64,000 nucleotides of DNA, from the NCBI GenBank assembly GCA_020137815.1, contig CM035351.1, positions 4,030,001 through 4,094,000 on the forward strand, read 5' to 3'. Made by a program: the position numbers and the translations under genes. Below are positions 1-64,000 of the stretch, one piece after another (position 1 is the first letter of the stretch; the number at the start of each line of letters is the position of its first letter). The notes beneath the pieces were generated by a model, which saw nothing but the letters and a program-made list of their open reading frames with translations, was not told where the DNA came from and ran no database searches. This stretch comes from Hormiphora californensis (lineage: Eukaryota > Animalia > Ctenophora).

Positions 1-333
1 TCATCTTGGTGTACTCGCCACCGGGCTCCCACGCGTTCCATGTGATTTGGGAGGTAGACAGGATACCATTGTGTGTGGTTGTCATTACACTACACCTACT
101 GATCAGGATTCAAGGTTAGGAAACTCTCCGTTTATAAAGTAGTTTCTAGGATGTAAATTTTATGACTGGGTGCGACACACAAGATCTAATATAACTCATT
201 CCGGATCTTACTTATATTACACCATTTATACTCGGTCTCCTTTAGAACTGGCGGTGTTACTGGTGGTCAGGAACCGACCGAATTAAGTAAACAACCAATC
301 AGAACTCGTTATTTAGGTCACATGACTGGTTAT

Positions 334-2207
334 GAGTTGTGCAGCAAGACTTATCTCTTTCTGCACAACTCAATGATCTCGTTTCACACGAGCGATCTTG
401 GGATTTCCCAGCGAACATGGTATATCCAGCGACTAAACCGAAACGAATCATAATATGTAACCATAGTTCACATTTAATCTCTACAATTCCTTCTCCCTCT
501 CTCTCTCCCGCAAAGAGAGAAACTGTTTTCCAGTTTAACGCTCTCTCTCTCTCCAATCTCCCTTTTTTACGGCAGAAATACACTCTCCCCCTCAGTCTAA
601 CGCTCTCTCTTCTTTTTTTACAGAAGAAACGATATCTCTCTCTCCCCTTAAACTACGCGATATGTCACGCACTGTGCTAATTAAAAAAATCCATCTTCAC
701 TTCCTAACTCAGTTGTGCAGCAAGACTTATCTCTTTCTGCACAACTCAACGATCTCGTTTCACACGAGCGATCTTGGGATTTCCCAGCGAACATGGTATA
801 TCCAGCGACTAAACCGAAACGAATCATAATATGTAACCATAGTTCACATTTAATCTCTACAATTCCTTCTCCCTCTCTCTCTCCCGCAAAGAGAGAAACT
901 GTTTTCCAGTTTAACGCTCTCTCTCTCTCCAATCTCCCTTTTTTACGGCAGAAATACACTCTCCCCCTCAGTCTAACGCTCTCTCTTCTTTTTTTACAGA
1001 AGAAACGATATCTCTCTCTCCCCTTAAACTACGCGATATGTCACGCACTGTGCTAATTAAAAAAATCCATCTTCACTTCCTAACTCAGTTGTGCAGCAAG
1101 ACTTATCTCTTTCTGCACAACTCAACGATCTCGTTTCACACGAGCGATCTTGGGATTTCCCAGCGAACATGGTATATCCAGCGACTAAACCGAAACGAAT
1201 CATAATATGTAACCATAGTTCACATTTAATCTCTATTATTTGCCTCCACCCACCCCTCCGCCCACCCCCCCACCCCACCCCTCCTCCCCACCCACCTCCC
1301 CCGCCTCACCCGTCCCAAAGTAGAGGACTTTCTGAAACAGGTTACTATAGAGACAATCCTTGTGTTCTAATTCGCTAAGTCGCTTATCGCGTGTAAGTGT
1401 GTAACAACTCACAAATGTAGTAGCAAAACTACTCCCCCGATACTGCTTTGCAGGTACGCTGCTCCTGCAGGCGTACAGATACTAATTTTTGAGTAAATAC
1501 TATCTGGTTGAATAACAATTTCAAGATCTAGATCTAAAATAAACCTCCGATATTTTTTAATCCCTACTACCCTCCACCCGCCCCGAACCGCCCCGCCCAC
1601 CACCAATATATTCATACTAAACAAAACCGTGGACTGAGAACAAATCCTTGCTAGTTCAGCCTTCTAACCTAATCGGACTTAATTAGTCCTAATCAGACAG
1701 ATAGGTCTCACATTACACATATAATACGTACAATACCCGTCCTGCCACTTATAATGTAAACCTACCATATGCCAGACCAATTCAAGATACTATAATACTA
1801 TAATAATGAAACTCCAAACACCTAATATGTGGGTGACCTAAAATCCTAAAAACGGAGGCAAAACCTCGTACAATAACCTATGTAAAACGATAATAAACCA
1901 CACCGCGGTAGCTATCAAGCTAATCGAGACTAAAGAATAGAAAGCGACATCCCCTCTTGTCGCAGGGGGATAGAGCCACCCGACGGAGCCAAGAATCACA
2001 GAAAGAAGAATCAAGATTCTGCGACTCTCGAAGGAGTTTAGTCTCCCGAACCCGAAGCCACCTATAATGCGAACCTGTCCTGTGGTCAGTTCCTGATGGT
2101 GGGGGAGGGGAGGGGGCTATTCTCCTAGTGCCGGCGATATCGCTTTGCGATAGTCCCCTGTGGGCTTGCCGTTGGCAAGCCCAGGCACTCCGTAGATAGA
2201 TAGATAG
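334..2207 (+). mobile_element. Non-autonomous non-LTR retroposon with 5' tandem monomers, structured 3' end and (TAGA)n tail
   Basis: 12-bp TSD ATGACTGGTTAT (322-333, 2208-2219); (TAGA)n tail ~2193-2207; 3' ~180 bp shared with the copies at 2687-2865 (+) and ~2461-2580 (-); no RT ORF. Confidence 0.75.
335..1234 (+). repeat. 376-bp tandem repeat, ~2.4 copies
   Basis: Near-identical units start at 335, 711 and 1087; they produce the duplicated ORF translations in the track. Confidence 0.95.
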
Positions 2208-2460
2208 ATGACTGGTTATCAGCCAATCAGGGACCAGTATTTCCTGATTCGGTCGGTTCCTGCTGGTGGTTTTAGGGGCACAGCAAGTTCCGCATGATTT
2301 CATCCTGTGTGCGACAGGGCTAGTTGTAGGCCAGTGACGTTCTGAATATGACACCATGCTTCCAAATACTTGACGGGCCTGAACCGCCAGTTCATAATAC
2401 ATACCATGGAGTATTATAGGTTATTCCTGCTTCCCCGAATTTTGAACATAAACTCATCTG

Positions 2461-2580
2461 ACTACTACTACTACTACTACTACTACTACGAGTCCACGGG
2501 CTTGCCAACGGCAAGCCCACAAGGGACTATCGCAGAGCGATAGCTGGCACTAGGATAGCAGACCCCCACCAACGGGAACT
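2461..2580 (-). mobile_element. Diverged minus-strand 3'-end copy of the same retroposon family with a (TAG)n tail
   Basis: Reverse complement contains CTAGTGCC..TATCGCTCTGCGATAGTCCCTTGTGGGCTTGCCGTTGGCAAGCCC followed by (TAG)n; 5' boundary uncertain. Confidence 0.7.
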
Positions 2581-2686
2581 ACCATATGGCTAATTATAAG
2601 ATACGTCTCTCGATTCAGGGGTATTTTTCCGGTTAGTCAGGTAATCTTGTAATTGTCTTCGTTTATAAATAACAAGGGTGCCAGTT

Positions 2687-2865
2687 GAAGGAGTTTACCC
2701 TCCCGAACCCGAAGCCACCTATAATGGAACCTGTCCTGTGGGCAGTTCCTGATGGAGGGGAGGGGAGGGGGGCTATTCTCCTAGTGCCGGCGATATCGCT
2801 TTGCGATAGTCCCCTGTGGGCTTGCCGTTGGCAAGCCCAGGCACTCCGTAGATAGATAGAGATAG
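2687..2865 (+). mobile_element. 5'-truncated copy of the retroposon
   Basis: Near-identical to 2031-2207; (TAGA)n tail; 13-bp TSD AAGGGTGCCAGTT at 2674-2686 and 2866-2878. Confidence 0.85.
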
Positions 2866-3728
2866 AAGGGTGCCAGTTCCTCACAGGAAACTATCCGTGT
2901 CCACTCCATGATTGAGTTGTTGTTTTGGTTAAGATATCCGAATACCAGTGGGAGAAATTAAATATATTCATCCATTTCCTTTAGATCTTTCGAGTTGTGG
3001 TCGTGACTGACGTTTGAGTGATTGTGGAACAGGTAGGGGTTTCTGCATTTTTACCGAGACGGTTGTTGTTTTGAATGTGCCATGTGGATGCCGACGTTGT
3101 TGGGCGCTTTGCCATTCGTCATTTTCCGCATCACAATGCCGCTGTAGTGTTCTCGACGTCGGTCGGCGTTGAAGGCGGTACGGGATCCTTCACCGATTGC
3201 GAATCATAATTCGTATTTCGTAACGCTGTTTGGTTGACCGTCAAACATTGACGGTTTGCGACAGCATGGCAAAAAATCTTTCGGGTTGGTTAACGCTGCA
3301 GAGGCCTGTATTGCATGCCTATCCTTCCAGCTAGCCCACTGTGCACTCGACAGCCGACTTCCGAGTTGGCAAATGCTACACGGTATAAAGGCAGCGTTTT
3401 TGCCTTTTCAAACTTCCGAGTTGGCCTATGCTACAGAAGCCGTGGAAAACGCGCGCACTTGGGGTCTGCAGCGCATGCCAAACTTCCGAGTTTTAAAAAA
3501 AAGAAGTTCAAGTTTTAAAAAAATGACCTGAAAACATTTTGAGATGCCGAAAAGTTCAGCGCGGCTCAGCATTTGTTAATGGAACGCGCAAAAATTTGCT
3601 CAAAAATCGCTGCGGCGCGCCAATTTAGAATTTATATTTGTAAGGTTCCAGATAAAATTTTAAACTTCAAGAGCTCTTTTTTACAAATTTGACGTTTTTT
3701 TTGTCACCTTTGACCCTCAGACCCGCTG

Positions 3729-3908
3729 TAAAGTCGGATTTTTTGAAGTTGTCACCCCCTTTCCGTGCGCGGAATGTTTTTGCGCGTCACATCACATGTT
3801 AACGTGTAGTGTGCGCGTCAAAATTTTTTTTTTTTTTTGCGCGTCAAAATTGATAAATTTCACATGCGCGGTCATTTTGGAGTGACAACTTCAAAAAATC
3901 CGACTTTA
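3729..3908. mobile_element. MITE with 27-bp perfect terminal inverted repeat
   Basis: TAAAGTCGGATTTTTTGAAGTTGTCAC ... GTGACAACTTCAAAAAATCCGACTTTA; TA at both ends. Confidence 0.75.
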
Positions 3909-4005
3909 TAATGCAATCATTATCATTTAATGATTTAAAAACTGTTCATTGGAATTTGGAAATTTCCCACAAGACGATATTAACGCCAGTTACATTTCGT
4001 AGTCA

Positions 4006-5910
4006 ATGTTAACGGGTGATTTGCCCCAGCGTGTCAAGTGTACAGGCTGTGGCCAGCCCAGACTTCTCTTCTGCTACGACTGTGTAGAGCTATGTACTTA
4101 TGAAGCTGTGCCAGAACCCATTGCTCTCCCCGTGGAATGTCATATCATTAAACACATCGAGGAACATAGCAGTAAATCAACTGCAATCCATGCTCAGCTG
4201 CTCACCACCAATACAACACTGTTTGAGTTTCCTGGAGGACAGGTCCCACCTTACACAAGCTCAGGGGATGTGGTTGTGTGTTATCCGTACCAGCATTCCC
4301 TTAATATCCCTGAATACTGTGAAGAAATCAGGGAAGGGAAGCGGATTAAACCCAAAGTAGTGTTGTTTCTAGACGGCACATGGAGCAATGTACAGCAGAT
4401 AGCAGCCAAATACAGTCACTACCCGGCTGTAAAACTCGTCTCCCATGAGACTGATTTCTGGCGGAAACATATGCGACACACTCCCCCCACCTTCCTATCA
4501 ACGATCGAGGCGGTTTACTACTTTTACAGGGAGTACTGTGGTGCGCTACAACTGGAATACCCAATCACCCAATTAGACACTGTGCTACACCTATTCAGAT
4601 CACAAATCGAACTCCAGGAAAAGAAGGAGGAGAGTCAGCTGTCTGTGATAGAGGACCCTGAAGTTTTGCAGTATCTCCAGATGGGTTTATCCCACGAGAA
4701 ACTTCTTAAAATAACACGAAGTTTATCCATTCCTCCCAAGTTTACCACCCTTCGTGTTAACACACTTCACACAACAATTGAAGCAGCAGCTGCTAAATTA
4801 AAAGAACATTTGGGCAAGTCCTACTCAGTCTCCCGACACAAATCCCTACCGGATGTTTTGGTAATCTCAGGGAAACAGCGGAGCTCTCTGACTCTCTACC
4901 CTAACTCCGTTATTGTGGATAGAAAGTGTGGCAAGGCGGTCTTGAGAGGGGCTGATGTCTTTGCCCCTGGAGTTAAAGGCATGCCTCACCTTCCACTGGG
5001 TGCCAAGGTATCCATCCTAGTTGACAGGGACCACAAGTGCAAGAAGGGAGAAAAGCAGTTCACGGGAGCTACGGTCCACATTGGTAATGGAGTGGTGAAC
5101 CTCACTAGGGCTGATATCTACAAGAAGATTGTGAAATCTGGAGTGGCGGTGGAGGTCACCGAGAGACTAATATCTGTCCCCTCACTACATGGTTACCGTC
5201 CTGATCTCTTCTTTCTTCAAAACCTGCCATCTCTCCTGGTGTCCCATGTGCTAGCCCCTGAACCAGGGCACTCAGTGTTGGATATGTGTGCTGCCCCGGG
5301 CGGGAAAACAACCCACTTGGCTCAGCTAATGGGGAACTGTGGAACTATTGTAGCGTTAGAGAAAGTGGGACACAAAGTGGAGGAATTGCGGGCACTACGG
5401 GACAAACTTGGATTGTCCTGTATTACCATTCACAAGTGGGACTCCACTGAAGTGTTTGATGCTAAGGCTGACAATGATTGTTCCACCCCGCCATTTGGAG
5501 AGGGAACCTTTGATCGAGTGTTAGTTGATGTACCATGTAGTGCACTAGGTCAGAGACCCCAACTCTCCATCCAAAGCCGATATTCCCAGATCTCTTCTTA
5601 CCCGTCGTACCAGTGGCGTTTCCTGGCAGATGCGGCCCGTTTGTGCAAGGTGGGAGGTTCCCTCGTGTTCTCAACTTGTTCCCTGCCTGTCCAGGAGAAC
5701 GAGGGTCTGGTTGCTAGGTTACTACGGGAGAGAAGTGACATGGAACTGGTACCGGCACTACCACTCCTTGGCGAGCCAGGGTGTGCGGATCAGCTGACAG
5801 AAGAGCAGTGCAGGATGGTCCAGAGGTTTACACCAGACTCATATGGGGGTGTTGATTCTGATACTATTGGGTTCTTTTTAGCCAAGTTTATAAAATGTGC
5901 TAGTGTGTGA
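4006..5910 (+). CDS. DTWD1-NSUN6: Intronless fusion of a DTWD1-like tRNA acp3U transferase and an NSUN6-like tRNA m5C methyltransferase (PUA + MTase), 634 aa
   Basis: N-half: CxxC..FCYDC, IIKH..KSTAIHA, LDGTW (DXTW), LSTIEAVYYF. C-half: PPKFTTLRVN, AVLRGADVFAPG, QNLPS, LDMCAAPGGKT, FDRVLVDVPCS.LGQRP, FSTCS..ENE. Confidence 0.9.
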   Translation: MLTGDLPQRVKCTGCGQPRLLFCYDCVELCTYEAVPEPIALPVECHIIKHIEEHSSKSTAIHAQLLTTNTTLFEFPGGQVPPYTSSGDVVVCYPYQHSLNIPEYCEEIREGKRIKPKVVLFLDGTWSNVQQIAAKYSHYPAVKLVSHETDFWRKHMRHTPPTFLSTIEAVYYFYREYCGALQLEYPITQLDTVLHLFRSQIELQEKKEESQLSVIEDPEVLQYLQMGLSHEKLLKITRSLSIPPKFTTLRVNTLHTTIEAAAAKLKEHLGKSYSVSRHKSLPDVLVISGKQRSSLTLYPNSVIVDRKCGKAVLRGADVFAPGVKGMPHLPLGAKVSILVDRDHKCKKGEKQFTGATVHIGNGVVNLTRADIYKKIVKSGVAVEVTERLISVPSLHGYRPDLFFLQNLPSLLVSHVLAPEPGHSVLDMCAAPGGKTTHLAQLMGNCGTIVALEKVGHKVEELRALRDKLGLSCITIHKWDSTEVFDAKADNDCSTPPFGEGTFDRVLVDVPCSALGQRPQLSIQSRYSQISSYPSYQWRFLADAARLCKVGGSLVFSTCSLPVQENEGLVARLLRERSDMELVPALPLLGEPGCADQLTEEQCRMVQRFTPDSYGGVDSDTIGFFLAKFIKCASV

Positions 5911-5936
5911 TGTTTATGTTGTTTTATTGTTTTAGT

Positions 5937-7013
5937 ATGGCCGTGTCGAGGAAGAAGTTGTGTCTGATTGCTGCGATGGACAGCGCGAGGGGAATCGGGA
6001 AGAACAATGAATTACCTTGGAGATGTAGGTAGGGAGATCTGCATGATAATTACTAATTATGGGGTCGTTAATTAATCATTATAATAACTATTTAGTTATG
6101 AGGTCCCTATAAATCACATCCGATCACTAGTCAGCCACTAACCATGGGATAATTCCAGGAAAGAGTACCGGCATTTCATAAGTATGACAACCACGGCAGA
6201 GGAGGGGAAGGAAAATGCCGTGATAATGGGGAAGAACACCTGGGTCAGTATACCGGATAAGTTCAAACCTTTGAAAAGGCGAAGGAACTTTGTCATTTCT
6301 GGATCTCTTAAATGGTAAAGAGCTAATGACCCGGGCTCTCACGAAGTTTTATTATCTTCCATCTCCCTCGTAAACATATAGAATGAACCGAAGATCGTGA
6401 GACCATTATCATTATTTAGGTGCCGGCAGGACGAGGAAAAGCTTGTCTTTTGTGATAATTAATTAACCACTAATTGATTAATTCCCCCTGCAGTGGTGAT
6501 TTGCCGGATGAAGTTGCGGTGTTTCCCAGCCTATCGTCCTGTCTGGAAGAGATTGAACAAGATGCATCCATTGATAAAGTCTGGCTAGTTGGGGGATCTG
6601 GAATTTACAAGGTGAGAAATTGTATCCGGATCATTGTTCGTGTGGTAAGATGATATATCAAGCTTGATATAACATACTGTGAATTATAATGTTAATGATA
6701 GTAAAATGAGCAATATCAATCAGGAAGGTTTAAAAAGTGATAGGCTACACCGAATATATCTGACCAAGTTGAAGGACTCCTTTGATTGTGATGTTTTCTT
6801 TCCATTCTTCGACGAAACACATTTCAACATTGTTAGGTAAATCAACATTTTGTGATAACTGAATTCGTTTTACATAAATTGTTTTGTCTATTGTCATATT
6901 AAATAATCTCCATTTTCAGGGATCCTCTGGTTCCGGAAGGAGAACAGAGTGAGGACAATGGAATCTCGTGGACCGTTACTGTCTACGAAACTAACAAACA
7001 AAATGAATGTTAA
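5937..7013 (+). CDS. DHFR: Dihydrofolate reductase, 5 exons
   Basis: Exons joined at GT-AG sites give [76 protein letters not shown]; stop TAA 7011-7013. Confidence 0.93.
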
Positions 7014-7050
7014 CATTATTTGAGATCTACGAACCCACACTAAACATTAT

Positions 7051-8084
7051 CTAAGTGAGCTCAGCAGCAAATAAACAACAAACAGGAGCTTTCAACTTAA
7101 AAAACGAGAATATTGCTCTGTCCTCCCATTCCAGACTCCCCCACTGTTCCATAAAAATGTCATCGAATGCATGGCCATCGGGTCCGTTGCAAAAGTGAGT
7201 GGAGAGAATGTTGTACATGCTCATCATATCAAACTGCCTTTTAGCTCGCCTTGACATCCCTGCCGTGCATGTGCACGCATTTGTCTTGCCAATCATGGCC
7301 GTAATTCTGGAAATCCTCGCTTCACCTCGTCTCAGTACCTCACAACCAAACCTTGATTTCAGCCCGTCTGACTTGCAGAGCACATCCCCAGACATTTCCA
7401 TAGTTGTCTGCATGACACGCTCTGAAATTTCCTCGCAGCAAAACAAGTTTCTTGCTGATGTAGGGATTCCCTTGCTAAGACAATGATAAAGAGCGACCCT
7501 CTGGTCCTGTCGTTTGGTCGTGTACCAGTATTTTGCACCCTCTAGGGCATCTCCAAGAATATCCTCCCCGTGGGTATAGTCAGTGCTCTTGTCACTTTTA
7601 CACAGGTGGTCACTTACTAGAAGTGCTAACTGAAATGGGTACAATCATTGGTGACGCAGTCACCCTTCGGCCTCCATTACCAGCCGCGTGAAGTGCGGCA
7701 AACGAAGCCCGAACATAGTAGGGGATGGCATCACCAAGTACAATCAGACCAATAAAACGTGATTTTAAAGTGATTAAAAAATACGTACCAATCTAAAGAA
7801 GCCCATTTTACCGGGGTCCAATTCGCTGATCCAATCCAGAGAGCCCGTACAAAGATATGTTCTTATCATACTAATTCCCACGGTAAGACTACCCATAAAG
7901 TCTTCTGGTACAATGTCTCCTGCACTGAATATAATTTGGCAAGATGAGAACATATTAATTGTAGATTTGACTGATCCGTTTGTACTGAGTTTGAGCTAGT
8001 TTGAGTTGCCTGATATTGTGTCTAAGCTACCTACCCGTGTACTGCTACCATCATTGGAGCAAGAAATAGAAGCAAACAATTCAT
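7051..8084 (-). CDS. Uncharacterised, probably secreted Cys-containing protein (multi-exon)
   Basis: First exon MNCLLLFLAPMMVAVHG (signal-like) ends at a GTAGGT donor; middle exon GDIVPEDF..; ~190-codon last exon after a TTTCAG acceptor; no family recognised. Confidence 0.55.
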
Positions 8085-8568
8085 GGTGGGATGCGAAATG
8101 AGAGATTTAGTGCTCCCCCATTACTAACGAAATGATCCATTGTCCATCTGGTGTGTTGTTTTGCCCCTCTACTGTCTCGCTACCCCCCCCCCCCCCTCAG
8201 TCAGGTTATAGCAGGTCATAGGGGACGGGTCCCTGTTGTGGTGCACTTTTTAGCATAAGGATAACAGTGTGTGTTACATGCATCTTGTGTGAAGATCAAT
8301 GCTGTTAGGTGCCTAACCAATTAAAAAATAGGATCACCTGCTACCAATCGACAGATAATTATATTAGTTTTACGTTTTTTTAACAGTGACCATTATATTT
8401 GTATATTCAGGACTTATTATGTATTTTACATTATTTCTATCCAATAGTAAAGTGTGATGTTGTTTACTCTGATTCCTATCCCCTCCACCCCCCTCCCCCA
8501 TTCCTAAACTCTCATCAAATCCCTGATCGCCATAGGAAATGAGAACAGGATGAGAAGAGGGGCCAATA

Positions 8569-10621
8569 ATGTTCAAAAACTTGAAACAAAAAACTCTCAA
8601 CAACTCCTCAGCGGGTGATTCCTCTCTCCTCAGCTCTCGAAGTATCAGTTCCAACTCCCTCAACAATGACAACCCGGACACGCTCCACCAGTCAGTTGAT
8701 AGCTTGAACAGTGACCCACCCGTCAGTCAGAATGTAACTCACTTTGGTAACCTCCAGGACATAATATCGGACCTCCGGGCGGAGATAGAAAAGAAAGATG
8801 CGGAGAACAAGAAGTTGCACAAGTACTCCCGTGAAGCGGAGAGGAGGATTAACGAGCTGGTTGAGAACTGGACGAAGGAGGTGGAAGGTAGGAATAGTCT
8901 GGAGAGAGCGTACGATAAACTAGAGGATAACCATCAGATTGAGCTGAGTAATGTCAGGGAAAAGGGAGAACAGGAGCGGTTACACGCTTGTAACCAGTTA
9001 CAAAACCAGATCGACCGGCTGAAGAAGGATAATGAGAAGTTGGGTAAGAAGGGTGGGGGAGGAGATGCTGTCGCTTGGCAGAACAAGGCAGAATCACTGG
9101 AGATGGCGTACAATGAACTACTGGAGTTGCAGGAACACAGTGAGGTCCAAGTTCAGAAAATGAAGGATCTCATCAAGATGAAGGATGCTGAGCTCCAGGC
9201 GTTGGAGAACAAGTTTGTTGAAACTGAAGAACGATTCAAACAACAAAGCACTGCTACAGCTGAGGGCAATGGTTCTGATGATACGACCGATAAGCCCCAC
9301 CCTGATGTGGAAGTTCTCACTTGGAAAGTTGCCAAAGCGGAACAGGAGGTGGAAGATCTGGAGAAGCAGGTTGTAAAGTTGGAGATTGAGCTTGAGGAAA
9401 CTACCCAGAAGTCCGCTGATAAAGACTTCCGAGTGAACAGGCTCCGTGAGGATATCAAAAACAAGGATCTGGTAATTGAGACCCAGAGAGCGGATGCGTT
9501 GGAGCTTCAAAATGCCCTTGACAGAACGTCTAACATGCTCAATGAGACAAAATCTGAGTTCGAGGTGACCCGATCTAGCTACACAAAGAGTCTGAGTGAC
9601 CTACAAAGTGAAATAGACTCCATCACAGAGCAGTACAAGGAATGTAAAACGGAGAGCAGACGACAGACAGACCTGGTTGAACAACTTCAAATTGCCGCCT
9701 CCGCCACAAAGACCCTCAAAGTAAATCTCCAGGAAGACCTGTCCAGCTGGAAGACTAAATACGAGGAAGGAAGGAGTGAGTGTTTGCAGCTCTACACCGC
9801 CCAGACCGAGTTTCAGGGTGAGATTGAGCGGTTACAAGGGGAACTGGCTGCGAGGGAGACTCTGGCAGCGGAGTTAGCAGCCCTCAAAGATGAGGTTCTG
9901 GCCCTCCAGCAGACGGAGGAGGAGTTGAGGTTGGAAAAGGAGTACCTCACCGTAGCTCGGGAGAGCTGGAATAGTGAGAGAGCGGAACTGGAGGAGTCAT
10001 ACTCCAAACAGACAGACAGTTTGAATGAGAAACTACGTGATGCGAAAGAGGAGATTGGGCTGTTGCGACGCTCTAACCAGCCCACTATTCTGCCTGTGTC
10101 TAGCAACCTACAGGCCAAGTTTGTTAAGGGTGTGACCGAGGTGGATGTGACGGGGACCAGGAGCGATGATGCGGCCGAGTTGAGATCTAAAGTTGCCGAG
10201 CTAGAGAAGGAGTTGGGCTCGAAAACAAAGCAGCTGAAACAGCAACAACAACACTTGGCTGACCTAAAAAAGACAATACAGAGCGAGTTGAGAGGTGGTG
10301 TGCCCTCCCTCCTCTCAGAGAGGCAGCCCTGCCTCAGGGAGGAAGGATCAGCCCTCCTCAGCGCCTGTAGAGAATCAGCACAATCTGGGGGAGGATGTGA
10401 ATAGTGAGTATCTGAAACACTGTGTTATCAAGTTTATGTGTTCTCTTGATAATGAAACGAGTTATCTAGTTCGGGTAATCGCTGTCCTGTTGAACTTTAG
10501 CAAGGAAGAGACTTCCATTGTTAATGATGCGTTACAATATAAACAGAGTTGGTTCAAACAAGTGCCACCGAAATCGTTACGTAAATTAAAGAGTACGCGA
10601 GGGTCACCTCCAAAAAAGTAG
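8569..10621 (+). CDS. GOLGA1: Golgin-97-like coiled-coil protein with C-terminal GRIP domain (frame break near 10295-10361)
   Basis: Long coiled coil; GRIP region VNSEYLKHCVIKFM..LVRVIAVLLNFSKEE..ALQYKQSWF is in the +1 frame; joined either by a 67-nt GT-AG intron (10295-10361) or by a 1-bp indel. Confidence 0.85.
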
Positions 10622-10930
10622 AGAGTAACCTGTGTTACCATTTCGTGATGACAGGCCCACTATAAAGTGAGAAATGCTGTTGTGACAACTGTTTTGGTTT
10701 AAGTTTAATTCTGTAAAATTAATTAAGTTTCTGTTTCTGTGTAACAAACTTTGTTTTTTTCTCTCCCCCCTCCACTTTTCCCGACTATTTCTACCCCCAT
10801 GACTATCAAAAAACCCTTTTACCGCTTTAATCAAAATATCAATGACCTTCCTTTACTTACCTCTACCCTCCTGTACAACTATCACTACATAATTCTCACT
10901 ACATAACACTTCTGACTATGTACAGGTATA

Positions 10931-11344
10931 ATGTCTCGAGAAGTCCTGCTCACTCGTATTGAATCCTTTTCCGCAGCCCACCGCCTCTACAACTCCTCCT
11001 TAACAGACGCAGACAACACCTCATTATTCGGGAAGTGTGCCTGGGCAAATGGTCACGGACACAACTACAAAGTGGAGGTGAGGGTGAAGGGGAGGGTAGA
11101 CTCTACATCAGGGATGGTAATGAACTTGTCCGATCTGAAACCTCTGATACAGGGTGTCCTGGATCAGGTTGATCACAAGTGTCTGGATAAGGATGTCCCG
11201 TATTTTGCCGATAAACCCTCCACTGCCGAGAATATAGCCATCTTCTTCTGGGATGAGTTGGTGGGCCAGCTGCCGGATGGGGTGAAGTTGAATAAGGTGA
11301 AGGTGTGGGAAACGGAGAAGAATGTAGCTGCATACAAAGGGTGA
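10931..11344 (+). CDS. PTS: 6-pyruvoyl tetrahydropterin synthase, intronless
   Basis: FSAAHRL, FGKC..NGHGHNYKVEV, GMVMNLSDLK, DHKCLDKDVPYF, STAENIA, VWETEKN. Confidence 0.95.
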   Translation: MSREVLLTRIESFSAAHRLYNSSLTDADNTSLFGKCAWANGHGHNYKVEVRVKGRVDSTSGMVMNLSDLKPLIQGVLDQVDHKCLDKDVPYFADKPSTAENIAIFFWDELVGQLPDGVKLNKVKVWETEKNVAAYKG

Positions 11345-11422
11345 CGTCACAAGAAAGGGTGACGTCAGACAGATTAATTTTATATAGTTATGGGGGGGGT
11401 GTGAATTTAGAGTGCTTTGTTC

Positions 11423-11463
11423 TTTCAAACTTTTCAACACTACTTTAAACAAATTAATTTGAG
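11423..11463 (+). other. Spliced-leader-like exon at the 5' end of LINE A
   Basis: TTTCAAACTTTTCAACACTACTTTAAACAAATTAATTTGAG; identical over 40 nt to 44915-44954 (-); matches the ctenophore SL as I recall it (ends AAATTAATTTGAG). Confidence 0.8.
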
Positions 11464-11648
11464 GTTCCGTTTAACTGCCCCTCGCTAATCTTCTAAGCAT
11501 CTGCTTAATCCCCTCCAAAGACAAGACAAGAATATTCTGGTTTCTGTCTCTCTCTATATTAAGCGGACCTTGGAAGACCTCGTTGGGCTAAAGCCAAGTC
11601 GCCAAACCTTGGTGGAGCGGCTCCTCGCCCCTCTATTTACAGGACAGG

Positions 11649-12926
11649 ATGTCGGGAGTGGCAACCCATTATGGCCGATCAAACGATTACAAAGAGGAAT
11701 TTGCACGTAAGTTGTCTGATACAACCTTTGAAAAGTGCACTGGAATGACTGTTATGAAACACATGAAGGAAGGAAAAGCCGAAGCCCCGAGTCAAATTAA
11801 CAAGGATGTTATGTGGAAAGTTTTACTGATGTGTTATGAGTTTCTCCCCGCGGAATCCAGATGTAGCACCTCATCATCTGAGTCTGAACTGTCGACGGTA
11901 TCTATGACGTCTGATGACCTGAAAGATAGCTTCATGAAGCTGAGACAGGACCTCCTCGACACACTACCTGGATTAGTAAATGAGATTCTTGCGCCCACTG
12001 TTGCCAAGAAGAGACCGGAGCACCTGGAAATACAGAAATCACCACCCTCGACACCTGTCAAACGGTATGTCAATATCAAGGATAAAGGAGACAGTGAGAC
12101 TCCGATATGTGAGAAGAAATGGGCTAACTTGCTGAAGCCACAGGTTGAAACGGCATTGAGGAACATCCCTGTTCTTGATACCTCTGTTAACAAAAAGCAC
12201 ACGCAGCTGTACTTTGCCACTGATGATGACATGAAAGAAGCGGAGAAAGCTTTATCTCCATTCTTGGATGTTACATCAGTCGTCGAAAAAGAGAAGAAGA
12301 AGGATCCTCGTCTGATGATCAATGACCTTGATACAGACCTACTGAACAAGGAAGCACTGATGGGGGCACTTCTGAGTGAGAAGAATGAGACTGTGAAACA
12401 ACTTCATGAATCTGGCCATACCATCAAGATTGTTCATGTAAACCAGGCTGGGAAATATGCAGTCATCCAAGTACCTCCTGAAGTTCGCAAGGCAATCTCC
12501 AACAACAATGACAGGATTTTCCTCAAGCTCAAGCAACATGCTGTAAGAAACAGGTTCTATGTGACACAGTGTTTTCACTGCCAGAGGTACGGTCATGTAG
12601 CTGGATCAGTGTATTGTCCCAATAGGGACAAGAGCCCAGTCTGTGCATTTTGCTCGGGTGACCATGATACCCGTCAGTGCCAAGCCAGGAAGAGCAACGA
12701 TGGAGGAAAAATGAAGTGTGTCAACTGTGATGTAGGTGGAAGTAGAGAGGATAAGAAGTTCGCCAAATCTCACCCAGCGTCCAGCAATCTGTGTCCATTC
12801 TATGTCAATGCCAGAGGAAGGTTGATGGAGACGACTACTGGAGTAACCAAGGAGCAAAAAAACCTGTACATGACGAGGGCATGGGAGGATCTGAAAATGA
12901 AAAGGTATGGCGGATTGGTACGCTAA
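11649..12926 (+). CDS. LINE A ORF1, gag-like with 3 CCHC knuckles
   Basis: CFHCQRYGH..C, CAFCSGDH..C, CVNC..H..C. Confidence 0.9.
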   Translation: MSGVATHYGRSNDYKEEFARKLSDTTFEKCTGMTVMKHMKEGKAEAPSQINKDVMWKVLLMCYEFLPAESRCSTSSSESELSTVSMTSDDLKDSFMKLRQDLLDTLPGLVNEILAPTVAKKRPEHLEIQKSPPSTPVKRYVNIKDKGDSETPICEKKWANLLKPQVETALRNIPVLDTSVNKKHTQLYFATDDDMKEAEKALSPFLDVTSVVEKEKKKDPRLMINDLDTDLLNKEALMGALLSEKNETVKQLHESGHTIKIVHVNQAGKYAVIQVPPEVRKAISNNNDRIFLKLKQHAVRNRFYVTQCFHCQRYGHVAGSVYCPNRDKSPVCAFCSGDHDTRQCQARKSNDGGKMKCVNCDVGGSREDKKFAKSHPASSNLCPFYVNARGRLMETTTGVTKEQKNLYMTRAWEDLKMKRYGGLVR

Positions 12927-15847
12927 ATGTCCATTCGCTAATGAACAAGACAGCTGGAGTTTTGGATCACCTGGAGGATAATCAGTGTGACATCTGTCTG
13001 GTTCAAGAAACCTATCTCAAGAACTCAGACACAGCAAAAGTTCAGGAAATAAGAGAGTATGGATGGGACATTTATTCTTCTCCCAGAGCGGAAAGATCAG
13101 GAGGAGGAATTGGGGTTTTGTACAGAAATGGGGTCAGAGTGAGATTATCTCCGACAAGGAAAACATTCAAGTCTTTCCAAGTACAGGAAGTACTTATTGG
13201 AACGGGTGAAGGTATGGTTCGATTGTGTAATATCTATCGTCCTCCTTACACTGGAAAGGCACGGTTTACTGCTGCTTCGTTTCTTGAGGAATTTGTGGAC
13301 TACTTAGCTGATGTTAACCTGCGGACTGGGTCCCCCATCTTGATGGGTGATTTCAATTTCCAAGTACAAGACCTCTCTGACTTTTATGCAGAGAAGTTCC
13401 TAAAGCTCCTTGATTCTTTTGGGCTGGAGCAACTCACTCCATGTCAGCCGACCCACACCAGAGGTGGAACGCTTGATCTGGTGATCTGTCAGAGTGATAT
13501 CAAAACGAAGTTTCGATCTGTGGAAATACTGAAGGATGGTACTGAATCAGACCATTATATGGTTCTGAGTGAACTGGTCACTAAAACTGAGGATGTGGAT
13601 TTTCGAAGCAAGCAACAAATTGACATGTACAGAGACTTTAAATCTGTGGATCCTGAACTGTTCAGGAAAGCATTGCGGAACCTTGGACTGGAGGATCTTC
13701 TTGTAGCTGAATCACCCGAGGAAAACTTCCAGATCTATGAGAGGACTCTTGGCAACCTTGTGGAGAAATCTGTTGAACTCAAGAAAAGACGAAGAGGGAA
13801 GAAGTTAAGGCCGTGGAGAGAAGATGAAAGTGTCAAAGACGTGCTGAAACTACGCAGACGTGCTGAGAGGGCTTGGCGGAAGAACAAGACTCCGATACGG
13901 AAAGCCCAGTTGAATGACTTGAAGAGACAGTTTGGAAAAGTGGACAAGGACGCGAGGATTGGTTTCAACAAGAAAAATCTAGAGGAGTCAAAAGGTGATC
14001 CTAAAGGTTTGCAACGGAAGGTTAACCGCCTCCTGGGCAAAGCTGAGAGTATCCTACCGGAATCTGGTAATGATGGAAAGCTAGCAGAGGACTTCGCGGA
14101 ATTTTTCAGTAGTAAAGTGGATAAGATCCGTACATCAGTGTTTGAGGAACAAAGTGATCTGGAGGATGGAGAGGCTGTGAGGAATGATCCGGAATGCAAG
14201 CTTGCTCAGTTTGAGGAGGTGTCGGTGGAATATATCAAGGGCCTCATCAAGGATATGCCGGACAAGACATGTGATCTGGATATCATCCCCACTTGGTTGG
14301 TGAAGGGATGTATTCATGAATTCGCCCCGTGGATTACTACGCTGGTTAATGGATCTATTAGGAGTTCGACTGTTCCAGAGGCGTTCCAGCAAGCCCTAGT
14401 GTTTCCTACGATAAAGAATACTCAAGGTGACCGTGACAGTCTGCAGAACTACCGACCAGTGTCAAACCTGCTGTTTATCTCGAAGGTTCTCGAGAAGGTA
14501 GTATTGGATCAATTGACCTGCTACCTGGAGGATAACAGCCTACTGAACAAGAACCAATCAGGATATAGGGTTGGCCATAGTTGTGAAACCTTGTTAACCG
14601 GTATGTTTGAGGATCTACTTGAGGAAATGGATAGAGGAAATGTCATGGCACTTCTTTTACTGGACATGAGTGCTGCATTCGACACCGTTGACCACACCAA
14701 GCTGGTCCAAGTGTTGAATAGTCGGTTTGGAATCTGTGGAGCAGCGCTCAATTGGTTTGAGAGCTACCTTGGAAGCAGAAGCTACAGAGTTAACGTTCGA
14801 GGAAAACTCTCTGGAATTGTCAAGCTAGTATGTGGTGTCCCACAGGGTTCTCTGTTGGGACCTGTCTTGTTCCTGCTGTATGTGGAGGAACTCCAAGACC
14901 TTGTTGAACAGTATGGGCTGAGGATAAAACTATATGCTGATGACTCACAGTTATATATGAGTCTGGTTCCTCATGATGATGAAGGATGGCTAGCAGTGAA
15001 AGGTAATGCTGAGGATTGTTTGAAGGAGGTGAAGGATTGGATGGTGAAGCACTGGCTGAGGTGTAATGAGGCCAAAACGGAGCTATTGTTACTTGGAAAG
15101 AGTGGAGCTCTAGAGAAGCTAGCCTATGAACCCTCAATTGTTTTTAGAGGCACGGAAATCTTTCCAGTAGATTTTAAAGGAACTACAGGTAAAACCCTTG
15201 GCGTCTACCTTGACAGCCAACTCACTATGGAACGACAGGTTAACAGTGTCAAGAGACAGTGTGGTATGATCCTGAGGAACCTTTGGCAGATCAATCGATG
15301 TTTGGACCAGTCTATGAAGATCCTCCTTGTCAAACAGTTAGTTATTTCGAGGTTGGACTACTGTAACATACTGTATTGTGGACTCCCGAAGAAACACATC
15401 AACAGCCTACAGAAAACACTCAACTCTTGTGTTCGGTTCGTCTATGGTCTACACGGACATCAAGATGATTATGCTCCCTACCTGAAGGAAATGCATGTCC
15501 TTCCTATTGAACAGAGGATTGTGTTCAAGGCATGTCTTACAGCTTATAAGGTCGTTCATCGAACTGCTCCAGATTATCTAACCGACAAAGTGCCAGCGTG
15601 TGAGGATGTGGATAACTTGCGTTTTACCAGAGCCAATGCTGTTCCGGATGAGTTCAGGCTCCAGTACCCGAAACTCTCAAGTGTCAACGCTAATTCTAAA
15701 TTGAGGAGAAGGCGACCTTCTGTATTTCTACCCAGTCTGTGGAACGAACTTCCTTTGGACATCAGATCTCTTCTGTCTGTTGATTCCTTCAAGACAAGAC
15801 TTAAGACCCGACTCTTCACTGAGGCTTATGGCGTAAGTACTTCCTGA
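12857..15847 (+). CDS. LINE A ORF2 endonuclease/reverse transcriptase (entry via slippery site at 12857 or ATG 12881)
   Basis: LNVHS, VQET, IYRPP, MGDFN, SDH (APE); YRPVSNL, DMSAAFDTVDH, LYADD (RT); uninterrupted. Confidence 0.93.
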   Translation, partial: KKPVHDEGMGGSENEKVWRIGTLNVHSLMNKTAGVLDHLEDNQCDICLVQETYLKNSDTAKVQEIREYGWDIYSSPRAERSGGGIGVLYRNGVRVRLSPTRKTFKSFQVQEVLIGTGEGMVRLCNIYRPPYTGKARFTAASFLEEFVDYLADVNLRTGSPILMGDFNFQVQDLSDFYAEKFLKLLDSFGLEQLTPCQPTHTRGGTLDLVICQSDIKTKFRSVEILKDGTESDHYMVLSELVTKTEDVDFRSKQQIDMYRDFKSVDPELFRKALRNLGLEDLLVAESPEENFQIYERTLGNLVEKSVELKKRRRGKKLRPWREDESVKDVLKLRRRAERAWRKNKTPIRKAQLNDLKRQFGKVDKDARIGFNKKNLEESKGDPKGLQRKVNRLLGKAESILPESGNDGKLAEDFAEFFSSKVDKIRTSVFEEQSDLEDGEAVRNDPECKLAQFEEVSVEYIKGLIKDMPDKTCDLDIIPTWLVKGCIHEFAPWITTLVNGSIRSSTVPEAFQQALVFPTIKNTQGDRDSLQNYRPVSNLLFISKVLEKVVLDQLTCYLEDNSLLNKNQSGYRVGHSCETLLTGMFEDLLEEMDRGNVMALLLLDMSAAFDTVDHTKLVQVLNSRFGICGAALNWFESYLGSRSYRVNVRGKLSGIVKLVCGVPQGSLLGPVLFLLYVEELQDLVEQYGLRIKLYADDSQLYMSLVPHDDEGWLAVKGNAEDCLKEVKDWMVKHWLRCNEAKTELLLLGKSGALEKLAYEPSIVFRGTEIFPVDFKGTTGKTLGVYLDSQLTMERQVNSVKRQCGMILRNLWQINRCLDQSMKILLVKQLVISRLDYCNILYCGLPKKHINSLQKTLNSCVRFVYGLHGHQDDYAPYLKEMHVLPIEQRIVFKACLTAYKVVHRTAPDYLTDKVPACEDVDNLRFTRANAVPDEFRLQYPKLSSVNANSKLRRRRPSVFLPSLWNELPLDIRSLLSVDSFKTRLKTRLFTEAYGVSTS

Positions 15848-16902
15848 AGGCTTGTATCAGTTTTTTATCTCCAGTGTGTTTGGAACAGTTGTATCGGTTT
15901 TTATTTTAAGCATTTTTTGAGGGTTTGAAGCATGAGTGGACAGAGTGTGAAGCAGTGTGAATTTTGTTTACCAAGGATTCTTTTTGGACAGTTTATCATT
16001 ATATGTCAGTTATTTTCTTCAGTTTTTTTTCCCACGATATGTGAGCCGTTGTAAGTCAGTTATATTCCATTATGGTCTTGATAGAGTAAATTTTTTCCCT
16101 AGCTTTGTATCCCGCTCTGATTGTCTTTCAGTGGCAGCAGTTATCTCTTGATCTGTTGCCCCTGGAGGATATGGGCGGAATATAAGCACGTCTATTATTA
16201 TTATTATTATTAGATTAGGGGGACTATTTAGTGGATGTGACATATGAGGGCTTTGTGTTTAGGTGAGTGGGTGGCCGGTGGGGGGGGGTCGGTACAATAG
16301 CTATAGCAGGTAACTTGATACAATTGTTTGTTTTATTGTTTTCACTACGCAGCCTGTGCTGGAGGTTTTAATTTTGTGTGTACAATTTACCCATTACATG
16401 TATATTGTTTGTATAATAAATTGATTTTATGTTTTCAAATTCTGTACATTTCTCTCCTCTCCCCCTCTCTCCACCGCTATCTCTCTAATCTCTATCCCTG
16501 CATAGTTTGCCGTACATGTAGTTCCCTTGCACACACATTGACCCGGGATCTGGTGAGGCCGTGACGTCTCACGAGCCCACTCGATCACTCTGTCTCTCTT
16601 TTTAGTTCCATTGCATTTGATCCTCTCCATTTTGTGTGTGTATTAGCTATTTCGCGATTTCTCACCAATGTGTCATCAGATTGCATATAGAGCATGTTAT
16701 TCATTTGTTGTACAAGTTGTGTATGCACTATGCATATGATATAGCAAGTTGTTCTTTTCTTTACCTCCCTCCTCTTTATCCACCCTCTTTTCGTGCATAT
16801 ACCTACATCTACTTCTTCCCCGTATATATGTTAGTGCCCTTTCTTCTCCCTAACCTAACTACTAATCACTGTATAGTAACCCATATTTTCCTAACATTAG
16901 AA

Positions 16903-19900
16903 ATGGCTATCCGGGGGCCTGCGGGTATCACCATTTCCAACACAGGCATCTTCATCCTGTGCTTGTGTGGCCTCTTCCTTTTCGTGTACACTTTCAGGTA
17001 TGATAATTGTGTGTTAATTAGGGTTAATTAATCAGTCATTAATTATTGATTATCAGTGATTATGCTAATTGTTTGATTATGCAACTTCTATGCTTTCTCC
17101 AACGACCAACAACCCCCTCTCTATAGGGGTTCCTTGACATCAGAAACAGGTCCTATCTACGGCTCCAAGTATGACCGATCATTACCGAATATCAGAGGTC
17201 CTATCAGCCGCCATCTACCTGTCGGAGAAGGCCGGGCACAAAGTAAAGGCCATCAGAGAACAGGGTAGGTGATGTTCTAACATCTTTTAACATGTTCTAA
17301 CATGTTCTTACTTGTGTTAAATAACATGTTCTAAAATGTTCTAACACGATTCGGTTTAATGAACCACCCCTCCGAGCACTACCTAATATTTGGAGAGAAA
17401 TAACACCCCCCCCCCCGCCATTAGACGATCTAGACGAGCAGAGCAAGGGTGAAACTAAAGAGGGAGTGAATGATCCCATAACAAACGGGGATCTTGAGTC
17501 TCACCGGATCCTGGTAAAGGGCTTCAAGAAGGGGTTCCCTGCCCTACACATTGTTAGTGAGGAGCACGAGGAGGAGAGCACCGAGGGTATCATACCTCCC
17601 TCCATGAAACATCCTGAAGTACTGAGTCTGGGAGGGGACGATCCTAAGGTAAACATGATTTGAATATCTGCCCACTTTATTTTTACTCTTCCTCCAATTC
17701 TGGGGGATAAGTACCATCAACTTCCCCGGCTAGTTCTACCCTTTCCCTCTCCGCGTGGTAGATGAGCTACCCCGCTTGGAACAGCCCCTTCCTTCCCCGC
17801 TAATTCTACCCCCCTCCCTCCCCGGCAATTCTAACTTCACCCCCCCCCCATTTCCAGTTCCCTGCAGAGGATATCACCGTCTGGATAGATCCTCTGGATG
17901 CGACTAAAGAGTATACAGAGAAGCTAACCGAGTATGTGACGGTGATGGCGTGTATAGCTGTCAATGGTATTCCTGTAGCTGGTGTGATCAGGAAACCATT
18001 CGATGACAAAACATACTGGGGCTGGGTAAGTGATATAGAACATAGGATACTATAGTTAGACATTTCCGAATAGTTTTAGAGTTTTAGCACTCTTAGAAAC
18101 AATAATCAATCGCAAAGTCTCAACTTTTTTCGTATTTTCACCATCATTATCTTTATTTTCATGCTCCTCATTACAACCAACCTGTTTTCTTGACTCTCCT
18201 GTAAACCTCCATCAGCTCCTCTACAGTCTCCACCATCCTGGTCTGACCCCTCTCCAGTATGGGTAGACCCCTTCCAATCTGGCCCTTCTCTGCCAGATGC
18301 TCCACCACTTTACCCCACTCCTTGTTGTGCTCCCCCTCCTGGAATGTCGCCCTACTACCCACAATCACAAGGGTCTGCCTGGCACGTGACAATGCAACAC
18401 ACCTCCTCCCCGGGGCCTTCATGAACCCAATATTGTGCCTCTCGTTATCCCGGACTAATGACAAGATGATGACGTCACTCTCGTTACCCTGGTAACTGTC
18501 CACTGTCCTCACCCTTACACCATCCAGTCCACCCGGGATATCTCTAATAGCAGTCACCTGACCTTGATAACCAGTTAGAATTGTGATGTTATCTTTCGAT
18601 ATCTGGAGACGGAGGAGTCGCGTTATGGCTGCTACCATCTCCGCTTCCCTCTGGTTGAGGGGAGACATTGCGGCTGTTTCCCCGTACTGACCTTCCTCCC
18701 CTCTACCGCTATCCCACCAGAAGACCCTGTGTTTTAGGGGTTTGAAAGGATGGGAGCAGTTTGATAGGATGGGGGCTGTACGGAGTCCTGGGTATACATC
18801 AAGTACCAGCTCAGCAATCTCTGCGTGCATTCGGAACTGCTCAAGGAGCTTCTTGTAAGGGTATCCCTCCTCGATTAGTCGGAGCATGAGGCTCTTACAG
18901 TTCTTGTCGTAGTCGCCTTGGAACGGGGGCAACTGGAGATGGTCACCTGCATGGAGAGAGAGATATAGTTGGAATCCCGTGAGAGGGTGTGAGTTGTGGG
19001 GGTAGGGTGTCGGGAGGGTTTTTTTTAGTTTTTAAACCCAGAAACGGAAAGTTATACCGATAAGAATTAGGTGGAGAGTTGAGCGAGGTAGGGCCACTAG
19101 TAGATCACGTTCAGCAACTTGACTCGCTTCCTCGCACACAACCGCAACTACACCACACTGCAAAGATTGGGTGTTGTATGATGATAATATTTATGAAGGA
19201 GCAGTTCTAACGTCAGTTAGGGTGTGTTTATGAAGGAGCTCTTACCTCAGTTAGGGCGTGTTTATGAAGGAGCTCTTACCTCAGTTAGGGCGTGTTTATG
19301 AAGGAGCTCTTACCTCAGTTAGGGCGTGTTTATGAAGGAGCTCTTACCTCAGTTAGGGCGTGTTTATGAAGGAGCTCTTACCTCAGTTAGGGCGTGTTTA
19401 TGAAGGAGCTCTTACCTCAGTTAGGGCATGTTTATGAAGGAGCTCTTACCTCAGTTAGGGCGTGTTTATGAAGGAGCTCTTACCTCAGTTAGGGCGTGTT
19501 TATGAAGGATCTCTTACCTCAGTTAGGGCGTGTTTATGAAGGAGCTCTTACCTCAGTTAGGGCGTGTTTATGAAGGAGCTCTTACCTCAGTTAGGGCGTG
19601 TTTATGAAGGAGCTCTTACCTCAGTTAGGGCGTGTTTATGAAGGATCGCTCCATGGACTGTAGCTGCCACAACGCTAAACCCCCTCAACTTTTCAGCTAA
19701 TCTCTTATTCATCCTCACCTCTGCCTCCTCCCCTGCTATATGGTACTTTACATAGTAACTCTCTAGATTGGTTACAGCCTCCCTAATCTTCATAATGATA
19801 GTGGAAAATATCAGCATTAGTCTATCCTCCGGAGCGAGACCCCACAGATTGGTAATCTTATGGGGGTCTTGGCGTGGTTGCCATGTATCAGGGAAATCGT

Positions 19901-22795
19901 CAATAAAGAATACAGTATCCTCATCATCTCCTGGTATACTGTATTGGTTAGACTTGACTGTCTGATTCTCAACTCTTTCCACATTCCAATCTCTTCTTGA
20001 TAGACGGGACCTGAAATATTGTGAATGATTTAGTTCTGACTAAAGTGACTAGTCAGAGTTAAATTATTCTAGAATTCTAGAATTTAAAATAGTAGTTAGT
20101 AGTATTAGTGGCATGGTAGTGGTGTCATGAACTAAGAAGGATAGTTTGAGTTTTACCTGCTTTGTTCATCCTCGTTATATCTCACACTCTCCTCACTCCC
20201 AACTCTCCTCTCTCTTAGCCAATCCTTCAACCCCTTAGCCCACTCCTTCAATCCATCTAGTGGGATAATTTCTCTCATTTTTGAAGCAAGATAGGAAGTC
20301 TTGAAACCGTGATTTTGTTTGAAATTTATCTTTTGTTCATCTTTAAAAGTGCCCCACAACTCCTCCAAACTCAAACACCGGGCTTCGTCAGCTGATTTAA
20401 ACACCCGCTCAATGTTGGATTTAGCGTTTTCCAAGTTTCCCATTATCTCTTTAAACTTCTTCCCCTTTATTTGGCCACTTTTTTGTCTTTCTCTCCCTGG
20501 ATCACTGAAGGCGACCTCCCTAATCCGGGGATCTGTCTCATCGTAGCCCCGACCCAGTCTAACAACCCTCTCTTTGGGGATGTCCTAAGGAAAGGGCCAG
20601 TTGGAGGCAGTACAGGGGGATGGGGCGTGGGAGGGCCATTATACAACAACTAGTAACTACAACACCAGATATGTGTGTACAATACCGCAACAATCGGAGT
20701 ACACGCACACACTTTACTAGAATAAAGCCCCCTCACTTTAGTAATCAGGGAGTGTGCAGTAGTTACATAATCATGATAATATATGTGTGATAATATGTGT
20801 CCTCACTAATAGTGAGTAACTATTATAATAATGATGGGGTGTGTTACATGTGTTACTATAATGCTGCAAAAGGGTAAATATCTTATGACTAACCTCCGCA
20901 CCCCCGGACTAACCTCTAGTAGCTTGAGAAGGGTTGCATCAAGGACTGTATTCTTGACAGTGATAAAAAGAATGGGAGGCATTGCCTCCTGGCTGGCTAG
21001 GGACTTAACCACACACATAGTTAGGTAACTTTTACCAGTACCTAGGAGGGGTAATAGTTTAGAGCATCTTTCTATAAAATTATTCAAATTTCAACCCCCT
21101 CGCAAGAGATGGAATAGGAAGAGAGATGGTTGCTAGCCATCAATTGCGATTTTTACAAGTACCTGGGGGACCCTGTACAACAGCCAGTAGATTCTCCTTA
21201 CACTCTTTGACCGCCTCCTTCTGACCCTCGTTCAATGGCTTCCCTTCACTCCCCTCCTCTCCCTGACTCTCTACCCCGGCCCCCCTCATGTAGTGTGGTA
21301 GCTTACTCTCTGGCTCCTCGCCTAGCAGCACCTTTTTTAGATCCCCAACTATGTCTTGGTCTAACTTCCTGGATTCTCTCAGTAGGGCCAGTAGGACATG
21401 ATTCTGCCCACTGACCAGGGCCAAGACCCGTCTTCTCAGGGTTGTCAAGGCAACCACTACCTCAGGGACCTCTGCTTTGGTAATTTCTGGGAGCAGGAGC
21501 AGTCCGATATTTCCTGAGTTTGGATGAGCCCTGGCCACAGAACACCAATATTGTGTGTCTTTGTCCACATAAAGGCAGACAATACCGTCCTTAGAAAAGG
21601 GATTGGTGCACGGTTGAGGGTCGGCTGCGAGGAATGTTAGTACCGGAGCAATACGGTGCAACATCACTTCTTCATAGCCCCATCCGATAAACTTGAGATA
21701 GTAACAATCTAACTTGGTACTATTGTCACTCTCAATCTGTTCAAATGCATCAAGAAAGGGTCCGTAGAAGAGTCGTTCAGCTGACTTAATGTGTCTCTCG
21801 GTAAGACTGGTTGGCGACGACTCATCAGCCTCGGAATTCGGATCATAAACAAACTTTTGGACTTTCTTTCTCTAGAAACAAAGGGTGAAATTAGTAGCAA
21901 TATCATTGGCAATATAATATATCAAGACGATAACAAACTATTCAACTCACACGAATTACTTGACTTTCTTTCGACATAGCTTGGCAGTGTTATGACTATT
22001 GTGATCGCACATTACAAGTAGAAAGATAGAACCGTGGTCTTGTTCACGTGAGAGAAGTAATACACTGTCACACACACACAGGTCGGTCACGGTACCTCGA
22101 GTAACATGGCGGGAGTCACGCCAGGAAAGGATGAGGGGGGACCACTGAGAGTGATAGTGAGCAGATCTCATGCTGGATCTGTCAAGGAAACGGCACAGGC
22201 TGCATTTGATGGAAGGGAGGTTACTGTTACACCCGCCGGAGGTAAGTGTGTGTTGAATTGGTTTATCCGAAGAATGGAAGTAGTGAGAAACGACTTTAGT
22301 GTTCTGTGTTGGTTTGTCCGTTGTTTATTGTTGAGAAATGAATTAATAATATGTTATGTTCTAACCCTCCCTTTTTTTATGTCCTCATCGTTCCTAACTA
22401 ACCCTCCCTTTACAATATGTAAAGCTAGGCAAGAATGATAATGGTTTGTTATATAGAAACACGACCCTCACAGGATAGCGTTATAAGTTAAATAACTCCC
22501 AGCAGGAGTCATCAATCCCTAACCCCCCTCTATTGTGTTAGGTGCTGGATACAAAGCCATTGAAGTTGTTGAGAACAAGCAGGATGTGTACGTACACACC
22601 ACGATCATCAAGAAATGGGATATCTGTGCGGGAGATGCAATCCTCCGAACTCTGGGTGGAAGACAGACGGATCTGAGGGGAAACGATATTAACTACAGCC
22701 ACAACCTCGATCCTAAGAACGAACATGGACTAATTGCGACCATGCATGACCATGATGCATACAGAGAGAAATTGCAGGGGGTCAGTAATTCTTAA
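16903..22795 (+). CDS. IMPAD1: Golgi PAP phosphatase (IMPAD1/BPNT2), ~6 exons, 4-kb intron 18026-22081
   Basis: N-terminal TM anchor; [18 protein letters not shown]; [14 protein letters not shown]; VIVSRSHAG; PAGGAGYK; [12 protein letters not shown]. Apparent 1-bp indel in exon 2. Confidence 0.9.
18171..21977 (-). CDS. UPF1/ZNFX1-like superfamily 1 helicase nested antisense in an IMPAD1 intron
   Basis: VQGPPGT|[59 protein letters not shown]; 5' end approximate. Confidence 0.85.
19190..19645. repeat. 34-bp minisatellite, ~13 copies, spanning a splice donor
   Basis: Unit GTGTTTATGAAGGAGCTCTTACCTCAGTTAGGGC; the minus strand reads ..CTAACTGAG|GTAAGAG.. Confidence 0.95.
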
Positions 22796-23748
22796 AGATA
22801 GAGATGCTATGAGTTCGATCATATTTGTCTATTGTGTTTTGTATAGTTTAAGAAAAGAGTTAAGTGCCCTGTTGAAAACATTTATTTTATCCCCTTGCCA
22901 CCGGAATTCTTCGAGTTGGAAATAAATCCACTTTGTTTTTATTTTTAGAAGTTTTATCCTAAAAAAGGTGCATAAATGCACTTGCAGTCGGTTCATGTGT
23001 TGTACGGTCAGTGATTGTCATGTGTGTAGCGCGCAAAGGAGCTGGTATAGATAAACTACGCAGTGTTATTGCTCACGGGCTTACATCGCCCGCGCGGCCA
23101 GTTTCCAACTTTTGGTGATCTGGATATGACAACGTTTTGGTACTGGAAACACGGAAGTGCGAAATTGGACATTGGTAACCACTATAATACAAGTTAATAG
23201 TTATCTTGCCGGAATGTGCTACCGATGTTCCAAAACGGTGATTATGTTAGATTCGCATGAATAAAGATCACTGTCCCGTATTGCCGACCTTGTCAAAGCA
23301 TTCGTCCGACAGTGCCGACCCGATCTAAGCGCACTGTCGCTCAGCCCGTTTTAAAAACAACATGTGCTGGGATTGTGTCCTGTTTGCGAAACAACAGACG
23401 ACACATCCTCCAATTGAGGCGCTTGTCAGTACGTCTTGTGCGCGGCTCTGCTGGACAGAGCGCGATCGCGCGAGGATTGAGGTTTCATGTCATCGCGCCG
23501 ACCGTCATCGAATGTATAAAAACTATAGGAAACAAACCAAGCACTCTCATCTTTCCATCAAAAAAAGACAAAGGGTTTGAAAATTGAAAAATGAATTATA
23601 ACAAAAGAACAATCAAACACACACTGACACACAAGTATACACACAGACAGACAGATCTACTCACATAAATCTTCACAAATATACTGACGCTGTAAAACAT
23701 GATGATAATTAAAAACCCTGAACAAATTGTGAGAATGTGTCTATAATT

Positions 23749-23993
23749 TTAAATTAGAGTTTCTGTCTCGGGTAAACGAATTCCTCGAAGCAACTTGACC
23801 AAGGTGTCCGGAAGGTGGTCTGTTAGCATCTGGGGTTGGACCACAACGTGGTCAAATATCGTATTCGGCGCAGAGAGAATCTCGAAATTACTTTGGTTGT
23901 ATTGATCGCAGCATCTGGTGATAGAGGATTGGTAAAATAGAATTGGAGAGAAAAATTGATAGATAGAGGAAGAAAGAGAGAGAGAGGGAGAGA

Positions 23994-24068
<75 letters not shown>

Positions 24069-24192
24069 GAGATAGAGAGAAGAGATAGTGCAGCTATAGC
24101 TCTCTCTCTCGCGATCGCTCTCTCTTCTCTCTCTCTCTCATCTCTCTCTCTCTCTCTCTCCTCTCTCATCTCCTCTCTCTCCTCTCTCTCTC

Positions 24193-24243
<51 letters not shown>

Positions 24244-27200
24244 CGCGTCGCGCGGACTTTAGCAGAGATAGAGCGTTTCCGGTGCCTGCTAAAATTAGAG
24301 CCGCCCAGCATCATGCACGAGAATACGAATTGGAATGCGAGAAAAGAGCAACGATTCAGATAGTACGAGAACTAATACTAAGAAATTGAATTCTACTTAG
24401 AACTACGATCGATTAAGAGGAGGAACACGTCACGAACCGGCGTTATCAGAAAAAAAGTGAGCAGAATGTACCAGGAAATACAACACATACATTAACTATC
24501 ATGGGGAGGGGGGGGGGGCACCAACTATCACCTACCCCTGAGTCTGATCCTCGGTCCGTTTCAGGAATACCACTTTACCGGGCGGGAAGAGTCTTGTCTC
24601 CCCTGAAGGTAATATCTGGCCGTTTGAGCAGCCCTGTATGAGCGGTAACTCTTCGTCCTCGTTACCCCTGAATAATCCCGCCACCTGGAAATAGAATGTA
24701 GTGAGGATAGAGCTATAAACTGATACTTTGGGAATTAGTCAGGGAAAATATTGGAGCACGGAACAATCGGAGCTAAATACTTGGATCGAATTAACTCGGA
24801 GACTAGGTAAGCAACAACTTGACAACTCCCCCCCCCCCCCCCCCCGATAACTTAATAAAACTCGGTAAAACTGTATAATACCTGTGTTAGAGTTAGTTTC
24901 CATTTAGGTTTACTGTTACATTGTATTGCCCTTAGGACAGCGTCCCGGAGTTCCTGAATACTGTTCAGAGAGAGTCGAGTAGAAAACTCGACATCGACCA
25001 CCGTACTAACTACAAACTCTCGTGATTTCTCAACCGCAGGGACACTGAAACAGAATATATACGGTATTTAGAAAGGGTCAGGGGTCAATTGTAATTTAGG
25101 TCGGAAAAAATTTGTTTTGGATAATGATTTTCTGTAGACATGTCTCAACCAACACATATAATAATCCTATTATATGTTATAATAATCCTATTATATGTGT
25201 GTGTCTGTGTGTGTAAGCGTGTAAGTGTGATGGTAGACAACACACTCTTACCAAATAGGCTTGCCACTTCTAAACAGTAAACATCACTAAACATTCTAAA
25301 CAGTAAACAACAAATTCGGCACATAACACATATAAATGTGAATTATAGGTTTGCCAACTACACAAATTAATGCAACCCAAACTGTTCCTAATATCGCTTA
25401 GTGCTAGCACTGAAACATGTGCCAATATATAATCACCTAAGGAGACCCCCAGGGGGACCGTATGCAAAGCATTGGAGATTTGGGTATTCAGGAAGTAGCA
25501 GGAAACTGAGTATTGCCGCTGTCCCCGCTCCTAGAGAGTGGCCCAACACCAGTAACGAGTAGTCCTGGGAAGATAATATTAGCTTGTTTAGTTGGTGTTG
25601 TGTTTGATTAACTACCTAAAATAATTAGCAATGACACGCCACATAATTAAGTCAGCCTAACGAAATGAGACTTGATTTCCACTGCAATATTTAGCCACTA
25701 CCACAGACCGCTACCATATATGATCATATGTACGGGGTAGTGGACCCTCTCTCACCCCTTACCCAACAATATAACCACGTACGGGGTATCGCTCGTATGC
25801 CCTATTCAGGACATTGTTTTCGAGACAGGCATCCCTGATATTTCGGGCAGAGATTAGCATTCCTTTGTGAGCGAGGAAGTCTTCTGAGTAACCGGGAATC
25901 ACCTCCGTATCACAAACCATATCTGTTATTACGTCCTGGGGAGGGGAGAGAAGTGGAGGAGAGGAAGGGGGAGCATATGGGGGGGGGGGGGGGGAGAAGG
26001 TGGCACTTTTGGTAGACGGCCGATGTGTGGACGGAGTCTCCTTCACGGAAAGATCTTTTGGAGAGTGATTGACTGGATGAAATATTACCTGTAGAGAAAG
26101 GGTTCCTCGGACAGTTAGGATTATTTTCTGTCTCTCGTGATCGACAGCCACATAGAACGAGGGAGAGTAAACCTGTAGGGAGGGGAGAGTTGTTATGTTC
26201 AAGGGATATTATGTACTGTGGTTGGTGTGAGTTGGTTACGAAATAACCACTCGCGACCTTCGCACGCGCTGGCAAGGGAGGGGTTATTTCCTAACCAAGG
26301 TATGAGACAGTCTGGACAGGTCAAGAGGAGAGAGATAGGTAGTTGGTGATGAATAAGGTATTACTTGGAAGTTGAGGTGGGGATGTTTATCAATATTTAT
26401 GGATTATTGGGCCATTATTTAAATACAGGGTAAGATCGGGGAAGGAGGAGGAAGATTAAAGAAATTTGCCATAACAGAGAGGAGGGGGTGCTGCGGTAAA
26501 AAGTCTTTACCGGTTGAATGCCTAGCAGTAAAGCACGTGTAGTCAGTAGTGTATAACAGACTGCAGGTTCGTGGGAGAAAGAGGCATAATTAGTGCAGAG
26601 GGAGAGAAAGGAGGGTAGATGATAGAAACACAGAGACATAGAGACATAGAGAGAGAGATAGGGCGAATAAGGGATGGCGTTGTATCTTTCAGTTTTCACT
26701 CACAACACAAACAAGACAAATAGAAGGGCCATCTCGTGAGGGGTTCAGTCTGTGGTTTTATCACACAGACAGAGAAATAAGAAAACCACAAAACAATATA
26801 ATATCCTAATTCCTAAAATATTCTAATAATATGACTCAGGTGTCAGTGTTGTGGTACGCCCTACTATTATTCACCACACTTGTTCTCCCACTAGTAACAA
26901 TACCACTGTTATTCACAACAGAAACCCGGCAACCATTCACAACCGATACTCGCTCCAATCGTCCCACATTAGGCATCGCAGCAGTGGCTGTGCTCACCCT
27001 CGCTCCGTAGGGCCTACAGAGCAACAAGCATCTCACGTAACGAGCGAAGGAAGGGTTAGTCCAATAATATATGAAGGCATTCGCCCAGGAATTGATGTAA
27101 AGTAGGAAGTACGTCAGGACGATGAAGGCGTTGGGAAGGGCGTCCGATGGGAGCCCCAGCATCGGAACTAGGTACTTTACCGTATAGGGTGTGTAGCTGA

Positions 27201-29511
27201 TAAAAAACAGGTACGTGATACTGAGAATTAGGAGAACGTTAGATATTCTCATCTGGCCAGGTCGTGCCTTCCTCTTCACAATAACCAAGACAGCCACATT
27301 GGACAGAAGAAGGACCAGACTGGGTCCCATACAGCACACCAGGGCACAAACTAGATCTAGAATGTTCCAGTAGGGTGCTAGTGTTGGTGAGTGCTGGTAG
27401 TCACAACTCCCTTTATACCGATCCAAAACCATGGCCCTCCGATCCTCCCTGACCCTGTTTGATATGAAATAGGCAGCAGGGTGTATCATTGAAAGGCACC
27501 ACACGGCTATTGTAACACGGTACGCAGCCGCCTTGCTGGGTTCCAGGGTCAACAAGGGAAACTGACATCGCAGCCACTTGTTGACTGAGAGAATTGTTAT
27601 GAAAAGAATGGTAGCTATGGCGGGTGGGTATTGTAGGTAACATGTAAAGGAACAGAGAAACTGTCCCAGTATCCACGTGTTCCCTGCTATCAGCGTCACT
27701 AGAGTTGGAAGAACCCAGATTATATTGAAGTAGATATCCGATATAGCAAGATGTTTTATAATCACTAGAGATAGTTTATCGATACGGATTGCTCGGCGTC
27801 GTAGCGCTAGAAGGATGATGGTGTTGCCGCAGAGGGCGAGGAAGAAAGAGAGTCCACTCCAGATCGTTAGAAATATGGTCTCTCCTGGGGTCCGGGTGTA
27901 GAGAGTTGAGTTTCCTTCGAGGGTCATGGAGTGGCAAACTATAGATATTAGAGATGGGTTTATAATGTTAGATAGATATTAGAGATGGGTTTATTAAATT
28001 TTGGTTTGTTTAGAGGGTCGAGAAAGGCAATATCATATGGCGAATATAATACATTAAGCTTTTGTGACTCACACCGCTCTGTGAGGGTTCGGCAGAACAG
28101 TATCAGGCGACTTTAAAAACTACATCTAATGGGAGTTTGTCAACTTGACTCCCTTTCTTGAACTCACACATCGTTTAGTGGAACGTGCTAATTGTAGGTA
28201 CACCGAACTAAGAACGCAACAATAAAGAAAGGGCGTAGAAGAAGGGAAGAAAGGTGAATACAACTACAGGAACAGAAATTGGTTTTAGAGAGCACGGAAA
28301 TTTGGGAGGAAGGAAAAAGGAGAGACAGGAAACTAGGGAGCATAGTAGAATGTCTTGCTTTGCTCCATGTAGAGAGTTTCCCCTAGATTATCAATTTGAT
28401 CACCCGGCCCAGATGAGAGGTTACAAATAGTGAAGGAGCTGAACCACCGCTGTCCAACGAATGACAAGGCGCATGAAACAGTAAAACATTGCAAGACAGA
28501 GATAAAGACTTGATGAGATAAAAGGCGCGAGACGAAGGGCGAGGAACTCATAAGTTATGTATAACAGGCGGCGCGGCACACGATCACATGTTACTAATTA
28601 TTCCCCTCGTTTGTAAAGAGAAGCGACGAGGACGGGCGAGGAACGCATCATTCGTCACTTTTAGAGGGAGAGGAGAGGAGAATAGTCACTAGAGAGAGGG
28701 AGAGGAGGGGGAGTCACTAGAGAGAGGGAGAGGAGGGGGAGGAGGAGGAGTCACTAAAGGGAGAGAGAGAGCTGTATGGAGGATCACTAACAAGAGAACT
28801 GCATGGAGGACCAATAACAAGGAAGAGAGGAGAGAGAGATAGATAGGGAATTATCTCCATTATAAAGCAATACTATTTAATGGACCGAAAGAGAGACAGG
28901 CAGGGATCGGACACATATCGTATATAATTAGTGATTTACTATTTTAGATAATCGGTATATTGTGGATGTGCTATGGCCGGAGATCAGAAGCAAAATTAGT
29001 GACACAACAATATCAAGAAGAAACATTTTGAGTTTACAATCAGAGTCATTATATAGCAACCAAATGATTAGACCTACCAAATGATTATAGCTATCAAAAT
29101 TCATAAGTCATTATACGTCATACGATGTAGGGAAACTTTTGCAATCACATGCGAATGAATCAACAAAACCCGGACAGGTCCCTTAAAAATGACGAAACTT
29201 GACTACAGAAGCGAATATACTTTTGGAATGACTAAAACATAAAAGTACGTTGTGGCTAAAGAAGCATGTTGCTGTGACTCATCATTTATTGCAGAGATAT
29301 GATAAAGAAACCATTTGAAGGAATCCTTCAAATTGTTTCCGGAAGGATCAACTAAAGGATTCAGTGTTAGGGTGTGGGAGAAATCACAAGAAGAAGCATA
29401 GTAGTGGTTAGCAGATATACTTATGTGTGTACTAAGATCATGATAGACCGTACGTGTCTAGCAGCAGAAACTAGGGAGGTAGATGGAGAGAGATGGAGAG
29501 AGATGGAGAGA

Positions 29512-29605
<94 letters not shown>

Positions 29606-30124
29606 CCAAGACATAGCGTAATTTACTGTGGTATAACTTTCCCTACTATGCTGTTGTTCTCAAATATACAACCATCCTCCTCTCTGTCTGATCTCTCCCT
29701 CTCTCTCTCCCTCTCTTTCTGTCTCTCCCTCTCTCTATCTCTTAACTTCTTCCCTTGCAAATGGGAGTGAAGTTCGGTGTAGTTCAGTGTAGTAACGTTT
29801 TCCACAGAAACCTGTAGAAACTCTTTGTAAATGCAGAGCATAAATTACAGCCAATTTTGGAAATAAACGCACACAACACTAAAAATATTGGAAAATTGGG
29901 TATACCAACAACAAGACAGCGTCGTATAACAGCTACAGGTGTGAAGTAATTCAGAGCTAATTACGCGTCACGTGTTCATGCTGGGGACGTGCTAAACGAG
30001 GGCCCCTCCAAATTGTACAGATCGGTAGTCTTCATCTGAACAGGACAGTGGTCCAACGCGTTACATGAGGTGCAGACTCTCAGTGGTGTAGAGAGAGAGA
30101 GAGTGGGAGAGAGGGAGAGAGAGG

Positions 30125-30200
<76 letters not shown>

Positions 30201-30532
30201 TAGATAGATAGAGAGAAGGAGAGAGATTCAAGAAAGAGGAGAGTGATAGAGCATATAAAAAGAGAAAACGACTGGTCAGCATTTACTCATTTTGAGGTTA
30301 CAAGAAGGAAATATAGGACATAAAATGAAGGCTAAACATTTTATTATAACAGGAGCTCCCTTTTAATAATTATGTAGCTCAAGTAGGGCCAATGAAATGT
30401 CATGAGCGCGAACTAAGTGAGGAAGGAACAAATGAGTTAATATAGTGCCGAAAAGGTCTACAATAATGTGGAGAAAAGCTATTCGATGACATAGAGCGGT
30501 TACCAGACAGGAATTTGGTCAGTTAGGTAGAG

Positions 30533-30615
<83 letters not shown>

Positions 30616-33413
30616 TAGATAGAGAGAGAAAGAGAGAGAAAGATAGAGAGAGAAAGAGGAGAGAAAGAGGAGATAAAGAGGAGAGAAAGAGGAGAGAAAG
30701 AGAGAAAGAGAGAAAGAGAGAAAGAGAGAGGGAGGTACAGAGATACAGAGAAAAATGTTTCGTTTCGTCGCCATGAAAACAATTAGAAAAGGCGATAAAT
30801 CAAAATCAATACAAAAGTACTCACGTTGCTGGAAAAGTTACTAAAAATAATATCGTTGTCTTCTAGACCACTGAGCTTCTTCAGCGCAATATGGTTGCTT
30901 TGGCACACACCCGAACCGTCCAGTACACTGTGGGGAGTCGCTAATTAATTAATTAATTGTAATGTGGACACTGGGGCCCTAATTAATTGTTAAAATTACA
31001 ATTGTTTTCAGTACACTGTGGGAAACAGTTATAAATTCTATGGAAGTCTAAGTAATTGTGAAAATTACTATTGTTTTTAGTTGGCATCAAACCAAAACCG
31101 CTCACAGCTCTTCCTGCTGTTCTTAGTTAAATTAACGACCTGAATTTACCAGCTAGTTGATGTAATGATATATGGACAAATTAAGAGACTCGGTGATTAT
31201 TTCAGAAAAGTAATTCTTTACTTAATTCGTCCATCTACTATCTACTACTATCTCATAGATATCGATTCAAGACTCATATATCGAACGTGGCAACATATAA
31301 ACTTATTAATTTACCAGCTGTTCATATTGTTCTGAATTTACCTGCACTCTTGACAGAGGTTAAACCACCCAGTGAAGGGATGAAGGTACATGAACATGGG
31401 CCACCCGTAGGACGCCAGGGCATAGGAACTGTAGTAGCTCAACTCTCGTAACAGCTCTCTATTCTCCTGAATAAGAGTAGTGTTTAGTATTCATTGTTTT
31501 GTTCAAACTCTTTTATTTAACAGTCTTGGCAAAGTATTCAGACTGTCTCAACTCTCACGTCACATTGCAACATTGCAACATTAATGTTCAGACTGTCTCA
31601 CGTGCCCATGGCCATCCCGTGTATACTTTATACAGTGCACCTGCCGTAAGAACATGTATATTATGTTTTTACAAACTCCTAACACAAACATTAAAATCAT
31701 ACGTACTATTACACACATTATATTATACACTTGTGAATATGAAGTATGAACCCGCCAACAATAATAAGGCTGAGCAGTGAGCATCACACACTTAAAATTT
31801 GGATTGAGATAAAAGAAACACACATAACTAACCCTGACTGAAGTATCGAACCGCTGACATTGTAACTCAGCAAGTGAACACCCATCTCTCAGTAACTTCT
31901 GTTTCTCAACTGCAATTTTCTGCTGTTGAGCAACCAACATGAGACCCACGGCAATGTCGGTCCCAACTAAATCTATTCCCTGGAACTGGGGTGCAAATAT
32001 CTGGGCAAGGTCCTCGAATGCGCCGTGAGATTGTTCCCTGCCAATACAACAGAAAACACAACTGAATCTGGAGAAGGGAGAGGGAGAGTTTTAAACAACT
32101 GAATCTGGAGAAGGGGGAGAGAGTTTTACACAACTGAATCTAGAGAAGGGAGGGAAAGAGTTTTACACAACTGGTGAATTAGTGGGATCATTGTCTTTGT
32201 ATGCAGTATGCCTTTACTTAAAAGAGCTTAAAACCTCAATAATGTCGTGTACGGCCAAACCGGGGCACGCCCAATGGCCAATACCGCATGATTTATGATA
32301 ACATTAGACGTACCGTTTCTCCCATAGTTTATCGTTCATGCTATGATCAGCTAGGTGCCCTCCAAACGGGTCGAATACTGTTATGATACCTGCCACAGTA
32401 CATGTCACCAGGATCCAGTTGCTTACTATAACCAGGTGAACTGGAATGGCAGTGGCAGAGGGGCAGCTGCTCTCCACGAACCACCAATAGGTGCCCAACA
32501 CACACAGTACTGAGGAGGGTGGTGGTAATTAGTAGTGGTGATAGTAATTGGCGATAATTAGTGGTAATTAGTGTCAAGATTTAGTGTAATGAGTGAACAG
32601 TACAAGGAAAAGTTGTTACCAATCATTTGGGTTGTTAAATTACATGTTATATTAACCCTTACATATTTCAAGGATAAAGAGGGCGAATCTAAAGTGAACA
32701 ATCATTGGCACGTGTTTCCTCTTATCCGCTTGCATGATCCCACCACGAGCACTTATCATTAGACCTACCACCTAGAAAAGCAACATTGTGGTTTTAAATC
32801 CTTTAAATCTAATTTAATTTAGGTTAAATTCTTTAAATCTAATTTAATTTAGGTTAAATTCTTTAAATCTAATTTAATTTAGGTACATACCAGTAACGTA
32901 TGCAATGATGCCATGGGGTAAAATGTCACATAACATAAGTCCTTATAATTAAGAACTTATACATTATAAATTGTCAAACATGTTCTCAACATGTGTCTAA
33001 CCTCGGTTATTAATACGACCACCATGAAGGCTATAGCGTTAGCCAGGTAAGATAACACCAGGGAGGGGTGGGAACACTTGGTGGAAGCATCACCGTCAGA
33101 GCGAATAAAAGTTGTCAAGGAAAACGCCAGTATAGAAACCCTGAATTAGAGAGGTCTGGTGAGCGTGGAATAGCGTAAATTTCTAACTGTACTGTCCCTT
33201 TGGTTACGAAGTCACCCCTTTTATTATTAACAGAGGGGTAATTTCATTACCAAACTGGCCCTTCACCAACCAACCACTGCAATCACACTGTACACCCAGA
33301 TCCCGTTATTTGACTTACCACGCGAGACGGACCAGAACACATACGAGGAAGGGGTAAACAAGGTCATCACTACCAATGAACCACCGCCGGCCCAACACAC
33401 GCAACGCAGGCAT
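23749..33413 (-). CDS. DAGL: Diacylglycerol lipase (DAGL-beta-like, short C-terminus), multi-exon
   Basis: MPALRVLGRRWFIGSDDLV; DLVGTDIAVGL; FYVAVDHERQKIILTVRGTLSL; LAHKGML; LGHSLGAG (lipase GxSxG); QMLTDHLPD. Confidence 0.92.
23965..24244. repeat. (GA)n followed by (TC)n microsatellite
   Basis: Direct reading. Other (GA)n/(TC)n tracts lie at ~29480-29601, 30090-30210, 30528-30730, 36140-36640, 39546-39600 and 59910-60070. Confidence 0.9.
26836..27927 (-). CDS. Intronless rhodopsin-class GPCR nested in a DAGL intron (same strand)
   Basis: 7 hydrophobic segments; GN (TM1), LAISD (TM2), W.LG..C, SVNKW (DRY position), SYTP (TM6), NSWANAFIY (TM7). Confidence 0.9.
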   Translation of the reverse strand: MTLEGNSTLYTRTPGETIFLTIWSGLSFFLALCGNTIILLALRRRAIRIDKLSLVIIKHLAISDIYFNIIWVLPTLVTLIAGNTWILGQFLCSFTCYLQYPPAIATILFITILSVNKWLRCQFPLLTLEPSKAAAYRVTIAVWCLSMIHPAAYFISNRVREDRRAMVLDRYKGSCDYQHSPTLAPYWNILDLVCALVCCMGPSLVLLLSNVAVLVIVKRKARPGQMRISNVLLILSITYLFFISYTPYTVKYLVPMLGLPSDALPNAFIVLTYFLLYINSWANAFIYYWTNPSFARYVRCLLLCRPYGARVSTATAAMPNVGRLERVSVVNGCRVSVVNNSGIVTSGRTSVVNNSRAYHNTDT

Positions 33414-33824
33414 CTCACATGCTACACAAAAGGGGTTAGATAGGAGGGGGTTAGAAAGGAGGGGGTTGGAGAGGAGGGGGTTAGAAAGGAGGGGGTTAGA
33501 AAGGAGGGGGTTAGAGAGGAGGGGGTTAGAAAGGAGGGGGGTTGGAGAGGAGGGGGTTAGAAAGGAGAGGGGGTTGGAGGGGGTTAGAAAGGAGGGGGGG
33601 GGTTGGAGAGGAGGGGAGGGGGATAGATAGTCTCCCGTGTCATACAACATAGGAGGGATTGGATAAATATGGGGTGAGTGTATCAGGAAGTGAGCGGGCC
33701 TGCTTTAAAAACAGAGAAGGAATTGGAAAAGGAAGGGAGAATAAAAAACAACATTATGGACCAGCCGGTGTTCAATATTTCATCTCATGTTTGTGTGTGT
33801 GCAGTATAAAAACAAATCCTCCTC

Positions 33825-35755
33825 TCAACCCGTCCACTCAGAGGGAGCCAGTGTTTTCTGTGAGAATGCGTGAATTCCAGGGATCTCATCCTTCAACGCT
33901 GCATGGACCGCTTTGTGTCGTTTCAGCCGGGACATCCCCGTGAACTGATCCGAGACTATGACCACGGAGATCTTTGCTCCACAACCATCACTCTCGTCTT
34001 CTACCGTCTGAAAAGGGGGGGGGGTGGTGTAGAGGATACTCTGAGATGGGGTACCGAGGGGAAGGTACACAAGTGAGTAAGGAGTTACATAGCACGTCAA
34101 GCACAGAGGAGAGTTGCAGGAAATATTTTAGGGTGGGAGATATGGGCGTTACATAGCAATAAGATCAGGGCAGGGGGAGTTACATTTGGCAGAACAGGAT
34201 AAAACAGGTAGCCACATTTGATCAAACGAAGGGAGGGGAAATAATACACAACACTCGGTGGGGAGACAATACACTAGGGGGGGGGAAGATGATGTATACA
34301 TATCATGTTACTCACACCGGTACACACTACGCACACGTGTGTCCCAGATTCTGAAACACCAAAAAGCAGTCCAACATAGGTATCTTCACTCGACTGCTAT
34401 AGCATACAATATAATATACATCAGAGACACATAAAACAAACAAACATAAAACATCCAAGTTATACATAGGTGTTACTTGAACCTGACGTAGTGACAAGTG
34501 ACTCAAGGCGTAACTGTAGTAGTGGTACCCTTCGTGGGAAGCAGAGTCACCCCACGAAGGGTACCACCCAACTAAGTACCACATTGCAGTGCAACACCAT
34601 GACTTGTTGGCAGAGGCTAGATGCGTTGAGAGTTATAGTCAACCCCCATCGACAACAACCACCCCAGTAGGAAACTTCCATCATCCTGTGATCCGGGATA
34701 CCAGCCAAAATTTGGTCGGAACTCGGAGAAATGATTTGAGAATAATTTGAAACTTGCCATGCCCAAATATGGGTCATATTTATGATCCAGGGTGATTGTG
34801 TTGATAAAATTTTAAAACTTGTCGGGCGCCATGATTTGGTACTGTGCAAAGTGCACATTGTCAGTGTGTCGCTTGACAAGCCGTTTTCCGCGCGCTCAGA
34901 TCATGATCCGGAGGAAACTTTTGTGATCTCGATCACAAATTTGATACTAGGATACCAGCCGGCGGCTGGTAGATCTTGATCCCGCACGGCTGGTCCGCGC
35001 GCTCCAAATAGGATCCCCTGAATTGCCAATTTAACAGTGCTCGGTTAGCTCAGTTGGTAGAGCACGAGACTCTTAATCTCGGGGTCGCGGGTTCGAGCCC
35101 TGGGTTTAAATCTGACCTACTGACATTTTTTCACAAAAAGTTTTGGAAATTAATTTTTCTTATGACATAATCTTCTCTCCCTTTTTCTCTCTACTTTATT
35201 TCTCTCTCTCACACACATAATGATGATTTAACACATAATGATGATTTAACACATTTTTCCCCTGCCTTGGTGAATTCATGCCCGAAGGATGTTTTTAGCA
35301 CCAATACCAAATGATACCAAATGTATTGGTTACCATACCAACCACACTGGATACCATAGAAATCAGTCAAACATGCTCTTTGGGCACCAAATTCACCAGG
35401 AAATCCAATTTTGAAGTGTATTCATCAATTTTTCACCCAATTGTGGCAGAGAAACCTCGCATTATGAATACATAATGCAATAATTCTTGTTACCCTAAAC
35501 TTTGGGGCTCCGCAAGACCTTTTCAAAACCAACCAAAAAGAAGAAAAAAACCAGCCAAATTTTCTAGAAATTCAGATACCAGCCGATTCTTGGAAGTTTC
35601 CTACTGGGACAACCACATCGATTTAACTGCTCATCTCACTCTTCAAGTTGTAACACCACGTGGATGGCTATTGGATAGATGCGTTAAGTACTCACCAAAT
35701 GAGCCGGACTAAAAGCTTCCTTCAGCTTCGTTTCAACAGTGGCTGCAGTTGACAT
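33825..35755 (-). CDS. BOLA2: BolA-family protein, 2 exons
   Basis: MSTAATVETKLKEAFSPAHL|TVEDESDGCGAK..VSDQFTG..RHKAVH..IHAFSQKT; paralogue assignment is tentative. Confidence 0.85.
35039..35105 (+). pseudogene. tRNA-Lys(CTT) pseudogene or tRNA-derived SINE head
   Basis: A box TAGCTCAGTTGG, anticodon arm GAGA-CTCTTAA-TCTC, B box GGTTCGAGCCC; the 3' half of the T stem and acceptor stem is missing or degenerate. Confidence 0.75.
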
Positions 35756-35947
35756 TTCGCTACACGTGGAGAGGACGGATAGATATATACAGCTGATTAA
35801 TCGAGAGAGATACATATGATAGATCCGATATAAAATATCTGATAAAATTGTGATATGTATTATAAAGGGGTAAAGTACTAAATCCGGGCTGAAAAATTAT
35901 TAATCAGTGGGGTAGTCAGTGGTAAAACATCCTTGGGATGATAAAAT

Positions 35948-36163
35948 TTAGTGTAACTGAAATCCATCCCGCTCCAGTGCTGCCCTCAGTAGGGTATGTG
36001 CAATGTATTTTATCCGGGCTGAAGACAAGGCCTCCCAATCGTTTCTATAGGATATTCTGTAGCAGTGGGAAAACAGACCTTTCTCTTTGTTGTGGTATAT
36101 CTCTTTCTTCACTATCTAAACAGAGTGAGAGGTCAGGGAAAGAAAGAGAGATAGGGAGAGAGA

Positions 36164-36215
<52 letters not shown>

Positions 36216-36255
36216 GGGAGGGAGAGAAGAGGAGGGGAGAGAGAGAGAGAGGAAA

Positions 36256-36295
<40 letters not shown>

Positions 36296-38487
36296 AGGAG
36301 GGGGGGAGAGAGAGGAGAAAAAGAGAGAGGAGAGAGAGAAAAGAGCAGAGAGGGAGAGAGAGAGAGAGAGAGGAGGAGAGAGAAGAGAGAGGGAGAGAGG
36401 AGAGAGAGAGGAGAGCGGGGAGAAGAAGAGGGAGAGAGAAAGGGGAAAAAGGGCGAAGGAGGGGAAAGAAGAGTGGGGGGAAGGGAAGGCGAGGAATAGA
36501 GGAAAGGGAGGGAGCGAGGGGAGAAGGGGGGGAAACGGAGAGAGAAGGAAGACGGGCACGGGAGGGAGGAAAAAGAAGAGACAGAGGGGAGGGGAGAGGG
36601 GGAGAAACAGGAGAGGGAGGGAGGAAGGAGAGAAAACAAGAGATTTAAGAGGCAAGTGGCCCCCTCGCCACAGAAGCAACATAAAAAGTTTGAATTAAAT
36701 GCAGGTTCCTATAATAATACCTTGTGTAGATTTAGTCCGACTGTGTTGAGAACGGTAGGAATGATATTGGGACTTGTATCTGCTGATTTAGTATACATTG
36801 ACACGTCATGGTGATCCTCAATCGGGTACAGCACTCTCTCCTGCGATGGAGTGGCCGTGTATTAATAGAAGCACTACAGATTTTATAGGTTAATAGTGCA
36901 GTTGGGGGAGCTCTTGTTGTGTTCTAACCCTCCGGAGCGCGGTGAGAGAGGGTCGAGGAAGGCATCGAGCTCCTCCCCCCTGTACTGTCCATAAACTAGA
37001 CAGACTGAGGAAGCTAATCCCCTTTCAGTTGATTAATGTGTATCAAAGTGTAGGGGTGAGTAATATAATGTATTATAATCCCTAATTACTATACTGTTGT
37101 AAAACACACCGGGAACACACATAGACTCTATGTCATAGAGTTAGATCTGCAATACACCTCAATACACGGGTGCAGTTCTACAACAAACCTGTATATGAGA
37201 TACAGTGTATCCCACTACCGGATACAGATTTGTACACAATACATGTATGTAGCAAACAGACTTTATGGTGTCGTGATTTTCAACCCAGTTTCGCCAGTCG
37301 CCACAGTTTCTAATACATTGAAATATGTACACATGTACAATATGTATGGTAGAAACCCTACCTTGTAGCTGGAGGGAAAGAATATGTCCTTGGTACACTC
37401 GACTCCAAAGTGCTCCGAAACCTCCAAATGTAGGGGTTGTGTTAGCCGGCGGCGTTTTCCCGTGGGCGTTAGGTTGAGGGAGAACAACTCACTAAAACTC
37501 CCCTGGTCTGTATCAATAATGGGTCTGGCAAACACATTCTCTATCTCCCCCGGGTCCAGATACTCCGCAAGACGACTGTCCTCTCTCAATAGTTCCATAG
37601 AACTGAGGTAAAGGAAGATAATTATCGAATACAAATTACAAGTTCTAAAATAAGGAAATGTACAACTTACATCTGCGGGCGACGAACAAATATGTGGCGG
37701 AGTCCTTTCTGGCATTTGAAACCCTTTTTAGATCCCCGATACCCCGTCAAATTGTATGAAGCTGTATCAAACTCCTCAACTCTACAAATATAATGTAAAA
37801 GTGAGTTACAGTGCGGTCCATTGCATTTTCAATTAAAATACAAAACTCCTTACCTTATAAGGACAAATCCAGCGTTAGTGGCAGCCTCCCTTATTTGCCA
37901 AGTGTTCCCTTTATCCCTGTGCCTCTCTCCGTCCGCAGGGGTACCTCCTTGTCCCGGTAACAAGGCTATGTGAACCTATGCAATATACTATTAAGTGGTT
38001 TAATGAGATGGCAACTGTACAATTGTATTTACCTCGCCAGAAGCAATGGAGGCAACCGATTGAAATAAGTTGGTCAGTAGTGCTCTGTTTTCATGAATCT
38101 TGCTCTTCCCTCCCGTGTGCGGGAAGTTGAATATAACTTTATCAAATTTCTCAGTTAGCAAGCAATCAGGAAGATTAGTTACGTCAACTTCAAATAGGAC
38201 ACTGGCTCCGGCTGAATTTAGCTCTGAGATTTTATCATTAATGCCTGTAAAATAATTCGGGTATAAGTTAAACTATCAGGGATTGTAAAAAGTAAATTAC
38301 CTGCCCCATAGGTGTCAACTAGGGCTTCCAAAGAAAGGTAAACAGTGCTGGTCAAACGGACAGGACTATTTTGCTTGGCAAATTCCACCGAAAAAGAGAG
38401 ATCTCCATCTCCAAAGATGATAATTTTCTCCTGAGATTTCGGTGTGCTATCCAAGGAAGTAATTGGCACTGCTTTATCTTGTAACAT
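35948..38487 (-). CDS. FDXACB1: Ferredoxin-fold anticodon-binding domain protein 1 (DUF2431/Bmt5-like N-terminus)
   Basis: IIIFGDGDLSFS; FDKVIFNFPHTGGK; LLPGQGGTPAD..NTWQI; TGYRGSKKGF; HDVS; CYRISYR. Confidence 0.82.
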
Positions 38488-38911
38488 AGAGATAGAAAGC
38501 TCCGAAAATGATCTAAAAAGGTTTTCCAAAAATGTAAAAAACACGAACGTTAAAAAAGTTAAACATGGAATTTGCGAATATTCGTGAAATTTGTGTTTAT
38601 TTTGCGTAAACGCGGCGCGTTCTTTCTTTGCGCGGTTAATTACTGACGCGCGAGATTCTTCGCGCATTATCGCGAGGCGTAACTTATGTCGTCGCGCCCT
38701 CCAACACAGTTCGATCTTTGTGCGTCACAGAGATTTTTGGCAACCTCCATCCGTACGGTTTCGTGTACAAGATTAAAAAAACGACAAAGAAATTTTAGCG
38801 GTTATAACTAGGATAAGAAAAACAGTTACAGCCTTGATAAAATAATTTGTCACATTGTGGAAGAAAACGCTCTGTAGTGTCTTTATTATTCAGTCCAATT
38901 GTGTAACAAGA

Positions 38912-39544
38912 TCACGTCGCTGCCTCTCCCTTTGCTGCATCTCCTTTCTGTGCCATATAACTATCCAGCTGGCTGTCTAGATACCCCTTACTCTGGGACA
39001 TATACTTTTCCAACTCGTTATCCAAAGAATCCTTGTTTAGTTCGGGTTTCTTTCCCTTGTCAGCTCCCGCTGCTCCCTTTGCCCCTCCCCTCGCCCCTCC
39101 CCTGCCCCTGGCTGAGGCACCTCCCCTTCCAACAGTGGCAGCACCTCTAGATGGTCCTCCTCCGGAGTTCCTGACTCCTCCCCGGCCCCTTCCTCGAGCT
39201 GCAGGGGCCGCTTTAGCTGCAGCTGCCCGTGCAGCAGCCACCTTCGATATACCTACAGAGAGAAATAATAACTAGTAAATCATAGGAATTACAAAATCTG
39301 TGGTAACCGGCCTGATTTTAATATCATCCAATATGGGATATAACAACATATCTTATCTTTGATAGTTCATTGTTGCAACCTCACCTCCTCTGCTGGGTCC
39401 TGGGCCACCACCACCTGCTGATCGTCTCTGCATGGTGCTGTATTTCTGGGTGAGTCTCTTGGCACCAAGCCTGGATTGGGCACTTGCCATTCTCCCACCA
39501 CCAAGACGAGCCTGATTGAGTGAAGGGTGTAATGGTTAGTGGGT

Positions 39545-39602
<58 letters not shown>

Positions 39603-42600
39603 GGTAGTTATTAGGGAAACAACACCACTTGATGGTACTTGTAACACAACTAGTTAGTTGCATCAACATTCTCTCAGTGCGCCCCAGGCTAGGGGGTAGG
39701 AACAGCCAACAACTAGTTAGTAGTTAATATCTCCTACTTCTCAACTAAAAAAACCTCACCTTAGCTGATGGTTTGGGTGGGGTGTACACTTGAGCGGTTG
39801 CCATGGGGATAGGTGCGGGTATTGTCATCTGCTGTAGACTCTTGCTCATCATCTGCAGGGTATTCTTCTCCAGGGCTTGTAACTTCCTCTGGTGGTCTCG
39901 GATCTCCTCTCGAATCAGGGTGTCCCGAGAGGGTCGTGGTGGTGATGGAGGAGGCAGCTTCATTATCTTACGGAACCTGAGGATGGATGTGTAACATTTA
40001 AATAAACTGATAATTAAATGAATAATAATAATAATACTCAAACTTATATCCTGCCCATATTCTACAGGGACAGCAGAGCTTTACAGATGCTGCCACTGAA
40101 AGAAACTCAGAGCAGTTAACTAACACTCGACCCAATTTAATAGACAACTAAAAAAACGGTGGAAAATCCAAATTATCCGGCTCACATATGTGGGAAAACA
40201 GATTAGGCTCATAACAGACAAAATTAGAAAAAAACTCGAAAAAGGCCACAGGTTAATTGTCACCACTGTCACTTGATCACTCCATATATATAGACACAGA
40301 TGAAATGTTCAGAGAACAGATTCTGAAACAACTGGGAAAACTGAAAAACGGAAAAATATTACACACTCGTGCTTCACTCATGCTGCAAACTCAAAGAATA
40401 AAGCTAAGTTAAAAACTTGTCACGAGGTAAGATACAGACCTAAGTACAATACTTACGCTAGACAGTACAGCGTGATGGGAGGAGTACAGGTACCTGAGAA
40501 AAAGAAGTAGGCTGGAATAAAGGAGAAAACAACCGGAACTAGCCTGATCCAAAGGCATCCACAAACAATCTTGTCTTTAAACCCGTTTTGAAAGATTCCG
40601 CAGTAGGCCGAGATCGCAACTCAAGGGGGAGTGCATTCCACAGATCTGGCAGGAGAACAGATGGTCTCCTTTTCCTCAGTTTAGAATTGGCATTAATGCT
40701 CGACAGCTTCGGGTACTGGAGCTTATAAGGGTCTGGAACAGCAGTCGATCTGGTACGGCAAGTAACATCAACGATATCTGTAGGTATTTGCTCGATGAGG
40801 TAATCTGGAGCACTTCCATGTACAATCTTATAGGCCATGAGACAGGCCTTAAAGATCACTCGTTGCTCCACAGGAAGAATGTGGGTTTCTCTCATGTAAG
40901 GGAGGTAGTCCTCTTGATGACCGTGGAGTCCATAGATAAACCTTATACAAGAGTTGATCACTTTCTGTAAACGAGAGATGAGCTTCATTGGCAAACCTCC
41001 GTAGAGGACATTGCAGTAATCCAAGCGGGATATAACCAGCTGCTTAACAAGAAGGATTCTGGTAGAGAAGTCTAAGCATCGGTGGACCTGCCACAAATTC
41101 CTCAGTAACATTCCACAGTTTCTTTTGACACTGTTCACCTGACGTTCCAATGTCAAGTTCTCATCCATATAAATACCCAGAGTCTTTCCGGTAGTACCTG
41201 TGAAGTCAACTGGGTAGATATCTGCATCTCCAAACCTAATACAGGGCTCAAAAGAAGGAGCTCCGTCTTCGACTCATTACATTTCAGCCAATGCTGAACC
41301 ATCCAAATCTTGATCTGATCAAGACACTCTTCTACTTTCCTCCTTGTGATATTCCATCCATTTTCATCAAGAGGGACTAGACTTACATATATTTGAGAGT
41401 CATCTGCATAGAGCTTGATTTTGAGTCCATATTTGTTTACCAGATCCTGTAGTTCCTCAACATATAAAAGAAACAAAACCGGTCCAAGAAGGGACCCTTG
41501 GGGCACTCCACAAATGAGGTAGATAATCTTCGAAAGTTCTCCTCTGACGTTGACTCTGAAATTCCTCGATCCAAGATAGCTAGTAAACCACTTGAGAGCT
41601 GTTCCTCTTATTCCAAATCTCCTCCTCAAAACATCCACAAGTTTAGCATGGTCAACCGTGTCAAACGCTGCACTCATGTCCAACAGGAGTAGAGCTACAA
41701 CGTTTCCCTTATCCATCTCCTGCAGTAGATCATCAAACATCCCCATGAGTAGAGTTTCACAGGAATGACCAACTCTATATCCTGACTGGTGAGAGTTGAG
41801 TAGGTCATTTTCATTCAAAGCCTGATTCAGTTGATCAAGGACAACTTTCTCTAGAACCTTAGAGACAAAGGGAAGGTTAGATACAGGACGGTAGTTGGAA
41901 AGGCTATCTCGATCACCATAAGGGTTCTTGATGGTTGGAAAAACCAGTGCTTGCTGGAACAATTCTGGAACAATACCTTGCCGGATAGAAGAATTGATAA
42001 TCTTAGTAAGAGTGGGGCAAAAACTTCCACACACTCTTTGATCAACCATGTCGGTATAAGATCAAGATCACATGTTTTATCAGACATGTTCTTAATGATC
42101 TTCTTCATCTCATCCTCAGAGACTTCCCTAAATTCCTCAAGAATACAATCCTTATTCAGGTCCACACAAGAGTCCACTTCCTCCACAGGAGAGTCCACAT
42201 CTGCTTTCACTGAGTTCCTGATTTTTTCCACTTTTCCAGCAAAGAAGTCCGCAAAATCCTCGGCTAGTTTACGATCACAATCCACATCTGGCAACACTAC
42301 CTCACTGTTTCCAAGTAGGCGGTTTAGTTTCCTCTGTAACGTCTTGGAATCCCCTTTTGATTCTTCAAGATCTTCTTTCAGATAGTTAGTCCTCGCTTCC
42401 TTATCAACTCTACTAAACATCTTCTTCATCACGTTATACTGCATCTTCGTAACAGGCGTCTTCTTGCTTCTCCAAGCTCTCTCCGCAGCCCGACGTCTTC
42501 TTAGTGCATCCCTGACATCATCATTGTCTCATCACGGGCGAACCTTTTTCACTTTCTTTCTTCTCTTCAAAAGGACAAAACTACCTACTAACTCCTTCAG

Positions 42601-45157
42601 TTCTCTTTCATAGATCTTGAACAAATCATCTGGGGAATCCAATTCAAACCGCCCCTCAAGGCCTCTTCCTCTGAGGGCCTTCATGAACAATACCGGGTCC
42701 ACTGATTTAAAGTCTCTGTAGGTGTTAACTCGATCCCGTTGCTGTAGGTTTCCAACCTTAGTCTCCAGTACGACTTCACTCAGGACAAGAAAATGATCAG
42801 ACTCTGTTCCCTCAGGATGTATTTCCACAGATTTAACTTTCTCCTCTACCTCCTTTGGACATATAACCAGGTCAAGAGTACCTCCACGATTGTGTGTTGG
42901 TTGCCTGGGGACAAGCTGAGAAAACTCATGTGAGTCTAGGAGTTCAGCAAGCTTCTTAGTGTAGAAGTTGTCCCTATCCTGCCATTGAAAGTTAAAGTCT
43001 CCCATAATAAGGGGAAGACCAGTCTTCAATACTAGCTCTGAGAGATAGTCTGTAAATTCCTCTAGAAACTTCGCTTCAGTGAACCTAGCTTTACCGGTAT
43101 AGGGCGGTCTGTAAACATTACATATCCGAGTAAGGTCCATTCCATTGCCAATTAAAATCTCCTGAATCTGGAACGATCGAAATTTCCGCACTGGTGATAG
43201 TTTCATCTTCACTCCATCCCTGTAGAGTATCCCAATACCCCCTCCTGCCCTCTCCGCTCTGGGGGATGAGAAAATATTCCAGCCATAGTCTCTTATCTCC
43301 TGAAGTTTAGCAGTATCACTAGTCTTCAAGTAGGTTTCCTGAATCAGACAGATATCACATTCCATGTCTTCAAGATGCGCTATAACCCCAGACGTTTTAT
43401 TCATTATCGAGTGTACATTTAGTGTGCCAACACGCCACGTCTCTTTACCTTCAGCTCCTCCCACGCCCTCGTCAGATAAGCGTTTTTTCTCTCCTTACTG
43501 ACACCACTTGTGTTTTCCATCAGTCTTCCTCGAGCATTAACATAATGCGGACACAAGTTACTTGATGCTGGATGGGATTTCGCATACTTCTTGTCATCCT
43601 TACTACCTCCAACATCACAGTTTACACACTTCATCCGATTGAGTTCATTCCCACTCTTCGCCCTACACTGTCTGGTGTCATGATCTCCTGCACAGAATGC
43701 GCATGTGGCGCTTTTATCTTTACTAGGACAATAGACAGATCCAGCTACGTGTCCATAACGCTGACAGTGGAAACACTGAGTAACGTAGAATCTGTCTTTC
43801 ACAATGTGCTGTCTTAATTTCAGGAAAATCCTATCTCGATTATCCGCAATGGCCTCTCGAACCTCAGGTGTAACCTTGAGCACCGCATACCTCCCAGCAG
43901 TGTTAACATGAATGACACTGACAGCATGCCCAGACTCATGTAGCCTCTTCACCACTTCATTCTTATCACTCAAGATAGCGTCCAGTAGCACTTCTTTGTT
44001 CAGCAGGTCATGATCCAGATCAGAAATCATTAGCCGGGGGTCCATCTTCTTCTGCTTCTCAACAAACGGAGTAACATCCAGAAACGGGGACAGCACTTTC
44101 TCTGCCTCTTTGAGGTCATCATCAGTTGCAAAAAACAACTGAGTACCCTTTCTGTTCACCGACGTGTCCAAGACAGGGATGTTCTTCAGAGCTTTCACAA
44201 CCTTCGGTTTCACTACCATTTTCCACTTCTCCTCACACATCGGAGTCACTCCTTCCTCATTGCTGTCTTTGATGCTCATATACCGTTTCACAGGGGTAGC
44301 TGGAGCAGGCTTCTTCTCTTGCTGACCAGAACTACACGCTACTTCACTCTCCTCTCGGTTCTTCTTCAATATCTCATTAACTACTGGGGCCATGAGTCCA
44401 GGCAGGCTATCCATCAACTCTTGCTTCAGTTTTGAGAAACCATCCTTCAGATCATCACTCGAAAACGAGACTCCAGAATCAGACGATGGTGTAGGACACC
44501 GGGAACTATCCGGAAGCATCCGGTAACACATAATCAACATCTGCCAAAGATCCTTCTTCGTAGGTCCACCTGGAGCATCCATAGGCTCACCCGGGGTACC
44601 AGCATCCTCCTCCAATTTTTTCCACACTGTACTGCCTTTACATTTGTCAGAGAAGCTCGTGACAAGGAGCTTACCTTCGAAGTCCTTCTTCGTTCCACTT
44701 TCATACTGGGGTGCCAATCCCGACATTCTATATCCTGTAACAGTGGCGCGAGGATCCGATCCACCAAGATTTGGCTTCCTGGATTTGGCTCAACGAGGTC
44801 TCCCAAGATCTGCTCAACTTAGAAAGAGACAGGAACACCAGGCTTGTCTTGTCTTGAGATAAGAGGGATTGAGCAGAAGTCTTAGAAGAGTAACGAGGAG
44901 CAGTTGAACGGAACCTCAAATTAATTTGTTTAAAGTAGTGTTGAAAAGTTTGAATGGAAATAATTCAGCGGGAAGAAAGATGTGATGAGGAGACTGAACA
45001 AGTTACACTGTGCTGACAAGTCCAGAGGTAACCAGTGGTAACCAGCGGTAACCACTACTCAATTTTACCTGTCATTTAGACTCATGCCAGTTTGAGTTCG
45101 GAGTAGTACCTTGATGTTACTGGTACTGTCCCTATATCGAGTACTACGAGACGACAT
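38912..45157 (-). CDS. CHTOP: Chromatin target of PRMT1 (FOP); intron 1 holds LINE B
   Basis: Exon 1 ..KVLLRTQTGMSLNDR|FRK; RGG-rich middle; C-terminus SLDNELEKYMSQSKGYLDSQLDSYM. Confidence 0.85.
40021..44954 (-). mobile_element. Full-length L2/CR1-group LINE (element B), SL-like 5' end, ORF2 disrupted
   Basis: ORF1 43419-44726 intact; ORF2 fragments between 43464 and 40539 with frameshifts (~42530, ~42020) and a small deletion (~41250); (ATT)n tail 40021-40036. Confidence 0.95.
44915..44954 (-). other. Spliced-leader-like exon at the 5' end of LINE B
   Basis: Reverse complement is TTCAAACTTTTCAACACTACTTTAAACAAATTAATTTGAG, identical to 11424-11463. Confidence 0.8.
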
Positions 45158-45437
45158 GGTGTGTGCTATGGAAGGGAGGAGTTGACAATTTTTGTGGCTC
45201 ATACAGTCTTTATATTTCAAAATGAGCACACTCTGTGAGCGTTCGGTAGATCAAATAACAATATATTCGCCTGTTAAAAACAATGAGGAGACAAAATAAA
45301 GTAGATTGAATTTTGGCAGAGTTACTCAAAAAAAGCGAGCTATAAAAACAATCAATTTGTTAGTCACAAGATAAAACTTTGTCTGTCCAACTCAAAATAG
45401 GCACAGTTTTAGTTGTCAAGTTTTGATAAAAAAGGTT

Positions 45438-48400
45438 TCAAGAGTTGTTATTATGATTATTATTCCTTGAGAGGACTTGGTAGCGAAGTTGGGCGTCCAA
45501 ATCGAGTGGCAATGCTCTGCCACCATCATCACAATACACAAATGGGAGTCGTATAACAGTTATCTTATTTCCACCTGATATAATTGGGGGGGGTGTAATT
45601 AGTGTGGGCGGTAATTAGTTGTTTTAGAAACATTGCTAATTGGTACTAATTGGCCGGTCCTGGTATGCTTCATACCTAATTGGATGGGTTCTCTAGTAGT
45701 AAGGTTTATATGTCTCCCCTGGTACACTACACTGAGCTGTAGAAGAAGTTGCTCCTGTGTTGAGAATACAATCCTCATGAGCTGACCAACCATCGGCTTA
45801 CTGCGGAGAGAGGGTAAACGTAACAAAATGTGGCATTGCATGTTTGTGTGTATAACACACGGTACGGTACGGGGTACAAGATTATGTGTGTTGTGAGAGC
45901 ACAAAGTGTACTACAAACGACACACATTGGGAGGTGCTAAACACATACACACATATTGGACAATTACATGTAACGTACTTGGTATGAGAGGCGCAGTTCT
46001 GGTAAAGACTCCCCGATGGACCCCCATAAAACCTGTGTCCCCGTATACACTCGTACTCCATACCCAGGAACGACCTTCCCTTGCTCCTCCCTCCCTTCCT
46101 TCCTCCCACATCCCACGCCTGTAGATACTGACTGCCCGCCACAAAACCAGGCTGCTCCATACCCTGTGAGCTCTGGTAGGGCCCATCAAGGTGGGATACC
46201 GTCCATCTAAGAGCCGGGGAGCCGTGTACTTTACTGTGACAGCATGTCTCAGCGTGGCCCGTGTAGAAGTCAGAGTTTGCTGCTTCCAGGGTAAATGGAT
46301 CACCCCGATAGGAGAGGGTTTGGCCACAGTTGCAAGCGGAACGGAGTCGGAGCCTGTTTGTGTGGGAGCGGCCCTCATCGTGTACTGCTAACCCGCATGG
46401 GTTACCTGCGGGAGATCTTAGGTTAGGAGAACTACTCACATTTTTAGCCAATTAATTTCTGTTATTTTTGGCATTTTACCTCACAATATTTGACACACCA
46501 CCTACCAGTAAGAGAGAGAGAGAGAACCTCACACACATCACCTACCAGTAAGAGAGAGAACCTCACACACACCACCTACCAGTAAGAGAGAGAACCTCAC
46601 ACTGCACCTACCAGTAAGAGATAGAACCCCACACACCACCTACCAGTAAGAGAGAGAACCTCACAACCTCTCCTTCCATCCTCCCAGATATCAGTACAAT
46701 CTTGTGTCAGGGTGGCAACATACCGCTCCTGGGCTGGTCCCTTCACTCGTGATTTGAGAAGGTGGATGGCATGGGTCAGGTTACTGGTATGTTGTGCCAC
46801 TGTGTAATATTCAGGAAGGTTTGCTGAGTAGGCGGTGATGGCGATGGGAAGCATCTTCTTTCCTCGTCTCTCTGAGAACTCTTCCTCGACATTCAGCACC
46901 TGACCGGGAGGGGGGGGGGTTAAATTAGCTGCATAACTTAGTGATAAGAGGAATGTATTATTGAACATGGAAGGCACAACCTGTTATCTAATAAACCTGC
47001 AAAAGGATAGGGCCAAAAACCGGTTATTAATTTCCAAAAGAACACAGACGTCAGACGTCACATACAGGATTACAATTGCAACTTTTCCATAATATGGAAT
47101 ACATACATCACCACCATATAATATGGTAATTTACTCTCTCCTAGTTAATGTAACAATCTTACCATGTGGTAATTCTCTCTCCTAGTTAATTTAACAATCT
47201 CACCGCGTGGTAATTCTCTCTCTCTCCTAGTTAATGTAACAATCTCACTCATGTGGTAATGCTCTCTCCTAGTTAATGTAACAATCTCACCCCTGTTTTG
47301 CTTTCTTTACCCTAACCTTAGTAAGAGAAGATCTGTTGACAAAATCTTTGCAGTAGATATCCTGGAGTTGAATTGCCATGTCGTACCAAGCTCTCAGAGT
47401 TATCTTTGAGGTTATCTGAAACACATCATTATTTTACTTTGTCTGGTGGCTGTTGAGAAGGCGCTTGAAGAACGTCATTATTAAGAGCTAGTAAAGATAG
47501 ATATTGTTCAGATAGAGTTGTTCAGACTCACACAGTTCAGCCTCCCATGACCCATAGAGATTACCAAAAGTGAAGGAGCTGAACCACCGGAGTAACTGGC
47601 TCTCTAAACGCATACTACTAAACTCTCTTTTCCTTACCTCGGCCCACTGCCGGACATTTCTCGTGATAAACCCAGAGAGAAGCTCGTCAGGGTTGGAGGG
47701 TGTGTACTGGGGTGTAGTGGCGGATAACTGCAACACATAGAACATCCCCGTATCAACATGCCTTGCTCCTCCACTCTCAGCCGACAGCCTCGTCCTCCCT
47801 TCAACAAACAACACAAACGGCTCCTTACTCTCACCCGGCGCTGGGATACTCAACAACTCCGAGTTGAGGAGTCTACACTTTCTAAAAATGTGGTATATCT
47901 GGGTCTCCATCTCGAGGGTGAGAGTCCTGCACTGTTGCATCAGGGTAGACCTGCCCTTCTTAGTGGGAAGGTGCATACTGGCAGGGTTACTCTGGAACAC
48001 GAACAGTAGTTGGGGGCTCTGGAGGCGGGTTGCTCCCTCACCACCAGTTAGGAGGTGCCTCTGGACTGTCCGGAATAGTCGGATATAGCTGATGTCAAAT
48101 GTTTGGGAGGGATGGAAGAGGAGGACGTAATGGCAGACACTTAGTATCCACAACCACTGCTGTACTTCCTGGGATAGTGGGATATTGTTACATGAAACAT
48201 ACATGGTTAACTGAGAAATACACCATGGCAACACAGAGATACAACTGAGAAAACCGCTGGACTTACATCGACCTTCATCCTCACTGACTCATCATGATAA
48301 TCCGAGTAGGATGACTGCTCCTCTAGTAACTCCATTTGATCAGCCCTGTGGTGTCTGGGTAGGTAGAGGTACAAAATACCACTCGTACCATCGTGGTAAC

Positions 48401-48829
48401 ACTGGAGGGAGTACCAGGTTTTAGTAAAAGTAGAGAGAGGTTTAGTGCACAAGACCCAAGTCTCAGTAACAGTTTAGTTTTCTAGTTTCTATGGGTGTGA
48501 ACACTGAACGTTCAGGGGCGGGACCCAGAGAGATGTGAGAATAGTTGTGCATTGTTCTGATTATGGGTAATGAGTAATGGCAGGGTGCAGTTTACCTGGA
48601 TTTCATTTTTATCCACATCATCTCTAAAGTTTGCCCCCGGTATTGACGCGTTAACTATCGAGCTGATAGAATTGGGTTTCATCCTACTTCGACCAAAGAG
48701 ACCCACTACTGAAACTGGTCTCAGTTCGTCTAGTACGGGCTCTACTGGGCTCCCCGGAGAGATTGTGAAATATGTTGATACCATGTCATACAAAGAGCTA
48801 GTGGTGGGAGAGGAAGAGTTAAATACCAT
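45438..48829 (-). CDS. SMG8: Nonsense-mediated decay factor SMG8, multi-exon
   Basis: VSVVGLFG; LSVCHYVLLFHP..FDISY; YSANLPEYY; W..GRRGCEVLSLTG; SACNCG..DPFTLEAAN; GMEYECIRGHRF; IRLPFVY. Start codon uncertain. Confidence 0.88.
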
Positions 48830-49041
48830 TTAGACAAGAGGAATTAGAAGTTAAACAATTATGACCAGTTTAAAATATGAAAAAGAATGATAAATGTAAA
48901 AAAAATAAATGTAATTAATCAATTTAATCTCTGGGGGACCCAGCCCTAAAAAAGCTAAGCCATCGGCCAAAATCAGTTGAATAAAAAAGAATAATGACAG
49001 TTCTTCTGACTGCAGCAGTTTAAACAAATCTCCAGCCCCTT

Positions 49042-49982
49042 TCAGTCGTGATTACTGTTCTCCTGAGAAGAATTTCCCACATTGAAGTTATAATGGACGA
49101 TGTCTTTGTATTTTCTAGCAAACTTCGCACTGATATTTTGACATTTCTTCAAATTAAACGACTTCAGCCTATTCAAGTTATTTATCAGGTAGAGCGCTTC
49201 GCCCTCAGAAACAGCAGTGCCTTCTAAGGATAGTGTAGACAGGGAAGTAACCTTGGCGATGGATTTGAAGTCGACGTTACAGCCGTGTAAATAGTTGCAG
49301 CTGCTCTTCAAGTAAAGGAGGCCACTTCTGGTGAAGCTTTCATCCACGTGGGGGGTTACTCTGTTAATAGTAAGCCTTTTTAGATCGGTTATATGTGAAA
49401 GAATTCTCCCTAGACTCTTATCAGTAAATGGACTGAGGTCATGAAGGTTAAGATTGTCCAGTTTTAGTCGCGGGAAACAGAACAGTTTTTCTACATATTC
49501 TTCTGTTGAGTATGGACTGCCAGGCAGATTATGCAGATTGAGGGTCTTGGACAGGGGAAGATTTTAGAACGAATCAGTTTAATAAAATCGTTATCGCTAA
49601 CAGCATTACCACTAATCCAACATTCCTCAATTCTATTTTTAGATTTCTTCACCAGAAACTCAGCTTCTCCCAGAGGTCCAGATCCAGATGCCTTTATTTT
49701 AATATCAATATCAAAAGCGTTAACGTCCCATTCAGCTGTCAACTTCAGTGTCTTGGTCATCTTCAGTAGAATTTCATCTGAAATACGCCTCCAACCACTA
49801 GAGACCGCACCACATTGAGCCAGGTCGCGGACAGAGCTGAGACAACTCATGATTTTCAAAAGAAGCTCATCCGGAAGATAATCAACTGTTGCCTTATGAA
49901 ACACCTTGAGACGTTTAGATGTGTGTTTAGTTGCGTTGGGGTCCGATTCAGAATCGCAACATCCCAGACCTGGTGAAGCCAT
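49042..49982 (-). CDS. F-box/LRR protein (frame break near 49555)
   Basis: F-box LPDELLLKIMSCL..DLAQCGAVSSGWRRI; LRR-like repeats LSTLSLEGT and LKSFNLKKC. Confidence 0.78.
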
Positions 49983-50054
49983 TCTATTTAAAGGGATACT
50001 GACATATTCAAATCGACCATCTCAAATTTTAGTAAAACATTGCTCAATCACATC

Positions 50055-51250
50055 ATCTGAGAGAATAAATACATTGTGTCGAAGTCCGAGCTCTCTACTC
50101 CCTCTACTTCTCAAGATATAGGGACCCGAATATTAGCACGAGCCTGTTTATATGTCATTATCTCAGCTAATACACATGCGATTTTGACCGTTTTTTTTCT
50201 AAAAACTATAAGAACACTTCTAGTTTCCGTTTTTTGTTTCCATTTGTCTCCAGTCTTGTCATGAATAGATAGAACTATAACTAAGCAAGACCGTGATTTT
50301 TTTGAAATGTATGCCTTCTTAGAACAATATTATCATGGTATTCAGTAAATAATGTCAATCAGACTTGGCTGTACTTCCTCAATTTTACATACAAATTGTT
50401 AATATTTAGCCCATAGTCAATAACATAGTCAATAGTTATTAACTATTCAGCCCTCAAATGAATATTGTATCCTAGGAGAGTATAAACTGAAAAATTTAGC
50501 CAACTAATTGGTATAAAAGGCAAAACCACTAGACCCGACTAATTTTGATACGTTGAATCACGTGAGCAACTTTGGCAAGCGCTCAGGGGTGGAGAAAGTG
50601 CCCTAATTGAGCATAATCGGGTCTAATTGATCGTAACTGTAACTTATCGCATGAAAACATTATCAATTCATGTGAGAGCACTATCCCCACTAATTTTGCT
50701 ACGCTGAATCACGTAAGCGGCTTTTCCAAGCCGTCAGAGGTGAAGAAAGTGTCCTAATTGAGCATAATTCAGTCTAATTGGCGATAATTGCATTTTCAAC
50801 TGGAAATGCTGAAAGATCGCATGTGAGGGCACTTTACACACTAATTTTGATACGCTGAAACACATGAACAACTTTTCCAAGTCCTTAGAGGTCGGCAAAG
50901 TGCCCTAATTGACCATAATTGGGTCTAATTTACAATGCACTCCAGTTCACCTCAAACTGAAATGTTTACTTGTTTATTTACTGATACTTTTAGTCATTCT
51001 GATACATTATAAGAAAATACTAAAAATTTAAAACATTTCTCACTTCCAGAAAAAAATCCGGTCAAAATCGTGCATGTGAAAGTTGAGATATTGACAGATA
51101 AACAGACTCGTGTTTACATGTTATTTGCAATACAACTCTCCCCCTTTACCATAACCAATTACGAAGTGCTAAAAGGTGGGGCCCTATATCTTGAGAACGA
51201 GAGGGAGTAGAGAGTTCGCACTTCGACTAATCCTATTTTTATCTCCCAAC
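50055..51250. mobile_element. Non-autonomous DNA element with long imperfect TIRs and internal ~150-bp tandem units
   Basis: GTCGAAGT..CTCTCTACTCCCTC..TTCTCAAGATATAGGG (~50078-50122) is inverted at ~51180-51227; a second inverted block is at ~50135-50200 / ~51050-51114; three ACTAATTTTG..CCTAATTGA units at ~50538, 50689 and 50840. Ends are approximate. Confidence 0.7.
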
Positions 51251-51295
51251 CAGTTACCACACCCAGGATCGTTGAAAAAGTCAAAATTTTTTGAA

Positions 51296-54200
51296 TATGT
51301 GTGAGAAGAAGTGGACTACTGTCGTGAAGACAAAGGTGGAGAAAGCATTGAATAAGATTCCAGTCCTAGATCTTTCAGTCACCAAGAGGAGGACAAATCT
51401 TATGTTTGAGACCGATGAACAGTTGGAACAGGCGAAAGAAGTTCTTTCACCGTTCCTTGATGTTTCTCCCGTAGTGGAGAAGGAGAAGAAAAGAGATCCT
51501 CGCATCATGATCAATGATCTTGACCAAGACCTGCTGGAAAAAGATCGCCTTCTGTCAGAGATTGTCAGTGATAAGAATGAGTCTGTGAAGAGACTAGTTG
51601 GGGAGGGTCACCTGGTGAAGGTGGTCCATGTAAACAGAACAGGAAGATATGCAGTGTTCCAGGTCTCTCCAGAAGTGAGGAAGGCGATATCAGAAAGGAA
51701 GGACAAGCTATTCTTGAAACTTCGACAGCATTCAGTGAGGAACAGGTTTTATGTCACGCAGTGTTTTCACTGCCAGCGCTTTGGCCATGTAGCAGGATCC
51801 ATCTACTGCCCAAACAAGGATAAATCTCCGGTTTGTGCCTTCTGTACGGGAGATCATGACACTAGGAGTTGCCATGCCAAGAAGGAAAATGTAGTGAGCA
51901 GGATGAAATGTGTCAACTGTGATCATGGAGGAAGCAGAGAGGACAAGCGCCATGCTCAAAGTCACCCAGCCTCCAGCAGTATGTGTCCATTCTATGTAAA
52001 TGCTAAAGGAAGACTCATGGAGAGTACCAGTGGAGTAACGAAGCAGGAAAAAAACGTGTACCTGACGAGGGCATGGGAGGATCTGAGAGGAAAACGTCTT
52101 GGAGGATTGGCACACTAAACGTCCACTCAGTTATGAATAAGACGTCAGGTGTAATTACACACTTGGAGGAAAAAGGATGCGACATCTGCTTGGTACAGGA
52201 GACTTATCTGAAACAGAGTGACACAGCTAAACTTCAGGAGATTAGAGACTATGGTTGGAATATCTTCTCCTCGCCTAGAGCGGAACGTTCAGGAGGTGGA
52301 ATTGGAATCTTGTACAGGGTTGGTGTCAAGTTGAAATACACTCCGGTAAAAGCTAAGTTTAAATCGTTTCAAGTCCAGGAAGCCCTTATTGGAGGAGGAA
52401 AAGATGTGACGAGGCTGTGCAATATCTATAGACCTCCGTATACTGGCAAGGCACGGTTTACAGAAGCCCAGTTCTTGGATGAGTTTACTGATTATTTGTC
52501 AGAGTTGGTCTGCAAAACGGGGAACCCTATCCTGATGGGGGACTTTAACTTCCAGGTTCAAGATACTCAGAACTTCTATGCGAAGAAGTTGCTTGGACTA
52601 CTTGACTCTCTTGGATTTGATCAGCGGGTCCCACTACAACCTACTCATGTTCGTGGTGGTACTTTGGATCTGCTTCTCTGCCAAAAAGACAGATATTCTA
52701 AGGTTCAATCAGTTGAAGTATTTCCTGACGGAACGACCTCTGATCATTTTCTTGTATTGGCGGAGCTGTGTATTGAAACTGTAGCAAGTGAATACAAGAC
52801 TCGTGAAAAAGTGGACATGTACAGGGATTTCAAGGCTGTTGATATTGAAATACTTCGATGTGCTTTTAGGAGTGTGGATTGGAGTGAAGCGATGGAATCT
52901 GGATCAGCTGAGGAGGTTTTGTGTATTTATATGAGGAAACTTGAGGAACTTGTGGATAGGACTGTCCCGTTGAAGAGGAGAAAGAAGAGAGGAGCTAAGC
53001 TGAGGCCATGGAGAGATAATCCAGAGGTGCGTCAAGTTCTTCGTCAGCGGCGGAATGCTGAGCGAGCCTGGGAGAACAATAAAACCAGCGTCACGAAGAA
53101 GCAGTTCAATGAACTCAAGAGGCAGTTTGGGCGTGTTGACAAGGAAGCGAGGACGAACTACGTCAAGGAAGACTTGGAGGAGTCCAGAGATGACCCCAAA
53201 GCACTTCAAAGGAAATTGAACCGTCTACTTGGTAATACTGAGACCTTTATGCCTGAAACCACAGATAAGCGGAGGTTAGCGGATGACTTTGCGGACTTCT
53301 TTGTTGGAAAAGTTGATAAGATCCGGTCTACTGTTATTGGAGAGAAGAATCTGAGGACTAAGAGGAACCCTATTCATCAGACACCCGTCTGTTGTTTTGA
53401 GGAATTTGAGGAAGTTTCCCCAGAGAAACTAAAGAGGATAATCAAAGACATGCCAGACAAGACATGTGATCTTGACCCTATACCGACTTGGTTAGTGAAG
53501 GGGTGTATGCATGAGCTAGCTCCAGTCTTGTGCAGGTTTATTAACCTATCTCTTGGATGTTCCAGTGTTCCTGAACTTCTCCAGCAAGCTTTGGTGTTTC
53601 CAACGATTAAGAACCCTTATGGCGATAAGGACACTTTGACCAATTATCGGCCAGTCTCCAACCTATCTTTTGTCTCCAAGCTTCTTGAAAAGATAGTTCT
53701 AGAGCAGCTCAACTCGTATCTTAATGAGAACGAGTTACTAAATAAGCATCAATCAGGTTACAGGGTGAATCATAGCTGTGAAACCCTACTGATGGGTATG
53801 TTTGATGATCTCCTTCGGGATATGGATGAAGGAAAGGTCGCAGGCCTCTTTCTATTAGATATGAGCGCCGCTTTTGACACAGTGGACCATGGAAAGCTGC
53901 TAGAAGTTCTTGAAGAACGGTTTGGAGTGAGAGGTTCTGTCTTGGATTGGTTCGCCAACTATCTACAAATGAGGACTTATCGGGTAAACGTGGAAGGGGA
54001 ACTTTCGAGGATTGTCTCTCTGATATGTGGAGTTCCGCAAGGTTCACTGCTTGGACCTGTGTTGTTTTTACTGTATGTGGAGGAATTGCAAGATTTGGTC
54101 AAACCGTATGGCTTAAGGATTAAACTTTATGCTGATGACTCGCAATTGTACATCAGCTTTGTTCCAACTGATGAGGAAAACTGGAAACTGGCAAAGGAGA

Positions 54201-55455
54201 GGACTGAGGAATGCTTGTCAAGTGTGAAAGAGTGGATGAGTGAGCACTGGCTAAAGTGCAATGAGGCAAAGACTGAATTCCTGCTGTTAGGCAAAAACAG
54301 CGCCCTGGATAAGATGGTCTATCAGCCCACTGTGGACTTTGGTGGAGTGGAGATAAGCCCAGTGGACTTTACGGGGAGTACAGGGAAAACACTAGGAGTG
54401 TTCCTTGATAGCAACCTCTCTATGGAGAGGCAAATCAACAGTGTTAAGAGGCAATGTGGTTTGTTGTTGAAGAATCTATGGCAGGTAAATCGGTGTCTAG
54501 ATAGATCGACGAAGATACTCCTTGTTAAGCAGCTCATCATTTCAAGACTGGATTATTGTAATATCCTTTACCATGGCTTACCTAAGAAGCTTCTCAACAG
54601 CCTTCAGAGAGTCTTGAACTCGTGTGTCAGATTTGTTTATGGCCTACACGGTCACCAAGACACCTACATGCCATACTTGAAAGAATTGCATGTTCTTCCT
54701 GTGGAACAACGAGTCACGTTCAAAGCATGCCTGATGGCGTACAAGATTGTACATGGATTGGCCCCTGACTACCTGCAAGATCAGGTCCCTGTTGATGATG
54801 GACTTCATGTGATCCGGGCTACTAGAGGAAATGCTTGGCCTGATGGCCTCAAGCTGAAGTACCCTAAGCTATCAAGTGTCAACGCGACTTCCAAGTTGAG
54901 AAGAAGACGTCCGTCGGTTTACCTGCCTGAAGTCTGGAATAGGCTTCCCCTTGATCTGAGAGCTGTTGAGTCTGTGGAATCTTTCAAGTCTAAGCTCAAG
55001 ACTAGTCTTTTCACTGAGGCTTTTGGTGAGACTGGACTGTCCTCTTAACACTCTCCTTCTTGCTGAGGTATGTGCTCTAGCTGGTACCCGTTTTTAATTA
55101 TTTTTCTGTATTTAAGCTCGTGGCGAGCAGAAGTGTGAAGCATAAATTGGGGTTTTTCATAGCACGAGTGTTTTTCTGTGTTCCAATATACGGACTTTTA
55201 TATCATTTTTTAGAGTTCCAGGACTCTAACTCAGTCTGTTATGTAATCAGTCACCGATAGTTATGTGAGCCGATAGTAATGTGAGCCGGTGTAATTTTTC
55301 TTTATTATTTTTTGTTCTATTAGGGATAAGTTGGCGAGGTCTTACCAGTATATTAACCGTTCAGATCATCCTTCAGTGACAGCAGCAGTTTCGCTGCTCT
55401 GTCCCTGTCGGATATGGGCGGAATATAAACATAGTTATTATTATTATTATTATTA
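51296..55455 (+). mobile_element. 5'-truncated L2/CR1-group LINE (element C) with intact ORF2
   Basis: Begins mid-ORF1 (MCEKKW); ORF2 52073-55048 uninterrupted; (ATT)n tail; possible AATATGT TSD or microhomology. Confidence 0.95.
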
Positions 55456-55488
55456 ATATGTCAGTATCCCTTTAAGTTGGTTTGTAAT

Positions 55489-57047
55489 CTAATTACATAG
55501 TTGGATAAAGAGGGACACCCGGCAGAGCCGGGTGGGTTATCAAAAAACCCTCATTTGAGGTGCACGGTACACCTAATGGGTGGGCTAGTTTAACAAAAAT
55601 ACAGAAATAGAAACTTAGTTTAGAACTGTCACACCCCTTTCGTCAATAGAAATAGCAATCTGTGTGCCTGATTTGTGGTCGAAGAGAGTTCGAGGGTTTA
55701 CACACCCAACCACCTCAAGTCGTTTAGTTACCGTTTTACCCCATAATGCTGTAAATAGGCTATCCAGCTGAAATAAAATCAAAGGTTAGATTCAGAGAGT
55801 TATTGAGAAGCTATGGAAAGTAGGGGCCACTAGCGTGGTAAACGCAGGCAAGAGGCAAAATTGAGTACCACACGCTAGTAGTGTCCCCTACTAATTTATT
55901 TAGTTTCAATTACCTGTTTAGGTGATTTAGAGGGAGGATGCCAAGAAACTACAATTGGTAGAGATTTGTTGAGTGAGAGGATTGATTGAAATATCTCATT
56001 TCTATACACACTCCGTTGAGTATTCCAGTAATACGAGAATAGTCCATCAAACACGATCAAATCGTACATGGTTCTATCTTCGTTGAGGGCATTTTCCACC
56101 CACCTCAACAAATCAACCAGCTGAAAAATTAATGAATAATTAGAACTAATAGTAATCAGTCGTACAACTATTGAACTATTGCTGTTTACCTGTTTGCTAG
56201 ATGATGGTACGGCGAGGGATAGTCGTTGAAGCACAGAGCTACACAGGGAGGAGTGTGAATCTGACAGCTGTGTAGTAAAGCATTCCGGAGTTACGTTACA
56301 TTCACAGTCTATGTAGAGGACTCTGCTGCTGGGGTATCTGACAAGTCTACCTACCACTACACTCTTCAGAATACTTGTTACTCCTGAAAAGGAACAGTCT
56401 TGATTTATTCAACACTTTTAAAGTATCACTTTAGCTGTCCATAATTAAGGACCATATTCCTACACGCATACACATTTTTCATAATCCACCCTCTGGCCAT
56501 CCTTACCAGTACCATGCTCTCCAATTACTTCGACAAGTTCAAGGTCTGTTAAAGGTCCAATAAGCTCGTTTTCATCACAAAACCGGGCTCGTTTACTAAG
56601 CCGTCCAACCAGCTGAAAGAATAGAACGGTATTTCAACAAATGTACCCCATGAAACGTAGATAGTGAACCATAATAAAGTTCAAGAGCCTCCAAGAGCGA
56701 ACCAAGTCCAAGAGCGCACCAGGACCAGGAGAGCACCCCATCCAGAAGAGACTGCGCGCAAGGGATACCACGTGCAGAAGAGGTCGCACACGCAAATACA
56801 ACGCCGCGGACATCTTCTGCGTGTGGTATCCCCTGCGCGTGGTATCTTCTGGATAGGGAGCTCTCTTTACTTGGGTTTGGTGCGCTCTTGATTGTGGTCT
56901 CTTCTGGGTGTGGTTCGCTCTTGGATATAATGGTCTCTTCTGGATGTGGTTCGCTCTGGGATATGGTCTCTTTTGGATGTGATTCGCTCTTGGAGGCTCT
57001 TGACTTAATTATGGTTCACTATTTACCTGTTGCAAACTCTCCGACAT
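55489..57047 (-). CDS. XRCC2: RAD51 paralogue, XRCC2-like
   Basis: MSESLQQ|LVGRL; LVEVIGEHGT|GVT; VLYIDCE; LIVFDGLFSYYW; 3' end uncertain. Confidence 0.7.
56661..57022. mobile_element. Foldback MITE filling XRCC2 intron 1
   Basis: ATAGTGAACCATAAT..AAGAGCCTCCAAGAGCGAA / TTCGCTCTTGGAGGCTCTTG..ATTATGGTTCACTAT, plus an inner palindrome at ~56740-56852. Confidence 0.8.
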
Positions 57048-57777
57048 TGGAACACTCAACACAGATTGGGCCCTTTATTCTTTTAAAATTTGCCAAACGT
57101 TTGGTTTTAGCGACAGAAAAAGAAGTCAGTTTGACATTTTCTTTTCATGACGCGACGGTGCGCGGCTCCACGCTACTTGGTTTGGCGCTGCAGGCCCTAG
57201 TGCGCGCGTTTTTAGGGCTAGCGTGTTTCTTCCGTCCAAAGCAAAGTTCGAAGTTTGTTTTTTTACTTTTGTCCCTCACCAGTCACCCTTGAAAAGCGCT
57301 ACCTTATCCCGCTGTGGCATATGCCAACTCGCAGCCCACACATACCAACATTGCGACTGCCACTGCGTGTCCACGGTCGGGCAAAGTTAAAATCTAGGTG
57401 CGGTCGAGACGGGTAAGGGCTGCCCGTTAGGGTCTGGTTAGGGGTTTGTTTGGAGTTATCGGTTAGCGCTATCGATTATCTATCAGATACTGTTTAGTTT
57501 ACTCTAATTAGCCATGTGGTTGCGTGGCTATAGCCGTTTGAAAAAAGTCGGTCTAGAAAATAAAAGTGACTATTTTTGCTAAATGTTAGCAGATCCAAAC
57601 TTCACGCACTCGCACGCTCAGAACAGGATCAATACGGGATCTATTGCCGCACAATGGGAACTAGGGCCGAGCCAGGAAGGGCACAGCGGCCGAATTTCTC
57701 AATTCTCAAGAAAACTGTCGATGAAAATAAATAATAGTATGTACACCTTTCAGAAAGAACAAGATCGTCCAGAATAG

Positions 57778-58617
57778 TTAGTTAACAATACAATTGCCAT
57801 CACACTCAAGCTGTCCTTCGTTACAGATGCAATTCTGTGGACACTTATATTCGCCGTATTCAGTATCTTCATAGGCTACTACTTCCTCCCCCGACATCGC
57901 ATACGACTTTGTCATCCCCTCTCCCAGGAAGGGACACTTCTTAGGGCAGGAAAGCTCCGATATACAGTCTCTCTTGCACGTGCAGTAGTTGCAGCCGTTG
58001 TAGTAGATCTCTCCGGGGAATGCTGGCTTAGCCAGCCCCATGCTATCAAGGTACATACAGCAATCTCCTTCGCTGTATATCAACTCTGAAATTGGTCAAT
58101 CATTGTTTTCTGAATCACCCAATACCCTCATAACCCCTTAGGCTCGAGTTCAAGCGATTCCTCTGTCTCTCTCTCGAATCAAGATGTTTGTATATCCCCC
58201 TAAAAAAGAGATAATAATAATAATATTTTGACATCAAGGCCAACTCAGATAAATCTCTACTCACCACCCAATTCCATTTCCCATCATGTATTTACATAAT
58301 CATTTATATTATATTCTAAATTCTTACATTTAGACACTTCTGAAATTAACAAATATTTATCCTTCTACGTTTGGCATATGTCACCCCATTCTCCACTACT
58401 TACCTCCGTTATAACATAGAACAGTGGTACAACCAGAGTGGTAGATGTACCCATGGTCCACCTGGTAGGAAGGCCATGTCATGGTAAGGGTACATGCTCC
58501 TCCACTCCTATCATTAGGTTCTGAAGTTGTGGGGCCGGGGGTCGGTGTGGGTGAGGTAGGAGTCTCCATACAGCTACCTACAACCCCTAGGAGGGCGAAC
58601 GACGCGAGAAAGAACAT
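57778..58617 (-). CDS. Small secreted Cys-rich protein with VWC/pacifastin-like modules
   Basis: Signal-like MFFLASFALLGVVGS, PT-rich linker, GC(N/T)xxxC repeats (GCNYCTC, CPQNCICNEGQLEC); GT/AG boundaries present. Confidence 0.6.
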
Positions 58618-58994
58618 GGCAAGAAATAAAGTTGTGTGTTTCGAGGAAGTGAATAAATTGATTTATCGTTGGAAAAGTCTACTTCTTTTCCGTACTTCAT
58701 AGTAACTTTAGGGTTTTCATTCGACACACATTGCACATTGTCTTGCCTGGGCTCAGCTTGCCGGCATAGTAGATCGACGGTTCTACTGTCCATATTTCAG
58801 GCATATAGTCACAAAAGTAGTAGAACACATGGCTCCGTCATCCATGCAGCCTATAGGTTTTTTGTTTGTCGTACCCTTGGGTACAAATACCGCTAATTGG
58901 GAGTACATTTATGGCTGAAAGTTGTTCAATGAAACTATCGGCGTAAACCCCATATATATCTAACCATTACTTTACTGTCAATAGGAATGGATAG

Positions 58995-59907
58995 ATGACG
59001 ACGGAGCACCAATCCAAGAAACAGAAGGTGGTGCAGAGGCAGGGGCACATATACGATGGCCAGAACCGACTGACAATGTGGCCTGAGGAGAAGATCAGAC
59101 AGTGTATATCAGTATCAACACGGCATCTGTTGTTATCACTAATGGAACAATACACCACAGACACAGCACGGATAGATACAGAGTGGACATATATTACTTC
59201 CCACTCGCAACTCAGCAGTAACAGCAAACTACCCAAACAACTCAAGTTGTCTGTTAACGGTTACCAGTATCTCACAAGGAAACTAGCCACGCTGACACTG
59301 CATGAGCCCATCAGGAATAGCAACAAGGATGCTTATGACTCCTCTAATGCCAGTTTCATCTACGATAGTAATCCGAAGGAGGCGGTGTTTATAGCCTCCC
59401 AGAGTCCCATGCCTTCCACAATAACTCAGTTTTGGAGGATGATATGGGAGAACAAGGTGTCGACTATTGTAATGCTGGCTGTCATCAAGGATAAAGGAGA
59501 TGTCAAGGGGTGCAGGTCAGTTAACACACAATACACACTAGCTGTTGTAGTATTAGGGTACAGGTTTGAGGTTAGTAAACATGCCAGTAGCGAGCCAGAG
59601 AGGGTGAAGGGTTAGTGAAGTATACAATTAACCCCAGTAACTATTAGATTAGAGTGTACTGACACCATTCACTAACTGTTAGATGTGTGTGATATCAGAT
59701 AGATTCTTCAGAAGGTAGAGATGTGTAGGTGTTTGTGTGTGTGTGAGAGAGAGATGGTAAATTTGCATAATTACCAGAGCAGCGGGGTTGTGTGTTGTCT
59801 CATCAGGTGATTGTATTGTGCGATGCATATATGGGGATTTGTATGCATGTGTGTCTGCAGTATTTCACAAAGCCCCATTCTCAATTACCCACACTCTCTA
59901 TTTCTTC

Positions 59908-59975
<68 letters not shown>

Positions 59976-60013
59976 TCCCTCTCTCTCTCTCTCTCTCTCT
60001 CACTCTCTCTCAC

Positions 60014-60073
<60 letters not shown>

Positions 60074-62045
60074 CTTTTCTTTTTCTCTCTCTCGCCATGT
60101 TGTAATTTTCTTTCATCGAAGCTCATTAATATTTAATGTTATCTGTCGTTTTGAATGCGAAGCAATTAAGAACAACCAATTTGTTCTCGCTCCAACTTCT
60201 CAAAAACCCCTCTAATCACATTGTCCCTAAAGTGAAAGCGAAACAACAACGAACTGGCTCGCGCATTCGTTGCGCATAACGATCTCACCGGTGAGATTCA
60301 CATGCGCAACGTTTTTCGACGCGCAGCCAGTTCGTTGTTGTTTCGCTTTCACTTTACCACTAACCCCTCTAACCCCACAACCCTCCTCCAGATATTGGCC
60401 GAAAGAGGGTATCATGTCTTTTGGCCAGTTTGAGGTCTGTGTGGTGTCCAAGCACGCGGTTTGTACCCACTACTTGGTCAGAAGTCTATACATAAAGGAT
60501 ACCATTAGCGGCACCAGCCGGACAGTCACACAGTTCCAATACAAAGCCTGGAACGACGGGGAGCAAGTTCCATCTGATTTGAATACTTTCCTTGAATTTA
60601 GACGCAAGGTATTAACCCCCCCCCCCCCCCATATAACAGGGAGCGTGCAGAGAAAGAGATGGAGAGAGTGGGGTGATTGGAGGTGTTATGCAATGATGCA
60701 ATACTTCTGGGAGGGAGAGATCAGAGCAAAAGAGAGAAAAAGAGGGGTTAAAGAGAGTTGGCTGTAGGTGTTGCAAGAATATATGAGAAGGGATATATTT
60801 ATTATTTTTTACCCCACCTCTTAACGGGGTGCGTTGAGAGATGGTGAAGCAATGTGATTTATAATGGTAAGCGTGAAATGATGTAAAATGAAATGATAAA
60901 TAATGACAAGGGGGTTGAGCAATGAGCCGAGAGAGAAATGAAAGATCCCGAAAGTATCATACTTCCTACCCGCACAAACATTTACACCCAACTCCCCTCC
61001 CAGATCCAGAGAAGCAACATATCCTGCAAGACCCCGATGGTAGTACATTGTAGGGACGGTCTGGGGAGAACTGGTCTCTTTGTGCTACTAGACTTGGCCC
61101 TTCGGAAACTAATTAAAGACGGCGACAAGATTAAGGTACAAAGCTGCTACTTAGGCTCCCATTCTGTCTACATTAACAAAGGGTACTCACCCGCATTGAA
61201 TGTGTCACTGAACCGCCTGCGTAACGTAGAACACAGCAGGAGGGGCTGCCCTTTGTGTGTGTGTTTGGGTGAAGTGTTGGAGCGCGCGAGATGTCAAGTG
61301 TAGATGGGTCGGCGCGTGATATACACTGCGCGCGCCTAGTATACAATTTGTGTATTCTTTGTACATTTTGGTACAACATCTGTAATTTCAGGAGCTGGAC
61401 CTCTGTGCCTTGTTAGAGTTTCTGAGAGACCAGAGGCCGGGGTTAATCAGCAACCGCCGGCAGTACCAGTTCTGTGTGGGGGCATTCTGCGAAGAGGTAA
61501 TATTTCAAAACAATCAAATTGCTAGTTGCTAAATCGTGTTTTTTGCTATGTGTGCGTGTTTGCTACATTTCCCACGGTTGCTACATTTCCCACGGCGTGT
61601 TTTATGTATTGTAGGTGGACGAACTCCTTTCTGAAAGTTGTCAATGCTTGCTGAGTGAGTAATTAACATGTAGATCAATTAACTTCCGAGCATAGTTTAG
61701 AGCATCGTAAAAGCATGTTTTACCTTTTAAGAAGAGTTTTATCATTAGCATGGCCTTCATTAAAATTAATTTCCTTATCTGCACTATTTATGACCCTTAC
61801 CTCCCATCTTGCCCCTCGTCTACTTTATTTCTCCCTTACCATCCCCTAAACCCCTGCCTTGCTCGTCCCAATTTCACCGCCCCCGCACAAATATAAAGGA
61901 GGGTTACAACACAACAACTAATCCCCTAATCCCACCGCAGGTCTACGCAATACTAACGGCTGAGGGGAGTGGGGGATCTCGGTCACTAGGAACGGACACT
62001 TTATTTAGGCTCCAGCAACAACTCCTATCTACTTGCAATGATTGA
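58995..62045 (+). CDS. PTPRN: IA-2/phogrin (PTPRN/PTPRN2)-like tyrosine pseudophosphatase domain
   Basis: WPEE..ISVSTRHLLLSLME..EW; FIASQSP..FWRMIWE; RYWPKEG; YLVRSLYIK; FRRK; VHCRDGLGRTG; LEFLRDQRPGL; EEV(Y)AIL. These follow the IA-2 motif order. Confidence 0.82.
60228..60356. mobile_element. MITE with ~31-bp TIR
   Basis: TAAAGTGAAAGCGAAACAACAACGAACTGGC ... GCCAGTTCGTTGTTGTTTCGCTTTCACTTTA. Confidence 0.8.
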
Positions 62046-62633
62046 TTTCACCTAATGTGTTTTGTGTTAAATTTGTTTGTAATAATGTTATTATTGATTA
62101 ATTATTATTATATATTGCTATGTTTTCCCTCACATGATAAATCAACCGAGTTTTGAATTTGTGAAAACATCCTACTTCTCTCTTCATTGTGCGTGTGCGA
62201 GTACAGGCTTCACAACTGCTGTTGTATTTCCGAGAGAGAAGCAGGGTGTGTCTATCTTTGGTGGCACGTAAACCTTAGTTACACATTGTCACAAACCCAT
62301 GGTTACCATAGTTACACAACCTTACAAGCCTATGGTTACACATTATCACTTGCCCATGGTTGCCATGGTTACACAAGCAGTACCACACCCTTTGTGTACT
62401 AGACCCTCTCACAAAGGAGGAAGTCCCATTTCCTGTATTGACATTCTCAGTACACAATACACTCACACAATGGGAAGCATTATACAATATACACTACACG
62501 TTGACATTGGATCCACCGCATAATTCTTGGAATTCTTACTCCTAGTCCCCACCATAATGCGTGCATCTCCTGTCTGGCGCCGACCCGATCTGAGCGCATT
62601 GAGAATTAAAACGGAGTCTGGCACCGCCAGACC

Positions 62634-62865
62634 TAAAGGTCCCCCCAAACTACTATGTCCCTTGCTGCGCGCGACCGGATTTTAGACGGCCATAGCTCCA
62701 CCCCCTGATAAGATAGAGACTTGAAATTTGTTTTGTGAGGAGATCATATCGAGTTCTTCCTACATAACAAATTTCAAGTCTCTATCTCATCAGGGGGTGG
62801 AGTTATGACCGTGGGAAATTTTACAAAACCCGAGTGAGGGACATAGTAGTTTGGGGTGTACTTTA
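62634..62865. mobile_element. Hairpin MITE
   Basis: TAAAG..CCCCAAACTACTATGTCCCT / AGGGACATAGTAGTTTGGGG..CTTTA, and an inner inverted repeat CTCCACCCCCTGAT.AGATAGAGACTTGAAATTTGTT. Confidence 0.8.
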
Positions 62866-63473
62866 GATCATCTCTTGGATTTGAAATCAAAGTAAAAGGC
62901 GTTGTTTTTAAGAGAAATGTCGAATACACACACAAACAACTTCTCTATACACAAATAGCCCAATTGATATACAAATTCTAGTTGCGATTACGAATTCCTC
63001 TCTTCTTGCTAGGCATTTTAACATATTTAACAAAACGCACTATCGCTACATTCTACAAATACATGTTAGCAAAAAGTCAAAATACAGTTATCCGTCATCT
63101 TCATCCTGATAGTCACTGACTCAGTGTGCAGAATATATTCACGAAATATTTTGCAATTCTACACGAACTAATTTTGTAGATATCGTGATCATTAAAATAA
63201 CTTACCCCATATATCATGTTTACTTTACAAATAAACACAAACTCAATATTATCACAAAGTCCTCGAAATATAACTAGTTGTCACTGCTACATTGCCAAAC
63301 ACTCACTAAGTAGGCCAGCTACATGACGTGGTGTCTCAACATGATGGATAATTCCCTAAAACGCAAAAAGACTCATTAAAATAATTCAACAGTCCCATTT
63401 AGGCAAGTGTAGAGGAAAAGGGCCGTGATCCCTGTCCTCTGTTGCCTAGTGACAATTCACAATAGTCTAGTCT

Positions 63474-64000
63474 CTAGTATTTTTCAAGGAAGTTCAGCCT
63501 GAGTCCGCTGGGTGGAGAGATGAGGGTAAAATCGACATCGAAGGGCTGGTATGTGAAGTTGACGGTTTGGATCTTGTTTGGGTCAAGCATCAGCTTCGCT
63601 CCACCCTCTATGGGTCTGTAGTTTAGGATGTACCTGGTAGGGGTAAATTTGTTTAGAAAGGGAGGGGGCACAAAATAAGGATAGTAGTTTCTGCTTTGTC
63701 GAGCAAGAGGCGGGAGAAGGAACAACAATGATTCACCTCCCCCACCCATTCACCCATTTCTACTCACTTGATAACGGACTGGGGTACTCTTTCCTCAAAT
63801 TCACTACTTGGAGAGTACAGAACCAGCAACTTCTGTAGTTGGAGGGTGTTCAGAGAGAAGCAAGTCTCACAGATGGCAGCGGCGTGTTCAGGCGTGCTCT
63901 TGTTCATTTGCAGCAACTGGGATGCCTGTCTGATCTCGTTGAGAGCAACCAGCACATCAACATCCTCTACATCGAGGTTCTGCTCCCTGGCCCACTGTTC
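63474..64000 (-). CDS. MYO5: Myosin V, last two exons (DIL/globular tail); gene continues beyond the window
   Basis: IRQASQLLQMNK..AICETCFSLNTLQLQKLLVLYSPSSEFEERVP; KLMLDPNKIQTVNFTYQP..PSGLRLNFL. Confidence 0.85.

Follow-up and report, generated by a model that had tools for sequence, protein, structure and literature searches.

Does one stop-free frame that appears to encode two tRNA-modifying enzymes mark a real gene, and what would a protein joining them do? DTWD1 and NSUN6 are separate genes in humans. In Hormiphora californensis (contig CM035351.1), both were recognised from the letters alone in one frame of the 64,000-nucleotide stretch analysed here (positions 4,030,001 to 4,094,000 of the contig; the window). 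The fusion was confirmed as a real gene that is apparently undescribed. The chemistry of both enzymes is already known, and the pairing is what appears to be new.

The reading frame and its integrity

Translation of the window gave a single stop-free frame of 634 codons at 4006-5910 (+), as had been predicted. An in-frame stop lies two codons 5' of its ATG, so the frame is not extendable upstream. Pfam DTW was matched at residues 22-199 (56.7 bits, cut-off 33.7) and Methyltr_RsmB-F at residues 415-613 (134.5 bits, cut-off 27), with PUA and ferredoxin-like matches below their respective cut-offs. Residues 224-632 were aligned with human NSUN6 at E 3e-81. The motifs named in the original prediction were located at residues 123-126 (DGTW), 510-512 (PCS) and 557-559 (TCS). 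GC3 was 0.505 in the DTW half and 0.495 in the NSUN6 half, which gives no sign of a foreign half. No second copy of DTWD1 or NSUN6 was found within the 64-kb window. Feature coordinates are collected in Table 1.

The junction had been singled out as the place where a stop or an indel might appear; contigs cross it unchanged. A contig of run X5 (sample S2, a second individual) spans 4037-4723 with 0 differences and 0 gaps, and one of run X7 spans 4569-4835, again with 0 differences and 0 gaps (depth 3.8; the RNA status of X7 is a guess, and the run is possibly DNA). Contigs of run X8 fell within the frame at 5429-5615 only, and run X16 gave nothing within it. All runs were compared as contigs; X8-X14 represent small shares of the window and were left out as a guide to habitat. 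One X5 contig carries a 3-letter in-frame deletion allele at 4723, in the NSUN6 N-terminal part.

Two homologues with both domains in the same order were found: P0002 (657 aa, 49% identical over 637 residues), which stands for a cluster of eight variants of that same length, and P0010, with 645 aa and 54% identity from end to end. With the junction identical in a second sample and the same architecture in two other lineages, it is exceedingly improbable that an assembly error or a private mutation joined two genes; no observation in favour of this was found, and an assembly artefact was rejected on these grounds. A bacterial origin was rejected on the introns in the neighbouring DHFR gene, the LINEs and the spliced leader.

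Table 1. Features of the fusion gene and its immediate flanks, in window coordinates
Feature	Position	Strand	Basis
DTWD1-NSUN6 fusion ORF, 634 aa	4006..5910	+	translation, Pfam, end-to-end homologues P0002 (49%) and P0010 (54%)
Four-cysteine zinc knuckle C12, C15, C23, C26	4039..4083	+	invariant in 99-row alignment; zinc binding inferred from TapT
DTWD1-type acp-transferase domain, residues 9-212 including C-terminal helix	4030..4641	+	Pfam, model, folds, atlas clusters
DGTW motif (D123, W126)	4372..4383	+	conserved motif
Junction: DTW helix end and short joint, residues 205-217	4618..4656	+	stop-free; X5 and X7 contigs cross unchanged
NSUN6-type m5C methyltransferase (N-terminal helices, RRM-like, PUA, Rossmann core)	4657..5907	+	sequence comparison
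Lys-rich loop (K346, K347; with R368)	5035..5055	+	human NSUN6 counterpart contacts tRNA D-stem (PMC5499824)
Motif IV, D508 and C511 (human D323, C326)	5527..5538	+	sequence comparison
Nucleophile C558 (human C373)	5677..5679	+	sequence comparison
Acceptor-like site 3 nt 5' of start codon, candidate spliced-leader site	3993..4002	+	sequence
Candidate internal acceptors, AG at 4670-4671 and 4679-4680, directly 5' of Met226	4664..4683	+	sequence
T-rich spacer of 26 nt with acceptor-like AG end, before DHFR start codon 5937	5911..5936	+	operon-like; sequence

Occurrence of the architecture

The combination is not widespread. With the profiles built here, both domains occurred together in 1 of the 150 best DTW hits (of 520) and in 2 of 123 NSUN6-type proteins (120 listed of 991 hits, plus three cluster members). 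Among the rows listed for atlas clusters of at least 50 members, none held both families. Other long DTW hits carried an annexin, IBR or glycosyltransferase domain in 3 of the 24 scanned, and these are probably merged gene models. Metagenome contigs were compared with the clade alignment and 80 of 555 loci were kept; none was closer than 41% and none had a DTW match, and the comparison was uninformative. A stand-alone DTW protein of the clade was found in none of 52 candidates, a weak result, as the same word search recovered one of the two known fused relatives.

The nearest named relative of the NSUN6 half was the NSUN6-like protein of Bolinopsis microptera (XP_063674129.1, 54% identical). 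P0002, P0010 and the stand-alone relatives were grouped with Bolinopsis (support 100/99), and it is on this grouping only that they are called ctenophore-clade.

The original prediction knew of no described fusion, and none was found in print; the figure and supplement of PMC4275035, subscription papers and ctenophore annotation files could bear on this novelty. Ctenophores were absent from the literature found on NSUN6, DTWD1 and acp3U, among the papers listed. The DTW domain/DTWD1 and NSUN6 both turn up in a cancer review (PMC13185411). Fusions of the TDD domain were described by Burroughs and Aravind, in which DTW is joined to Noc2, zinc knuckles or an inactive exonuclease (PMC4275035). Extra domains are thus common to those proteins and this one, whereas an m5C methyltransferase is not among the partners in the available text of that paper.

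The DTW half

Of the 36 columns shared by 80% or more of 98 DTW homologues, the DTW half keeps 33, a count favoured by the selection of these homologues for likeness to the query. The four cysteines of the zinc knuckle are invariant in the 99-row alignment (A4) and their pattern was present in 140 of 149 DTW hits; zinc would be bound as in TapT (PMC7026641). The D/E-x-S/T-W motif is present as DGTW in all three fusions, and TapT and plant DTWD2 depend on its D and W (PMC7704012, PMC12630136, PMC7026641). The three fusions have diverged by about 50%, and each still has D123, W126, T166, the four cysteines and the S/T in the SAM-tail motif. A glutamine that is 96% conserved in the DTW family is replaced in all three (H155 here).

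The model of this half was confident (pLDDT 93). Four Foldseek matches were obtained at E<=0.001, three TapT chains and Tsr3, with modest agreement (TM about 0.41-0.45, rmsd about 8). The nearest folds were TapT (9kz5, 9kyt) and Tsr3 (5apg), and are SPOUT-like. A PDB sequence search for a DTWD1 structure returned none. The best three atlas clusters were named DTWD1 (score 0.90), the named close hits were 'aminocarboxypropyltransferase 1' or 'DTW domain-containing protein 1-like', and TapT matched the DTW profile at E 0.33 only. Judged by hit and cluster names and scores, the half appears to belong to the DTWD1 subfamily and not to DTWD2/TapT; identity with DTWD2/TapT or Tsr3 was rejected. With human DTWD1, an acp3U20 transferase of the TDD superfamily that also holds TapT/YfiP, DTWD2 and Tsr3, it has in common the zinc knuckle, D-x-T-W, the family columns and a SPOUT-like fold. 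It differs in its C-terminal fusion to NSUN6, its long branch and the H in place of the conserved Q.

Fused DTW halves stand apart from unfused ones. The half studied here is at most 41% identical to any unfused hit, and the three fused halves are united in a single clade whose branch is long (2.08). This branch, together with the shared replacement of the conserved glutamine, means that specificity may have shifted. Identity among the three fusions is 51-59% for the DTW halves and 51-57% for the NSUN6 halves; the DTW halves are thus conserved as much as their partners, which argues for a selected gene under the same constraint and not an accident of assembly.

The NSUN6 half

The rear half scored 277 bits against human NSUN6 and at most 81 against NOP2, NSUN2, NSUN4 and NSUN5; identity as NSUN2, NOP2 or NSUN5 was rejected on this difference. 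Residues of the RsmB/NOP core (K434, D508, C511, C558) are present. So are those of the PUA insertion, namely the Lys-rich loop K346, K347 and R368 and the U73 pocket R314, L404, N406 and S409, with the Pfam PUA match itself below cut-off. Thirty functional positions of human NSUN6 were taken from the Results of PMC5499824 and mapped via rat NSUN6. Of these, 22 are identical, among them human K248, D323, C326 and C373, the residues of the U73 pocket, and the lysines and arginine at the D-stem. The remaining eight are main-chain contacts, positions called unconserved in that paper, allowed Y to F or D to E swaps, or positions also changed in stand-alone NSUN6 of the ctenophore clade. The GFF motif of human F458 is present.

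Both human NSUN6 (PDB 5wwq, 9imb) and the rear half thus have the full domain order, the Lys-rich loop, the U73 pocket, the SAM residues and both cysteines. From the catalytic, SAM and tRNA-contact residues kept, both halves look active. The full-length model was weaker than that of the front half (mean pLDDT 69.6, pTM 0.55); the PUA was of low confidence, four rows covered the NSUN6 half, and the packing of the halves was unreadable.

The junction

A short charged linker had been proposed between the domains. A stop-free joint does exist, but most of that stretch is the last DTW helix in the model. The models place this helix at 187-212, a joint of about five residues after it and the first NSUN6 helix at 218-227. 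The junction sequence is not alignable among the three fusions. The fusion protein has no Met between 156 and 226. Residues 217-224 correspond to the beginning of stand-alone NSUN6, in its first helix, and lie upstream of Met226, the one Met close to the junction; this points to translation across the junction. Compared with stand-alone NSUN6, the protein has a 212-residue acp-transferase in front, without a start codon before the first helix.

History of the fusion

Fused and stand-alone forms were interleaved in the NSUN6 trees. The window gene was the first to branch in the clade, P0002 paired with the stand-alone protein P0163 (96/92 and 97/93), and P0010 grouped with Bolinopsis and others. 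With 14 rows, monophyly of the fused forms was rejected (p = 0.008); with 12 rows lacking P0163 (p = 0.088) or with 37 rows (p = 0.077) it was not. Constraining the stand-alone forms together gave p = 0.055. On the 37-row tree, one gain with two losses was as short as three gains. Several relatives, Bolinopsis included, appear to have NSUN6 without the DTW half; the stand-alone proteins other than that of Bolinopsis may be incomplete gene calls.

The interleaving suggests an old fusion and later losses of the DTW half. One gain followed by losses is favoured, because repeated identical fusions are less likely and because of the weak result that no free DTW protein of the clade was found. The gene probably arose once, early in the clade, when two closely spaced genes of a trans-spliced cluster were joined; the DTW half was probably lost or split off afterwards in several lineages. 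An origin from adjacent operon genes, as in the original prediction, is plausible with DHFR starting so close behind the fusion stop, but the two genes were not found side by side and unfused, and an old fusion followed by DTW loss agrees at least as well with the trees. The patchy distribution in the clade could serve as a marker for ctenophore gene evolution and as a test of how fusions come about in trans-spliced clusters.

Proposed function

The locus probably encodes one translated fusion protein, in which two tethered tRNA catalysts act largely independently, and which stems from a single early fusion with the DTW losses or splits described above. By analogy with the human enzymes, the front domain would transfer the aminocarboxypropyl group of SAM to U20 of tRNA, and the rear domain the methyl group of SAM to C72; C558 would form the covalent adduct and C511 would release it. 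The expected targets are tRNA-Cys and tRNA-Tyr for acp3U20, and tRNA-Cys and tRNA-Thr for m5C72. The substrates of human DTWD1 are tRNA-Cys(GCA) and tRNA-Tyr (PMC6895100) and those of human NSUN6 are tRNA-Cys and tRNA-Thr (PMC6393295); tRNA-Cys(GCA) is the common target by this overlap. NSUN6 binds the tRNA D-stem, which adjoins the loop with U20 (PMC5499824). The PUA of the rear half, binding tRNA at the CCA end and at the D-stem, would probably make tRNA-Cys more concentrated around the DTW domain.

How tightly the two steps are linked can be read in a safe or a bold way. Human NSUN6 is cytoplasmic. Human DTWD1 is mainly nuclear (PMC6895100), so the two steps need not be coupled. Tethered, largely independent action would be the safest reading and coupling on tRNA-Cys the bold one. 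In its fullest form, the fusion would date from the base of living ctenophores, the NSUN6 half would grip the CCA end and D-stem of tRNA-Cys and present the D-loop, acp3U20 and m5C72 would be made in one encounter, and an internal leader site would also yield NSUN6 alone. This version is rather unlikely; if it were true, other animals would be suspected of having a functional DTWD1-NSUN6 link that has so far been overlooked.

ALKBH8 and the plant TYW fusions are multi-enzyme tRNA-modification polypeptides. MnmC is another multi-enzyme tRNA modifier (PMC6313347). Two tRNA-modifying catalytic domains in one chain are common to these systems and to the fusion. The known systems carry out successive steps on one nucleotide, whereas the fusion would act on different nucleotides (U20, C72) in overlapping sets of tRNAs. 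The two enzymes, apparently never linked before, are paired here by nature, and the pairing is conserved. The tRNA-Cys shared by the human enzymes allows a direct test of cross-talk between D-loop and acceptor-stem marks. For assays and structure determination, the natural fusion is a convenient construct, being free of introns and joined to a tRNA-binding enzyme that is well studied.

Alternative explanations

The locus could have a dual output, with the leader placed before Met1 to give the fusion or at the internal acceptor before Met226 to give NSUN6 without its first helix, both products being made. This is unlikely, though several observations fit it: of 59 internal Met codons in five long ORFs, 2 had an acceptor-like context, Met226 being one (AGs ending at 4671 and 4680); the first NSUN6 helix is closely preceded by a Met in P0010 and P0002 too; and 56% or more of Hormiphora long reads carry a leader (PMC8527503). 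However, the first NSUN6 helix, with its conserved codons, also explains the Met226 site, the three junction Met positions are not homologous, and the context count was made after the site had been noticed. The T content is 0.30 before Met226 and 0.57 in the DHFR spacer, although near the gene's own start it is 0.25. Another account would replace the single fusion by neutral read-through in three lineages independently, side-by-side, operon-like housekeeping genes having lost a stop, with the shared tRNA-Cys incidental. That the fused forms do not group together and that their junctions do not align would agree with it, as would the short local spacing seen in the 26-nt gap to DHFR and the gene-model fusions of DTW with annexin, IBR and glycosyltransferase domains among the hits. 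Yet three independent in-frame fusions are less simple than one, and the search for a stand-alone DTW protein of the clade, weak as it was, counts in the same direction; repeated read-through is judged very unlikely. It differs from the preferred reading in history and purpose, not in enzyme activities.

The activity of the front half can also be questioned. The DTW domain might have been retained because it helps NSUN6 to bind tRNA or stabilises it, or its target might have changed, with acp3U20 no longer made. The long branch of the fused DTW halves, the shared Q-to-H change and the relatives that appear to have NSUN6 without DTW, Bolinopsis among them, would fit such a history. Retention of D123, W126, T166, the SAM-tail S/T and the four cysteines through the divergence of the three fusions, and the confident TapT-like model, speak against it and make it quite improbable.

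Neighbouring genes

A DHFR gene with introns occupies 5937 to about 7013 (+), three pieces of it matching DHFR_1, and starts 26 nt after the fusion stop. The T-rich, AG-ending spacer resembles those of gene clusters resolved by trans-splicing, if its sequence is a guide. An intron-free 6-pyruvoyl tetrahydropterin synthase gene was found at 10931-11344 (+), which places two pterin/folate enzymes within 5.5 kb. Close upstream of it lies a 611-aa coiled-coil ORF (8569-10404, +). On the opposite strand, a 197-codon stop-to-stop frame without a Pfam match (7051-7644, -) ends about 40 nt from the end of DHFR and is probably the last exon of a gene.

Just upstream of the fusion gene, 3728-3890 is a very high-copy repeat (depth >500,000 in X5), probably a short mobile element in the promoter region of the fusion. 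At 35046-35103 (+) a partial tRNA match was obtained in Rfam (36.1 bits) and not called by ARAGORN; it is perhaps a tRNA-derived repeat.

Spliced-leader copies and LINEs

The ctenophore spliced leader, with the sequence taken from PMC8527503, occurs twice in the window with 0 and 1 mismatch (0 copies expected), which together with the Bolinopsis relative makes a ctenophore host likely. The copies lie at 11423-11463 (+) and 44955-44915 (-), each at the 5' end of a LINE. The order is the same at both: leader, GT, about 180 nt common to both copies, an acceptor-like AG, the ORF1 start (11649, +; 44726, -) and then an endonuclease/reverse transcriptase ORF. Similarity between the two LINE copies starts exactly at the leader. 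A third LINE of the same kind, with ORF2 open, was found at 51297-55048 (+), with no leader copy found before it. No convincing target-site duplication was found at the leader-bearing LINEs, and no paper on an association of leader and LINE was found among those searched. From their layout, these LINEs appear to bring along a leader exon and intron of their own; alternatively, leader-RNA genes would be the sites where they insert or the source from which they derive. They may account for part of the hundreds of leader copies reported in ctenophore genomes, and this observation is possibly more interesting than the fusion itself.

Follow-up and report, generated by a model that had tools for sequence, protein, structure and literature searches.

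LINEs must rebuild their 5' end in every cycle, which they are known to do either with an internal promoter or by being co-transcribed and then cut by a ribozyme. Retrogenes that carry relics of a spliced leader (SL) were reportedly described in dinoflagellates by Slamovits and Keeling in 2008. In the passages on these relics, the dinoflagellate retrogenes, like the elements that we consider here, are traced to trans-spliced RNA that was reverse-transcribed together with its leader, and their re-expression needs a promoter or read-through; they differ in being host genes, and their relics decay and pile up in tandem via an internal AG (PMC5585692). In flatworms the leader likewise occurs on genomic copies of LINE and LTR retrotransposons (597 discarded SL-like loci in one set, PMC12582326; six elements in Schistosoma mansoni, PMC5832876). 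The portions of these two papers that concern such loci read them as integrated trans-spliced transcripts; there, the loci are passing remarks, their leaders are partial, their anatomy is undescribed and possible mis-assembly is raised. In Hydra, TE transcripts are SL trans-spliced, with the SL on about 30% of TE Iso-Seq reads, and the phenomenon is described for RNA in the section on these transcripts (PMC12220107). CRE, SLACS, CZAR and NeSL-1 are likewise non-LTR elements joined to SL sequence, and differ, according to the part of the source that treats them, in having a single ORF and an RLE endonuclease and in targeting SL genes for insertion (PMC3636483).

Here we describe LINEs of the ctenophore Hormiphora californensis whose genomic 5' end is the host SL. 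They were found in a stretch of 64,000 nucleotides (referred to as the window, whose numbering we use). Unlike the flatworm loci, the ctenophore elements have a near-complete and invariant SL as their regular 5' end, an empty site, representatives in several lineages, and a constrained 5' UTR with a second acceptor-like site. Unlike the CRE and NeSL elements, they have two ORFs, an APE endonuclease, dispersed sites and an SL that was absent before insertion, in keeping with the distinction from NeSL, SLACS and CRE elements drawn in the initial annotation. Neither SL-headed LINEs in ctenophores nor a tested promoter-less cycle is reported in the literature that we searched, which consisted mostly of open-access papers.

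SL heads of two LINEs and an empty site

An exact 40-mer occurs at two sites in the window, at 11424-11463 on the forward strand and at 44954-44915 on the reverse strand, with no mismatches between the copies, and was absent from all of 100 shuffled sequences. Two-ORF LINEs, A and B, start with these copies, as the initial annotation had stated in describing two divergent full-length LINEs that start with an identical 40 nt. LINE A has one extra SL-matching letter at 11423. Its SL head (11423..11463, +) takes in all of the 43-letter host SL exon except the first two letters, 41 in total; the SL head of LINE B (44915..44954, -) comprises the last 40. The leader printed for H. californensis in the relevant part of PMC8527503 ends with the same 40 letters, and the SL RNA gene described below has the 40-mer as the 3' end of its exon, both of which agree with the earlier identification of the 40-mer as a ctenophore SL lacking a few 5' bases. 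The flanks upstream of A and B are unrelated to each other, as had been noted before. The identity of A and B was previously said to decay 8 nt past the 40-mer; we found instead that the two are 81.6% identical over their first 255 nt, which is higher than the 66.8% across their ORFs.

LINE A, on the forward strand, consists of the SL head, a 5' UTR of 185 nt (11464..11648), an ORF1 of 425 aa (11649..12926), an open ORF2 of 988 aa (12881..15847) that by ORF list and Pfam encodes an APE endonuclease and a reverse transcriptase, and a 3' UTR with an (ATT)6 tail (15848..16211; tail at 16194-16211). ORF1 has Cys/His knuckles in its C-terminal third and matches no Pfam family (gag-like and zf-CCHC leads score under 0.9). 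LINE B, on the reverse strand, has a 5' UTR of 188 nt (44727..44914), an ORF1 of 435 aa that is 63% identical to that of A (43419..44726), an ORF2 that tblastn recovers in three frames with two breaks (40539..43464), and an (ATT)5 tail (40021..40035). A third element of the same group, LINE C (~51297..55455, +), is 5'-truncated in ORF1, carries no SL, and has an open ORF2 (52073-55048) and an (ATT)6 tail. The Pfam families above cut-off in ORF2 of A, of C and of two further loci introduced below (L007 and L008) are PF03372/PF14529 and PF00078. With an ORF1 upstream, a simple-repeat tail, no LTR and a 5'-truncated copy (C), the three elements are APE-type non-LTR retrotransposons. We tentatively place the group, by motifs, in the L2/CR1 (Jockey group) clade; named reference elements were absent among the 120 listed matches to ORF2 of A. 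LINEs of the L2/CR1 group have an ORF1 and an APE-RT ORF2, a short-repeat tail, 5'-truncated copies and a target duplication of at most two letters. A, B and C share this general layout and differ in that the 5' end is the host SL. (The motif TGTGAGCC occurs in the 3' UTRs of all three, at 16043-16051, at 40181-40189 on the reverse strand and at 55263-55289, and also near the 5' UTR end of loci L003 and L008.)

A contig from another individual (run X5, record 28) aligns to window positions 10277-11424 and 16221-16639. The two matches are 9 letters apart, which equals the distance from the end of A's tail (16211) to 16221. The exact junction probably lies at a TT that is common to both ends. 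The target of A held no SL before insertion, and because the empty site lacks it, the SL belongs to the insertion, which bears out the earlier idea that the SL is copied along with the LINE. Having a genomic 5' end that is the host SL, that stops exactly at the exon end and that was absent from the target, A has the properties of an SL-tagged retrocopy; given the empty allele, it also has those of a dispersed, recently mobile insertion. In run X1 a left-flank contig matches as far as 11424 and goes on for 38 letters that do not match, and A may be heterozygous in the X1 individual too. Family A is also present in a second species (run X7), with an SL-headed match to window positions 11442-11716 that has 8 differences in 275 letters.

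A host PTPS gene (PF01242; 10931..11345, +), read in the direction of A, has its stop codon 77 nt before the start of A and is a possible source of read-through into A. LINE B lies in sense orientation inside predicted intron 1 of a predicted four-exon host gene of 258 codons (38912..45157, -; exon joints predicted) with a C-terminal FoP_duplication domain; without B this intron is 158 nt long. Between 4006 and 11345 the same-strand host genes (an ORF with DTW and RsmB/F methyltransferase parts, a coiled-coil ORF and PTPS) are tightly spaced, with C/T/A-rich spacers, in an operon-like arrangement. (The DTW-methyltransferase ORF could be either one fused gene or two neighbouring ones.)

The SL RNA gene and other SL-headed elements

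We scanned metagenome contigs with 29 exact letters of the SL and obtained 35 matches at 34 loci. At 23 of the 34 the contig starts with the leader and carries a host-like ORF (judged by eye from translations), and in these mRNA-like contigs the median distance from the SL to the first ATG is 6 nt. The leader is therefore present where the initial annotation had proposed to look for it, at the 5' ends of host-like mRNAs. According to the pertinent part of PMC8527503, it is carried by 56% of Iso-Seq reads and has 718 genomic copies in H. californensis and 491 in Mnemiopsis. The SL pattern was found in no viral contig and no prokaryote genome, and a profile of ORF1 matched no viral contig.

One locus, L022, is an SL RNA gene. 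It has two copies 778 bp apart that alternate with 5S rRNA, and its SL exon, read as 43 letters, is followed by GTAAGC and stem-loops. (At L022:263-1600 the intron contains a U-rich stretch, presumably the Sm site, flanked by two predicted stem-loops, and three CACGTG boxes lie upstream. The start of this intron recurs in run X1, from the window's species, as a separate loose end.) SL genes within 5S clusters are known in other organisms, as mentioned in a passage of PMC2566580. The flanks of A and B, which had been proposed as another point to check, are unlike the SL gene.

These findings bear on the possibility that the elements insert site-specifically into or next to SL RNA genes, as the CRE, SLACS and NeSL elements do, or that they carry an SL RNA gene of their own. 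The letters that follow the SL in A and B do start with GT, as a donor would, but GT is absent after the SL in 8 of the 12 elements considered below, all of which have a continuation other than the GTAAGC of the SL gene. Because the SL RNA genes form a tandem array of their own, linked to 5S with a unit of 778 bp, the LINEs are not insertions into them. For A the idea is refuted by the SL-free empty site, and the endonuclease is of the APE type rather than RLE; for the elements as a whole we regard it as practically excluded.

Ten of the 34 loci combine the SL with retroelement-like sequence. Six of them (L003, L007, L008, L015, L021 and L034) have an ORF1 that is 29-64% identical to that of A, followed by an ORF2, and L020 has an ORF1 unrelated to that of A followed by the start of an APE domain. 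The remaining three (L031, L016 and L032) have only ORFs without a Pfam family above cut-off, which we interpret as ORF1-like. Seven of the ten come from one assembly, and their status as DNA is deduced from the flank before the SL, which is 1-461 letters long and under 10 in three. The search pattern leaves out 14 SL letters, of which 6-14 match, unbroken to the 5' end, in the 12 elements (A, B and the ten loci); the 29 searched letters are invariant in the ten loci by selection, such that changed SL heads would be invisible, and A and B were chosen otherwise. Contigs with other flanks before the SL number 20, 24 and 20 in three DNA runs, and contigs with other continuations after it number 21, 24 and 18. 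The ORF2 relatives of A form about 30 protein clusters at an identity of at least 59%. SL heads thus occur on several LINE lineages and are general in the ctenophore group of the window's species. This architecture is real and directly supported by SL heads on many families, by the SL as part of an insertion and by a separate SL RNA gene.

The full-length 5' ends of element families can be recognised by their invariant SL heads, and many of the 718 and 491 leader copies, as counted in the part of PMC8527503 concerned, may be element heads. The word "retrotransposon" is absent from the main text of that paper. Element heads among leader copies matter for SL gene counts and for gene models with false shared first exons.

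Some of the additional elements have features of their own. L032 (480-1620) and L016 (54-1258), both SL-headed and about 1.1 kb long, have a single ORF1-like ORF, a short-repeat tail and no RT, and are likely non-autonomous. The L032 protein has 14 relatives, mostly on contigs of 1.0-1.3 kb, and the L032 and L016 ORFs are 27% alike. L016, L020, L031 and L032 have an upstream ORF of 1-4 codons and a GC-rich motif before the main ATG, within the first 50 nt past the SL. TTTYAG is retained in L016, L020 and L032 and gone from L031, as though once spliced there. Compared with A, ORF2 of L008 has about 100 additional codons between endonuclease and RT.

At all 12 junctions the SL ends exactly at the exon end and is followed by no SL intron. 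Because the exon end is exact and intron-free in every case, we conclude that trans-splicing is very probably the origin of the SL heads. A different origin would be that the SL is joined anew at each integration without splicing, by a jump of the reverse transcriptase to SL RNA (for which U6/L1 chimeras provide a model) or by ligation with it. Such joining would account for the invariance of the SL and for the retention of downstream acceptors without use of the GAG at the SL end. The uniform junctions argue against it, as do the first body letter, which is fixed within families, and the lack of any Rfam ribozyme match at the junction; moreover, a free SL exon is itself a spliceosomal intermediate. 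We regard joining of this kind as very improbable. All 12 elements have G or T as the first letter after the SL, compared with 9 of 23 mRNA-like contigs (p 0.0006); as the elements are related to each other, we give this difference no weight.

Another possibility is that the RNA comes from unseen source copies that have a promoter and an outron, the SL-headed copies being dead-end processed copies. This is a known route for SL-tagged retrogenes, as laid out in the section of PMC5585692 on relics, and the reading given to the flatworm SL-like loci where PMC12582326 mentions them. Logan contigs drop rare variants, and source copies could be among the variants dropped. However, among the DNA contig pieces listed (three runs), the 10 that span the joint between SL and body all start inside the SL, no listed contig from the three DNA runs has a non-SL upstream end at the start of the body, and none of the 24 listed of about 1500 DNA rows starts at 11456-11496, where such ends would be expected. 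In addition, the roughly 30 protein clusters, and saturated synonymous sites alongside open ORFs, point to long lineages, which LINEs keep only via active daughter copies, and A is polymorphic with two open ORFs. We therefore consider dead-end copies improbable.

SL invariance and the 5' UTR

The SL, described earlier as invariant while the rest of the element diverges, has no internal change, whereas synonymous sites are saturated; the adjoining 5' UTR is conserved as well. The UTRs of A and B are 80% identical, compared with 33% at the 4-fold sites of their ORF1, and those of L003 and L008 are 83% identical, compared with 32% at the 4-fold sites of their ORF1 (shuffled UTRs give 55-59%). At a divergence of 20%, the probability of no change in 40 SL letters is 1.3e-4. 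The UTR between SL and ORF1 measures 145-215 nt in the eight A-like elements; in the other four elements 35-48 nt separate the SL from the ORF.

The initial annotation overlooked the conserved 5' UTR and the second acceptor-like site at the start of ORF1. What is new here is a constrained UTR directly after the SL, with a predicted structure and, in most elements, an acceptor-like motif where ORF1 starts. The UTRs of A, B and L015 are predicted to fold alike, into a closed domain that contains a long hairpin. In it 3 of 50 pairs show double changes, and in 22 of 500 shuffles the pair count (based on three sequences) was as high; the folding z is -3.4 for A and -1.95 for B. L034, L003 and L008 share another predicted fold, with double changes in 6 of 48 pairs. 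The folding z is below -3 in three of the eight UTRs. A model built from the L034, L003 and L008 UTRs matched L007 (E 2e-5) and missed A, B, L015 and L021, and so gives no support for a single fold common to all elements. No Rfam ribozyme or other known RNA family matched in the UTRs or at the junction; a long insertion could hide one.

Seven of the eight UTRs end in an acceptor-like motif, which is TTTTAG|GATG in four and TTACAG 6-8 nt before the ATG in three. In A, the candidate sites are TTTACAG (ending at 11642) and a second CAG (ending at 11647) just before the ORF1 ATG (11636..11647, +); B has TTACAG before the ATG at the end of its UTR. No joint of the SL to the second acceptor-like site was seen among the contig matches listed. 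One oligo-dT contig (run X14) spans the SL and the whole UTR, in a library that may contain DNA. Three candidate observations were set aside. Record 21 of run X5 starts at 11641 and was considered as a joint of the SL to the second site; families diverge about 30 letters on, and the X1 and X7 contigs are unbroken there. Contigs of flank plus SL in oligo-dT run X14, considered as evidence of read-through, could be either RNA or DNA. A gapped match (record 15 of run X11), considered as an intron, lacks a GT donor.

The conserved UTR bears on a further alternative, namely that the elements acquired the SL by trans-splicing on one or a few occasions and now pass it on in cis, an internal promoter in the SL exon, the UTR or both starting transcription at SL +1 or close to it. 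The unspliced RNA would then be copied, and trans-splicing before ORF1 would serve only for mRNA. Internal promoters are the rule for APE-type LINEs; L1Tc is reportedly a case of one in a trans-splicing host, and in Ascaris the SL exon is said to be a promoter element. A UTR conserved far above synonymous sites would fit a promoter, and full-length SL heads are common. TTTCAG or TTTTAG six letters after the SL is retained in three of the four short-UTR elements, which, together with the lack of tandem SLs, fits a very short and poorly spliced outron. SL relics have also been suggested as a promoter in the dinoflagellate retrogenes, in the passage cited above (PMC5585692). On the other hand, the SL is more conserved than the constrained UTR and is the same across lineages with unrelated ORF1 and UTR, the predicted RNA pairing explains part of the UTR constraint, the SL-to-ORF distance in four elements is just 35-48 nt, and the region upstream of the SL gene (L022) is not found in the elements. 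We consider internal initiation a possibility of some weight, though a less than probable one.

Proposed renewal of the SL head by trans-splicing

Our favoured mechanism, for which we see the case as evenly balanced on the sequences at hand, is that the SL is trans-spliced onto element RNA, copied into DNA with it, and renewed by re-splicing at the last AG of the integrated SL. The initial annotation had proposed such re-use of the AG, in a cycle that needs no internal promoter, and on this step the sequence evidence is mixed. A precursor RNA would begin upstream of the element, most likely as host read-through. Trans-splicing at the last AG of the integrated SL (GAG) would swap SL for SL and leave no relic, and the SL-capped RNA would then be reverse-transcribed with the element, presumably by TPRT, which is standard LINE biology. 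The structured UTR would stay in the RNA that is copied (the genomic RNA). Trans-splicing at the second site before the ORF1 ATG would yield an mRNA with a short leader of 1-8 nt, like the host mRNAs. A scheme with two acceptors, one for genomic RNA and one for ORF1 mRNA, is a prediction that fits internal initiation as well as renewal. Host trans-splicing, if it works in this way, would be a further means for LINEs to regain their 5' end.

Several observations suggest renewal. The SL is more invariant than the adjoining constrained UTR and identical on unrelated lineages. Apart from its first two and last two letters it contains no AG, and it is poor in G, like the stretches before predicted host acceptors; because its last AG is the only AG past the first two letters, splicing there would replace SL with SL and leave no relic. 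Consistent with this, no relic SL was detected (at p<0.05) in the 45 letters after the SL in any of the 12 elements, and the contigs listed showed no non-SL upstream end. (T-rich letters after the SL were considered as relic SLs and rejected, as 0 of 12 elements gave p<0.05.) The ctenophore elements lack the decayed and tandem relics of the dinoflagellate retrogenes. Moreover, A and B are both sense to host genes (n = 2). In Schistosoma, outron acceptors are described as more permissive than cis acceptors in the portion of PMC5832876 on splice sites.

Other observations speak against renewal. GAG is a rare 3' splice site and a weak acceptor when compared with the YAG ends of predicted host introns (CAG, CAG and TAG in the three introns predicted), and in the fold predicted for A, B and L015 the last GAG of the SL is base-paired. 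Read-through RNA should splice at the TTTCAG or TTTTAG just past the SL and lose the SL. Contigs of flank plus SL have a consensus flank that ends in TAG, a better acceptor, whose use would yield tandem SLs; there were none among the 35 scan matches, and no go-back joint was seen among the contig matches listed. Finally, the abundance of full-length SL heads means that 5' erosion does not force renewal.

The broadest form of the renewal proposal would be that ctenophore LINEs of several clades have no promoter of their own, that the SL acts as a self-renewing outron end, that a conserved RNA domain lies between two trans-splice sites, and that most of the reported genomic leader loci are element heads; as a whole, this remains tentative and rather doubtful. 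The host animal is culturable and has long-read data, so that the cycle can be tested.

The window also contains repeats of other kinds. Nested inverted and direct repeats at 50078-51227, just upstream of LINE C, are likely MITE-like. Tandem arrays (with periods of about 376 and 68 bp) and palindromic repeats lie at 335-1235, 19190-19650, 56657-57026, 60228-60356 and 62630-62869, and a weak partial tRNA match (36 bits) at 35046-35103 is perhaps the head of a SINE.

Follow-up and report, generated by a model that had tools for sequence, protein, structure and literature searches.

A retroviral-type slippery heptamer is conserved at the ORF1/ORF2 junction of a ctenophore LINE family and probably directs -1 ribosomal frameshifting

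How ORF2 of a LINE is translated is an old open question, and the cases tested so far, L1, SART1 and Zorro3, point to separate initiation. SART1, whose ORF1 is of the CCHC type (PMC10275272, PMC4120745), uses termination-reinitiation at a UAAUG (PMC10275272). The main review of frameshifting favours separate initiation for L1 and lists the HeT-A gag as the sole non-LTR case of a frameshift; it also counts A_AAA_AAC and U_UUA_AAC with the heptamers on which mammalian ribosomes shift most readily (PMC5009743). For the Dictyostelium elements TRE5-A and TRE3-A, the legend of a review figure says that a -1 frameshift is required for ORF2, citing sequence papers of 1992 and 1998 (PMC5911963), and we found no experiment, slippery site or conservation analysis for these elements in the accessible parts of PMC5911963, PMC5006619 and PMC3159450. 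The word 'frameshift' is absent from the main text of two surveys of the CR1 group (PMC4120745, PMC13343379). A tested frameshift at a LINE ORF1/ORF2 junction was not found in the literature searched, although older subscription papers or Repbase entries may mention such overlaps.

The DNA analysed here (the window) is a stretch of 64,000 nucleotides from Hormiphora californensis (contig CM035351.1, positions 4,030,001 to 4,094,000). It contains three LINE copies, A, B and C, whose reading frames and junctions are located as follows, in window positions.

11423..16212, + strand: LINE copy A, full length, ORF1 and ORF2 intact
11649..12926, + strand: ORF1 of A, 425 aa, with two predicted RRM-like domains, three CCHC-type knuckles and C-terminal helices
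12857..12863, + strand: slippery heptamer A_AAA_AAC of A, predicted -1 shift site, ORF1 codons CAA AAA AAC
12864..12926, + strand: overlap of A, read in both frames; the final 20 ORF1 codons and the stop, and in the ORF2 frame the linker and the first endonuclease strand
12863..15847, + strand: ORF2 of A from the predicted shift site, 994 codons, APE endonuclease and reverse transcriptase
40021..44954, - strand: LINE copy B, full length, with (TAT)n tail; ORF1 (44726-43419) intact, ORF2 in four reading-frame pieces
43482..43488, - strand: heptamer A_AAA_AAC of B, ORF1 codons AGA AAA AAC
51297..55455, + strand: LINE copy C, 5'-truncated within ORF1 (start approximate), with (TAT)n tail; ORF1 stop at 52116-52118, ORF2 intact to 55048
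52049..52055, + strand: heptamer A_AAA_AAC of C, ORF1 codons GAA AAA AAC

It had been predicted from the window alone that A_AAA_AAC lies in the ORF1 frame of all three copies and that ORF2 follows in the -1 frame, and both statements hold for A, B and C. The copies show hallmarks of APE-type LINEs, namely (TAT)n tails in all three and, in C, a start inside ORF1; no target-site duplication longer than 6 nt was found for A or B. ORF2 matches PF03372, PF14529 and PF00078, that is, an APE endonuclease followed by a reverse transcriptase, and its C-terminus has what we take to be an L2-like look. An AlphaFold model of ORF1, built on a 38-sequence alignment (pLDDT 79), shows two alpha/beta domains followed by Cys/His knuckles; its best natural fold matches are tandem RRMs (E 2e-4), and the Pfam matches to zinc knuckles are weak (7 and 3 of 38 members). 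As modelled, ORF1 is of type I in the sense of Khazina and Weichenrieder, with RRM(s) directly upstream of CCHC knuckles. This type has been described for Jockey, L2 subgroups 2, 8 and 10, and CR1 subgroup 3 (PMC4120745).

Two further features of the window were noted. At 4003-5910 (+), a single frame of 635 codons contains a DTW domain (PF03942) and an RsmB/F-type RNA methyltransferase (PF01189), so that two tRNA-modifying enzymes may be joined in one protein here. At 35046-35103 (+) lies a partial Rfam tRNA match of 36 bits, the only Rfam match obtained; it was not called by ARAGORN and is possibly a SINE head or a pseudogene.

A scan of metagenome contigs yielded 47 loci, 36 of which had an ORF1 match followed by an endonuclease and were taken as relatives (median protein identity 48%). 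The 11 other loci (L037-L047), weak matches outside the family, were set aside; nine of them were reused as controls, and L044 and L046 showed no endonuclease. The relative L036 was kept out of the tree, and both L026 and L036 were kept out of counts made on 37 elements. An in-phase A_AAA_AAY was present within the open ORF2 frame in 34 of the 36 relatives, 48-81 nt before the first endonuclease Asn, and a heptamer of the form X_XXY_YYZ occupied the ORF1 zero frame in 3/3 window copies and 35/36 relatives, counting a replacement site in L026. L036 has AAG at the site, but this copy is broken. In 36 of 37 elements, 48-60 nt separate the signal from the ORF1 stop that follows it. The original prediction had named AAG or AAT codons here in active relatives as a refutation, and the comparison did not refute it: AAG occurs in no intact relative, and AAT, which stands instead of AAC at the Asn codon of 4/37 elements, still fits X_XXY_YYZ.

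A tree of 38 elements, which fall into 18 clusters at 70% identity, was then used to count third-position changes in 291 codon columns, all well filled, from ORF1 and the endonuclease. The two third positions of the heptamer were the sole columns of the 291 with 0 changes, against a median of 13. The Lys codon was AAA in 37/37 elements, whereas both AAA and AAG occur in the other columns with a conserved Lys. The amino acid before this Lys varies while the heptamer is kept, as had been claimed for the window copies: the residue underwent 15 changes on the tree among T, A, S, E, R and Q, and its third base was always A (38/38). Elsewhere in the bodies of the 37 elements, Lys-Asn pairs are written as A_AAA_AAY in 5 of 166 cases. 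Since a protein motif cannot fix AAA over AAG, nor the third base of a changing residue, the heptamer is very probably more than a by-product of Lys-Asn. As a separate observation, in-phase slippery heptamers seem to be avoided outside the junction, the same 5/166 comparing with roughly 20 expected from codon use (ORF1 and ORF2 bodies, 38 elements).

In L026, an intact element (ORF1 418 codons, ORF2 993 codons), the family site is degraded to A_AGA_AAT, and an in-phase U_UUU_UUA (L026:1716-1722) is found 9 nt beyond the lost heptamer. In a background of 41,579 codons, U_UUU_UUA occurred in phase once and any canonical in-phase heptamer 45 times, so that the chance of meeting any canonical heptamer per 16 codons is 0.017.

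What is conserved is a run of A. One extra base inserted in it by RNA polymerase II would give the same frame change, and thus the same fusion, without a ribosomal shift; such transcriptional slippage is known for IS elements and potyviruses (PMC5009743). The invariant run, however, has only 6 A, is bound to the codon phase and is followed by C or U, never by G (37/37), and the motif that L026 uses is a different one, of in-phase tRNA slippage. Moreover, an extra base would be copied into new insertions, and an in-frame fusion at the site was seen in 0/36 loci. Transcriptional slippage is, in our judgement, very improbable. Among 7,993 long candidate proteins no natural in-frame ORF1-ORF2 fusion was found, which is weak evidence, and the variant rows listed for the DNA contigs of 4 runs included no indels of the A run. 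One 151-nt contig from an RNA library crosses the site without a gap at depth 4; it may be DNA and was given no weight.

The point at which ORF2 opens coincides with the heptamer. From the heptamer onward there were 0 stops in the ORF2 frame in 37/37 elements, while upstream windows of equal length were stop-free in only 25-30%, and in 25/37 that frame is closed by a stop 3-9 nt upstream of the heptamer. When the first endonuclease motif is aligned to exonuclease III, its Asn falls in the first strand of that enzyme, TWNVN, and the homologous Asn is required in L1 and Zorro3 (PMC1965478). No ATG precedes this Asn in 26 of the 37 elements, and in 17 not even a GTG, CTG or TTG is found before the first endonuclease strand; the 11 elements with an in-frame ATG before the Asn include copies A and C. 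In B, the TAA 6 nt upstream of the heptamer in the ORF2 frame and the GTG at 43464 were both found as described in the original prediction, and the next in-frame ATG lies past the first endonuclease motif, 5 codons after its Asn. By itself, the GTG of B is weak evidence because B is a broken copy, with ORF2 in four pieces, but L004-L009 of the same subfamily likewise lack that ATG, and ORF2 is intact in L007 and L009. In the control LINE loci, which represent about four families, 8/9 had an ATG at or near the start of the endonuclease and no heptamer, and L037 had neither.

These data bear on whether ORF2 restarts by termination-reinitiation, as in SART1 and mammalian L1, at the ATG at 12881 or at a non-ATG codon, the heptamer then being a by-product of Lys-Asn. 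In A and C, an in-frame ATG lies 43 nt before the ORF1 stop (12924-12926 in A) and overlaps a UGGGA, which resembles the TURBS reinitiation motif of caliciviruses, and the last predicted helix of ORF1 begins at the Lys-Asn pair. ORF2 of L1 is also said to start independently of AUG (PMC5009743, PMC1965478). The ATG at 12881, however, is not a conserved start: it is present in only 5/37 elements and arises from an Ala-Trp pair of ORF1, and UGGGA occurs within 90 nt of the stop in 11/37 and at one shared place in 6. ORF2-frame ATGs at -20 to +23 nt of the ORF1 stop were found in 12/37, 10 of them after the Asn, and the ATG directly after the ORF1 stop is in the ORF1 frame, not that of ORF2, in 11 of the 12 closest elements. 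Reinitiation also leaves unaccounted for both the silent-site conservation (AAA, and the third A of a changing residue) and the swap in L026, and we therefore consider it very improbable as the general route. Restart at 12881 may still act as a second route in A and C, or in the subfamily of the window.

The ends of the elements were also characterised.

11423..11463, + strand: spliced-leader exon at the 5' end of A, equal to the final 41 nt of the 44-nt leader of Hormiphora californensis
44915..44954, - strand: spliced-leader exon at the 5' end of B, 40 nt
16120..16212, + strand: 3' terminal predicted hairpin and (TAT)n tail of A
16120-16192, + strand: 3' hairpin region of A
55375-55434, + strand: 3' hairpin region of C
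40110-40037, - strand: 3' hairpin region of B

The spliced leader of H. californensis has been published as a 44-nt sequence (PMC8527503), and the first 41 bases of A agree with its end letter for letter. In 3 of 4 oligo-dT RNA runs, the cover of A piled onto its first bin (depth 760, 129 and 75), and the contigs behind this pile-up continue with unrelated sequence after about 11463, a pattern expected of a spliced leader. Leader-like 5' ends, picked by eye, were present in 24/37 elements, the exon ending in TTGAG; the relatives with such an exon are L001, L004, L005, L007-L015, L018, L019, L022, L025-L028, L030, L032, L034 and L035. The distribution of leader types does not follow the element tree: L018 and L035 have one in common at a distance of 2.09, while L012 and L014 (0.14) differ. 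The simplest reading is that the RNA of the element is trans-spliced to the host leader and then copied with it, and our guess is that the last AG of the integrated leader serves as the acceptor in the next round. Elements specific for spliced-leader genes include SLACS, CZAR and NeSL; here, the flanks upstream of the leader differ among A, B and the relatives, which argues against insertion into spliced-leader RNA genes. No leader-headed ctenophore LINE was found in a literature search that had most subscription papers outside its reach. Of the 718 leader copies that the Hormiphora genome is reported to contain, many may be LINE heads. A 6-pyruvoyl tetrahydropterin synthase gene (PF01242; 10916-11344, +) ends 78 nt before the leader of A on the same strand, and read-through from it could supply RNA that gets trans-spliced.

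With a leader at the 5' ends of A, B and many relatives, and with trans-splicing resolving polycistronic RNAs in other animals (PMC7986045), a separate ORF2 message might come from internal trans-splicing of the leader, or from cis-splicing. Such a message needs its own ATG, however, and 26/37 elements lack one before the essential Asn; neither the heptamer nor the opening of the ORF2 frame at that point is explained. We rate this explanation as extremely improbable. Reinitiation, transcriptional slippage and splicing are all disfavoured because each fails on the silent-site conservation together with the L026 swap.

At the other end of the elements, the last 70 nt before the tail are predicted to form a long irregular hairpin, followed by a motif resembling GGGC...AUAUAA. 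The hairpin region was also located in L001, L002, L009, L010, L017, L018 and L027. The tail is (TAT)n in the subfamily of the window and (TTTCA)n in L010, L017, L018 and L027. This region is likely the recognition site of the reverse transcriptase.

Taking these results together, we conclude that these LINEs very probably use programmed -1 ribosomal frameshifting at A_AAA_AAC, which would yield an ORF1-ORF2 fusion of about 1,400 residues, a reading drawn from comparative sequence data. The Gag-Pol-like fusion put forward in the original prediction thus finds support in the site, its phase, the silent-site conservation and the opening of ORF2. The slip itself, its rate and the role of the fusion protein are our reading of these observations and of the missing conserved start codon.

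Retroviral precedent would place a hairpin or pseudoknot 5-9 nt downstream of the site, and the original prediction had proposed to look for one; neither was found to be conserved at that place. Folding z-scores downstream of the site were ordinary (means -0.1 to +0.6), H-type pseudoknots were predicted in 4/37 elements as compared with 3-24 at control positions, and consensus structure prediction across the junctions came out empty. A recurring 5-bp hairpin showed no covariation, and 437/500 shuffles were equally good. Pairing of the element's 3' tail behind the site was considered as well. In 23 long elements there was no consistent best tail match, and when the own tail was compared with other tails in 10 elements, 1 of 6 tests gave p 0.04 and the rest 0.22-0.79; tail pairing was rejected for this family. 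Three bases, in contrast to any structure, are invariant in the 37 elements: U11, A12 and G22, counted from the first base of the heptamer (in A, 12867-12868 and 12878). All three are kept even in L033, whose ORF1 stop occupies positions 11-13. A change of G22 would be silent in ORF1, and in ORF2 the residue at this place can be Gly, Asp, Ala or Glu, which suggests that it is the base that counts. Our best guess is that a very slippery heptamer acts with a short sequence signal (U11, A12, G22), rather than with a pseudoknot, in a shift of low efficiency.

More distant ORF1 proteins were compared at the protein level. Of the best 150 of 3,241 matches, 148 were used, P0006 and P0038 being dropped for want of a C-terminus, and 11 further representatives without the last knuckle were removed, leaving 137; this set overlaps partly with the loci, and the two are therefore not independent. 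Among these matches, 105/137 have Lys-Asn shortly after the last knuckle, and 45 of the 105 end within 4 residues of it. A residue whose codons never end in A precedes the pair in 1/105, versus 109/466 at other Lys-Asn pairs (p 7e-10). A terminal Lys-Asn is absent from 32/137, as judged from protein sequences only. Its place is often taken by Asp-Phe-Leu, Asp-Phe, Asp-Pro-Phe or Lys-Lys, each of which, at the protein level, fits another slippery heptamer (P0190, P0194, P0198, P0199, P0236, P0246, P0273, P0290, P0197, P0207, P0210, P0303 and P0037).

Other collections were searched with the ORF1 and ORF2 alignments. Neither matched the viral collection, and ORF1 gave no match in prokaryote genomes; with ORF2, 52 stray LINE loci (L048-L099) were obtained from the latter, and the 8 that reach towards the endonuclease start were examined. 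Only L077, a distant AT-rich element, has a recognisable ORF1; A_AAA_AAC stands directly before its ORF1 stop, and there is no ATG. L062 has an in-phase A_AAA_AAC with no recognisable ORF1 and was excluded from the counts, L054, L061 and L089 have long open N-terminal stretches, and L053, L065 and L078 are broken. The presence of eukaryotic LINE fragments in prokaryote bins and isolates (L048-L099) points to contamination of those assemblies with host DNA. The ESM Atlas returned unnamed eukaryotic clusters and weak Gag-like leads only.

Of the ORF1 clusters with the highest similarity, some three in four end in Lys-Asn. On this basis, we tentatively propose, at somewhat less than an even chance, that a LINE branch extending well beyond comb jellies uses a -1 frameshift, promoted by a new kind of structure-free signal 3' of the site (U11-A12...G22), to make an uncleaved fusion of the Gag-Pol type, and that its ctenophore members need no promoter of their own, the final AG of the inserted host leader renewing the 5' end by trans-splicing.

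Translation by frameshifting would proceed as follows. The RNA of the element would receive the host leader by trans-splicing, and scanning ribosomes would reach the ORF1 ATG. Most ribosomes would keep the frame and stop 20 codons past the site, giving the 425-aa RNA-binding ORF1 protein, while a small share would slip back one base with the Lys and Asn tRNAs on the site, and would then read through a linker of roughly 15 residues into the endonuclease (405 + 994 = 1,399 aa in A). Through its ORF1 part the fusion would carry the enzyme, in a fixed proportion, into the RNA particle coated with ORF1 protein, much as Gag-Pol does, though with no protease to cut it. If this is true, the working enzyme is a fusion of 1,400 residues, annotations that start ORF2 at its first ATG lose a strand needed for catalysis, and anyone building such elements synthetically has to retain the junction. 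The absence of a hairpin or pseudoknot would in turn point to a frameshift stimulator of an undescribed kind.

With respect to known systems, the elements described here resemble in build the LINEs of the Jockey superfamily and CR1 group, with which they share APE and RT domains in ORF2, predicted tandem RRM-like domains before the CCHC knuckles and a tail of short tandem repeats. With SART1 and mammalian L1 they have in common a bicistronic LINE RNA and a low output of ORF2, but no stop-start of the SART1 type was seen here in the ORF2 frame. Drosophila HeT-A is likewise a non-LTR element with a frameshift, although its shift lies inside gag and it has no reverse transcriptase of its own. TRE5-A and TRE3-A, APE-type non-LTR elements of the L1 clade, also have two overlapping ORFs and a stated -1 frameshift for ORF2, but belong to another clade and to a host of another kingdom. 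A_AAA_AAC and U_UUU_UUA are used in the gag-pro of MMTV/HTLV and the gag-pol of HIV-1. Retroviral and other viral -1 signals resemble those found here in the heptamers, in their phase and in the joining of a Gag-like zinc-knuckle protein to a reverse transcriptase polyprotein; what differs is that this is a non-LTR element, that it lacks a protease and that neither a hairpin nor a pseudoknot is conserved 5-9 nt downstream. This LINE family thus has what is probably a recoding signal of the retroviral type, for which the comparative support is unusually strong although a classical stimulator was not found. It offers a sharply defined case in which the retroviral solution can be tested in a non-LTR element, including a natural compensatory swap of the slippery site.
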